Assembly: GCF_964213995.1 (NCBI RefSeq)
Contig: NC_135804.1
Location: 68,014,001 to 68,078,000 of the forward strand
Direction of reading: 5' to 3'
Origin: Mustelus asterias
Lineage: Eukaryota
DNA: 64,000 bases
Position 1 is the stretch's first letter. Each line of letters begins with the position of its first letter. Under the pieces are notes generated by a model. That model was not told where the DNA came from and did no database searches. It saw nothing but the letters and a program-made list of their open reading frames with translations. The position numbers and the translations under genes were made by a program. This document shows, piece after piece, positions 1 through 64,000 of the stretch.

Positions 1-167
1 TGAGTGTCGTACCAACAGAGCGTTCTTTAGGAAAATAAAATCTGTCCCAATACATCCGTGCAAAAAGTAAACCTGAAGCTATTACAATCATCTTAATTGA
101 AAAGTTGTCGAGTGGAGTATCCATTTCGCCCTGCTCCTGACGTCGCCATGGATTACGCATTCGATTC

Positions 168-3100
168 ATAGAAACATAGAAAACTACAAAACAGGCCCTT
201 CGGCCCCACAAGTTGTGCCGAAAATATCCCTACGTGTTAGGCCTATCAATAACCCTCCATCCTATTAAGTCCCATGTACTCATCCAGGAGTCTCTTAAAA
301 GACCCTATTGAGTTTGCCTCCACCACCACTGATGGCAACCGATTCCATTCGCCCACCACCCTCTGTGTGAAAAGCTTCCCCCTAACATTTCCCCTGTACC
401 TACCCCCCAGCAACTTAAACCTGTGTCCTCTCGTAGCAGCCATTTCCACCCTGGGAAAATGCCTCTCAGAGCCCACCCGATTTATGACTCTCAACATCCT
501 CTATACCTCTATTAGGTCTCCTCTCATCCTACGTCTCTCCAAGGAGAAAAGACCGACGTCCCTCAGCCTATCTTCATAAGGCATGCCACGCAATCCAGGC
601 AACATCCTTGTAAACTCCTCTGCACCCTTTGAATCTTTTCCACATCCTTCCTGTAATGAGGCGGCCAGAATTGAGCACAGGACTCCAAGTGGGGTCTGAC
701 GGGGGTCTTATATAGCTGCATCATTATCCCCGGACTCCTAAACTCAATCCCTCGATTGATAAAGGCCAGCACATCATACGCCTTCTTAACCACCTCCTCC
801 ACCTGCGGGGCCGATTTTAGAGCCCTATGGAGCCGGACCCCAAGGTCCTTCTGATCCTCTACCGTACTATGAGTCTTTCCCTTAATATTGTACTCCTTCA
901 TCCCACTTGACCTGCCAAAATGGACCACTATGCATTTATCTGGGTTGAAGTCCATCTGCCACTTCTCCGCCCAGTCTTGCATCCTATCTATGTCCCTCTG
1001 TAACTTCTGACATCCCTCCAGACTATCCACAACCCCACCAACCTTGGTGTCATCGGCAAACTTACCAACCCATCCCTCCACTTCCTCATCCAGGTTATTT
1101 ATGAAAATGACAAACAGCAAGTGTCCCAGAACTGATCCCTGGGGCACACCACTGGTGACTGACCTCCATTTAGAAAAAGACCCATCTGTACCCACTCTCT
1201 GCCTCCTCTGGGCAAGCCAGTTCTGGATCCACAGGGCAGCAGCCATTTGGATCCCATGCCCTCTCACTTTTTCTAGAAGCTTTGCATGTGGAACCTTATC
1301 GAACGCATTGCTAAAATCCATATAAACCACATCTACCGCTTTCCCTTCGTCATTGTGTTTAGTCACATTTTCGAAGAACTCCACCAGGCTCGTAAGGCAC
1401 GATCTGCCTTTGACAAAGCCATACTGAGTATTGTTGAGCATACTAAACCTCTCTAAATGCTCATAAATCGTTTCCCTCAGGATCTTCTCCATCAGCTTAC
1501 CAACCACTGAGTTTAGACTCAGCGGTCAGTAATTTCCTGGGCTATCCCTATTCCCCTTCTTGAAAATAGGAACCACATCGTCAATCCTCCAATCCTCCGG
1601 CACCTCTCCCGTCTCCATCGACGACGCAAAGATCATCGCGAGAGGTTCTGCAATCTCTTCCCTCGTCTCCCACAGTAACCTGGGGTACATCCGATCCGTA
1701 CCCTGCGACTTATCTACCCTGATGCCATTCAAAGATTCCAGCACGACCTCTTTGTTAAAGTCCACATACTCAATCTTTTCGGTCCACCGCAAGTCCACAG
1801 TACATCCACCCATGTCCTTCTCCTCTGTGAAAACCGAGGCAAAAAACTCATTGAGCACCTCTGCCATTTCTACTGGTTCTGTACAGATTTTCCCGCCTTC
1901 ACCTTTTATAGGCCCTATTCCCTCACGTCTCATCCTTTTACTTTTCACATATTTATAGAACGCCTTAGGGTTTTCCTTTATTCTACTTGGCAAGGCCTTC
2001 TCGTGACCACTTCTGGTTCTCCTAATTTCCTTCTTCAGTCCCTTCCTACAAGTCGTATACTCATCTAGATTCCTATCTTCGCCAAGCTCTCTGAACCTTT
2101 TGTACTCTTTCCTTTTCTTCTCGACTAAGTCCCGCACACCTTTCGTGCACCACGGTTCCTTTAACCTCCCAACTCCTCCCTGTCTGCTCAGAACATTGTC
2201 CTGTAGAACCCTCGAAAGACATTTCTTGAATAACTGCCACCTCTCTTCATTAGATTTCCCCGAGAATACCTCCTTCCAATTTACTCCTCTAATTTGTTGC
2301 CTTATGTCTTCATATTTCCCCTTACTCCATACAAACACTTTCCTAGCTTGCTTGATCCTCTCTTCTTCCAATGCAATCATAAAGGAGATAGAGTTATGAT
2401 CGCTATCCCCAAGATGCTCTCCCAATGAGAGATATGACACTTGTCCAGGTTCATTGCTCAGTATCAGATCAAGTACAGCCTCTCCTCTTGGAGGCTTGTC
2501 CACATGCTGTGTCAGGAAACCCTCCTGAACACACCTAACGAACTCCTCCCCATCCAATCCCCTTACCCTAGGGATATTCCAATCTATGTTTGGGAAATTA
2601 AAGTCTCCCATCACAACAACTCTGCTATTATTGCACCTCTCCAGGATCTGTTTCCCTATCTGCTCCTCCACCTTCCTGTCACTATTGGGCGGCCTATAGA
2701 AAACTCCCAGCAAAGTGATCGACCCCTTCCCACTCCAAACTTCCACCCAAAGAGACTCTGTAGACAATCCCTCCACAGCATACACCTTCTATACAGCTGT
2801 GACACTATTCCTGATCAGCAGTGCCACTCCACCCACTCTCTTGCCTCCCTCCCTGTCCTTCCTGAAACATCTGAATCCCGGCAACTGTAGTATCCAGTCC
2901 TGTCCCTGAGACATCCAAGTCTCTGTAATGGCCACCACATCACACTTCCAGGCATCGATCCACGCTCTGAGCTCATCCCTTTTATTAACTATACTCCTGG
3001 CATTAATGTAAACACATCTCAATCCTTTGGTCTGAGCTCTCCCCTTCTCTAAGCCCGTCCATCTCCCTCTTGCACCGTCTATAACCCTTCTCTGTTTGCG

Positions 3101-4771
3101 AGCAAACTTCCTCACTCCCAGTCACCTTATCTCGATCCCGTCTCCCCAACTTATCTCGTTTAAACTCTCCACAGTCGCCTTAGCCAACATTCCCGCCAGG
3201 ATATTGGTCCCCCTGGGATTCAAGTGCCACCCATTTTTGTGTACAGGTCACACCTGCCCCTAAAGAGGTCCCAATGATCCAGGAACCTGAACCCCTGCCC
3301 CCTGCACCAGTCACTCAGCCACACATTCATCCTCCACCTCACTCCATTACTGCCCTCACCCTCCCGTGGCACAGGCAGCAATCCTGAGATTACTACCTTT
3401 GCTTTCCTCCTTCTCAGCTGTCTCCCTAATTCCCTATACTCTCTTTTCATGACCCCTTCCCCCTTCCTTCCCACATCAGCGGTACCAATATGTACCGCTA
3501 CCTCTGTCTCCTCTCCCTCCCCACTCAGGATTTCCGGGAGTCAACCAGCGACATCCTGGATCCCGGCCCCAGGGAGGCAGACCACCATCCGAGACTCCCG
3601 CCTGCCTCCGCAAAAACGCGTGTCCGACACCCTTACTGTCGAGTCCCTGATTAACACTGCCTTCCTCCTCTTTTCCTTAGCCCTCTGAGTTCCAGGGCCG
3701 GACTCCACTCCGGAGACACGGCCACTGCTGCTTCCCCCAGGTGGGCTGTCCCCCCAGCAGTACTCAGGCAGGAGTACTTGTTGTGTAGGGGCACATCCAC
3801 CGGGGTGCTCTCAATCACCCGAGCTTTACCCTTCCTGGCCATCACCCACTTGGCCTCCACCCGTGGCCCTGGTGTGACCTCCTGATGATAGCTCCTGTCT
3901 ATCATCTCCTCATTCTCTCTTAACAGCCTAAGAACCTCGAGCTGCAGTTCCAGCTCCTTAACACGGCCCCTCATGAACCGCAGCTCAACACACCCCTCAC
4001 AGCTGTGGATGTCCGGGAGGCCAGGTGCCTCCAGGTCCTCCCACATCCTACACTGATAACAAAACACTGGCCTTACACTCATATTTGCCCCTTTATACCA
4101 AGGTACACAGAGAAAAGTAAATAAGAATGAAAGAACTCACCCCTGCTCGCCCTGTCCCACGAAGCCCTGTGAGCCAAAGCCCTTATAGCTCACACTCTGC
4201 TTCCCACTCACTCCCCTGCCCGCTCCCGACGCTGCCCACTGTTTACTACAGCCGACCTTTTCTACTTCGCGCGCTTAAAAAAACCCTTCCCAGACTCCTT
4301 AGCAGCTCACTTCCGGTTTTCAGTTTAAAAAATAAGAAAAATACTACTGCAAAAATAAAGGCAAAAAAACAACACTAACTGACTAAATAAATCAATAAAT
4401 CTCTCACCAGCACTCCTGCCACAAATCACTCCCTCTCTGCTTCCTCCAGTGGAACAATGAGGGTGATCCTCCCGGTTCACTGACTTTTAAAGTTTAAAAA
4501 AAACCTTCCCAGACTCCTTCGCAGCCCACTTCCGGTTTTCAGTTTAAAATTAAGAAAAATACTACTACAAAAATAAAGGCAAAAAAACCACACTAACTGA
4601 CGAAATAAATAAATCTCTCACCAGCACTCCTGCCACAAATCACTCCATCTCTGCTTGCTCCAGTAGAACAATGAGGGTGATCCTCTCAGGTAATTGACTT
4701 TTAAAGTTAAAAAACCCTTCCCAGACTCCTTCGCAGCCCACTTCCGGTTTTCAGTTTAAAATTAAGAAAAA
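168..4771 (-). mobile_element. Full-length CR1 (L3/HER1-type) LINE, mutated
   Basis: 5'UTR tandem monomers 4275-4771; ORF1 from 4082 (CxxC..CxxC zinc finger, coiled coil, SGNH-esterase VVISGLLPVP); ORF2 APE endonuclease (VAITETW, GDFN, SDH) and RT (GVPQGSVLG, FADD) broken by frameshifts; simple-repeat 3' tail at 168-185. Confidence 0.95.
4275..4771 (-). repeat. About 215-bp tandem monomers (about 2.3 copies) in the CR1 5'UTR
   Basis: Units start at about 4275, 4492 and 4706 (ttaaaaaa..ccttcccagactcctt..cacttccggttttcagtttaaaa). Confidence 0.9.
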
Positions 4772-6285
4772 GTCCCTTCAGATAATATCAACACAGACTG
4801 AGGACAATGGATGCTGCGAATGCTCGGTGTCTGAGAATATTCCAGCAATACTACTGAAAATATGTACTCCAAAACGTGGTTACGCCATAGACAACCCTGT
4901 TTTAGTACAGCTTCAGCAAGGGAATCCACTCAAATGTGCAAAATTGCCCAGGTTTCCTATACGTACAATGAAGGAGGAATCCATCCTGCATATTTGCTCC
5001 CCGTCCGTCTAATCTCCGTCTGAAATGATGAGATGGGTGATCAACTAAGCGTCACGATCTTCACAATATCCTGATCACTGATGGGTTGTTTGCGTTTCTC
5101 CATTGGCACTCAGCTGCTGACGGCATAATGTTGGTTCAAACACGGACCAAAGGGCGTACTCAACGGAGGAGGTAGCAGTCACTCCCTGTTAGCATTTGAT
5201 TGAGTGTACTATGAAGGAGTCCCAGCAAAAGAGGAATCATAGGACACCAATGGAATTAAATTCCCTTTTGTTGAAATCATATCTTGCACAAACGTCAATG
5301 GCACTGCTAGTTGGTGGTCAATCAATTCAGTTCCAGGACATTACCACAAGAGTCCCTCAGCATAGTTCCTAGGAATTGTTAATTTTAGTTTCTTCAGCAG
5401 CGTCATTCATTCTCATGTTATGTGAGAAGTAAGGATTTACTCTAATTGTGCAATTTTTGGTGGCCGTGTTGAATCCTCCGACACTGAAGAGATCACGCCC
5501 AAATATTAAGTATTCACGCCACACAGGTGCTAAGCAATGACGATTGCGAGCAAGGAACCAACTAACTGTCGTGCCTCGACATTCAAAGGCATTATCATTG
5601 AAGACTGCCCCACTACCCACACCCTGGAGGAAATAATTGACCATAACCTGAACTGGATATGTCACATAAATACCTTAGCTGGAAAAGCAGGCCTGAACTT
5701 CGGAATACAGCAGCAAATGACTGGCCCCATGCCTCCCCAAACACTGTCCACCACAATTCGGCATAAATTCGGCGGAATAATTTCCACTTGCCTGGGTGAG
5801 TGCAGCTATCACCACGTTCAGGAAGGTGGACAGGATCCGGGACGAAACAGCCAGTTTGCGTCACGTGAATTTACTCCCGCAACCACTGAAGTACTGTGGC
5901 AGGCATGCGTACCCTTTGAAGGGTGTACTACAGGAACTCAGCACACCTCCTATGTCAGCGCATTCGAAACCTGACTGCTTCCAACGAAAAGTACAGGACA
6001 GCAGATACAGGGGAACACGCCCACATGGTGGTTCCCCTAAAAACCACTCAATACCCGTGCTGCAAGTATATCAGCATTATTTCACTAATCCTGGGTCAAA
6101 ACCCTTGCAGACAGACGCTGCCAGCACGTTGGGTGCACCTTGCGACTCATAGATTGCTCTAGTTCAAGAAAGCAACACATTACCACGTTGTGCAGCACAA
6201 TTGTGGATGGTCGATGAATGCTACCATGTCCAGCATCACATGAATTGGTTAAAATCGAATTATCAGAGTTAATGAGGCCGTGCAA
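4772..6285 (+). mobile_element. Old, decayed CR1/L2-group LINE (second family); continues 1-167 on the other side of the CR1 insertion
   Basis: Degenerate RT text (NIPAILLKIC, IDHNLNWICHINTLA, LSTTIRH); junction gattca/agtcc reads through the insertion. Confidence 0.65.
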
Positions 6286-6993
6286 GAAAATATTTAGAAG
6301 ATCATTCCCAACAGGGAAGTTATAAATATCTGAAGGGCGGGGCGGCAGTAGAAAGGGGTTGAGGTGTTGAGGGTGGGATGTTGTTAAGAGTTCGTTCTTC
6401 CTTTAGAATCGATTAAGACTGTGAAGCGTACAACTGGAAGTATTTGAAATTATGAACTGCGGTGACACGTGAGATGTATTGTAGAGGTTCCAAACGCAGG
6501 GTTTGCGAATCCTTTGGCTGTGCGATCATTAGGAACTGATAGCTTTTTTCGAAAAGATCATATAAAAATATTGAGGACGTGATATTCAATGCCAAGTGAG
6601 CCGGTAAAGATGAAAATCACAAGTGAACTCAATTGGATAGGTGGACATAAGATAAGGAACAATAACTACAGATATGTCCACAGAACGAGATGAATCAAAC
6701 GGAGTATAGTGGGCTTGGGGGGAAGGGAGGGGGGAGGGGTGGAACCGCAAAGGCGCTGCGTACTCAAAACAAAATTTCCTGCCATTATTGAGATGTAATA
6801 TTGATTTTTTTCAATTGGGCATTATTTGTTGGCACTTTGATATGCAAGTACTGTGAATATTTTTATATTTCTAAGTTGCAAAATAATGCAATTGGAAATG
6901 AGATCTGCATACTATTTTAAGGTGCTTGGAAATCATTTGGGTAGTTATTGTTAGTTCACCGTGACACAATTTTAATTGCATCAGAAGAACAAA

Positions 6994-7035
6994 TTACTGT
7001 CTGAACTCATTTTGAATTTGCTTCCAAGATCTGAC
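6994..7035 (-). CDS. Candidate terminal exon (VRSWKQIQNEFRQ*)
   Basis: Strong acceptor tctctgtttccttttcag 105 nt after the previous donor, phase 0 matches, TAA at 6994-6996, ATTAAA about 20 nt downstream. Confidence 0.35.
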   Translation of the reverse strand, partial: VRSWKQIQNEFRQ

Positions 7036-7140
7036 CTGAAAAGGAAACAGAGACTTGCAAAACAATTGGAGGCAAGAAGCTTTTCACACCTACATTTCCC
7101 TTGATATATACCGTATTATCTGACGGCCTTCGGATTTTAC

Positions 7141-7229
7141 CGTTTCAGAATTGTTGGAAGGTGAAACGTCCATGTGCTCTTCTCGGAGCTGCGGCAGAAC
7201 AGCTATTGCCTTTGACTTGACAAAGAAGA
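7141..7229 (-). CDS. Candidate downstream exon (VFFVKSKAIAVLPQLREEHMDVSPSNNSET)
   Basis: Acceptor catcttttcag, donor ACG|gtaaaa, 89 nt open only in the phase-1 frame, compatible with the C1 donor; partly overlaps a repeated sequence. Confidence 0.35.
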
Positions 7230-7539
7230 CTGAAAAGATGGTGACAGTGTAACGTGGATAATTTTAAACATTGTGGCCTCAATGCATCTCTGGTTTCACT
7301 AAGCTTACAGTGTTACCAAAAGAGAAATTAACTGCACCTGTCAATTAAAGTCGAACTGCCAAACAATCAGCGCCCTTTTCTCTGGCTGCTTCAATTATGA
7401 ATTCCATTAAAATTTGGCTTTCGTGCAGCTTTCCGAATGAGTGCAAGGGGAAAAGGTTCGCAAAAAATAATCTTTTTTTAAGGAATACGAAATGAAATCT
7501 GAAGGAACAAAATACGCTTGTAATAGCTCAGTTGAAGAT

Positions 7540-9100
7540 CATAGGAGTGGTCTGAGTCATTGCGGTCATTCAAGTCTATTTGGCCATTCAATAAGACCTT
7601 GGCTGTTCTCATTGTAACATATCCAACATATCAATTCACCCATTTTATTATCAAGGACCTATCTACCTGTGCTCAAGTATACTTGGATAAGTTGTTTCTA
7701 CTGCCTTTAGAGGAAGAATGTTCCAAAGGCTCAGAACATTCTGAGATAAGCATTTGCTTTCTTGACCATCTTAAGTGGACTCCCCATTGCCTTTCAACAG
7801 TAATGCTTTTTCTTGATTCTCCCACGAGGGGAAACATCCTCTCCACATCCATCATGTCGATGCCCCACCGGATCTTATGCATTTCGGTGAAATCTCCTCC
7901 TGCTCTTCTAATCTCCATTGCATGCAATTCTAGCCTCCCCCAACATTCATCATATGACAACCCACCCATCCCAGGTTTAATTCTGGTTAACCTCCTCTGA
8001 ACTGCGTCCAGCGTATTTTGATCTTGTGCTAAGAATGGAGACGAATACTGCACACCGTGCTGAAAAGGTTGTCTCACCAGTGTCCCTGTACAACCGAAGA
8101 ATATTCAATTGTATATTCAATTCCCCTGGCAATAAACTATAACTTCTTGTTAGGTTCCGCAATCACTTGCTTCAACAGCATATTATGCCTTGCGATTGAT
8201 AAATGAGGGCCGACAGATCAATCTGACTCTCCGAACACTGAAATGCCCAACTTTTTGCAGCTTCTTCTTTTTTCACCATTTACTTCCCAATATATCTTTG
8301 TGACATCATCCAGTTTAGCAAAAATGTCTTTGATCCCTTCATGTAAGTCATTCATATACATTCGTGTGTTTCCTCCGGCTGCTCTAGTTTCCTCACACAG
8401 TACAACGTTGTGCAATTTAGGTGGACTCGTCATGCTAAATTCGCCCTTAGTATCCAATGATGTGTTATTTGGGGCGGGCGGTGGGGGGGGGGGGGGGGCG
8501 GGGGGGGGCGTTAATCGGGTAAATACAATAGATTATGGGTATAGGACATGGGAAAGATGCTCTGTCGGGAGCTAGTGCAGGTTCAATGGATCACACAGCC
8601 TCCTCCTCTGCTTTAGGTATTTTATGATTCTATGAAGTTGAGTCCCCTGCACTTATCCCTGTGGTACGCCACTGGTTGCATCATACCAATCACAAAATGA
8701 CCATTATATTCTCATTCAAACTTTCCTGTTATCAAACTACTCCTTTGTCCACAACATCGTAAATTTAGTTATCCACAATGAAATGTGGTATGACAACTTG
8801 GCACGATTCTTGTGGAAATCAAATAAACTACTTTCACATGATGTCCTTCACCCACAGCACACGTTATTCGTTCAAAGTGCTCCAACCCGTTGATTAAACA
8901 CGATTTTCCTCCCCTCGGATCGTGTTGGCTTTGCCTGCTTGACTTTTTTCCCAAGCTCCTTGCCATGGCATCTTTATTAATCCCTTTTAACCTATCCCTA
9001 AGGCAGATATTAAGATAACTGGCATGACGTTTCCTGCTTTCTGTCGTCCTCCCCTCTTCAATACAAGGTGCTTTGTGGAATTTTCTATTCTAATGGAACC
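7540..9100 (-). mobile_element. Decayed CR1 LINE fragments (interrupted by a SINE)
   Basis: ORFs VQRRLTRIKPGMGGLSYDE, GKSCLINGLEHFE. Confidence 0.8.
8360..8635 (+). mobile_element. HE1/V-SINE-type SINE, 5'-truncated, with G-rich tract
   Basis: gtgtttcctccggctgctctagtttcctcacacag central domain; CR1-like tail ending tatgattctatga. Confidence 0.7.
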
Positions 9101-9104
9101 ATGA

Positions 9105-9410
9105 GGGCAGCCTGGTGGCACAGTGTGAAGGACTGCTCCCTCACCGCGCCAGGGCCCTGGGTTTGATTCCCAGCTTGGGTCACTCTCTGCGCGGAGGCTG
9201 CACATTCTACTCGTGTCTGTGTGGGTTAGCTCCGGGTGCTCTGGTTTCCTCCCACAGTTCAAAAGACGTGATGGTTAGCTTCATTGGCCATGTTATATTC
9301 TCCTTCAGTGCAGCCGAACAGGCACCGGAGTATAACGACTGGGCCATTTTCACAGTAACTTCATTGCAGCGTTAATGCAAGCCTATTTGTGACTAAGAGA
9401 TAAACTTCAA
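9105..9410 (+). mobile_element. tRNA-derived V-SINE with alternative 3' tail
   Basis: A box tggcacagtg, B box ggtttgattcc, V-domain, tail cacagtaacttcattgcag...gataaactt. Confidence 0.8.
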
Positions 9411-10149
9411 ATGTATTCTCCGAATCCAGGGATTTTTGGACAGTTAAAACTAATGGAACAGATCCCACAGTTTGCTAAGTTCGAAGTTCCTGCTCGTTGC
9501 AATTTCAAAATTCTGGCGCCAAATAAATTTTTGTTTGGTATTAAATTATTCTCAACACGCATTACACGGTCTTAGACTGGATCTGCATGTGGTACCTTTA
9601 TTTCAATCAGGTAATTCTGCAGTTCTGAAACAAACACTACTTTACATCCTGCCACCCCATCTCCACTTCTCAGTATATGATCGTATCATATTGCTCTTAT
9701 ACCCATGCCCTTTTTGTTTTTAGAACATACTCTATTTACTTTTTGTGTTAGTTAATCCACATTCCAATCAGCTGACAAGTAATTAGTTTCTCTTTACGTA
9801 ATGTGTGAATATATTACCAACTCAATATATATGGCCGCCACATTTGAATTTTCACTCAACAGGAAATAAGTACCCCACCAGTATATTCAAGAATTTCATA
9901 TCTATAAATCATCACGTGGTTCTAATTTTGTTTATCATTCAAAAGAATAAAAATAACTATCTTCTCTGACTCAATAGTTGCAATCCCTCTAAAACTAGTT
10001 TCATTTTTACAAGTGTTCCTATGTGTTGTTTATAACATGCAGAAAGTAACTAGGCACAGTTCTTTAAATATGGCATGCGGTTCTGATCAGGGCCGTTCAC
10101 ATGCATTCTGTGTGCCTATCAAGAACTCTTGGAACTCTGGGTTTTGCAA

Positions 10150-12240
10150 TTGCTTTGATGGCCTTTCAAAAGTGTGTTAGCCAGGGATCAGGGTAAGCAC
10201 ACTCCTCTGAGAGTGAAGGGCAAGGCTAGCAGAAGTAAGGAACCCTGGATGACTGGGGATATTGAAGCCCTGGTCAATAAGAGCGAGGAGGCACATGACA
10301 TGCATAGGCAGCTGGGATCAAGTGAATCTCTTGAAGAGGGTGCAGGAGTAGAGTTAAGAGATAAATCAAGAGGAGAAAAATGGGACAGGAGATTGTTTTG
10401 ACAGATAAGGCAAAGGACAATCCAAAGAGCTTCTACAAATATATAAAGGGCAAAAGAGTAACATGGGAGAGATTAGGGCCTCTTAAGGATCAACAAGGTC
10501 ATTTATGTGCGGATCCACTCGGACAGGTGATCCTAAGTTAATATTTGTCATCAGTATTTGCTGTTGAGAGAAACATGGATGTTAGGGAACTTGGGGAAAT
10601 AAATAGTGATGTCTTGAGGAGTGCACATATTAGAGAGAAAGAGATGCTGGACATCTTAAAGCGCAGCAAGTTCGATAAATCCCCAGGACCTGGTGGAGTG
10701 TATCCCAGGACATTGCGGAAGGCCAGGGAGGAAATTGCGGGTCCCCTAGCAAAGATATTTGAATAATCGATAGCCACAGGAGAGGTGCCTGAAGATTGGA
10801 GGGTGGCAAATGTTGTGACTTTCTTTAAAAAAGGCTGCAGGGAAAAGCCTGGGAACCATAGGCGAAAGAGCCTCACAATTGTGGTGGGTAAAGTTGTTGG
10901 AAGGTATTTTGAGGTCAGGATCTACAGACATTTAGAGATGCAAGGACTGATTAGGAACATCAGCATGGCTTTGTGCGTGGAAAATCATGTCTCACAAATT
11001 TGATTGAGTTTTTTGAAGGGGTAACCAAGATGGTAGATGAGGGCAGTGCAGTTGATGTTGCTTACATGGACTTTGGCAAGGCCTTTGAGAAGGTACCACA
11101 TGGTATGTTGTTGCATAAGGTTAAATCTCACGGGATCCAGGGTGAGGTAGCTAAATTGATAAAAAATTGGCTTGACGGCAGAAGCCAGAGGGTGGTTGTC
11201 GAGGGTTGTTTTTCAAATTGGAGGCCTGTGACCAACAGTGTGCCTCGGGGTTCAGTACTGAGTCCACTGTTAATTGTCATTTATATTAATGGTTTGGATG
11301 AGAATATAGGAAACATGGTTAGTATTTTTGTAGATGACACCAAGATTGCTGGCATGGTGGACAGGGAAGAAGGTTATGTCATACTGCAACGGGATCTTGA
11401 TCAAATGATGAATGACAGATGGAGTTTAATTTAGATAAATGAAGATGATGCATTTTGGAAGGCTGAAACAGGGCAGGACTTACTCAGTTAATGGTAGGGC
11501 GTTGGGGAGAGTTACAGAGCAAAGAGATCTAGGGGTACAGGTTCATAGCTCCCTGAAAGTGGAGTCACAGGTGGACAGAGTGGTGAAGAAGGCATTCAGC
11601 ATGCTTGGTTGCATTGCTCAGAACATTGAATATAGGAATTGGGACATCTTGTTGAAGTTGTACAAGACATTGGTAAGGCCACATTTGGAATACTGTGTAC
11701 AGTTCTGGTCACCCTATTATAGAAAAGATATTATTAAACTAGAAAGAATGCAGAAAGGATTTACTTGGGTGCTACCGGGATTTGATGGTTTGAGTTATAA
11801 GGAGAGGCTGGATAGACTGGGATTGTTTTCTCTGGAGCGTGGAATGCTGAGGGGTGGTATTATAGAGGTCTATGAAATAATGAGGGGCATAGATCAGTGA
11901 AATAGTCAATATCTTTTCCCAAAGTTAGGGGAGTCTAAAACTAGAGGGCATAGGTTTAAGGTAAGAGGGGAGAGATACAAAAAGGTCCAGAGGGACACAC
12001 ATGGAGGCTGGTGAGGGTCTGGAACAAGCAGCCAGATGTAGTAGTAGAGGCAGGTACAATTTTGTCTTTTAAAAAGCATTTGGACAGTCACATGGGTAAG
12101 ATGGGTATAGAGGGATATGGGCCAAATGCAGGCAATTGGGACTAGCTTAGGGCTTAAAAATAAGTGAGTGGCATGGACAAGTTGGACCGAAGGGCCTGTT
12201 TCCATGCTAGAAACCTCTCTGACTCTATGACACTATGACC
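10150..12240 (+). mobile_element. 5'-truncated CR1 LINE
   Basis: RT fragments (KSCLTNLIEFF, FVDD, RPHLEYCVQFWSP); tail gactctatgacactatga. Confidence 0.92.
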
Positions 12241-12795
12241 GATAAGTTAATAAATACTATAGTACAGGTAAACTGCATGTGCAGCCGTTCCTTAACAAAG
12301 TTATTAAATTGTTGTTTATCGAGAGGTTTGTTATGAATTTGTGGATCACTTCAGATCAATCGGTGTTAATTCTGATGTTCATCAAATTACAAAATATTAA
12401 TTATGATGGATTACGTAGTTGTATTCGTGTTATTCGCATCTCTAAAATAAAGTAAAAAATAAGGGTTCAATTCTTATGACATACTTATTTGAAGAAACAT
12501 TACATCGTAAATGGTTATGTCTGGCTTATCAGTAATCACTAAACGTTACAAAGGAACAATTCGTTATCGAGATTACTTTACATTTCGCATACGATGTACC
12601 CTTTGTATCGGCAATTTCCAGCATTCATTGTATTCAATAAGCTTCATTGACCAACAGACATTCTTATATCTATCGCATGCATCCGGCAAGGGAATACCAT
12701 AATTTTAAGACAAGTGCAAAAATTGAGATACCGTTATCCTGCAGCGTTTTGAGGAGCAAATAGCTGCATGAAGTACGACCTTACCCTTCCAGAAT

Positions 12796-12818
12796 TCATA
12801 TCCATGGACATTTTAATC
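12796..12818 (-). CDS. Candidate short exon after C1 encoding GLKCPWI* (secretory-type tail or decayed TM exon)
   Basis: Acceptor ttaaacag about 100 nt after the C1 donor; phase-1 reading stops after 7 codons; donor-like GG|gtaagg at 12785/12784. Confidence 0.3.
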
Positions 12819-12919
12819 CTGTTTAACGTAAACGTTGTTCTTAGGCAGAACATTATTTCTATGCAAAATCAAATAACATTTTGAGTGATCATTAGAAAAT
12901 GCATCCATCGGCATCTTAC

Positions 12920-13231
12920 CTGAGTTAGAACTAGATACCAGGTGAACAGATAATTTCGGTGCTTGGAGCGTCCCATGAGACACCAAACAAATGTAAGGCG
13001 TTCCTATCTGGATTGGCTGTGACACCTGCAGAATGCTGGTGGCTTCATAGAGACCTGATTCGTTCAAGCGCTTTGTTGTTTTTATCCCGGTTGTAATCCT
13101 GCTCCCATTTTTGTACCAGTGAAAGGTAATAGCCGCCGGGTAAAAGTCAACTGTTTCGCACTCAAGATGAAGATAGGTGTTTGAATTTCCGTCAGACATT
13201 TTCCACTGTATCGTTGGTTCATGAGGAGAAG
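12920..13231 (-). CDS. IgSF C1-set domain exon
   Basis: Acceptor ctccaatatag, donor TCAG|gtaaga, 312 nt, phase 1-1, open; LECETVDFYP, HWYKNG, GLYEATSIL, YICLVSH are C1-set hallmarks. Confidence 0.9.
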
Positions 13232-13619
13232 CTATATTGGAGTTCAGGGAGAATTTCTCAGTGTTGAATATTTAGAGGATTATAACAATTTATAACCTAA
13301 TCGCATGCGTATTCTTTAATTATTTTGGAGAAATTTTTATATGATGGAATCTCTGCACTTTTTGAATTACCTAAGAACAGCCATATTTATTCGACTTTTT
13401 AAAAATGTCACAACCATGAGAACCAACATAGATGTTCTCATTCAGTGAATCAACTTCAAATGCATTTCGACTTGTTTAAACATTACGGCCTGAAAAGTAT
13501 CATTGCATAACAATGTCATAAATTAAGTGTTCGTCTGTTTATACTTCTGAGGATTATGTTAGCAATGCTGTTCAAAATATTTGGCGAACTACGCTTCAAT
13601 TACAACAACTTTGCCGCTC

Positions 13620-13820
13620 AGAAAAGGGTGCTGATTGTTTGGCAGTGTGACTTTAATTTGCAGGTGAATTTAAGGGAGACAATTTATCTTTTGGAACATT
13701 GTAAGCTTAGTGAAAGCCCGAGATGCATTGAGGTACGGCCTTTAACATTATCTACGTTACACTATCGCCAACATTTCGAACTGCTCTGTCACGTTAAAGG
13801 CAGTAGCAGTTCTGGCGCAA
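13620..13820 (+). repeat. About 200-bp sequence repeated in inverted orientation at 7190-7383
   Basis: Collinear blocks GAAAAGGG(T/C)GCTGATTGTTTGGCAG, TGTAAGCTTAGTGAAA, GAGATGCATTGAGG, ACGTTACACT, AAAGGCA.TAGC.GTTCTG. Confidence 0.8.
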
Positions 13821-14622
13821 AAAAGCCAACTTGAATTGACTACACCCTGACCTCTCATGCTGAGATCTAATAGAACAGTAATCCTTATGCGTTGAACCAT
13901 CATTCCAGTGAGGTCAATTGTTTAATCCTGGAATATTTCTGGAATCACGCAACCGAATTGATTGTGTTGAAGCACGATGGGTAGTTCATGGCAAATAGAA
14001 AGATCGGACAAGAACGGCCGTTCACGTCATTTCACTTGGGCGTTCTCACATTTGTAGCTTTACGAAGAATCATCCCAAAATTATCCCCATAATGATTTAG
14101 AAAAAGTACCTCGAGTTCCGTGAAATAACACAATGACATACAAGATTATTGTTTTATGAAGGCGTTCACTGGATATTGTGAGTGATTAAATAGCGATTTA
14201 CGATAAACGAGAGAGGCAGGCCTGGGCAATATAGCTCCTCCCAATTAAGTTTTAGTCAGAAAGTTCCTTCCAACTAATTAAGATTGAACCTTAAAATATT
14301 TATGCTCTTTTTATCATGAGGTCACTATCTAAGAAATTTGATACGTTGATAGTAATCGTACTTTTCAAGAGTGGGAGCATCCGAAAATACAGTTTGGAAG
14401 TGTTGGCAGATGTGTGTCTTCATTCGATCTCCTAAGCATTAAGTTTTAGGATTGCCAAAATGTATCAAGTATGATAATATTCTGGATAACGTACATGCAA
14501 AAGAAATATTTGGGGCTATTCAAATTATATCGGCACAACTGGAGTCGAGCCTTATTACACCATAAAACATGCAGCAGTCTACATAATTTGCCGGCTTTTC
14601 AGCGAAGAAAGTAATTTAACTG

Positions 14623-14720
14623 GATATATTGTTAAATTACATATATGTAATATATTATATTCTATATACATACAAGGCATATATATATATCTATATAATT
14701 ATATATGTACATGTATATAT
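14623..14720. repeat. Degenerate (TA)n low-complexity tract in the V-C1 intron
   Basis: Seen directly. Confidence 0.75.
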
Positions 14721-14948
14721 CCCTTGTCATAATTACATTTCGTGCTTTGAAAATATTAGCTGCCGGTTTTGTATGTAGTGATAATTCAGAAATACGTAAT
14801 TGAGGTGACAAAGGGCGAATGATCAAAAATTGCTTCAATAAGGCACAAATCATGCCATCGTGCTACTTTATTTTCCATTTCAAAGGTGTGTATATAAACA
14901 TGTTTGTGAGAGGATTCCAAAAATTCCTTCCGCCGCAATGACACTTAC

Positions 14949-15266
14949 CGTGGACAACAATTGTTGATCCAGTTCCGTTCGTCATTCTCGCTCTTCCTTT
15001 TTGGACGCCGCAGCAATAAACCCCGGCGTCTTGGAAACGGACATTAAGGAGCAGGAAGGAGCCTTGCCCTTTTCTCTTAAAAAAATGTTTCCGCCTGTCT
15101 GAGCTGGGTTGCATAAATACACTTTCGCCAAGTCTCCACCAGAAAATATTCACTTCGGAATTATCTGACGGAGGAGTGAACGCACAAGCAATGGTAATAT
15201 TTTCACCGATCTTAACAATCATGTGTCCGGGGCTTTGCGACACCTGGGACTGGGTATCGGAAATAA
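14949..15266 (-). CDS. IgSF V-set domain exon with germline-encoded J-like G strand (NKp30/antigen-receptor-like VJ domain)
   Basis: Acceptor ttttccctctctttggaag, donor CACG|gtaagt, 318 nt, phase 1-1, open; VSQSP, B-strand Cys (ITIAC), C-strand Trp (IFWW), DAGVYCC, GTGSTIVV. Confidence 0.9.
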
Positions 15267-15396
15267 CTTCCAAAGAGAGGGAAAACACATATTATCAATC
15301 AATTCAACATTTCAGATCTAAATTGCAGTGTTTCATAGTTGAGTTGCAATACATACAAAGACTGTTTTAAAAATAAAAATATAATGCAGCGGATAC

Positions 15397-15451
15397 CTGT
15401 CACGGTCATCATCAGGGTCAGCCTGCTCTGAAGAACAGCGAGAACATTCAT
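15397..15451 (-). CDS. IgSF VJ-C1 gene, leader exon (MNVLAVLQSRLTLMMTVT)
   Basis: ATG at 15451, 18 mostly hydrophobic codons + 1 nt, donor ACAG|gtatcc; phase 1; 130-nt intron to the V exon, the typical leader-V layout. Confidence 0.75.
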
Positions 15452-15889
15452 ATTGGACAAACAATAACGGTCTTCTGCGAATAAAAAAGTATCTGGAGAA
15501 TTTATTGCTTCAACGCCGCAGTTGACCAGTTGTAAAATAGGAAATGACGACGTGTGATGCTGCACGGCTCGACAAATAAATATCTTGAGGTTTTTCTTGG
15601 ACGAACATTGACTGTTCAAAACAACAACAAAAAATCTTTCAGAAGGAGGTGATGCCAATTACCGCAATTAAAATAAGAGAAAATAGTGTAAATTGCAGAA
15701 ATATGACACCTAGCTGCGTCGGTAGATGTTTTGTTTTCCCTTTGCAGGAGCTGCCAGAACGACAACGATTATGCGAGTTGGCTGGCGTTGCAGTAATTAC
15801 CAGACATTTTGGAGTAATTCAATTTTACTGCGTTTGAGATCTGTTTGCTCCACTTAATTCATTTCGTATTTTGCCCGTAGAATAGAACT

Positions 15890-16850
15890 TAAGAACGCAT
15901 TCAGTTAATTCATCTTATCATTGATAGGCAATTTGGATATTGCAGCCTGCTGCGCTATAGAATGAGATCAGTCGGTAATCTGACGGTGGACTTCATTCCA
16001 CTTTCTTAACTGCACAGCGACCCACAATCCTCACCACCCGGGAGCCCTTGACTTCATTTGAAATCAAAAATCAAATTTAGCATTAAATAATTTCAATGAC
16101 CAGTCCTTCTCTGCTCTCCAATGTACATAATTCGAAAGAAAAACGATCCTCTGAGAGAAGAAATCGCCCATCACCTCTGTCTTTAATCAACTTTTCAAAC
16201 CGGTTTTCCTGGTTGAGATTCTTTTAGTAAAGGAAACATTCTGGCAGCAGTCACCCTATGAAGCGACTTTGGAATCTTACGTTATTTCAGTAAGATCAAT
16301 TGATGATGTTCTAAACTCCAGCCACGTTAAAGCTCGCAATGCTCAATCTTTTATGATAATACATCCCGTTCGTAGTTAGAGAACCCTCGGCCCCTAATGC
16401 AACTATATACCTTATCGTTTAGGGTGACCGACACTGCAGGCAGTATCAAGGTCCGGTCTCAATACTGGCCTGTACAGTTGTAGCATAAATGACCTATGTT
16501 TCCACATTATATAGTCCCTTGCAATAAATTGTATTCGTTTGCTGTTTAACCAAATCAACGTTTTGTGACCCATTTGCGAGAGCAGCAAAATTCCTATTTC
16601 CCACGGCACTCTGCAATAACTCTTCAATGTTATCGTATTCTGATATTGTATTTTTCTCTCCGAAGTGGGCAGCCTCAAATGTTCCGACACAATACTCCAT
16701 CTTCCAAATACCTGCCTACTTACTCACTGAAACGATCCATATCCTTTTCCAAATTTTGTGAGCCACTTCACAACATGATCTCCTGCCTATTCATCTCTAT
16801 GTTTAGCAAATTTGGCTCCAGCATGCCAGGCCTCAAAAATCTGTAGGAAT
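15890..16850 (-). mobile_element. Heavily decayed CR1 LINE 3' part
   Basis: MLQLYRPVLRPDLD remnant; CR1-like 3'UTR. Confidence 0.7.
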
Positions 16851-17309
16851 TATTTAAATTACTACTTCCAACTTTTGAAATCACGTTTACTCTGCTTGAT
16901 CAAATTGTGGTTTTCTAAATGTGCTGCAACTACATCCTTCCGAGTGTATTACAGCATTTGTGCCTTGCCCGTTAAAATGCTAACTGAATTTTGGTTTCCG
17001 GTTCTGTGGTATCTTTGTGCTTCCATTGCGTCATATTAATCGCAAAAGCTTCGAGCAGTGAAAAGGTGAAAAGAAAAATCATTTTCCAAATACATTTCAC
17101 TCCAGCTATTTCACTGAACTTTAAAAACGCTGAACCGAGAAAACGCAAAATTGAAATAGGTGTTCAGTGGAAGAGAAAAATCAGTTTCATGGTGGAATTG
17201 ACTCAACATTCAGTTTTAACCGATAGGCCAAAAAGTTATATTTCATTTTATTTAGGTTTCAACGGAAAACTGGTACATATATAATGGTTGATCTCTGACG
17301 CTTGTCATG

Positions 17310-17908
17310 AAGGGATTGAGTTTCGGAGCCAGGAGGTCATGCTGCAACTGTACAAAACTCTGGTGCGGCCGCATTTGGAGTATTGCGTACAGTTCTGGTC
17401 GCCGTATTATAGGAAAGATGTGGAAGTGTTGGAAAGGGTGCAGAGGAGATTGACCAGGATGTTGCCTGGTATGGTGGGAAAATCGTATGAGGAAAGGCTG
17501 AGGGGCTTGAGGTTGTTTTCGTTAGAGAGAAGAAGGTTAAGAGGTGACTTAATAGAGGCATACAAGATGATCAGAGGATTAGAGAGGGTGGATAGTGAGA
17601 GCCTTTTTCCTCAGATGGTGTTGGCTAGCACGAGGGGACATAGCTTTAAATTGAGGGGTGAGAGATATAGGACAGATGTTAGAGGTAGGTTCTTTACTCA
17701 GAGAGTAGTAAGGGCGTGGAATGCCCTGCCTGCAGCAGTGGTGGACTCGTCAACGTTGAGAGCGTTCAAGTGGTTATTGGATAAACATATGGATGATATT
17801 GGAATAGTGTAGATTAGAGGGGCTTTAGATTGGTACCACTGGTCGGCGCAACATCGAGGGCCGAAGGGCGTGTACTGCGCTGTAATGTTCTATGTTCTGT
17901 GTTCTATG
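17310..17908 (+). mobile_element. Young CR1 3' fragment
   Basis: Open ORF2 C-terminus to 17812; (tgttcta)n tail. Confidence 0.93.
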
Positions 17909-18264
17909 TCTGATTCTTGTGTAATAGAGAATTCCCGCATATCTTGACCGCCACACAGGCAGCAGATGAGGCCAATTATTCGATGATTTTAAGATCTCTT
18001 GGGGCTAAAGGGGTCAAGCGAAATGGGGCAAAGCGGGAACATGTTGAATTGGATATCGGCCATGATCATAATGCTTGGCGGGTGAGACTGGAGGAGGAGA
18101 ATGGCTTACTTCTGCTCCTCTGCTCTATGCTTCCATTTATATCGTAGACGGATGGTTTATTTTCAATGGCTGGCACCAGAGTTCAAAGAAGTATCACAGT
18201 TACGAAAAACTGGAAGCAATATTCTGAAGAATACATTGAGAGTTTCTTATCGTTCTCCAAAGAC

Positions 18265-18590
18265 TGAACATAGAACCATAGAATACCTTCAGTGCAGAGG
18301 GAGGCCATTCGGCTCATCTGGTCTGCACCGATTCCCCAATAGAATATCCCTCCGAGGCACCAACCCAGTAAGCAAATGCATTTACTCGAATATATCGACC
18401 AACCGACACATCGTGGGAGACGATGGAGCAATTCCAAATGGCTAATCAACCCAACGTGCATATTATTGGACTGTGGCAGGAAAGAGGAGCACTGGAGGAA
18501 ATCTACTGAAACACGGAGAAAGCACCGCACAACACCAGTTGTACCCGGGTCTCTGGCAGCGCTGACCACTGTGCCACCCTGCTGTCACAT
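18265..18590 (-). mobile_element. Decayed HE1/V-SINE
   Basis: Head ggtggcacagtggtcagcgctgcc on minus strand; tail gaacatagaaccatagaa. Confidence 0.75.
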
Positions 18591-21351
18591 GGTCGTTAAA
18601 AGGTGAATAATGACCATTTTCCATTCAGTGGAAACATGATAGGCCGACGGCGTAGTCAATGAAATGGTATATGAACTATAAGGAAACAATAATCAATTCC
18701 AGAAACCGTCGATTCGGAGCCAAATAAAATGGAGGAGCTAAGCATATTTCCGGCCGTTTGACGGGAAATAATACCCATACTAATAATTATGCAACAGAAT
18801 AATGGCCATAACACGTTACGTAACTATGGCCAGTGAAATGGTTAAACACAAATATATGTTTATATGTATCCTTTACGCAGTTTACCAACAAGCTTTTTCA
18901 CAAATACAGTCCGTTCAGATAAGAAGGGTGAAAGGCCATTAAGGCAAACATTTTGATGATTTGTGTTTATGTTATCCTTTGAGATCAGAGGGGAAAAAGA
19001 AAGATAAAGAAATATTTGCCCGGGGAAAGGCCATCATGACAGACGTTTGGTTGATTTGGGTTCTGCCATTAAGACACAGCTGGGATGTTTATGGAAAGTT
19101 GAGGCAATGCACAATTGATGCAATCAAAAAGCTCACGCCGAATGGATAATACAGTTAAGCAAGTGTAAGGTGAATGTGATTCATTTTATCATCTGAGTGA
19201 TATCACCTCAAGCAATAACTCTGAGTAGTTAGAGTTAACTCCTACACAGTGATTGCATACGCTAATTACTTGCAATCAAATTTGAAACTATCACTGGTTG
19301 TGCGTTCCTGAATTCGGGACTCTGGCTAGTTACAGACTGTGACTGTGATTTTCGGAGAACCTCGCTATATAGCTCAATTTAAAAAGCTGTTTAAGAGAAC
19401 TCCGTGTTTTGGTCTGGTTACGTGTAGGGTAAAATTGCCATCAATTAAAATGCTAACATCAAAGCCCGCAACAGCATGAATCGTATTACGGGAATCCCTC
19501 ACCTCGTCTTTCCTCTGCCGGGTCTCAGTAAATTTTCATACAATTGAATGTTTTGAATGTTGATACCGAGTAAAATGCAGGGCATGGAATATTGCATTTT
19601 ACATATTACTCCTGCTGTGCTGCACTCAAATGTGCAACACATACGGTCATGTGTGGATAAATTATCTGGAAGGCATGAATTCATATATTTTTTAAATTTT
19701 ATAGCTAGTTCTGAATTAGAATACAGCGGCCAACTAGTCTCCTGCAAAACAAAGCTGTGATTCATATTCTGGATAATTGAGTAGCTTTTGTTGTTTGCAT
19801 GTTTACAAGGAAGTACACGCTGTGAGAGGTATTGCCTTGTTTACTACATCATCCTTAAGTCTGGCCTTGTTCTGCTTTCACGTGGAACGGAATATTACAA
19901 ATGCAGGATGATATGGAATCAGGTAATGCTCGATAAATGATGAGGAATTAATTTCCTCATACTATTCGAACTTTGTGGCATTGTGAAGAAGTACAAGGTA
20001 GGCATCTAAGCCTGAAACGACATCTGGGTCACTGTTATCGTTGGGATGCGTCAGGGCAATACTTCGTAAACATTGCTGTTGGAGCACGACTAGGATTTAT
20101 TAACAAAGAAAGAAAAAGACAAATAGAGACAAGAAAAGTAGAAGAACAAGAGAAGTTGGAAATCGGAGGGAGCTCAGAGGAGAAGAATTAAACGTGAAGC
20201 ATATTACCTTTCACTATATTTTTATACATTCGTGCGAATCAGAGTCGATGGCATTCATTGCTTTTCGACATTTTTTTGAACATGGCCGTGAGCATCATTT
20301 CACAATATCTGCTATCTTGTAGTTTAGGCATACCGACAGAGCTATTAGGGAGTTGCTTGAATTGGAGCGGAATATGTTGGCTCTGCTTTGGGGATGAGCC
20401 AACAGTTCGTTTTCCTCCCACGTGGCAGACGTCACGGGTATGACGCTTTTAAAAGCGACTTCGTGGGTAGCGATGTTGCAAATTGTAGAAAGTGCACACT
20501 GCTGCGCAGCAGTGATACGGCAAATGCAATTTTACCATGAAGGGATGATGCTCTAATCAAATAGCATATTTTTCTTTGGTTGGCACCTTCCAGCTTCAGT
20601 ATTTCTGCAACAACAGTCGTTCAGCTAAATGTGGAGCCATCCATTCCACATGATTTGCAAATGATATACAGTCGATGGGGATTCAAGTGGATATTTAATC
20701 ACATTAGGATCTCATGTCCCTGATCTTTCTTATCGTTTTATTTGGCAAACGTAATTGAAGCTTGTGGTATGCTATGACGGTAACAGTTGCACCTTAATGG
20801 CTGTACTTTGTCACCGAGTGAACAATTCAGCTAACGCAATTGACCTTTCCTCGTAGGTCTGCACAACCTTTATTTCCAGTTAAGAGATTCATACCTCCGT
20901 GAATGCCTAAACTGACCCTGACTCCGGCAAACCTTCAGGCTGTACACTCCTGACCTTAACCATTCGTTACATGGATTATTTTGTTCCTCATGTCATTCCT
21001 GCTTTTCTTACCAATTGCTTTAAGGTTGCCAGTCTCCTACTCGGCCATTTAATGACCAGGAACAATTTCTCCCAAGGCATTCTGTCCAAATAATCATGAT
21101 TTTGAATACACATATCATAACCCCTCTCAGCCTATTTTCTCTGCCAGGAAAAAAACGCCTACTTTCCAAACTATGCCGATGCTCAATGTTCTTCAAAAGT
21201 GAAAACACTGTGGTGAACAAATTACACTTGATGTCTAATCATGGGAGGATGGTCATTGATGATACAATTGAACCGTTTGCCTACAGCACTCTCTCGCTGA
21301 GGAACTTCTGTTGATCGTCCCACAAGTTCAGTATATTGACACCCAATAACG

Positions 21352-24146
21352 AATGTGGTTGCGGTGACAGAGACTTGGTTGAAAGAGGGACAGGACTGGC
21401 TGCTGAATATTCCGGGGTACAAGTGTTTTAGGCGAGACAGAGGAGGGGCCAAAAGAGGTGGGGGAGTAGCAGTATTAGTTGGAGAGCATATTACAGCGGT
21501 GCAGAGGGAGGACAATTCAGAGGGGTCGTGTAACGAGTCACACTGGGTGGAGCTTAGAAACAGGAAGAGCGCAGTCACTAGGCTGGGGGTGTACTACAGG
21601 CCCCCCAACAGCCCAAGGGAAGTGGAAGAACGGATATGTCAGGAGATACTGGATAGGTGCAGGAAAAATGGGGTTGTTGTAGTGGGAGACTTCAATTTCC
21701 CTGGTATAGACTGGAAATCGCTGAGAGCTGGGACTCTGAATGGGGAGGAATTTGTAAAATGCGTACAGGAGGGTTCTTTGGAACAATATGTAGATAGCCC
21801 GACTAGAGAGGGGGCTATACTGGACCAGGTACTGGGGAATGAGCCCGGTCAGGTCTTCAAAGTTTCGGTAGGGGAACATGTGGCAAATAGTGTCCAGAAT
21901 TCTGTTAGCTTTAGGATAGTGATGGAAAAGGATGAGTGGTGTCCCAAGGGTAAGGTGTTGGATTGGGGGAAGGCTAACTTTAGTGGGATTAGGCAGAAAT
22001 TGGCAGCTCTTGATTGGGAGAGGCTGTTTGAGGGTAAATCCACATCTGGCATGTGGGAGTCTTTTAAGGAACAGTTGTTAGGGCTACAGGACAGGCATGT
22101 GCCTGTAAAAAAGAAGGATAGGAAGGGTAGGATTCGAGAACCGTGGATAACCAGGGAAATTGAGGGACTGGTCAAAAAGAAAAAAGAGGCGTATGTTAGG
22201 TCCAGGCAGCTAAAAATGGAGGGAGCTCTGGAGGAGTACAAAGAAAGTAGGAAAGAACTCAAACGGGGAATTAGAAGAGCAAAAGGGGTCACGGAATGTT
22301 CTTGGCAGACAGGATTAAGGAGAATCCCAAGGCATTTTATTCATACGTTAGGAACAAAAGGGTTGTCAGGGAAAAATCGGACCTCTCAGGGACAAAAGTG
22401 GGGAATTATGCTTGGAGCCCAAAGAAGTAGGGGAGATCCTAAATGAATACTTTGCATCTGTATTCACAAAGGAGAGGGATGTGTTGACTGGGAGTGTCTC
22501 GGAGGGGAGTGTTGAACCGTTGGAGAAAATCTCCATTACAAAGGAGGAAGTGTTAGGTTTGTTAGATAATATAAAGACTGACAAATCCCCAGGGCCTGAT
22601 GGAATCTATCCAAGGCTGCTCAGGGAGACGAGAGATGAAATCGCTGGGCCTCTGACGCAAATCTTTGTCTCGTCACTGGACGCAGGTGAGGTCCCAGAGG
22701 ATTGGAGGATAGCTAATGTGGTCCCGTTATTTAAGAAGGGTAGGAAGGATAATCCGGGTAATTATAGGCCGGTGAGCTTGACGTCCGTGGTGGGGAAGTT
22801 GTTGGAGAAGATTCTTAGAGATAGGATGTATGCGCATTTAGAAAGGAATAAACTCATTAACGATAGTCAGCATAGTGTTGTGAGCGAGAGGTCATGCCTC
22901 ACTAACCTGGTGGAGTTTTTTGAAGAAGTGACCAGAATGGTTGACAAGGGAAGGGCCGTGGATGTTGTCTATATGGACTTTAGTAAAGCGTTTGACAAAG
23001 TCCCTCATGGTAGGCTGGTGAAAAAGGTTGGATCTCATGGGATAAAGGGGGAGGTGGCTAGATGTGTGGAGAACTGGCTTGGTCACAGAAGACAGAGGGT
23101 GGTAGTGGAAGGGTCTTTTTCCGGCTGGAGGCCTGTGACTAGTGGTGTTCCGCAGGGCTCTGTATTGGGACCTCTGCTGTTTGTGATTTATATAAATGAT
23201 CTGGAAGGTGTAACTGGGGTGATCAGTAAGTTTGAGGACGACACAAAATTTGCAGGACTTGCAGATAGTGAGGAGCATTGTCAGAAGCTACAGAAGGATA
23301 TAGATAGGCTGGAAATTTGGCAAAGAAATGGCAGATGGAGTTCAATCCTGATGAATGCGAAGTGATGCATTTTGGTAGAAATAATGTAGGGAGGAGCTAT
23401 ACAATAAATGGCAGAACCATAAAGGGTGTAGATATGCAGAGGGACATGGGTGTGCAAGTCCACAGATCCTTGAAGGTGACATCACAGGTGGAGAAGGTGG
23501 TGATGAAGGCATATGGCATGCTTGCCTTTATAGGACGGGGCATAGAGTATAAAAGTTGGGATTTGATGTTGCAAATGTATGGAACGTTGGTTCGGCCGCA
23601 TTTGGAATACTGCGTCCAGTTCTGGTCGCCACACTACCAGAAGGACGTGGAGGCTTTGCAGAGAGTACAGAGGAGGTTTACCAGGATGTTGCCTGGTATG
23701 GAGGGGCTTAGTTATGAGGAGAGATTGGGTAAACTGGGGTTGTTCTCCCTGGAAAAATGGAGGATGAGGGGAGACTTAATAGAGGTGTATAATATTATGA
23801 AAGGCATAGATAGGGTGAACGGTGGGAAGCTTTCCCCCAGGTCGCTGATGACGTTCACGAGGGGTTCAAGGTGAAGGCGGGGAGGGGGAGTTTTAACAGA
23901 GATATCAGAAGGACATATTTTACACAGAGGGTGGTGGGGGCCTGGAATGCGCTGCCAGGCAAGGTGGTGGAGGCGGACACACTGAGAAGGTTTAAGCCTT
24001 ATCTAGACAGCCATATGAACGGAGTGGGAATGGAGGGATACAAAAGAATGGTCTAGTTTGGACCAGGGAGCGGCGCGGGCTTGGAGGGCCGAACGGCCTA
24101 TTCCTGTGCTGTATTGTTCTTTGTTCATTGTTCTTTGTTGTTCTTT
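21352..24146 (+). mobile_element. CR1 LINE ORF2 (APE+RT), 5'-truncated, few frameshifts
   Basis: ORFs 21355-22446, 22412-23365, 23317-23874, 23871-24056; (ttgttct)n tail. Confidence 0.95.
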
Positions 24147-24759
24147 GCATGTTTTCACTTTTCATCAATTATGCTTACAGTCAGAGGGGAATAACAGTTT
24201 ATGCACAATCTGTTTATTTTCTTTCCATTTTATTTGGCTTATTGACGACACACTTTTTGTTTTGATGTCAACATTTTGTTTTGATGTCAACGACTGAGTC
24301 ACTTATTTGACTGGTGGAAGCCATCCATGCTGGAAATAAAGTTGCAATGAAGTCTGAAACTGGGAGGTTCAAGCATAGATAAGGATTCGTGAGCTGGAAA
24401 TTGTTGTGTAAATGTCACTTGTCAATACTCTCAACCAGCCTTCCATTGCGTTCTTCGTGAATGGGACTATTCAATTTGATTGTTATTGTTTTCATTGATT
24501 CCCCCTCCCTCCCCCGCCCCCTATTTATTGCTGCAGCAAGTACATTAGCAATCTGTAAGATGCTTATATGGAAAGCCGAATTCTTGCATCAGTGAAAAAT
24601 ATGGACCAGAGGAATGTTTATTTAGGAATAAACGTTTTCGGCAAATTTGCCGGAATATTTTGGGGGGCATTAGATTTTACTCCTTTCAGTTTGCAATCAT
24701 AGTGAGAGAATCAACGTGGCTGAAAAATAGAATTGCTCGATTTTTCTTAATCATTTTAT

Positions 24760-25380
24760 AGGGAATGTGTGTCGGTGGCTCGGTCCATCCCTCGTTGACA
24801 TTCGGATGGTGGCGGTGAGTTGCCTTCTTGAACCATTGTAGTCCCTGAGGTCTATGTGCATCACAGTGCTGTCAGTGAGGGAATTCCAGGATTTTCACCA
24901 GCAACAGTGAAGGAAAGGTGAACGACTTTGAAGTCAGAATGGTGAGTGACTTGGGAGCGGAACCATACTGCTCTTGTTGCGCTTGGTGGTAAAGGTCGAT
25001 AGTTTGGAATGTGCCGCCGAAGGAGCCGTGTTCACGTCCTGCAGAGCATCTTGAAGATCGTACACACTGCTGCCACTGTTCGTCAGTTGCGAGTGGATTG
25101 ACCGTTTGTGTAAGGGTTAGCAATCAAGCTGCTTGCTTTCTCCTGGCTCGCGTCAGGTATCTTGAGTTTTATTGAAGTAGTACTCATCCAGGCAAGTGAA
25201 GAGTATTCCACTACTGTCTTGTTTAGTGGCTTGTATATGGTGGACAGGTTTGGGGTGTCAGGAGCTAAGTAATTCGCTGCAGGATTCCTAGCCTTTGTTC
25301 TGTGCTGGTAGTCACAATACATACACGACAGGTCGAGTTCAGTTTCTCGTCAATGGTAAACGCCAAGATATTGCTGTTGT
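24760..25380 (-). mobile_element. Old CR1/L2-group LINE 3' fragment
   Basis: LSTIYK...VEYSSLAWM remnant, same family as 4772-6285. Confidence 0.7.
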
Positions 25381-26699
25381 CGCCCAAATCTAAGGCCGTG
25401 GTGCATTCATTTTTCGCTCATCTGGTTGACGATTTTTGCAAACAATTTACAAAGAAACATAGAAGCATAGAAACATAGAAACCCTACAGTGCAGAAGGAG
25501 GCCATTCGGCCCATCGAGTCTGCACCGACCACAACAAAGAACAATGAAGATTACAGCTCAGGAACAGGCCCTTCGGCACTCCAAGCCTGCCCCGAGCATA
25601 TTGCCCGACTGAACTAAAACCTCCTACCCGTCCGCGGTTCATATCCCTCTATTCCTATCCTATTCATGTATATATCCAGACGCTCCTTAAAAGTCATCAT
25701 CGTACCTGCCTGCACTACATCCCCGGCAGCGGGTTCCAGGCACCCACCACCCACTGTGCAAAAAAATTGCCTCGTGCGTCTCCTTTAGACCTTGCTGCTC
25801 ACAGCTTAAACTTATGCCCCCAAGTGATTGACTCTTCCACCCTGGAGAAAAGCTTCTGACTACCCACTCTGTCCATGCCCCTCATAATCTTGTAGACTTC
25901 TATCAGCTCGCCCCTCAATCTCCTTCGTTCCAATTAAACAAACAAAGTTTCTCCAACCTCTTCTCACAGCTAATGCTCCCCATACCAGGCAAAGAACTGG
26001 TAAATCTTTTATGTATCCTCCCCAAAGCCTCCATATACTCCTGGTTGTGTGGTGACCAAAATTGAACACTATATTCCAAGTGCGGCCTCACTAAAGTTCT
26101 ATAAACTGCAACATAACTTGCCAATTTTTAAACTCAATGCCCCAGCCGATGAAGACAAGAATACCCTATGTGTTCTTGACTACCTTCTTCATCTGCATTG
26201 CCATTATCAGTGATCTGTATACCTGTACACCCAGATCCATCTGCGTTTCAATATTCTTAAGGGTTCTGCAATTTACTGTAGATTTCCCATCTGTATTACA
26301 CCTTCCAAAATGCATTACCTCACATTTGTCCGGATTAAACTCCATCTGCCATCTCTCTGCCCAAATATCCAACCGATGTATATCCTGCTGTATTCTCTGA
26401 TGGTCCTCAACACTATCCACAAATCCACCAACCTTTCTGTCATCCACAAACTTACTGATCAAACCAGTTACATTTTCCTCCAAATTATTTATGTAAATGA
26501 AAACAGCAAAGGTCCCAAAACCGATCCCTGAGGAACGCCACTTGTCACAGCCCTCCATTCAGAAACGCACCTTCCACTGTTATCCTCTGTCTTCTATGAC
26601 CGACATGATGTGGAGATGCCGGCGTTGGACTGGGGTGGACACAGTAAGAGTTTTAACAACACCAGGTTAAATTCCAACAGGGTCATTTGGTAGCAAATA

Positions 26700-26736
26700 C
26701 CATTAGCTTTCGGAGCGCTGCTCCTTCGTCAGATGG
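26700..26736 (-). ncRNA. Minimal type-I hammerhead ribozyme (PLE pLTR)
   Basis: CCAU-CUGACGA-A-GGAGC-AGC-GCUCC-GAAA-GC-UA-AUGG. Confidence 0.85.
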
Positions 26737-28497
26737 AGTGGAACTCTGCTCTCAAACAGGGCACAGAGACACAAAATCAAGTTACAGAATACTGATTAGA
26801 ATACGAATCCCTACATCCAACCAGATCTTAAAGATACAGACAATGTGGGTGGAGGGAGCATTAAGCACAGGTTAAAGAGATGTGTATTGTCTCCAGACAG
26901 GACAGCCCGCAAGTCCAGGAGGCAAGCTGTGGGGGTTACTGATAATGTGACATAAATCCAACATCCCGGTTTAGGCTGTCATCATGTGTGCGGAACTTGG
27001 CGATCAGTTTCTGCTCAGCGACTCTGCGCTGTCGTGTGTCGTGATGGCCGCCTTGGAGAACGCTTACCTGAAGATCAGAGGCTGAATGCCCGTGACTGCT
27101 GAAGTGCTCCCCCACAGGAAGAGGACAGTCTTGCCTGGGGATTGTGGAGCAGTGTTCATTCATCCGTTGTCGTAGCGTCTGCATGGTTTCCCCAATGTAC
27201 CATGCCTCGGGGCATCCTTTCCTGCAGCGTATCAGGTAGACAACGTTGGCCGAGTTGCAAGAGTAGGTACCGTGTACCTGGTAGATGGTGTTCTCACGTG
27301 AGATGATGGCATCCGTGCCGATGATCCGGCATGTCTTGCAGTGGTTGCTGTGGCAGGGTTGTGTGGTGTCGTGGTCACTGTTCTCCTGAAGGCTGGGTAG
27401 TTTGCTGCGGACAATGGTCTGTTTGAATTTGCGCGGTTGTCTGAAGGCAAGAAGTGGGGGTGTGGGGATGGCCTTGGCGAGATGTTCGTCTTCATCAATG
27501 ACATGTTGAAGGCTCCGGAGTAGATGCTATGGCTTCTCCGCTCCAAATTATTTAAATATAAATGATTATTTATTTATTTATTTTTCACTGTGGCGCGTCG
27601 CAACTGTTGATCAATCAACAGTTCCGACGCACCACAGCGAAAAACCGCACCGACCTCCTCAGAAGACAAACACGGGACACGGTGGACTGAGTACCCTTCG
27701 TCGTCCAGTACTTCCCCGGAGCCTTCAACATGTCATTGATGAAGACAAACATCTCGCCAAGGCCATCTCCACACGCCCACATCTTGCCTTCAAACAACCG
27801 CACAACCTCTAACAGACCATTGTCCGCTGCAAACTACCCAGCCTTCAGGAGAACAGTGACCACGACACCACACAACCCTGCCACAGCAACCTCTGCAAGA
27901 CGTGCCAGATCATCGACACGGATGCCATCATCTCACGTGAGAACACCATCTACCAGGTACACGGTACCTACTCTTGCAACTCGGCCAACGTTGTCTACCT
28001 GATACGCTGCAGGAAAGGATGTCCTGAGGCATGGTACATTGGGGAAACCATGCAGACGCTACGACAACGGATGAATGAACACCATTCGACAATCCCCAGG
28101 CAAGACTGTTCTCTTCCTGTGGGGGAGCACTTCAGCAGTCACAGGCATTCAGCCTCTGATCTTCAGGTAAGCATTCTCCAAGGCGTCCTTCACGACACAC
28201 GACAGCGCAGAGTCGCTGAGCAGAAACTAACAGCCAAGTTCCGCACACATGAGAATGACCGAAACTGGGATGTTGGATTTATGTCACATTATCAGCAACC
28301 CCCACAGCTTGCCTCCTGGACTTGCAGGCTGTCCAGTCTGGAGACAATACACATCTCTTTAACCTGTGCTTCATGATCCCTCCACCCACATTGTCTGTAT
28401 CTTTAAGGACTGGTTGGCTGTAGGGATTCGCATTCTAATCAGTATTCTGTAACTTGATTTTGGGTGTCTGTGCTCTGTTTGAGAGCAGGTTTCCACT

Positions 28498-28534
28498 CCA
28501 TCTGATGAAGGAGCAACGCTCCGAAAGCTAATGG
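28498..28534 (+). ncRNA. Minimal type-I hammerhead ribozyme
   Basis: CCAU-CUGAUGA-A-GGAGC-AAC-GCUCC-GAAA-GC-UA-AUGG. Confidence 0.85.
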
Positions 28535-28969
28535 TGTTTTCTACCAAATAAACCTGTTGGACTTTAACCTGGTGTTGTTAAAACTCTTTCTATGAACGAG
28601 CCAGTTCTGTATCCATCTTGCCAGCTCACCTCTGATCCCGTGCGACTTCACCTTCTGTACCAGTCTGCCATGAGGGGCCTTGTTAACGGCCTTACTGAAT
28701 CCATGTAGACAACATCTACTGACCTACCCTCATCAATCCTCTTCGTCACTACCTCGAAAAACTCTATCAAGTTAATGGGACACGACCATCCCTTCGCAAA
28801 ATCATGTTGCTTATTGCTAACACGTCTACTTAGTTCCAAGTGTGAGTAAATCCTGTCCCAAAGAATCTTCTCCCATAATTCCCCTACCACTGACGTAAGG
28901 CTCACCAGCCTGTAATTACCTGGATTATCATCACTACCCTTCTTAAACAAAAGAATAACATTGGATATT

Positions 28970-31900
28970 AGAACATAGAACATAGAACATAGAACATTAC
29001 AGCGCAGAACAGGCCCTTCGGCCCACGATGTTGCACCGACCAGTTAAAAAAAAAACTGTGACCCTCCAACCTAAACCAATTTCTTTTCGTCCATGAACCT
29101 ATCTACGGATCTCTTAAACGCCCCCAAACTAGGCGCATTTACTACTGATGCTGGCAGGGCATTCCAATCCCTCACCACCCTCTGGGTAAAGAACCTACCC
29201 CTGACATCGGTTCTATAACTACCCCCCCTCAATTTAAAGCCATGCCCCCTCGTGCTGGATTTCTCCATCAGAGGAAAAAGGCTATCACTATCCACCCTAT
29301 CTAAACCTCTAATCATCTTATATGTTTCAATAAGATCCCCTCTTAGCCGCCGCCTTTCCAGCGAAAACAATCCCAAATCCCTCAGCCTCTCCTCATAGGA
29401 TCTCCCCTCCATACCAGGCAACATCCTGGTAAACCTCCTCTGCACCCTCTCCAAAGCCTCCACATCCTTCCTGTAATGTGGGGACCAGAACTGCACACAG
29501 TACTCCAAGTGCGGCCGCACCAGAGTTGTGTACAGTTGCAACATAACGCTACGACTCCTAAATTCAATCCCCCTACCAATAAACGCCAAGACACCATATG
29601 CCTTCTTAACAACCTTATCTACTTGATTCCCAACTTTCAGGGATCTATGCACACATACACCTAGATCCCTCTGCTCCTCCACACTATTCAAAGTCCTCCC
29701 GTTAGCCCTATACTCAACACATCTGTTATTCCTACCAAAGTGAATTACCTCACACTTCTCCGCATTAAACTCCATCCGCCACCTCTCGGCCCAACTTTGC
29801 AACCTGTCTAAGTCTTCCTGCAAACTACGACACCCTTCCTCACTGTCTACCACACCACCGACTTTGGTGTCATCAGCAAATTTGCTAATCCACCCAACTA
29901 TACCCTCATCCAGATCATTAATAAATATTACAAACAGCAGTGGCCCCAAAACAGATCCCTGAGGTACACCACTTGTAACCGCACTCCATGATGAATATTT
30001 ACTATCAACCACCACCCTCTGTTTCCTATCCGCTAGCCAATTCCTGATCCAATTTCCTAGATCACCCCCAATCCCATACATCTGCATTTTCTGCAGAAGC
30101 CTACCATGGTGAACCTTATCAAACGCCTTACTAAAATCCATATATACCACGTCCACTGCCTTGCCCCCATCCACCTCCTTGGTCACTCTCTCAAAAAACT
30201 CAATAAGGTTAGTAAGGCACGACCTACCTGCCACAAAACCATGCTGACTATCACCTATCAATTCATTACTCTCCAAATAACTATAAATCCTATCCCTTAT
30301 AATTTTTTCCAACATCTTGCCGACAACAGAAGTGAGACTCACCGGTCTATAATTCCCGGGGAAGTCTCTGTTCCCCTTCTTAAACAATGGGACAACATTC
30401 GCTAACCTCCAATCTTCTGGTACTATACCAGAGGCCAACGACGACCTGAAGATCAGAGCCAGAGGCTCTGCAATCACTTCTCTTGCCTCCCAGAGAATCC
30501 TTGGATAAATCCCATCCGGACCAGGGGATTTATCTATTTTCAGACCCTCCAGAATATCCTGCACATCCTCCTTATCAACTGTAATACTGTCTATTCTACT
30601 CCCTTGCAACCCAGTGTCCTCCTCAGCTATATTCATGTCCCCTTGCGTGAACACCGAAGAGAAATATTGGTTCAATGCTTCACCAATCTCCTCCGGTTCC
30701 ACACATAACTTCCCTCTGCCATCTATAACTGGCCCTAAACTTGCCCTAACCAACCTTCTGTTCTTGACATACCTATAGAACGCCTTAGGATTCTCTTTAA
30801 CCCTATCCGCCAAAGTCTTCTCATGTCCCCTTTTAGCCCTTCTAAGCTCGCTCTTCAACTCCCTCTTAGCCAATCTAAAGCTTTCTAGTGCACTACCCGA
30901 GTGCTCACGTCTCATCCGAACATAAGCCTCCTTTTTCTTTTTAACCAACAAAGAAACTTTTTTGGTGCACCACGGTTCCCTAGCCCTACCAATTCCTCCT
31001 TGCCTGACAGGGACATACCTATCACAGACTCGCAGTAGCTGCTCCTTGAAAAAACTCCACATGTCGGACGTTCCCAGTCCCTGTAATCTCCTAGTCCAAC
31101 CTATGTTTCCTAATTCTCTCCTAATAGCCTCATAATTACCCTTCCCCCAGCTAAAACCACTGGCCCGAGGTTCATGCCTATCCCTTTCCATTACTAAGGT
31201 GAACGTAACCGAATTGTGGTCACTATCACCAAAATGCACACCAACTTCCAAGTCTAGCACCTGGTCTGGCTCATTTCCCAGCACCAGATCCAATATAGCC
31301 TCACCTCTAGTTGGCCTGTCTACATACTGAGTCAAAAAACCTTCCTGCACGCTTTGAACAAAAACTGACCCCTCTAACGAGCTAGAGCTATAACAATTCC
31401 AGTCAATATTAGTCAAGTTAAAATCCCCCATAACAATTGCCCTATTACTTTCACTCCTAAGCAGGATTGACTCCGCAATCCTTTCCTCAACCTCTCTAGA
31501 ACTTTTAGGAGGTCTATAAAAGACTCCCAACAGGGTGACCTCTCCTCTCCTATTTCTAATCTCCGCCCATACTACCTCAACAGATAAGTCCTCATCAAAC
31601 CTCCTCTCTGACACTGTGATACAATCTCTGACCAATAATGCTACCCCTCCCCCTCTTCTACCTCCTTCCCTACTTCGACTAAAACATTTGAACCCCGGGA
31701 CCTGCAGCATCCATTCCTGCCCCTGCTCTATCCATGTCTCTGAAATAGCCACAACATCGAAGTCCCAGGTACTGATCCACGCTGCAAGTTCACCCACTTT
31801 ATTGCGAATACTCCTGGCATTGAAGTATACACATTTCAAACCCTGCTCCACCCCACCTCTGCAATGCCGTGCATTGCAGTCCCCATCCATGCATCCCTCA

Positions 31901-32195
31901 CTTTCAGCCCCACTACTCAGGATCCCTCCCCCCCCCCCGAATCAGTTTAAACCTCCCTGCATGGTCTTAGCAAATTTACCCCCCAGGATATTGGTCCCCT
32001 TCTGATTTAGGTGTAGACCATCCTTCTCATAGAGGTCACACCTTCCCCAGTACGAGCCCCAATTGCTTAAGTACCTGAACCCCTCCCTCCTGCACCATCC
32101 CCTCAGCCATGAATTCAAACCTTCCCTCTCCCTATTCCTCTCTAAACTATCCCGTGGTACAGGCAAGAGTCCAGAGATAACCACTCTGTCAGTCT
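28970..32195 (-). mobile_element. Young CR1 LINE, 5'-truncated within ORF1
   Basis: (agaacat)n tail at 28970; ORF1 esterase C-terminus ending GGLN* at 31942; intact ORF2. Confidence 0.96.
29071..31890 (-). CDS. CR1 ORF2: APE endonuclease + reverse transcriptase, 939 aa, uninterrupted
   Basis: YFNARS, ISETW, YRPP, GDFN, LDL, SDH; NYRPVSL, QHGF, DFSKAFD, GVPQGSVLGP, FADD. Confidence 0.95.
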   Translation of the reverse strand: MDGDCNARHCRGGVEQGLKCVYFNARSIRNKVGELAAWISTWDFDVVAISETWIEQGQEWMLQVPGFKCFSRSREGGRRGGGVALLVRDCITVSERRFDEDLSVEVVWAEIRNRRGEVTLLGVFYRPPKSSREVEERIAESILLRSESNRAIVMGDFNLTNIDWNCYSSSSLEGSVFVQSVQEGFLTQYVDRPTRGEAILDLVLGNEPDQVLDLEVGVHFGDSDHNSVTFTLVMERDRHEPRASGFSWGKGNYEAIRRELGNIGWTRRLQGLGTSDMWSFFKEQLLRVCDRYVPVRQGGIGRAREPWCTKKVSLLVKKKKEAYVRMRREHSGSALESFRLAKRELKSELRRAKRGHEKTLADRVKENPKAFYRYVKNRRLVRASLGPVIDGRGKLCVEPEEIGEALNQYFSSVFTQGDMNIAEEDTGLQGSRIDSITVDKEDVQDILEGLKIDKSPGPDGIYPRILWEAREVIAEPLALIFRSSLASGIVPEDWRLANVVPLFKKGNRDFPGNYRPVSLTSVVGKMLEKIIRDRIYSYLESNELIGDSQHGFVAGRSCLTNLIEFFERVTKEVDGGKAVDVVYMDFSKAFDKVHHGRLLQKMQMYGIGGDLGNWIRNWLADRKQRVVVDSKYSSWSAVTSGVPQGSVLGPLLFVIFINDLDEGIVGWISKFADDTKVGGVVDSEEGCRSLQEDLDRLQSWAERWRMEFNAEKCEVIHFGRNNRCVEYRANGRTLNSVEEQRDLGVCVHRSLKVGNQVDKVVKKAYGVLAFIGRGIEFRSRSVMLQLYTTLVRPHLEYCVQFWSPHYRKDVEALERVQRRFTRMLPGMEGRSYEERLRDLGLFSLERRRLRGDLIETYKMIRGLDRVDSDSLFPLMEKSSTRGHGFKLRGGSYRTDVRGRFFTQRVVRDWNALPASVVNAPSLGAFKRSVDRFMDEKKLV

Positions 32196-32346
32196 TGGCC
32201 TTCTCCAGTCCTCTTGGCATTCTCCAGTCCTCTGGGATCTCCACTGTAGTCATGATGTGGAGATGCCGGCGTTGGACTGGGGTAAGCACAGTAAGAAGTC
32301 TCACAACACCAGGTTAAAGTCCAACAGGTTTATTTGGTAGCAAATA

Positions 32347-32383
32347 CCATAAGCTTTCGGAGCAATGCTCCTTCGTCAGATGG
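32347..32383 (-). ncRNA. Minimal type-I hammerhead ribozyme
   Basis: CCAU-CUGACGA-A-GGAGC-AUU-GCUCC-GAAA-GC-UU-AUGG. Confidence 0.82.
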
Positions 32384-34759
32384 AGTGGTCTCTGTTCTCA
32401 AACAGGGCACAGACACGGAAATCAAATTACAGAATACTGATTAGAATGCAAATCTCTACAGCCAGCCAGGTCTTAAATGCACAGACAATGTGGGTGGCGG
32501 GAGCATTCAACACAGGTTAAAGAGATGTGTATTGTCTCCAGACAGTACAGCTTGTGAAATTGTGCAAGTCCAGGAGTCAAGCTGTGGGGGTTACTGATAA
32601 TGTGACATAAATCCAACATCCCGGTTTAGACCGTCCTCATGTGTGCGAAACTTGGCTATCAGTTTCTGCTCAGTGACTCTGCGCTGTCGTGTGTCGTGAA
32701 GGCCGCCTTGGAGAACGCTTACCTGAAGATCAGAGGCTGAATGCCCGTGACTGCTGAAGTGCTCCCCCACAGGAAGAGAACAGTCTTGCCTGGTGATTGT
32801 CGAGCGTTGTTCATTCATCCGTTGTCGTAGCGTCTGCATGGTTTCCCCAATGTACCATGTCTCGGGACATCCTTTCTTGCAGCGTATCAGGTAGACAACG
32901 TTGGCCGAGTTGCAAGAGTAGGTACCATGTACCTGGTAGATGGTGTTCTCACGTGAGATGATGGCATCCGTGTTGATGATCCGGCACGTCTTGCAGAGGC
33001 TGCTGTGGCAGGGTTGTGTGGTGTCGTGGTCACTGTTCTCCTGAAGGCTGGGTAGTTTGCTGCGGACAATGGTCTATTTGAGGTTGCGTGGTTGTTTGAA
33101 GGCAAGAAGTGGGGGTGTGGGGATGGCCTTGACGAGATCTTCGTCTTCATCAATGACATGTTGAAGGCTCCGGAGGAGATGCCGTAGCTTCTCCCCTCCG
33201 GGGAAGTACTGGACGACGAAGGGTACTCTGTCCACCGTGTCCCGTGTTTGTCTTCTGAGGAGGTCGGTGCGGTTTTTCGCTGTGGCACGTCGGAACTGTT
33301 GATCGATGAGTCGAGCGCCATATCCTGTTCTTATGAGGGCATCTTTCAGCGTCTGGAGGTGTCTGTTGCGATCCTCCTCATCCGAGCAGATCCTGTGTAT
33401 TCGGAGGGCTTGTCCGTAGGGGATGGCTTCTTTTACGTGTTTAGGGTGGAAGCTGCAGAAGTGGAGCATCATGAGGTTATCCGTGGGCTTGCGGTACAGT
33501 GAGGTGCTGAGGTGACCGTCCTTAATGGAGATGTGTGTGTCCAAGAATGCAACCGATTCCGGAGAGTAGTCCATGGTGAGTCTGATGGTGGGGTGGAACT
33601 TGTTGATGTCAGCATATAATTGTTTCAGTGATTGCTCACCATGACTCGTAAAGCCATGACATGTACCGCAAGCCCACGGATAACCTCATGATGCTCCACT
33701 TCTCCAGCTTCCACCCTAAACACGTAAAAGAAGCCATCCCCTACGGACAAGCCATTCGAATACACAGGATCTGCTCGGATGAGGAGGATCGCAACAGACA
33801 CCTCCAGACGCTGAAAGATGCCCTCATAAGAACAAGATATGGCGCTCGACTCATCGAGCAACAGTTCCGACGTGCCACAGCGAAAAACCGCACCGACCTC
33901 CTCAGATGACAAACACGGGACACGGTGGACAGAGTACCCTTCGTCGTCCAGTACTTCCCCGGAGGGGAGAAGCTACGGCATCTCCTCCGGAGCCTTCAAC
34001 ATGTCATTGATGAAGACGAACATCTCGCCAAGGCCATCCCCACACCCCCACTTCTTGCCTTCAAACAACCACGCAACCTCAAACAGACCATTTTCCGCAG
34101 CAAACTACCCAGCCTTCAGGAGAACAGTGACCACGACACCACACAACCCTGCCACAGCAACCTCTGCAAGACGTGCCGGATCATCAACACGGATGCCATC
34201 ATCTCACGTGAGAACACCATCTACCAGGTACATGGTACCTACTCTTGCAACTCGGCCAACGTTGTCTACCTGATACGCTGCAAGAAAGGATGTCCCGAGG
34301 CATGGAACATTGCGGAAACCATGCAGACGCTACGACAACGGATGAAACACCAGGCAAGACTGTTCTCTTCCTGTGGGGGAGCACTTCAGCAGTCACGGGC
34401 ATTCAGCCTTGGATCTTCAGGTAAGCGTTCTCCAAGGCGGCCTTCACGACACACGACAGCGCAGAGTCACTGAGCAGAAACTGATAGCCAAGTTTCGCAC
34501 ACATGAGGACGGTCTAAACCGGGATGTTGGATTTATGTCACATTATCAGTAACCCCCACAGCTTGACTCCTGGACTTGCACAATTTCACAGGCTGTACTG
34601 TCTGGAGACAATACACATCTCTTTAACCTGTGTTGAATGCTCCCGCCACCCACATTGTCTGTGCATTTAAGACCTGGCTGGCTGTAGAGATTTGCATTCT
34701 AATCAGTATTCTGTAATTTGATTTCTGTGTCTGTGCCCTGTTTGAGAACAGAGACCACT

Positions 34760-34796
34760 CCATCTGACGAAGGAGCATTGCTCCGAAAGCTTATGG
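34760..34796 (+). ncRNA. Minimal type-I hammerhead ribozyme
   Basis: Exact reverse complement of 32347-32383. Confidence 0.82.
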
Positions 34797-36864
34797 TATT
34801 TGCTACCAAATAAACCTGTTGGACTTTAACCTGGTGTTGTGAGACTTCTTACTGATCTCCACTGTAGCCAGTGAGGATATAAAGATTTCCCTCAAGGCCT
34901 CCGCAATGTCCTTCCTTGTCTCTCTCAGTATTTTGGGTTATATCCCATCAGGCACTGGGGAGTTGTCTACCTTAAAGTTTCTCAAGACCCCCAATACCTC
35001 CTCCTGTTTGATCTCAACATCACTCAAACTATCTATATACCCTTCCCCACACTCATCATTCATCAAGTTCTTCTCTTTGGTAAATACTGATGCAAAGTAC
35101 TAATTTAATACCTCACCCATTTCCTCTCGTTCCATGCATAGATTCCCTACACGTCCTTGAGTGGGCCAACTCTCTCCCTGGCTATCCTCTTGCTCTTTAT
35201 ATATGTATAAAAAGTCTTGGGATTTTGTTTAATCATGCTGGCCAATGACTTTTTGTGACCCCTTTTTGCCCTCCTTACTCCTTGCTTAAGTTTCTTTCTA
35301 CTATCCTTGTATTCCACACTTGCCTCGCGTGTTCCCAGCCTCCAAACCTTAGCACATGCTTCCTTTTTCTCTTTAACTCGGCTCACAATACCTCTTGTTA
35401 TCCATGGTTCCCAACACCTGCCGTACTTATCCTTCATCCTTCCAGGAGTGTGCTGATCCTGAATTCCTATCAGCTTACACTTGAAAGCCCCCCACAAGCC
35501 AGGTGCTGACTTGTCATCAGACATCTACCCAAATCTGCATTCTTCAGTTCCTGCCCAATGCTGTTGTAATTAGCCTTTCCCCAGTTTAGCACCTTCAATT
35601 GAGGACGACACTTATCTTTATCCATCAATACCTTAAAGCTTACTGAAGTGTAGTCACTGTTTCCGAACTGCTTCCCTACTGAAATGTTGACCACCTGGCC
35701 GGCTCATTCCCCAATACCAGGACACATGTGGTGCTTCCACCATTGTCAGTTTGGGAATGGTCGTCGATTCTCCTATATTCCTGCCAGACTTTTCATAAAG
35801 CTCATCACCATTCACGATTGCCTTTGGCTGTAGTACAAAACTTTGCTATAGCCCTTTGTACTGGTCATGCCTTTGGCGGTAAATTACAATGTCTTCTTGA
35901 AGTCTTGTGTGTTAGCTTCGTTTTGCTTGTACCACATTTTCAGATGTGTTTTTCAGTGCTCCTGGCATTATTGGTCATGTCCGCAATGGAATGGTGTTGC
36001 TGGTTATGGTACAATGACAGAATTGCTGAACGATGAGTTTTCAGGTTAACGATGAAGACACTTCTATATCTAATGCCTCACAGGTCGGCATGGATGTACA
36101 GTCTGAACCTGCTACACCGATTTCAGATCAAATCTATTTAACACGATTTTAACACACATAAAATGATGAATAATCTTCTCAGCTCCACATCCATGAAGAC
36201 TGTTCAGCTGTATTTCACAATATTTTTGTAATGGACAAATGAAACTGAAAAAGATAATTGTTGAGTACGGAATCACTTGGACTGTTGAGCGAGTATATAC
36301 TTCTTTGGATCTCCTGCTGAAGCCTTTCTTCTTCTCTCCGAACCTGCCCTCTGAACATTGACTGGTACACCCATCATTAATTGCTTGGCCCGATTTGAAG
36401 AGGTGCTCCTGAACCAGGATTTATGATTGATTTTCAGAGAAAATACTTTTGCCACACTTACTACTCGAATGCTTCCTCCAGCTGAATTTGAAGCAGCATT
36501 GATTCCCCAATTGAGGGAACAGAGGAAGTAATCACCAAATAGAGCATAGAATGAAAAAAAGGATGTCTATTTCTATTGGGAAAATTGGGCATAGCAGAAT
36601 GTTATTTAAATTGATTCTGATTGCATAATGCATCAATGCAGATGACCTGTACACTCGTGTCCACGAATCACAATAATGAGAGCAACAAAGTACAAACAAG
36701 TGAAGGGTTAATAAATAATGAATACAGCACAGCAGTGACATGCAAACGGATAAAAAGTGGTCAAGAAATTCAAGCCACAAAGACTATTGGTGAGTGCTGA
36801 GACAAATATCCCAGGCTATACAATAGGCAGGATGGGTTCCAGGAAATGTAAAACCGGATGGTAA

Positions 36865-37155
36865 AATCATAGGTTTAAGGTGAGAGGAGAGAGATACAAA
36901 AAGATCCAGAGGGGCATTTTTTTCAGAGGGTGGTGAGCGTCTGGAACGAGCTACCCTAGGTAGAAGTGGAGACGGGCAAAATTTTGTCTTTTATAATGCA
37001 TTTAGACAGTTACATGGGTAAGATTGGTATAGGTGGATGTGGGCCAAACGCAGGCAATTGGGACTACCTTAGTGGTAAAAACTGGACGGCATGGACACGT
37101 TGGGCCTGTGGGCCTGCTTCCAAGCTGTAAAGGTCTATGATGCTATGATTCTATA
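36865..37155 (+). mobile_element. CR1 3'-end fragment
   Basis: Matches 11950-12240; tail ctatgatgctatgattctat. Confidence 0.85.
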
Positions 37156-37874
37156 AGGAACAGTGGCCGAAGGCAAATGTTAAGTTTTTCAGCGTGAACT
37201 GATATTCGAATTGTGCAATCATAAGCCTCCAGGACAAGCTGGAATGCGAAATCATAACTATGAATGACGAATTTCATATTGTATAACTGCATTGTGTGAT
37301 GTTGAATATATATGAGTTTGCACTTTTGAATGTAAAATCAGAATGACACCTCAGACCTTCCGAGGTAGTGTCTTCCCAAGTACGCTTCAATAAGACTTTC
37401 AAAAGATATTCCTGAGTGGCTTCTGGGGAAATATGTGGCAAAGCTGACTATCTATGAGATTCTAATGCCGACTCAAGGATTGGTCCACACAGACAGTGCA
37501 GGCAATGGCACTTGCAATGTTAAGCTTAATTCCAGGATACTCTCATGAATAGCCGACTGCAAAATAAATTGGATGCATTACTTTGAGGATCACTGACCAT
37601 CTTTGGTTAGGCCAAGGGCCAAAAGTGGCGACTGAATGCGAGAACGTAATAAACATTTGATAGCAATTCAGCAGTGACATATAGCAGGATGACGAATTGT
37701 CAAGGCAAATGAGCCCCAACTATCATTCCGAGGTTTTGAAATAAAGAATCGAGACTGCACAATCTTTGCGATGTGGCCTGTTAAATGTGAAACTGTTGTT
37801 GAGGAACGTAGCCCAAATACATCAGTTAATTGTGCTGTGTTGAACCATTGAGAATAGAACTGGTCAATCGTAAG

Positions 37875-37931
37875 AATAATGTGGAGATGCCGGTGTTGGA
37901 CTGGGGTAAACACAGTAAGAGTAAACTCTTA
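37875..37931. mobile_element. Miniature Penelope-like insertion (tail + 8-bp hairpin)
   Basis: PLE 3' tail on minus strand, hairpin gtaagagt-aa-actcttac, TSD caatcgtaag 37865-37874 / 37932-37941. Confidence 0.85.
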
Positions 37932-38159
37932 CAATCGTAAGGATACAGGGGAACTGAACTGTGCCATCATAACGCGATACGACAAACTGTACATTGCCTA
38001 AAAGCTTTGTGTGATCTCGCTTCTATATAATTTGCTGCTCTGAGCGTAATATCAGAGTGCTACCTCGGACTGACCGAGATATTCTTTTCCGGTGTGCTTG
38101 TGAATCAACGATTGAATGATTCAAAGCTGTTCCTCGGCCTTTCTTCTTGGTGATTGTAT

Positions 38160-39530
38160 TTTCACATAGCGCAGCATATTAAGAAAGCAAATGCAATGCT
38201 GACCGGTATTGGAAGAGGATTCGGACCTAAATGTAGATATGTATTGCTAGAATGTACCAAAAAAAGGGTGAGACCTCAATGTGTTTCACCAAAAAAATCA
38301 TCCTTTTACATAATGATTGATACCTTACTTGAGAAGGTATTCTCTTCTATTCTAATTAAGGGTTATGGTGAGCGGGCGGGTAAGTGGAGCTGAGTCCATA
38401 AAAAAATCAACCATGATCTTATTGAATGGCGGAGCAGGCTCGAGGGGTGAAATGGCCTACTCTTAGTTCTTATGTGCTTATGTTCTTATGTTCTTATATC
38501 ATTTCATGGGAAGTAGATCAGAGAAAGTTCACCCGGCTGATTCCTATGAGGGAGGTGTTGTGTTCTGAGGGAAGATTCATCCGATGGTCCTATACCCACT
38601 CGTGCTTAAGGTAACGCAAGGTCAATATATTGAAGCATATATGATTCCAAGTGTGGTGCAGTAAATACTTGCTTGAGAGGTTATTAAATATGAGAAGTTT
38701 CCACTTGTGGGGCCTTCTATTTTCGACGGAGATGAGGAAAGATTTCTTGACTCAGTGGATCAAGCTGATGAGAAAAGTACAGGTGCACCGTAAAACCTAT
38801 TTGGGTATGAGGAAGGATAAAATAGCAAAGACGAATATGAATCAATTACAGCTGGAAATGGGGAAATTTGCAATGGAGAACATGGGATTAAAATCGAAGT
38901 AAGCAATCATTTTGTCTCTGTCTTCACGGAGGAATATACAGAAAATCTCTTCGTACCAATACTGAACCATGGGTCTTGTCTAACTGAGGAATTGAGATGC
39001 AGTATTATCAATAAATAGTGATATACAATTAATTGGACTGATGTTCGAAAATTCCCTTCTGCCAAATGAGGTACAGATCAGACTCTTCAATGAGGTGCCT
39101 CTCGCCATAGGTGCACAACTTGTCATCTTTCAAGAGTCAATAGATTCTGAGTAACGTCCCTAGAGAGCTGAAAGCATCAATAATAGCTCTACTATTTAAT
39201 ATGGGAGGTTGTGAGAGAAACAAATAAACAAAGATAGACCAATTTGTTTGACGTCATTCGTAAGTAAATTGTTATAAATAATTGGAACGGATGTGATAAC
39301 TGGATGCATAATGTAATAATATGCTTGGACAGAGTGAACATAAGTTTATGAGAGGGAAATCATGATTGAGAAACTTCTTAGATGCCTTTCAGGATATTGT
39401 AGCACAGTAAAGGTGCATGTGTAATATGCACATTTTCAAAAGACCTTCAGTATGGTTCACCACTGAAGATTAATAAACAAAATTGCTGTTAAGGTATTTG
39501 CATGGATTGAGAATGTCTTAATAGAAAGAA
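38160..39530 (+). mobile_element. Scrambled, decayed CR1 fragments
   Basis: IKKANAML, GYGERAGKWS, QRKFTRLIP remnants. Confidence 0.7.
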
Positions 39531-40065
39531 GACAGTAGGAGTTCGGGACGGGGAGTGGGGGAGGGCGGGCGATAAACTTAGCATTTTCGGGAGGTAAGAT
39601 GCTATTATTCGGTTAGCACAAGTGAGAGAGAGAGATCTGAGAACATTGCACAACCAACGGGTCTGATCTGCACTCTGTCTGTCTGTCACATCGAGTGCCG
39701 AATGTTGGTGGGCAAATAAGTAGGTGACTGGAGGAGCAGGAACAAAGAAACTCCCCATTTTGACTTTTTGTGGAACACAACGCATCAATGCAGAAGATAA
39801 TATTGAAGTAATTGTGGAATTCTTTGTCTGAAGTTTGTCAAAGTGTTCCTGAGATCGGCAGCATTATTTGCTGCAAGACGTCAGTAATTTCGATTGATTG
39901 TATGTGATATCAAGAAGGCACTGGATAAGGCAAGAACAATGGACGCTGATTAAACTTCAGCAATTTAAGATTATGTCCCAGATATTGTCATTCTCCAAAC
40001 GGTTTCATTACCGGTCTTACAGTGGCATATGCCCGGTAAGGTGGAAATTGCTGTGATATATCTTG

Positions 40066-40744
40066 TCGTGGAGTTTCCGGCGTTGGACTGGGGTAAACAC
40101 AGTAAGAAGTCTCACAACACCAGGTTAAAGTCCAACAGGTTTATTTGGTAGCACAAGCCACTAGCTTTCGGAGCGCTGCTCCTTCATCAGGTAAGTGGGA
40201 GTTCTGTTCACAAACAGGGCATATATAGACACAAACTCAATTTACAAAATAATGGTTGGAATGCGAGTCTTTACAGGTAATCAAGTCTTAAAGGCATAGA
40301 CAATGTGAGCGGAGAGAGGGTTAAGCACAGGTTAAAGAGATATGTATTGTCTCCAGCCAGGACAGTTGGTGAGATTTTGCAAGCCCAGACAAGTCGTGGG
40401 GGTTACAAATAGTGTGACATAAACCCAAGATCCCGGTTGTGGCCGTCCTCATGTTTACAGAACTTGGCTATCTGTCTCTGCTCAGCGACTCTGCGTTATC
40501 CTGTGTCGTGAAGGCCGCCTTGGAGAACGCTTACCCGAAGATCAGAGTCCGAATGCCCGTGAACGCTGAAGTGTTCCCCAACAGGAAGAGAACACCCTTG
40601 CCTGGTGATTGTCGAGCAGTGTTCATTCATCCGTTGTAGTAGCGTCTGCATGGTCTCCCCAATGCACCATGCCTCGGGACACCCTTTCCTGCAGCGTATC
40701 CTCCCGAGGCATGGTACATTGGGGAGACCATGCAGACGCTACGA
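40066..40744 (-). mobile_element. Penelope-like element 3' part with short fold-back
   Basis: Tail, HHR and GIY-YIG region on minus strand 40066-40700; 40702-40744 is an inverted copy of about 40637-40679. Confidence 0.88.
40159..40193 (-). ncRNA. Minimal type-I hammerhead ribozyme
   Basis: UAC-CUGAUGA-A-GGAGC-AGC-GCUCC-GAAA-GC-UA-GUG. Confidence 0.8.
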
Positions 40745-40929
40745 GCAAGTGAGTTGTTTTTCTGTCACTATCAGAGGAGATATCTAGGGAATATGAGGAA
40801 CTGACAAAGAAAATCTTAAGTGCATATGTACTGATGCCAGAAGCCTGCAGACAATACTTTTAAAAATCGATAGAAAGAAGCTGGTCAAAGGTGCATAAAA
40901 TTTGAAAGCATCATACAAAGTAATTTTGA

Positions 40930-41190
40930 TAAAGTTAATTTATTGGTCACAAGTAAGGCTCACATTAAGACTGCATGACGTTACTGTGAAATTTCCCTGG
41001 TCGCCACAATTCGACACCTGTTCAGGTCAATGCACCAAACCAGCATGTCTTTCAGAATTTGGGAGGAAACCAGAACAGCAGAAGAAACCCAAGCAGACAC
41101 GGTGAGAACATGCAAACTCCACACAGACAGTGACCCAAGCCAGGAATCGCTATGAAGCAGCAATGCTAACCATTGTGCAACCATGCCACC
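40930..41190 (-). mobile_element. V-SINE with alternative tail (same type as 9105-9410)
   Basis: Head ggtggcatggttgcacaatggttagcattgctgc; tail matches 9320-9410. Confidence 0.8.
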
Positions 41191-42422
41191 TAAGATAAAG
41201 TTTTTGAAAATAGACCAGATGTATGAAGTTCCTGTGCAAGGTCACGTGAGATCTCACGAGGAAGAGCAGGGGGTTTAAACTGCGAATTTAGCAGCAGCAA
41301 TGGCAGATGGTTATGAATTAGTTCATAAATCAAAGTTTGGTTTCTGACGCAAGTTTCAGCCTGTGGGGCATTGGATTCTAGGAATAGAGATATCTCAATT
41401 GGTAAAGGTAAAGGGTATTTTGTTAGAAAAATAAAGATGGTGTACCTCAGGTTAAAGAGGAAACGCATGAGGATGGATGTTAAATGAAATACCTCAGATA
41501 TTTTCACTGCAATAACGTAGGGCACATAAAGTCGCAAGTTTGTGGTTTAAGAAAAGCACTGGGAAGACAAACGTGCTAACATACGATAAACCAATGGCGT
41601 TTGTCAAAGTGGTAACAGAAACAGTGGAAGCTAAAGAGGTGCAAAATAATGTACAGCCTGGTCAGGTGTTGCTTGATAAGAAAGTGTCAGATCACTTAAA
41701 AAAATATTTATGTGAGTAACGTTTACTCATGTGCAACAGGAAGTGTAGGTAAATAAGTTAAACATTTCAGAGATACGACAGCAAGTCAATCTTTGATGGT
41801 GAAAGATGGGGAGTTATGCCGTTTGGAAGGACTAGTGCCAGAGAAGGTGGCAATCTATAGAGATTAGAGGCAGAAGAGCAGTGTTCCATTATATATGGTG
41901 AGGTTGGAGAGTCCAGTGAAGAATGTTGAAGGGGTAATAAGAATAATAAAGAAATGATCTTGTCCAGGAATACAGCTTATCTTGGGTAAAGATATCGGGG
42001 GATCACAAGTGGGAGTGATGCCTATTGTGGTTGAAAGGCCAGTGGAAAGTCAAACGACTGAATTGTTAAAGGATGCATATCCTGGAATTTTACTGATTAT
42101 GTAGAAAAAAGATCACAATGCCACAGGTTAAGACAATAAGAAAAATCAAGGAGCAATGATAGAGAAGTAGAAGTGCAGTTTTCAGAAACGATTGTTGATC
42201 AGGTAGCTTGAAAAGAACAAGGACAGGTGGAGGATGAAGTAGATAATTTTGCTTCAGGAAAGTTGGCAGAGGTGCAACAAAATGAGACAGATATAAAACT
42301 GTTGTATCAAAAATCATGCATGGAAGATGAATCTGCATTTATACCAGAAGGTTAAAAATTACGTCTTGATAAGGAAATTGGCACCTTTACATATACAGGC
42401 GAATACAACATGGGCAGAAGTT

Positions 42423-43015
42423 AGACCATAAGAGTATAAGACATAGGAGGAGAATTAGGCCACTCGGCCCATCGAGTCTGCTCCGCCATTCAATCATGAC
42501 TGATATTTTCCTCATCCTCATTCTCCTGCCTTTTCTCCATAACCCCTGAGATCCCCTTATTAATCAAGAACCTATCCATCTCTGTCTTAAAGATACTCAA
42601 CGACCTGGCCTCCACAGTCTTCTGCAGCAAAGAGTACAACAGATTCACCACTCTCTGGCTGAAGAAATTCCTCTGCATCTCTGTTTTAAAGGATTGTCCC
42701 TTTAGTCTGAGGTTATGCCCTCTGGTTCTAGTTTTTCTGACTCGTGGAAACATCCTCTCCACATCCACTTTAACCAGGCCTCGCAGTATCCCGTAAATTT
42801 CAATAAGATCCCTCCTCATCCGTCTAAATTCCAACGAGTACAGACCCAGAGTCCTCGACTGTTCCTCATACGACAAGCTCCTCATTCCAGGGATCATTCT
42901 TGTGAACCTCCCTTGGACCCATTCCAAGGCCAGCACATCCTTCCTTTGATATGGGGCCCAAAACTGCTCACAGTACTCCAAATGGGGTCTGACCAGAGCC
43001 TTATACAGCCTCAGA
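42423..43015 (-). mobile_element. CR1 3' fragment inserted in the Gypsy pol
   Basis: ORF 42490-43026 LRLYKALVRPHLEYC; (cataaga)n-like tail. Confidence 0.92.
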
Positions 43016-45844
43016 AACGTTATCAACTGGTATTACCAGTAGGATATATAAATGAGCTGTTGCAAGTAGCCCATGAGGTACCAGTAGGAGGTCATTTAGG
43101 AGTAAGTTAAAATACAAAAACATTTTATTGGCCTGGAACGCATGAAGATGCGGCTGAATTTTGCCAGTCATGTCACACATGTCAGGTAATACGAAAACCT
43201 CAAGTGTTGATAAAATAAGCACCCTTAATACGCATTTCAGTATTTGTGGAACGTTTCACAAGTGTCTAAAATGATTGTGTAGGACCACTCCATGAAAGAA
43301 AAGTGGGAATCAATATATATTGACTGTAATCGATGCATTCACTAGATTGCCAGAGGCCATTCCATTAAACAAGCTTCGAGATAAAAGGGTTGTAGAGGAG
43401 TTGTTTAATATTTTTTACTCGACATTGTCTATCCATAAAAATACAATCAGATCAAGCATAAAAAAGTACATCAAAGTTGTTCAAGGAGGTTATGGATAGC
43501 TTCGGAGCAAAACTATGTAAATCAACTCTGTACCATCCAGAATCACAGGGAGCGTTGAAGTGATGGCATCACACTGTAAAGACTATGTTGAGGGTTTATT
43601 GTCAAGATTATCCGGAGGATTGAGATACAGCAGTTCCACGTGTACATTTTTCAATTATTGATGAACCAAACGAATATCTAAGTTCATTGCATTTGAATTG
43701 GTATTTGGTCATGAGTTAAGAGGACCAATTAAATTATCCAAAGGGAATTTGGTGAGTCAGCGTTTTGAGACTACATTATTGGAATATGCATCAAATATTA
43801 GGGAAAGATTGAATAGAGCTTGGGAATTAACAAGACAGCATTTAGAAGTGACACAGCATGTGACGAAGCACGAAATGGATAAGAACCCAAAAAGTCGTGG
43901 TTTCGCTCGTGTGGATAAATTCTTAGTACCACTATCAGTGGTATGTGAACCTTTAAAACCAAGGTTTAGTAGGCCTTATCAAATTGGAAGGAAATTAAGT
44001 GAGGGGAATTGCTGGATAATAACGCCAGATAGAAGGAAAATTCACAGAGTATGTCATGTGTATATGCTCAAATTCTATTTTGATAGGGGAGGAAAGCAAA
44101 AGCAGATGTGTTGCTGGTTGCAACTCGGAGTGAAGAACCAAATCCAAATGGTTCTTAATTTGACATTAGATAATGAGGAAGTGATCAGCAAATAGAGCGA
44201 AGTATTGAGTTACCTCGCAGAGGAAAATCAAACAGACCTGAACGAGGTAGTAAAATCACATTGAAAGATGTGAGCTAATAAACGAGGAAGTAGTAAAGCT
44301 GCTATCAATGAGGTAATTTTAGGAAATATTGTTCCAGTTGAGCAATATCCCTGCAGATATTATCTTCTCAAGTTGGCACAGGTTGAGAAGGAGAAGCTGA
44401 TCTTTACTCAATAACAGGCGTAAGTCACGATAAGTCACATAAAACTGGTGAAAGCGGAGAAAGGGAACCAGTTACAGGACAATATTGTGAACAAGGAAAG
44501 GGAGCAGGTGTCGAGACAGATAAAAGGCAACTTAACAGTTTTGGAACAAATTCGTGATTTGATGAAATTACCGGAACATGAATGCAGGATTGTCAACAAG
44601 AGCTCATCACCTATGTGAAGAAAAATGCAGATGAATCAACAGTAATGTGTGCGCTCAAAATGGCAATCGAGGAGCAGAAGTATTTCACGACTGTCGATCA
44701 AAACAAAAAGGGCAAAAAGGTAAAATGAGGCTGTTTTCTAAAACTGTACCATCATTCGAAATGAACTGCTGGAGTAATAGTTGTGGAAACCCAGTGAAAC
44801 AGTACTGTACGGGCTAGTGTTCAAGCAACTTATAATTGTTCTCACATCAGCGGAACTGCCGCAGAGATCTATGAAACCATGGTTGCAACAGGTTCTGAGA
44901 CAAAGGAAGACAATCTGATGTGTGCCTTTGCAAGAATGTGCAGAAAGTGATGGTGAAAATCGAGAGCAAACGAAGACTTTGGACTACTTATCAGAGGAGG
45001 GTCTAAGGCCAATTAACAAGAAAAGGGGCAGAGATAAGTTGACATTTCCGCATAGCCCTGATTGCACACATATAATGTGTTATACTTCTGATCATGCTTA
45101 TTCTCTCAGGAAATTACTAGAGATAATTTGTCATCGTAATGACAAAATTAAGATCGAATTTGGAATCAAAGCATGATTAAGGACTGAAGAAAATGTTTGG
45201 AGAGGAACAAAGAAGCACTTGAAGCAGCAACATATTGAGAAAAGGAAGAAGAAGGAGTGTTCCATGTTGGAAGACAAGACCTAAAATGGCCTATGTTACT
45301 GTTATGCTTGCATGTTTTGATTTTATAAAATGTATGCATAATCTATTGTAGAGTGCTACTGGTTTGAAACTAACAGGTGTTTAAATATGATGCCACCTTT
45401 GAATATTGGTGGTTTATTTCTTTCCTCAGCGGCGACATGCAACAATACTGTGCCTTCAAGAAATATATTTTCATCATGTCTGTCTCACGTTTTTCAGATT
45501 GGCTCTGCTATTGTATTAATGCCATAATGTCTGTAGCCGATGCCCTCTAAGTGATATTGAAATAGCATAATGGACATCACGATCACTTTTACTCTGGCGT
45601 AATGCAGTGTCCTGGGGTTTTATGAGTCTTTTGGAATCGCTGCAAAATGATTAGTATATTAGGTCCTGCGTCGAAGCGTTTTCTTCCACAAAAAATTCAA
45701 AGGCTTTAGTTTCAATTTAGTTGCTAGATAGGAGTTAGTGGAGGCAGGCAGTCTCTCCCTCCCTGCCTCTCTCCAGGGGCATACTGAAATTTCCAGCACT
45801 GGGAAGCGTCAAAATTTTAATCTAACATCCAAATGACCAATTAC

Positions 45845-46195
45845 TAGAACCGTAGAATCATAGAAAACCTACGGTGCAGAAAGAGGCAATTTGGCCCTTC
45901 GAGTCTGCACCAATCACAATCCCACCCAGGCCCTACGCCCTTATCCCATCCATATTTAACCGCTAATCCCTCTAACCTTCTCAGGACACTAAGGGGCAAT
46001 TTTAGCACAGCCAATCAACCTAACCCGCACATCTTTGGACTGTGGGAGGAAACCGGAGCACACGGAGAAAACCCACACAGACACGAGGAGAATGTGCAAA
46101 CTCCACACAGACAGTGACCCAATTTGGGAATCGAACCCAGGAACCTGGAGCTGTGAATCGGCAGAGCTAACCACTGTGCTACCGTGCCGCCCCTA
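45845..46195 (-). mobile_element. Full-length HE1/V-SINE
   Basis: gggcggcacggtagcacagtggttagc head, B box ggttcgattcc, V-domain, CR1-derived tail. Confidence 0.88.
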
Positions 46196-47074
46196 GCAGG
46201 TTTAAAAGCTGCAAAATCGAACATGAAATGAGCATACTTGTGTTTTTGCCAAGTCCAGAAGGAGGTCTATCTTTGTTGGGTGTTGGTTGAGTTGGACGTC
46301 ATAGTTAGCTTGCTGTTAAAGTTTATACTGTATCATGTTTGATACTTGCAATTTCTAAAAGTTATGCTACTTTTTATCATATTTCAACTATGTTCTTAAA
46401 TAAACTTTGTTTGATTAAAAGCTTCCTCGTGGGTCCGTTGAATTAAACCTGGAGTGAAACACCTTATGCTCCTTTATAAAAAGAGACCTTCGAGTTTCTG
46501 CCCTCCTTTATTAGAGATACACAAACATGTGTCGTTGAGCCAGAATCCTCCAACTCTATAACCGTTATAAATATCAACAATGATATTCTGGCCAGTTTCG
46601 ATCCAACAGTGGCATTTCCTAATCCAATAATAACTGAACATTTTTTTGTCGTTCAAGCGAACCGCCATTTACGTGAATTAACTTCCGTTTTAGAATAACT
46701 ACAGTGCAGATGGAGACCAGTCGACTCATCGCGAGTGCATCGACCCTGTGAATGAACATATTTAGGTAGTTTTCGAAATCTTCCAATAGATACATTAACC
46801 ATCACCACTGGAATAACCATGTGCTAAAACTCAACTTAACATGATTTATTCAGCTAAAGTGAACGCGTCAATTGACAATTCGCCTTTGTCTGAATAGCCA
46901 TCCAGTTTAAGAACTTTATTTTCATTAACATTCCACACTGCCAAGTTTCAAATTTTCGAACACGTTGATGTTCATGATTCACAAAAAGTTGGTATGCAGG
47001 TGCAGCATGTAACAAAAAATACAAATGGGATGTTGGCATTTGTTGCAAAGGAACTGGAGCATAAGAGTTGCAAT

Positions 47075-48462
47075 TGTATTAAGAAGGGTAGCAGGGATAA
47101 CCCAGGAAATTATCGGCCGGTGAGCTTGACGTCCGTGGTCGGGAAGTTGTTGGAGAGGATTCTTAGAGACAGGATGTATGTGCATTTAGAACGGAACAAT
47201 CTCATTAGTGACAGACAGCATGGTTTTGTAAGAGGGAGGTCGTGCCTTACAAATTTGGTGGAGTTTTTTGAGGAAGTGACAAAAACGGTTGATGAAGGAA
47301 GGGCCGTGGATGTCGTCTGTATGGATTTCAGTAAGGCATTTGACAAAGTCCCACATGGCAGGTTGGTTAAAAAGGTTAAGGCTCATGGGATACAAGGAGA
47401 AGTGGCTAGATGGGTGGAGAACTGGCTTGGCCATAGGAGACAGAGGGTAGTGGTCGAAGGGTCTTTTTCCGGCTGGAGGTCTGTGACCAGTGGTGTTCCG
47501 CAGGGCTCTGTACTAGGACCTCTGCTATTTGTGATATATATATAAATGATTTGGAAGAAGGTGTAACTGGTGTAATCAGCAAGTTTGCGGATGACACAAA
47601 GATGGCTGGACTTGCGGATAGCGAAGAGCATTGTCGGGCAATACAGCAGGATATAGATAGGCTGGAAAATTGGGCGGAGAGGTGGCAGATGGAGTTTAAT
47701 CCGGATCAATGCGAAGTGATGCATTTTGGAAGAAATAATGTAGGGAGGAGTTATACAATAAATGGCAGAGTCATCAGGAGTATAGAAACACAGAAGGACC
47801 TAGGTGTGTAAGTCCACAAATCCTTGAAGGTGGCAACATAGGTGGAGAAGGTGGTGAAGAAGGCATATGGTATGCTTGCCTTTATAGGACGGGGTATAGA
47901 GTCTGATGATGCACCTGTATAGAACGCTGGTTAGGCCACATTTGGAGTACTGCGTCCAGTTCTGGTCGCCGCACTACCAGAAGAACGTGGAGGCGTTAGA
48001 GAGAGTGCAGAGAAGGTTTACCAGGATGTTGCCTGGTATGGAGGGTCTTAGATATGAGGAGAGATTGGGTAGACTGGGGTTGTTCTCCCTGGAAAGATGG
48101 AGAATGAGGGGGGATCTAATAGAGGTGTACAAGATTGTGAAGGGGATAGATAGGGTGAACGGTGGGAAGCTTTTTCCCAGATCAGAAGTGACGTTCACAA
48201 GGGGTCACGGGCTCAAGGTGAGAGGGGCGAAGTATAACTCAGATATTGGAGGGATGTTTTTTACACAGAGGGTGGTGGGGGCCTGGAATGCGCTGCCAAG
48301 TAGGGTGGTGGAGGCAGGCACGCTGATATCGTTTAAGACTTACCTGGATAGTCACATGAGCAGCCTGGGAATGGAGGGATACAAACGATTGGTCTAGTTG
48401 GACCAAGGAGCGGCACAGACTTGGAGGGCCTGTTTCCTGTGCTGTACTGTTCTTTGTTCTTT
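47075..48462 (+). mobile_element. CR1 RT/3' fragment (same subfamily as 21352-24146) nested in an older CR1 (46970-47075, 48463-49050)
   Basis: RT motifs incl. FADD; (tgttctt)n tail; the older element's 3' text resumes after the tail. Confidence 0.92.
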
Positions 48463-50845
48463 GTATAAGGTGTTGGCATTTGTAGTATTGTGTCCAGTCT
48501 TGGTCTCCCAATTTCACGAAGGATATGATGGCATTGGAGGCAGTTCAGAGGAGTTTCACCAGATTGATTCCGCGGATGAAAGGTTCGACGTTTGACGAGA
48601 GGTTAAACAGCTTGGGAGATTAAACTCGCTGCAGTTTAGAAGGATGTGAGGGGAATTGATCGAGCTGCATAAATCTTTTTAAGGAATTGATCAAGTAAAT
48701 GTAAACCAAATGTTTTCCTCTTACGGGGCAATCTAGAACAGGAGGTCACCACTAAAGATTTAGAGGCCGTAGATTTAACACTGACATGAAGGGGAACTAC
48801 TTCTCACAGATGATGGTGAATTTCTGGAACTTCGCGGCCCCATAGCGCGATGGAGTCTGAATCATTGAATGGTTTCAACAAGGAGATGGATATATTACCA
48901 TTCGAAAATGGATCAGAAGATATGGGGAATAGGTGGGAATGTGGGTTTGAGACCATGGAGAGATCAGCCATTAACTGATTGAATGACGGAGCAGGATCGC
49001 AGGGTTGAATTTGCCTGCTTCTGCTCCTATCTCCTCTCTTCATATGTTAGGAAAATTATTTGATTTGGCACCGCGATCCTTATTGGTATGGGTGAACCAG
49101 AACGATATTACATATATCCACACTGAACAGTTAGAGGTAACCAACTTTGTGCTCTGGAAATTTGCAGGAGAGTGACAATACATAAATTCCTGTTTCAAAG
49201 GGAAGCAACGGACAAGTCACATGGAATTTAATCATTGGACTCAATGATTCTTCATTAACCAGTAAAGTATGTTATAACTGTACCCTTTGATTGACGATGA
49301 TCCTGCGGGTGGAACATACTCTACATATGAACGTCATCAAAAGCCCCCTTTTTAAAAAAATTCTGCTTTTTAACCTCGCTTTATTCTTTTTCTGCCCTGA
49401 AAAATGACAATTCTAAGTTGGAATTGCATTTTCACAAAACTAAATGGGTCCAGAAATCTACAATTTAAGTCAAATAATTGCTGTTTTGGAAGTCATGTTA
49501 ACATTGGTTATATTGCTTTGTGATCTTTCAAGGATGAGTTAGTCGGAAAATGACAATCGAAAACACATGGCTTCGAGTGACAATGGGGTGAAGAAAGGCT
49601 CGGAAACACAATACTTCTGCTCAGTGAGTAAAGTTTTTACAATCAGAAAGCATTTGCAACACTCAAACTCCGGATTGCATAATGAAAATAATCTCACGCT
49701 TATTATTTTTGCGGTGTTCGGATGTTTTGGAAAATTATTTCGATTACATCTCGATAATACATATAACAGTTCATGAATTTTTAAACATCGCAGTGATTAG
49801 GTTGAATGTGCGTTGTGTAATTTATGTTATTGGGTGATTATATGGATAATTTAGTTATTTTTCAAAACACAATTTAACGTAAATAGTTCAAACAGGGGGG
49901 TAATTGTTCCAAAATCAGACGAACAAAAGAAGTAATGAGAACGGGATGAACGTAAAAACGACGATTTTATGCAATGAAATTGTGCCATTAATTAGATCTG
50001 CGCGACTTGATGAATGCTGGCGACAACAATGGTCGAAATGGAAATAAATTCATAGCACGTATTTTACTGCTGTAAGTCACGGAACAAAAAAAGAAGTAGG
50101 TCAATGTTAACGTAGCCAAGTGCCTGACTCCTCGCAAGAAGTATGATAACTATGCCAGATTTTTTCCATTGTGCAGCAAAAAAAATCTATTTTTGTTTAT
50201 TGCTATCAGACGACCGAGCGACGAAATAAACCGCTTTCTTTGGTTATCAGATTGTGGGTGTTATTTCGCAATACTTAATTAGTGCTTACGAAATAGTCAA
50301 CATACTGGAAAGTTCATGGCTTCAGCCAACTGCCCACACAGGAACGTTTGTATTGACGAATATGAATTTGAAGAACTTGTTGCAACCAGTTAATAATCTT
50401 CGTGTGTTATTCTTGATATACCAGAAAGAGAAAGAGAGAGAAAGAGATTTGGAAAAAATATATACAATTAATGAGCTCAAAGTCTTGAAGCTGAATTTTA
50501 AATTTACACTCAATAAACGGTCCCAAACTACCTGGTTTGAACTACTTAACTGAAATTGTGTTTTAAAAAATAGCTAAAATATCCACACAATCACTCAATA
50601 AGATAATTTACACAACGCACATTCAACGTAACTACTGCTGCAACCGATGTTTAAAAATTCATGAACTCGAGCGCTTCCAGCTCTGACCACGTATTGGCTG
50701 AATTTTGTTAATGGCGGATAGACAAAAGAGAAAACAATCATTCAAATTATCACGTTATAACAGTGCAGAGAAACGATAAATCAGAATAGAAAAGTAACTA
50801 ATACTGCTGGCAAAGGAAACACAGTTCATCATATAGGCAAAGAGC

Positions 50846-51247
50846 GACACCCGGTGCGGAGAGGGGAGGGCCGGGATGGCGACCTCCTCGTGAACCTGCT
50901 CCTGGGCCTGGCGAAACGCGCCATTTACCGGTCCAGGCAGCGGGCGATCCAGGGGGCCGTCCATCCTGACTGTCTTCCCCTCTACCGCGGCTACGTTCGC
51001 GGCCGGGTGTCCCTGGAGAGGGAGCATGCGGTGTCCATGGGCGCGGTTGACGCCTTCCGCGCCCGCTGGGCACCGCAGGGGTTGGGGTGCGTTATTGACC
51101 CTAATAATCACATTTTAATTTGATGTTTTTAAGTTTCCTTTGTACTTTGATTTCTATTCGGGCTGTTCCCCCTCCTTTTTGGGGAGCTGCCCCTTTTATT
51201 TTGTCCTGACTTAATCTGAGTTTGTTTATTTGGTTTGACCTAAAAAG
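50846..51247 (+). mobile_element. Tx1/L1-clade LINE 3' fragment
   Basis: GC-rich ORF2 C-terminus LLVNLLLGLAKRAIYRSR...FRARW; T-rich 3'UTR, short A tail; 12-bp TSD taggcaaagagc 50834-50845 / 51248-51259. Confidence 0.8.
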
Positions 51248-51629
51248 TAGGCAAAGAGCTACAGCAGCTTCAGTTACACCAGTTATGTTACAGGACGAGA
51301 AATTCAGAGGTCCGTACTAATGATTCTGATACCTGTGATTAATCCTATGAATGTAACTCAGGGATTCAAATTTAATTAATAACATTTATCTAAATTGATG
51401 AAGCTCGTGTCAGAAGCCTGATCACCTGACTGTCATAAAAATGCATTGTTCACGAATTCCGTTAAATATGGGAATCTGCCATCCTTACCCACTGTACATC
51501 TGTGCGTTTTTGCAGACACACAGCTTGCTTTAGATATTAAACTGCCTTTTCAAATTACCGAGCAGACACCTCAATTTTAGTAAAGCAACAACATGTCATA
51601 ATTTCCTCTGTGACAATTGTGACAATTCT

Positions 51630-52665
51630 TTCTCAGAATGGCAACCGGTGACAAGTGGTGTCCCGCAGGGTTCAGTGTTGGGGCCACAGCTGTTCTCTTT
51701 ATATATTAACGATCTAGATGACGGGACTGGGGGCATTCTGGCCAAGTTTGCCGATGATACAAAGATAGGTGGAGGGGCAGGTAGTATTGAGGATGTGGGG
51801 AGGCTGCAGAAAGATTTAGACAGTTTAGGAGAGTGGTCCAAGAAGTGGCTGATGAAATTCAACGTGGGCAAGTGCGAGGTCTTGCACTTTGGAAAAAAGA
51901 ATAGAGGCATGGACTATTTTCTAAACGGTGACAAAATTCATAATGCTAAAGTGCAAAGGGACTTGGGAGTCCTAGTCCAGGATTCTCTAAAGGTAAACTT
52001 GCAGGTTGAGTCCGTAATTAAGAAAGCAAATGTAATGTTGTCATTTATCTCAAGAGGCTTGGAATACAAAAGTAGGGATGTACTTCTGAGGCTTTATAAA
52101 GCACTGGTTAGGCCCCATTTGGAGTACTGTGAGCAATTTTGGACCCCACACCTCAGGAAGGACATACTGGCACTGGAGCGGGTCCAGCGGAGATTCACAT
52201 GGATGATCCCAGGAATGGTAGGCCTGACATACGATGAACGTCTGAGGATCGTGGGATTATATTCATTGGAGTTTAGGAGGTTGAGGGGAGATCTAATAGA
52301 AACTTACAAGATAATGAACGGCTTAGATAGGATGGACGTAGGGAAGTTGTTTCCATTAGCAGGGGAGACTAGGACGCGGGGGCACAGCCTTAGAATAAAA
52401 GGGAGTCATTTTAGAACAGAGATGAGGAGAAATTTCTTCAGCCAGAGAGTGGTAGGTCTGTGGAATTCATTGCCACAGAGGGCTGTGGAGGCCGAGACGT
52501 TGAGCGTCTTCAAGACAGAAATTGATAAATTCTTGATTTCTCGAGGAATTAAGGGCTATGGGGAGAGAGCGGGTAAATGGAGTTGAAATCAACCATGATT
52601 GAATGGTGGAGTGGACTCGATGGGCCGAATGGCCTTACTTCCGCTCCTATGTCTTATGGTCTTAT
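51630..52665 (+). mobile_element. Young CR1 3' fragment
   Basis: Open 312-aa ORF with GVPQGSVLGP, FADD; tail tatgtcttatggtcttat. Confidence 0.94.
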
Positions 52666-52814
52666 ATGTATAACGAATGGTGGCCCAATCCTAACGTCCG
52701 AATTCACTCAAATGTCATGTGAGGAGACATGTCTGTTCACTTACTCTCTGTCTGTTCCTGATGCTTTATTTATAAATGCCATTGCATTTGACCCAATCGA
52801 TATTCTAACCGTAC

Positions 52815-53005
52815 ATAGACACTCCAAAGACATGCGAGTTGGGTTGATTGACCATGCAAAATTACCCCTTGTATCAGGGAGACTAGCAGGGTAAATGTGC
52901 ATGGTCACGGGTGTGTGGCCTGAATGGGACGGTTGTCAGTGCAGGGTCGATAGGCCGAATGACCTCCTTCTGCACTGTATATATTGTATGATTCTTTGAT
53001 TCTAT
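52815..53005 (+). mobile_element. HE1-type SINE 3' part
   Basis: ccaaagacatgcg...ggccgaatgacctccttctgcactg...gattctatga. Confidence 0.7.
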
Positions 53006-53679
53006 GAAACACCACTTAATGTCCTCAGGATGTAAAGGAACAAAGATTTTATGTCAACTGCCGCTTGCTTTCAAATTACACAGACAAAGATGCACAGTCC
53101 TTTCATTGCTCAAAGGAATCAAGTGTTGGGGACAGAAAACCACGAAGAGCGAACTGCAAGGTATGTTCACATCGCTTGCGTGGTAATTCAAATAGAGGTG
53201 TCCACATCATGCTGTTGGAAATGTTGTCAAATATATCTAGAAATACACCCTCTGTTTCATTTTGTATTCATATTACATAATGTGTGTGCTCCTCTGTCAA
53301 AATCAACGCCAGTTGTCCATCTTCATTGACCTTGGGAACGTTGTGGTGTGTACTCTCCTTGAACAGATACTGCCCCTGTTGCCTATGGACACCAAATCTG
53401 GTGTTGGTGTTTAGATCCAAGTTTGCTCCTTTCCACTTGTTTGCTCTCTTTGTCCTTCTAGGTCCCCATGGGCCCTGATATAGACGGTGTCATCGTTAGA
53501 GGTTTGGCGAGTTATTGACATGCATTATTTAGATTCTGCTGCGTCCGGGCATCACTTCAGGGCACGTTCGAAGTGATAGATGCCGACTTGATCAGCGACT
53601 ACTTTTGTCCTGCATGGCATTGAGCTTCTTGAGTCATGTTGGAGCTGATATCATTTAGGAAAGTGAATATTATTTCATC

Positions 53680-53708
53680 ACCCCCCCCCCCCCCCCCCCC
53701 CCCCCCCC
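53680..53708 (+). repeat. Poly-C homopolymer (about 29 nt)
   Basis: Seen directly. Confidence 0.9.
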
Positions 53709-54951
53709 GAAGTGAGCCAGTTGCTGGCTGGCGAACTGTTACTACTGCGCGACTCTTCGGGATGGACTTGACAGTTTCCTGAATATATTCTGTGTCCTTG
53801 CCACACTCGGTGCTTCCTCGAAGTGTTAGTCAACATGGGCGGCAGAGTATTCAACTAAGGGAGGGGGTGATAAGTTGTAACCAGTTTTATGTTTCTTTGC
53901 CAATGCTTGACTGATGCCAAAAGAGTTCCGAGTCGATGCTGAAAATTTCCATGGAAACCTCTTCCCGACAGACTATGACTTTTCTGCCAGCTCTCGTGTG
54001 TCTATGGATCAGTTCTATTATTGGGCAGCATGTAATGGACATTGGTCGAAATGGTGTCGGCAGAATTATTTGTAATGTATGTTTCTGTCAGTTTGCTGTT
54101 GGCTAATTGGTGGGATGATTCTCCTCACTTTGGCATAAGATGTTTTGCAAGGTCGACGGTTCTATGTTTGCGACTGTCTTTTCTGGTGCCCGTTGAGGAG
54201 ACGGGATTCATTTATTTCTTTGTAGCTTTTATACAGCAAAGTGACTTGTTAGGCCATTTCAAATGACATTTAAGGACCGCCCATGTTACTGTGGATCTGG
54301 AGTCACATATTGCCGAAGCAAGAACTAGTTTCATTTCCGAAATATCATTCGGGGCAATAGAGAAGCAGGTACTTTTTTTACGACAAGCGTTCCTGAGTCT
54401 AACTTTTTTAAATTCCGGTTTTATTGACTGCATTTAAATTCCACGAGCTGCTGATGCAATATTTGACTCGTGTCCGCAATGAAATAGCCTGGGCATCTGA
54501 CTTACCATGTGCACCCACAGCACTTTCCGGGAAATGAATCTCCAGCAGTGGTGCTCCCATGTACCTGGCGCTCTTGTCCTGATAGAAGATAGTGGTCTTG
54601 GGCTTGAACGGCGCAGCCTCGGGAGACTTGGTGAGGTACTGAAGTGCACCTTATAGATGTCACACACTGCTGCCACTATTCATTGCTTTTAGAGGGTTTA
54701 AATGTTTTATGAAGGGATAGCAATCAAACGGGCTGTTTTATCATGGGTGACGTAAAGCTTCTTGAGTGTTGTGGGATATGCAATCATCCAGACAAGCCCA
54801 GAGAGTTGCATTACACTCCTGACTTGCGGCTTCTTGCTGTTGGGAAGCGTTTGGGGAGTCTGAGTTAGTTACCAGAGTCTGCTGAGCCTTTGATTTGCTT
54901 AGGTAACGACGGTATTGAGATGGAGTGGAGTGGAGTTTGTACGTTTGTACG

Positions 54952-55226
54952 TTTGTGGAGTTTGCACATTCTCCTCGTGTCTGCGTGGGTTTCCTCCGGG
55001 TGCTCCGGTTTCCTCCCACAGTCCAATGATGTGCAGGTTAGGTTGATTGGCCAGGTTAAAAAAAAAAATTGCCCCTTAGAGTCCTGGGATGCGTAGGTTA
55101 GAGGGATTAGCGGGTAAAATATGTGGGGGTAGGGCCTGGGTGGAATTGTGGTCGGTGCAGACTCGATGGGCCGAATGGCCTCCTTCTGCACTGTTGGGTT
55201 CCTATGATTTCTATGATTTCTATGAT
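54952..55226 (+). mobile_element. HE1/V-SINE, 5'-truncated, young
   Basis: Near-consensus V-domain; (ctatgattt)n tail. Confidence 0.88.
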
Positions 55227-56969
55227 GGCTGCTCCAATTTAGTCTCTGGTCAATGGTGAGCCTCATGATGCTTATAGAGTGAAATTCTGTTCTCTTAATG
55301 CCAGTATGTTTTAGATATACTGTTGTTGCTCATGGTCATTGACAGGAAATTGTGTGGTGCGAATGCAAATTGTCACTTGTCAGTCCAAGCCTGGATACTG
55401 TGCAGATGTTGCTGTCTTTGCACATGGGCTGCTTCAGTAGCTTATTAGTCAGGAATAGTACTGAACACTGTGCAGTCATTAGCGACATCCACACTTCTGG
55501 CCTTTTATTGGAAGGAACGTCATTGATGAAACAGTTGAAGATGGTTGGGCCAAGAGCATAGTCTTGCAGTGATATCCTGGAGCTAAGGTGATTGACTTCC
55601 AACCAGCACAACCATCCTCCGCTGCGCCGGTTATGACTCCAATAAACGGAGGCTTTTCCCCCTGATTCCCATTTACTCCAGTTTTCCTAGGAATCTTGAT
55701 GTCATACCTGGTCTAATGGTGCCTTAATGTTGAGGGCCGTAACTCTCACCTTACCTCCGTCGTCTAGTATTTCAACGTTGCAGATTATTGAATTAATTCC
55801 TCGGTTATTATTTGGATCTCCATGCCACATGCGGTTTCAGCTTTTTGGCATGAATGTTGTTATGTATTGAATCTTCACCAGTGTAACCCTTCATTTTTAT
55901 GCACGTCTTATTTCATACAACAACATGTGAGAAGGAAATTGGAGCAAGAGTGAGCCATTCTACTCCTCGAGCATGTGCCACTCAACAGCTATATCTTGGC
56001 TGACCTTCTACCTCAATCTGATTTCCCAGTACAATCCCAATTTCCGGAGATGCCCTTGGAGTCTAAAGAAATGTCTCACTCAGCCTTCAACGTCCTCAAT
56101 GACTGAGTCATCAGAGTCTTCTCGTGTAAAGATTCAACGCACTTTAAATGGAGAAATACCTTGCAACTTCATTCAGAAATGGTACACGCATTATTCTGTG
56201 ACTCTGTCCCTTTTTGTTCTAGATTCCCGAGTCAGGAGAACAGCATTAGACGTCTATACTTTTGAGTCCTGTAAGTGTTTTGTATATTTGAGTGCAACAG
56301 AATCTCATTCTTCTCAGCACTGGAAATATAATGTTTTGACCTCAATCTCTTCCTACAGCAAAATCCTCAGTACGCTTTTCTGCACTGGCTGTATAACATG
56401 CATTCCCATCACTCGGCAAAAGGATTAAAACTGGACACAATATTGAAGGTGCATCTCACCATAGCTCTATAATTGCAGCAAGTATTTTCTCCAATAGTGA
56501 CCGGCTCTCGCAGTAAATGTAAACATGTTATTTGCCGTCCCACATACTTGCAGCACTTGCGTCTTAGCTTTCACGGTCTCATGAACAACGCAACCAAAGT
56601 CCATTTATAAATCAACACTTTTCATTCAGTCTTCATTCATGAAAGGTTTTACATTACCGTTTCTGCTACATAAGTATATAAATTCAAATGTTCCCATAAT
56701 ATTTTCCAACTTCCGTGTTCCTGCCTACGCAATCGAACTCTCTCAGTCCTCTTGAAGCTTCTCTGCTTGCTGCTCGCAACTTACATTTCCATCTAGCATT
56801 GTGCCATCTGCAATCATGGAATTCTTTTTACAATTGATCCCCTCATCAAACCCGTTTATATCATTGCGAATATCTGTTGTCCAAACACTAATCGTTCCTG
56901 TTCGCCACTGTTCACAACTACCCAAATCTGAACGGCCTGTTAATTTCCCGTCCCTGCTTTCTGTTTGTT

Positions 56970-57420
56970 CACGACACACGACAGCGCAGAGTCGCTGAGC
57001 AGAGAGTGACAGCCAAGTTCCGCACACATGAAGACGGCCTCAACCGGGATCTTGGGTTCTTGTCACACTATTTGTAATCCCATGACTTGCCTGGGCTTGC
57101 AAAATCTCACTAACTGTCCTGTCTGGAGACAATACACATCTCTTTAACCTGTGCTTAACGCTCTCTCCACTCACATTGTCTGCACCTTTGAGACTTGATT
57201 ACTTGTAAAAACTCACATTCCAACCATTATTTTGTAAATTGAGTTTGTGTCTTTATATGCCCTGTTTGTGAATAGAACTCCCACTCACCTGACGAAGGAG
57301 CAGCAAGCGCTCCGAAAGCTAGTGGTTTTTGCGACCAAATAAACCTGTTGGACTTTAACCTGATGTTGTGAGACTTCTTACTGTGTTTACCCCAGTCCAA
57401 CGCCGGCGTTTCCACATCAT
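56970..57420 (+). mobile_element. Penelope-like element 3' fragment, single arm
   Basis: EN C-terminus, HHR, complete tail ...tccacatcat; TSD ttctgtttgtt 56959-56969 / 57420-57430. Confidence 0.9.
57286..57324 (+). ncRNA. Minimal type-I hammerhead ribozyme
   Basis: CAC-CUGACGA-A-GGAGC-AGCAAGC-GCUCC-GAAA-GC-UA-GUG. Confidence 0.82.
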
Positions 57421-58689
57421 TCTGTTTGTTTATCAGCTCTCAATACATGTGAGTATATTAAAACCTTTCCCGTGCTCGGGTTTTATTTACAACTCTTCTA
57501 AAGCTCTTCGAGTTCGGTTATCGGTTCCAGCGGATATATCAACTTTCAAAAAAATCTGCTTTCCCCAGCTGTCTTTTAATTTTACTGATTAATTCCAGCT
57601 CTTATTGTTTATTAATCCCATTTCTTCCAGTATCTTTGAATCGATTTTCCTCCTTGATGACAAATGCAAGATTTATTTTGATCATTTTCTGTGCACTTTC
57701 TTCTTTCCGGTTTAAACCTTCCTGTTCCTGCCTGTAATTGACTCACATTTGCCAATACCTCCCTTCTTCGGAAATAATATATGCTTTTATAGTCAGTTAC
57801 TATTTTCTTACCAGGTTGGCCACAGATTCCATCTTGAATTTCTTTTTTGCGTTTCTTGGTCTTGGCCATCCATTGCTGAATTCTAAAACAAAATGCGTTG
57901 AATCCTCAGATCTGCTGCTCCTTTGAACATTTTATAAGCCTCTTCTTTTGACGTTATACAACATTTAATTGTTCTTCGTAGCCAGGACTGCGTCACTTTT
58001 CTTTGTAATACTCTTACACTTCCTAACGCTTCATTGACAACAAATTTATTATCAACACTGGTCTTATGTTTGGTGCCTCAGCATACTTTTCTAGGAAACA
58101 GTGTTGTACACATTCCAGGAATATGCCCACTAAAACAATAGTGCTAATTGTATTGATCCAATCCGCATGTGGGTTGAATTCCCCGATGCTTTCTGAATTA
58201 CCCTAGTTACATGCCTGTCTTATTCCCTGATTTTTACCATGACCCTCATTTTTACAGTTGTATGGCGTATACATAAGTCACACCAACCTTTGCTCCCAAA
58301 CTGTTTTTAGCCTTTCTTCAGGCAAATTCATTTGACTATTTCACCTTTACAGAGAAGACCATTTCTCGCTAAATTACTGAACGCAATCTTTTTAAACATT
58401 GCTATTTCATTCCGTTTTCTTTTTCCTGTCCATCCTAAATGTTGAATTACCTCTGATATGCAGTTCTCAGCATTTTGCAGGCTGCATCCGCATCTGCGCA
58501 ATGGCAATAAGATCATACACATTTTCTTCTATTCTTCCATGAGTTGATCCACATTTTTGCAAATGCATAACATTTTAGCATTTCTTTTACCATACTTTGG
58601 ATTTATTTGTTACCATTGCTTGGACGGAGTAACAGGATATTATCTGAAAAATGTTAGACCGTGAAGTTGTGATGTAGAAAGGCTATCCT

Positions 58690-59365
58690 TGTGTACCATT
58701 CATTGTAAGCAGGTATGTAGATACAGCAAGTTGTTAGCAAGGCAAATGGCGTGTTGACCTACGTTGAGGAGTATTTGAGTATGGGGGCAAGGATTTCTCA
58801 CTGAGGCTGCGCAAATCTTGATGAGGTCACAACTGGAGCACTGTGTGTAGTTTTAGATTCCTGACCTAATAAAGTATATACTTGCCATACTTGCACAATG
58901 AAGGTTCACCACACAGATTCCTGGAATGACAAGTTTTCGTGTGAGGAGGGGTCAACTGTGTTCACTGGACTGGAGGGGAATGAGTGATTATCTCATTCAT
59001 TATTTTTAAGTATTGGCAGGACTGCACAGAAATGGTTCAAAAATAATCTTTCTCCTCCCTGTGAGGCGTGGAACAAATTTAGGATATGGGGTAGGACATT
59101 TAGGATTGAGATGAGGAGAAATTTGTTCACTCAGATCGTGCTGAACCCGTATTATTGTATAACACAGAAAACTGTGAATACCGAATTACTGAATACATTA
59201 CATAAGTAAATGGATGCATTTATACCCACGAAAGGGTCAATGGATATGCGGTGAGGGCAGGAGTATGACGTTGAGATAAAGGATCAGCCATGATTATGTG
59301 GAATAGCAAAAAAGGCTCGACGGTCTTAATGGCTTACTCCTGGGCCTATTTATATGGCTTCTATG
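58690..59365 (+). mobile_element. Decayed CR1 3' fragment
   Basis: caactggagcactgtgtg, gagatgaggagaaatttgttcactcag. Confidence 0.7.
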
Positions 59366-59571
59366 ACTTCAGCTTTTGGTCAGTTGCCTCGAATATTGCA
59401 CAACTGGACGTAAAAAGCTCTGCATCGTTTAAAACAGTTGAGGGTTTTGAGCGTTACTCCCCTTTCAGGCCGCAGGTTCTTTTGGCGATTGCCTCTTATG
59501 GCGATTGCCTCATCTCCCCACTAGTCTTTCTACCGATCACTTCACTGTTCTAGTTCCAAGCCATAGTATTG

Positions 59572-59884
59572 TCATAGAAATCATAGAAATCATAGAAACC
59601 CTACACTGCAGAAGGAGGCCATTCGGCCCATCGAGTCTGCACCGACCACAATCCCACCCAGGCCCTACCCCCACATATTTACCCGCTAATCCCTCTAACC
59701 TACACATCCCAGGACTCTAAGGGGCAATTTTTAACCTGGCCAATCAACCTAACCCGCCCATCTTTGGACTGTCGACTAAAGTAAATAATCCCTCTAACCT
59801 ACACATCCCAGGACTCTAAGGAGCAATTTTTTACCTGGCCAATCAAGCTAACCCGCACATCTTTGGACTGTCGACTAAAGTAAA
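59572..59884 (-). mobile_element. HE1-type SINE 3' half with 99-bp tandem duplication
   Basis: (catagaaat)n tail; units 59687-59785 and 59786-59884. Confidence 0.85.
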
Positions 59885-59889
59885 TAGGC

Positions 59890-61302
59890 CATTCACATCT
59901 ACTTGAATAGGACACCACAACATGTGATACATCTCAACCTTTACCTTCTCCTTCCTCCGAGCTAAGGTCCCGATTCGCTTCAAGAAGTCGACAATCATCC
60001 CTGTACCGAAGAAAAGCTAGGTGGCGTGCATTAATGACTAGCACGGAGTAGCTTTGACATCCGTACTTTTGAGGTCCTTGGGAAGGTTCGTCGTGGTATG
60101 TATGAACTCCGGTCTCCCAGATTGCCTGGAGCTACTGCCACAATAGGGTTATTGCAAATGCAATTTACGCTCAATCCTGGAACACCTGGATAAGAAGGCT
60201 CGTACATATTTACTGTCGCTCAACCTTCAACACGATTATCCCAACAAACCTCATTTCCAAACGCCGTGGCCTAGATATTGGCTCCTCCTTCTGAGACTGG
60301 ATTCTAGACTTCCTTACCCAACAGACCACACTCAGTGAGGATGGGTAGCAACGCCTCCTCCACGATTATCATCAACATGAGTGCCCCTCACAAAGTTCTC
60401 TCCTCTGCTCCTTGCTATATTCATTATACACTTAATACAGCGTGAACAAACCCTGCTCCAGCTCCATTTTCAAATGTGTCGATGGCATCAACGTAGTTTT
60501 AAACAATTATGTCACGGAGTACAGGAAAGAGATTGAGAAAACGATGAAATGGTGTGATGAAAAAATCTCTCCCTCAATGTCAATAATACAAATGAGATAG
60601 TCATGAACTTTAGGAAAGGTGGTGGAAGACATGCCCCTTGCTACATCGATGGTGACGAAATGGAAATGGTCGGCAGCTTGAAGGTTTATAGTGCTCAGAT
60701 TACCAGCAATCTCTCCTTGTCCTTTCACGCAGATGCTATAGTTAAGGAAACCACCAATGCCTCTCCCTTCTCAGAAGGATAAGGAAATTCCGCATTTCCC
60801 GTAGGACTCTCACCAGTTTACACAGATGCACCATAGAAAGCAACCATTCCAGATGCATCGTTGCTTGGAATGGCTCCTGCTCTGTCCAAGTCCGCAAGAA
60901 ACTACAAAGGATTGTGAGCATAACCAAATCTAATATGCAAAGCAGCCTCACATCCATTGACTCAGTCTACAATTTCCGCTGCCTCGGAAAAGCAGCCAGC
61001 ATAATCACAGATGCCACTCACACCAAACATATTCTTTTCCACCTTCTGCCGTCAGGAAAAAGGCACAAAAGTCTGAAAACACTTACAAACCGAACCAAGA
61101 ACAGCTTCTTCCCTGCTGCCGTCTGATTTTTGAATGGATGTATATATTTAGCTGATCTGTTCAATCACCCTAAATGTAACGACAACAAATATTCTTTCCT
61201 TCTCCTGTAATTCGTGAACGATACTCATCTATATAGCATGCAAGAACCAATACTTTTCACTGTGTCCCAATACATGCGATAACATTAAATCAAATCAAAA
61301 CC
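59890..61302 (+). mobile_element. Decayed Rex1/Babar LINE
   Basis: STIIPVPKK..CIND..VALTS, WILDFL..RPHSVR, LLPSGKR..RTKNSFFP; (aaatc)n tail. Confidence 0.8.
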
Positions 61303-62164
61303 AAATGTCTCCTCAGATTCATTGGTTCAAAGGAGGAGAAGCCCAGTCCACCATTTTTTTCCCTCATAGTTGCAAATATCATCTGCTGGCAACACCCTCA
61401 ATTACTGTGGAATTATTTCTGTAATCTGGTGGACAGAAGAAATATGTTCTTCAAGTTATAACTGAACTCTCTACTCTAGTGAATAAAGTCGACTCATCAT
61501 CTCTTCCAGCATTATCTCCCTGCTCTAATATTATAAATGGACTGTTTCCATTTGTATTCCTAAACACGTTACTAACCCATCCTGTTCCCTTTTGGGATCT
61601 GTGGGTAGGCACTCGAACGTCCCTCACTCCTTTTACACTTCCCATAAAACTCACAACTGTGCATACTTTGTCTAGCTTGACATTGCCAAATGCATCTGCT
61701 CAAACGTCAGAAATTCGAATTCAATTTGCCCTTTTTCTGCCTACCTGGATATTCAATTAATATCTTCCACATTTCTGCCAAGTTACTGCGAGTATATTCT
61801 TTTCCATTCTTACCTGAACCAGAGTTCATTCCATGGTTTGATGGTAATGTGAATATGAGTTATTTGTTAGACATTATTTTATCGAATGCAGTTCTCTTGT
61901 TCTAATGATCCACAGCACGACTTGGATATTCAGTTCTGAGCTGCAATGTCTGTTCTGCATCTATGCCATTTACAACCGAGACCACAAAATGCAGGGCAAA
62001 TGTCCAAAACAATGGCAGTGATATTCTGAAAATGCAAAACGATGCATATTTTCTAGCAGCTGCATGTTATTTAAAATTTGTTAATCATTTTGCCAATTTA
62101 CATGTAAGCATCCAAATCTTCTGAAACATTTCAGTAAAAAGAGACATGAGGGCAAATAATATAA

Positions 62165-62520
62165 TTCAGTGCCCGGAATCAGGGTTTAGTTTCGGCCTGT
62201 GTTGCCTGTCTCTGCGGTGTTTGCGTGTTCTTCCTTGTCTGCGTCGGTTTCCTCCGGGTGCATTGCTTTCCTCCCACAATCCCAAGATTTGCAGGTTCGG
62301 CAGATGAGCCATGCTGAAATTATTCATTTTTGCCCAAAGAGTTGTAGGATCAGTGGATTACGAGAATAGATGGGCCTGTGGGAAATGACACTCGGCGTGG
62401 GAGGAGTGCGGGTTGGAATGGCGGCAGTGATTGAGATCGGGTAAGATAGTCTTTTGGAAAGTCTGCGCAGAATCGATGGACCGAATGGCTCCTGCTGCAC
62501 TGCCGAGATTCTATGGTTCT
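62165..62520 (+). mobile_element. Decayed V-SINE
   Basis: gtttcctccgggtgcattgctttcctcccaca; ggaccgaatggctcctgctgcactg tail. Confidence 0.7.
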
Positions 62521-62699
62521 CCGAAGTAGACCAAACAGTCCATCGAACATTCTTCACGATACCAAATGGTCAATATTGGGCTTCAACTCCAAGTTGCTGC
62601 TGCTCCTCATATCCCTTGATTCTCTCAGGGACCGTAAGATTATCCTAATCTGAAATGTAAAGGAACAGATGAAGTTGTGTTACTTTTAAATGGAAATAA

Positions 62700-63445
62700 C
62701 CGGCTGTATGGTAGGACTCTTGGCAGAGTGGAAGATCAGAAGGATCTTGGGGCCCGAGTTCATAGGACGCTCAAAGCAGCTGTGCAGGTTGAGGCTGTGG
62801 TTCAGAAGGAGTATGGTCTGCTGGCCTTCATCAATCGAGGAATTGAGTTGAGGAGTCGTGAGGTAAGGTTGCAGCTATATAAGACCCTGGTCAGACCACA
62901 CTTGGAGTACTGTGCTCAGTTCTGGTCGCCTCATTACAGGAAGGATGTGGAAGCCATAGAAAGGGTGCAGAGGAGATTTACAAGGAAGTTGCTTGGTTTG
63001 GGGAGCATGCCTTATGAGGATAGGTTGAGTGAGCTCGGCCTTTTCTCCTTGGAGAGACGAAGGATGAGGGGTGACCTGATAGAGGTGCATAAGATGTTGA
63101 GTGGTATTGATCGAGTGGATAGTCAGAGACTTTTTCCCAGGGCTGAAATGGTTGCAACTAGAGGACACAGGTTTAAGGTGCTGGGGAGTAGGTACAGAGG
63201 AGGTGTCAGGGGTAAGTGTTTCACTCAGAGGGTGGTGGGTGCGTGGAATGGGCTGCCAGCAACGGTGGTGGAGGCGGATTCGATAGGGTCTTTTAAGAGA
63301 CTTTTAGATAAGTACATGGAACTTAGTAAGATAGAGGGTTATAGGTAAGCCTAGTAATCGCTAAGGGAGGGACATGTTCGGCACAGCTTTGTGGGCTGAA
63401 GGGCCTGTATTGTGCTGTCGTTTCTCTATGTTCTATGTTTCTATG
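62700..63445 (+). mobile_element. CR1 3' fragment
   Basis: Open ORF2 C-terminus to 63348; (ctatgttt)n tail; similar to the 168-4771 subfamily. Confidence 0.93.
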
Positions 63446-64000
63446 TATGCAGTGCCGCAACCAGGTAATATCGCAAGCAGTATTGTTTCTTCGAATTCAA
63501 AACATTTTGCATTAAACCCATTTTCGTTGTTGCATTAATGTGTTAATTCAATGAATAAAGCACATCCTGTTCCAATTGATAGTGGGCACATTCGCTAAAT
63601 CATTGCATTACATTGAAACTTAAAATGATGATGCGACATTTTTGAAGACAATCTGCCTGTAGGTGAAGCAAATAACTAAAGAGTGAGAGTACAGCTGTCT
63701 TACTGAACGCAGGTTTAGTTTTAATTTTTAAAGGGGGAGAGGGTGTGTTGTTCGACTGTAACCAATGGCAACATTGGATCAGTTGTAGTGTGACCAATGC
63801 TAACAAGCTATAAGGGTCAGATGACCGAGTAAACTATGTAACCAATGTCAAAATGATGTGGTGGTCAGATGACCAGCTGACCTCAGTATAACTAAAAATC
63901 TGTTGGGAATTGGGGAGAGGTTGGAATCGCCGTGAGGCCTGAAGTGCTGCATTAAACCATTTTCTTTGATTTATGAATTGGAGCAAGTCTTGTTTTATTT

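What the first reader, a model, noticed from the sequence alone, without database searches (positions are those of the whole stretch)
12920..15451. Non-rearranging VJ-C1 immunoglobulin-superfamily gene with antigen-receptor architecture
Seen: three open phase-1 exons with canonical splice sites give leader + V + C1. The V exon already contains the J-like G strand (MTNGTGSTIVVH) and ends in a splice donor; I see no recombination signal sequence (RSS) next to it. Known: C1-set domains are nearly restricted to Ig, TCR, MHC, B2M, tapasin, SIRP and B7-H6, and germline VJ domains occur in NKp30, CD8, SIRP and the Xenopus VJ-C1 genes proposed as relics of the pre-RAG antigen-receptor ancestor. It lacks the WYQQ and FGxG of Ig light chains/TCR, so it is unlikely to be a germline-joined shark IgL. 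Inference: a possibly undescribed cartilaginous-fish immune receptor of the VJ-C1 class.
Basis: partly seen in the sequence, partly recalled or inferred. Interest (0 to 1): 0.8.

Follow-up and report, generated by a model that had tools for sequence, protein, structure and literature searches.

The report
Shark germline VJ-C1 inhibitory receptor family
This is a real, spliced shark gene for a cell-surface protein shaped like one chain of a T-cell receptor but fixed in the germline; it likely acts as an immune brake, and it is one of about 55 clustered copies of an old shark, ray and chimaera family that also has likely accelerator versions and for which I found no published description.

Summary
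Observation confirmed: leader, germline-joined VJ and C1 exons lie at the stated coordinates, all phase 1, with no RSS. The gene continues outside the window with transmembrane and two cytoplasmic exons; six exons give RefSeq XP_078066426.1 exactly (335 aa, ITIM + ITSM tail). One 1,295-nt contig of a public run joins leader, V, C1, TM and the first tail exon, so it is spliced. It is not a lone relic: 55 V-C1 pairs sit on this chromosome, relatives occur in sharks, rays and chimaera, and some have a short tail with a transmembrane Arg (likely activating). In trees the family is one clade; placing this gene with SIRP, B7-H6-like or light-chain rows is rejected, but the family's sister group is unresolved. 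One cluster abuts NUDT21-AMFR-BBS2, off the MHC contig, which weakens the proto-MHC-relic idea. Best reading: inhibitory member of a SIRP-like paired-receptor family of cartilaginous fish; ligand and cell type untested. Ten literature searches found no description, but key papers (PRARP, Xenopus VJC1, shark NCR3) were not held. This scan already noted the family 185 kb away (e1-9367946); new here are splicing evidence, flanking genes and tree tests.

The parts
15452..15511 (-). 5' untranslated part of exon 1 seen in the spliced contig
   Evidence: record 23 of run X4 covers 15397-15511
15397..15451 (-). Leader exon, coding part (18 aa + 1 nt, phase 1)
14949..15266 (-). Germline-joined VJ exon; compact V domain (Cys46-Cys104), J-like NGTG G strand, phase-1 donor, no RSS
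12920..13231 (-). C1-set exon (Cys149-Cys206), phase 1
1..12919 (-). Part of intron 3 (16.3 kb, retroelement-rich). Beyond the window's start: TM exon G000:C4:68010648-68010538, tail exon 1 68010153-68010116, tail exon 2 with ITIM (LAYAAL), ITSM (TEYAAV) and stop 67994284-67994111
   Evidence: six exons translate exactly to P0001

Best explanation
This is an intact, spliced gene for a type I membrane protein (leader, germline-joined VJ, C1, transmembrane helix, tail with ITIM and ITSM motifs) that likely acts as an inhibitory leukocyte receptor within a clustered paired-receptor family of cartilaginous fish. Inferred mechanism: the compact V domain binds a cell-surface ligand, the C1 domain is a spacer, the two tail tyrosines are phosphorylated and recruit SHP-1/SHP-2-type phosphatases (as established for SIRPalpha and PD-1; recalled), damping the cell. 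Sister genes with a short tail and an Arg at the outer edge of the transmembrane helix would signal through an FcRgamma/CD3zeta-type adaptor. The family expanded by tandem and segmental duplication with frequent pseudogenes; this particular gene is a conserved lineage with orthologues across sharks. Shown: gene structure, splicing, motifs, copy number, clade, flanking genes. Inferred: inhibition, adaptor pairing, leukocyte expression, ligand.
For: Six GT-AG exons give P0001 exactly. One contig joins L-V-C1-TM-tail exon 1. ITIM-like and ITSM motifs are kept in 6 of 8 orthologues aligned (46-67% identity; the other two are a partial and a differently ended model). 61 of 61 V matches and the best 56 of 141 C1 matches lie on C4, forming 55 V-C1 pairs: 28 at 58.8-60.0 Mb, 26 at 67.7-70.0 Mb, 1 at 54.7 Mb. 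Of 105 database family proteins, 79 have a TM: 40 with ITIM/ITSM, 8 with the Arg...Asp-His short-tail signature (4 of the 8 are one catshark cluster), 31 other; two such TM exons are in this cluster (C4:68.203 and 67.633 Mb). Two zeta-family adaptor genes exist in the genome. Family is one clade: V+C 98/96, V 97/98, C1 95/98. Language-model features of a chimaera member are nearest to SIRPalpha clusters (0.97).
Against: No function, ligand, cell type or tissue was tested. The TM-Arg/adaptor rule is recalled from mammalian receptors. 31 of 79 members fit neither class (many are short or truncated models). The deep position is unresolved: family+SIRP, family+B7-H6-like and family+IgL as sister groups are all not rejected (p-AU 0.31, 0.32, 0.27). 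This V has Cys103 where orthologues have Tyr, a possible sign of drift.
Confidence: 0.72

Rival explanations
1. The family is the cartilaginous-fish branch of the SIRP lineage (one C1 instead of two, moved to another chromosome), and this gene is a SIRPalpha counterpart, possibly reading CD47.
For: VJ + C1 + two-tyrosine inhibitory tail; nearest Atlas clusters are SIRPalpha; many RefSeq auto-names are SIRPalpha-like; in one C1 tree the family's weak sister (77/79) holds the first SIRP C1; family+SIRP not rejected; coelacanth SIRP found no strong match elsewhere in this genome (best 43.8 bits).
Against: The gene with its three orthologues cannot be grouped with SIRP rows (p-AU 0.0002); SIRP V groups with the NKp30-like V of contig C8, not with this family (95/90); V inter-cysteine span 54-60 against 60-66 in SIRP rows; SEP-domain genes (NSFL1C, recalled SIRP neighbour) are on C7 and C20, not C4; activating members have an outer Arg, not the mid-TM Lys recalled for SIRPbeta.
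Confidence: 0.15
2. It is the shark orthologue group of PRARP or of the tetrapod VJC1 genes, a remnant of the antigen-receptor precursor that may pair as a two-chain receptor.
For: Same V-C1 layout; a lizard V-C1-TM protein (P0145, Rhineura XP_061453713.1) is sister to the family in the V+C tree (98/93) and inside it in one C1 tree (100/99).
Against: The lizard link is a long branch and moves to SIRP with other sampling (17% of bootstrap trees keep it) and is absent in the V tree. PRARP and NKp30 are cited as VJ genes in the MHC (PMC10751288); this cluster is off the MHC contig. No F/W-G-x-G. Unchecked scan notes place PRARP-like clusters elsewhere in this genome. No PRARP or VJC1 reference sequence was available.
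Confidence: 0.1
3. It is a germline-joined light chain, a B7-H6-like ligand or a pseudogene.
For: RefSeq names: Ig lambda-like, NCR3LG1-like, CD276, tapasin-like; Foldseek lists Fab light chains first; its closest paralogue is frameshifted.
Against: TM and ITIM/ITSM tail, open frame and spliced contig; grouping with IgL rows p-AU 0.028, with B7-H6-like rows 2e-5; light-chain-type and B7-H6-like C1 exons of this genome lie on C8, C13 and C9 and group with their own kinds.
Confidence: 0.03

Closest known systems
SIRP family (SIRPalpha/beta/gamma)
   Same: Joined VJ domain, C1-set, inhibitory tyrosine tail, clustered inhibitory and activating members; nearest by language-model features.
   Different: One C1, shorter V, separate clade, other locus (BBS2/AMFR/NUDT21), about 55 copies, outer TM Arg in short-tailed members.
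PRARP and tetrapod VJC1 genes (Fu 2019, Ohta 2019; seen only as citations and passages in PMC10751288)
   Same: Non-rearranging VJ-C1 layout; ITIM/ITSM tail in PRARP (recalled).
   Different: Off the MHC contig; non-canonical J motif; large chondrichthyan expansion; sequence relation untested.
NKp30 / shark NCR3
   Same: Single-exon VJ with GxG G strand; TM Arg in activating forms (recalled for NKp30).
   Different: Has a C1 domain; NKp30-like V exons of this genome lie on C8 and fall outside the family.
UrIg / UrIg2 (PMC12227049)
   Same: Non-rearranging elasmobranch VJ-C1 gene.
   Different: UrIg2 is V-C1-C2-C3 (PDB 9dmx) and linked to the IgH/TCR complex, UrIg to the MHC; this gene has one C1, a TM and an inhibitory tail.
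PD-1 / CD28 family (PMC11599192)
   Same: ITIM followed by ITSM; GxG in the G strand.
   Different: CD28-family members have a single V and no C1.
NITRs of ray-finned fish
   Same: Clustered VJ receptors with inhibitory and activating forms (PMC9652883).
   Different: Second domain is I-type, not C1; gar/bowfin clusters are flanked by runx1/donson.

Membership tests
Ig light chain (rearranging or germline-joined) | WYQQ and FGxG motifs; RSS or germline join; no TM/ITIM tail | tested here: not met
   FWWRLG and NGTG; TM + ITIM/ITSM tail; no RSS
Ig light chain (rearranging or germline-joined) | Groups with light chains in a tree | tested here: not met
   p-AU 0.028 (two IgL rows); this genome's light-chain-type C exons group with IgL, not the family
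SIRP | Joined VJ plus C1-set domain and tyrosine inhibitory tail | tested here: met
SIRP | V-C1-C1 ectodomain | tested here: not met
   one C1 then TM in the spliced contig and the model
SIRP | Nests with SIRPs in a tree | tested here: not met
   gene + 3 orthologues with 7 SIRP rows p-AU 0.0002; whole family as sister of SIRP not rejected, p 0.31
SIRP | Locus beside NSFL1C (recalled) | tested here: not met
   SEP-domain genes on C7 and C20 only, 4 matches
SIRP | Binds CD47 | not testable with these tools
   needs a binding assay
B7-H6 (NCR3LG1) | Groups with B7-H6-like V-C1 proteins | tested here: not met
   p-AU 2e-5; B7-H6-like C1 exons at C9:109.3 Mb group with those rows; row labels by my inspection
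NCR3 / NKp30 | Single V ectodomain, MHC-linked | tested here: not met
   C1 present; MHC class II-type C1 and NKp30-like V on C8, this gene on C4
PRARP / tetrapod VJC1 | Non-rearranging VJ-C1 layout | tested here: met
PRARP / tetrapod VJC1 | Location in the MHC or an MHC paralogon | tested here: not met
   neighbours BBS2, AMFR, NUDT21; human 16q13 position recalled; MHC on C8
PRARP / tetrapod VJC1 | Sequence orthology | tested here: inconclusive
   no named reference available; lizard P0145 link unstable
UrIg / UrIg2 | V-C1-C2-C3 without inhibitory tail; MHC or AgRC linkage | tested here: not met
CD28 family / PD-1 | IgV-TM-tail with no C domain | tested here: not met
   definition in PMC11599192; C1 exon is spliced in
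NITR | V + I-type domain; runx1/donson flank in holosteans | tested here: not met
   C1-set; flanks differ
Paired inhibitory/activating IgSF receptor cluster (general kind) | Clustered related ectodomains with ITIM tails and with charged-TM short tails | tested here: met
Paired inhibitory/activating IgSF receptor cluster (general kind) | Opposite signalling in leukocytes | not testable with these tools
   needs cell assays and tissue RNA

The most novel reading that the evidence does not exclude
Cartilaginous fish keep an undescribed, more than 400-million-year-old germline repertoire of about 55 antigen-receptor-shaped VJ-C1 receptors with a compact, CDR2-less V domain, serving as their main NK/myeloid self-recognition system (their counterpart of KIR, Ly49 and NITR) and representing a separate branch of the VJ-C1 ancestor, outside the MHC paralogons, from which SIRPs may also derive.
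Probability: 0.3. Interest if true: 0.82.

Novelty: new variant of a known kind. Interest (0 to 1): 0.58.

Why it matters
Single-exon VJ genes are sought as clues to the origin of antibodies and T-cell receptors (PMC12227049), and the origin of SIRPs is stated to be unknown (PMC9652883). A VJ-C1 family of about 55 genes in one shark, with lineages shared by sharks and chimaera, adds a large branch to that picture, lies off the MHC, and gives concrete candidates for the inhibitory and activating NK/myeloid receptors of cartilaginous fish. It also shows that many RefSeq 'Ig lambda-like', 'SIRPalpha-like', 'tapasin-like' and 'NCR3LG1-like' shark models are one mislabelled family.

Tried and rejected
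PDB sequence searches with V, C1 and a V profile gave only weak generic Ig hits. Fold searches confirm V + C1 but do not discriminate: VIA-align rows tie at Z 13.6-15.6, Foldseek lists Fab light chains. RNA search: no RNA holder listed; the spliced contig came from a run of unrecorded kind. Complex prediction (homodimer of the ectodomain) was not available, so whether the chains pair is open. CD47 family search rang nowhere, which shows nothing. The V tree held three C1 domains by my mistake; one search drops them, one long-branch row and two redundant rows (63 to 57 rows). The lizard protein as a tetrapod orthologue was considered and left open. A strict regular expression for the Arg...DH helix found 0 of 52,419 ORFs; the two genomic examples come from the TM profile. 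An OSGIN1-like exon left of cluster B (my recall) had no Pfam or useful PDB match; no single-copy gene was confirmed beside cluster B, the cluster that holds this gene. RSS-like sites near family V ends: 2 of 25, about 86 nt into the intron on the other strand in two near-copies, against 84 of 3,000 random windows: rejected as chance. V is not more diverged than C1 among orthologues (52-71% vs 61-69%). Literature: ten searches returned no description of this family; one search returned only unrelated uses of the acronym. Ohta 2019, Fu 2019, Flajnik 2023, Flajnik 2012 and two DOIs recalled for shark NCR3 papers were not held.

Full report
OBSERVATION. The gene is on the minus strand. Leader 15451-15397, V 15266-14949 and C1 13231-12920 are open, end in phase 1 and have GT-AG introns. 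Pfam gives V-set (E 5.7e-8) and C1-set (E 7.3e-12). The V exon includes the J-like G strand and a donor directly behind it; a relaxed RSS scan of 12000-17000 on both strands printed nothing. The rest of the window showed retroelement frames in the part of the six-frame listing that I saw, and family profiles found no other member in it.

THE WHOLE GENE. The V exon matches 100% a 335-aa RefSeq model, XP_078066426.1, auto-named 'immunoglobulin lambda-1 light chain-like' of Mustelus asterias, on a contig of the same length as C4. Its TM exon and two tail exons lie 3.4 to 19.9 kb beyond the window's start; six GT-AG exons translate exactly to this protein. The tail holds LAYAAL (ITIM) and TEYAAV (ITSM). 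No RNA holder was listed, but of four runs laid, X4 (kind not on record) has one 1,295-nt contig, depth 3.1, with joints at 15266/15397 and 13231/14949, no mismatch, and a loose end that is the TM exon; the same contig joins TM to tail exon 1. X1 and X2 cover the introns and show no joints. The AlphaFold model (mean pLDDT 80.4) has two confident Ig domains, a TM helix and a disordered tail; no strand is assigned between residues 64 and 77, so the V lacks C'/C''. The inter-cysteine span is 54-60 (median 59, 83 family V domains) against 60-74 in 30 of 31 outgroup rows that could be measured. The best single-domain fold matches include IgNAR V (Z 14.9, rmsd 2.0, 97 aligned) and CD79b (Z 14.4, rmsd 1.7, 92 aligned), tied with many others.

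THE FAMILY. In the own genome all 61 V matches and 57 of 141 C1 matches (the best 56 without a break) lie on C4. They form 55 V-C1 pairs, 28 at 58.8-60.0 Mb, 26 at 67.7-70.0 Mb (this gene's cluster, itself partly duplicated) and one at 54.7 Mb; these are lower bounds and include pseudogenes. In 1.06 Mb examined in detail, 24 of 25 full V exons have a phase-1 GT at the J end and RSS-like sites are at chance level. The nearest paralogue (C4:69.39 Mb) is frameshifted in V and in the last exon. Eight probable orthologues at 46-67% identity come from seven other shark genera; six of them keep both tail motifs. A profile search gave 23 hits: 20 at E 1.1e-56 or better, all sharks or rays, then a drop to 2.2e-11. 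Names looked up for 23 proteins add rays and Callorhinchus; every family member named is a cartilaginous fish, but most of the roughly 100 family hits were not looked up. Three chimaera proteins fall at three places in the tree, so several lineages predate the shark-chimaera split (about 400 million years; recalled). Of 105 family proteins, 79 have a TM: 40 with ITIM/ITSM, 8 with an outer Arg and a terminal Asp-His (four are one catshark cluster), 31 other. Two Arg-type TM exons lie in this cluster, one followed by a stop within seven codons of the Asp-His. That such an Arg pairs with FcRgamma/CD3zeta is recalled from mammalian receptors; two zeta-family genes are present.

RELATIONSHIPS. The family is one clade in the V+C tree (33 of 55 rows, 98/96), the corrected V tree (26 of 57, 97/98) and the last C1 tree (19 of 51, 95/98); in the C1 tree a long-branched lizard protein sat inside it. 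Forcing this gene and three orthologues together with SIRP, light-chain or B7-H6-like rows is rejected (p-AU 0.0002, 0.028, 2e-5). The sister group is open: SIRP, B7-H6-like and IgL are each not rejected (0.31, 0.32, 0.27). Limits: domains are short, outgroups were drawn from hits to the query, most outgroup labels are my inspection (coelacanth and lungfish SIRP-like, lizard and turtle rows are named by sources), and no TCR, tapasin, CD79, CD8, PRARP or Xenopus VJC1 reference was included. The Atlas puts a chimaera member nearest to SIRPalpha clusters (0.97).

POSITION. Directly left of the 58.8-Mb cluster are NUDT21, AMFR (gp78) and BBS2 exons; C4 also carries GPI and five classical cadherins at 0.3-26.6 Mb. 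These are human 16q and 19q13.11 genes (recalled), not a classical MHC paralogon. An MHC class II-type C1 and NKp30-like V exons are on C8, B7-H6-like exons on C9, SEP-domain genes on C7 and C20. No single-copy neighbour was confirmed for the 67.7-70.0 Mb cluster, 8 Mb from the other.

MECHANISM. Shown: structure, splicing, motifs, copy number, clade, one flank. Inferred: ligand binding by the V, phosphatase recruitment by ITIM and ITSM, opposite signalling by Arg-type members, leukocyte expression. Pairing as a two-chain receptor is untested; the FR2 and FGxG residues of V-V interfaces (recalled) are missing, which makes Fab-like pairing less likely.

LITERATURE SEEN. PMC12227049: passages and first part of the reference list. 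PMC10751288: passages; it names NKp30 and PRARP as VJ genes in the MHC. PMC11599192: first sixth and passages; it lists CD79, NITR, SIRP, CD8, NKp30 and PRARP as joined-VJ genes. PMC9652883, PMC13262535, PMC8455134, PMC8236899, PMC6795676 and bioRxiv 10.1101/2021.06.11.448072: passages. PMC3964593: term search in its one supplementary file, no SIRP, NKp30 or ITIM mention. Fu 2019, Ohta 2019 and Flajnik 2023: titles in reference lists only; further details are recalled. Ten searches found no description; the library lacks most subscription papers, so 'undescribed' is provisional.

EARLIER NOTES. This scan had already described the same family from two genes 185 kb away (e1-9367946); I reached the family reading before that look-up and tested it here. 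Notes on PRARP-like clusters on other contigs were not checked.

VERDICT. Real, spliced, likely inhibitory member of a large chondrichthyan VJ-C1 paired-receptor family; works like SIRPalpha or PD-1, is not a member of SIRP, IgL, B7-H6, NCR3, UrIg or NITR by the features tested; PRARP/VJC1 kinship is open. New variant of a known kind; interest 0.58.

Noticed in passing
G000:C4:69350000-69388300 (L051-L054): Near-identical duplicate of this gene (C1 99% identical) with frameshifts in the V exon and in the ITIM/ITSM exon; part of a segmental duplication of about 67.94-68.7 Mb at 69.29-70.02 Mb.
   Followed up: partly
window 14949-15266, residue Cys103: Extra cysteine before the second canonical Cys (YCC); orthologues have Tyr and 68% of 84 family V domains do. 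It could form an inter-chain bond or be drift.
   Followed up: no
P0145 (Rhineura floridana XP_061453713.1): Lizard V-C1-TM protein with a very short tail; best non-chondrichthyan match to both family profiles' V, unstable in trees. Candidate tetrapod VJC1/PRARP gene.
   Followed up: partly
P0156; G000:C16:64.41-64.43 Mb (L065, L068): Another Mustelus V-C1-C1-TM model, auto-named Ig kappa-like, that groups with multi-C1 Ig-like proteins (98/98) and not with this family; C1 exons at C17:70.77 Mb and C8:1.85 Mb fall near it.
   Followed up: partly
G000:C8:7.52-7.54 Mb (L071, L073): NKp30-like VJ exons (top PDB hits NKp30 and SIRPbeta1) that group with SIRP V domains (95/90).
   Followed up: partly
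P0095, P0096, P0105, P0118: Family models with V joined directly to the TM, no C1: possible exon-skipping forms that would look like NKp30 or PD-1.
   Followed up: no
G000:C4:60.04-60.16 Mb (L209-L220): Right flank of the 58.8-60.0 Mb cluster holds a GST-like gene and a helix-hairpin-helix gene that I recall as EEPD1-like.
   Followed up: partly
G000:C4:67467725-67467946 (L165:3725-3946): Exon left of the 67.7 Mb cluster that resembles OSGIN1 by my recall; no Pfam or useful PDB match.
   Followed up: partly
window 249-4136, 10541-12232, 17285-17809, 21340-22443, 46898-48394, 51534-52583, 62638-63345: CR1/LINE-type reverse-transcriptase and endonuclease frames, the first nearly full length but broken (family name recalled).
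   Followed up: no
G000:C4:70.12 Mb (L192): PNMA (gag-like) domain and protease-like frame of an LTR element beyond the cluster's right end.
   Followed up: no
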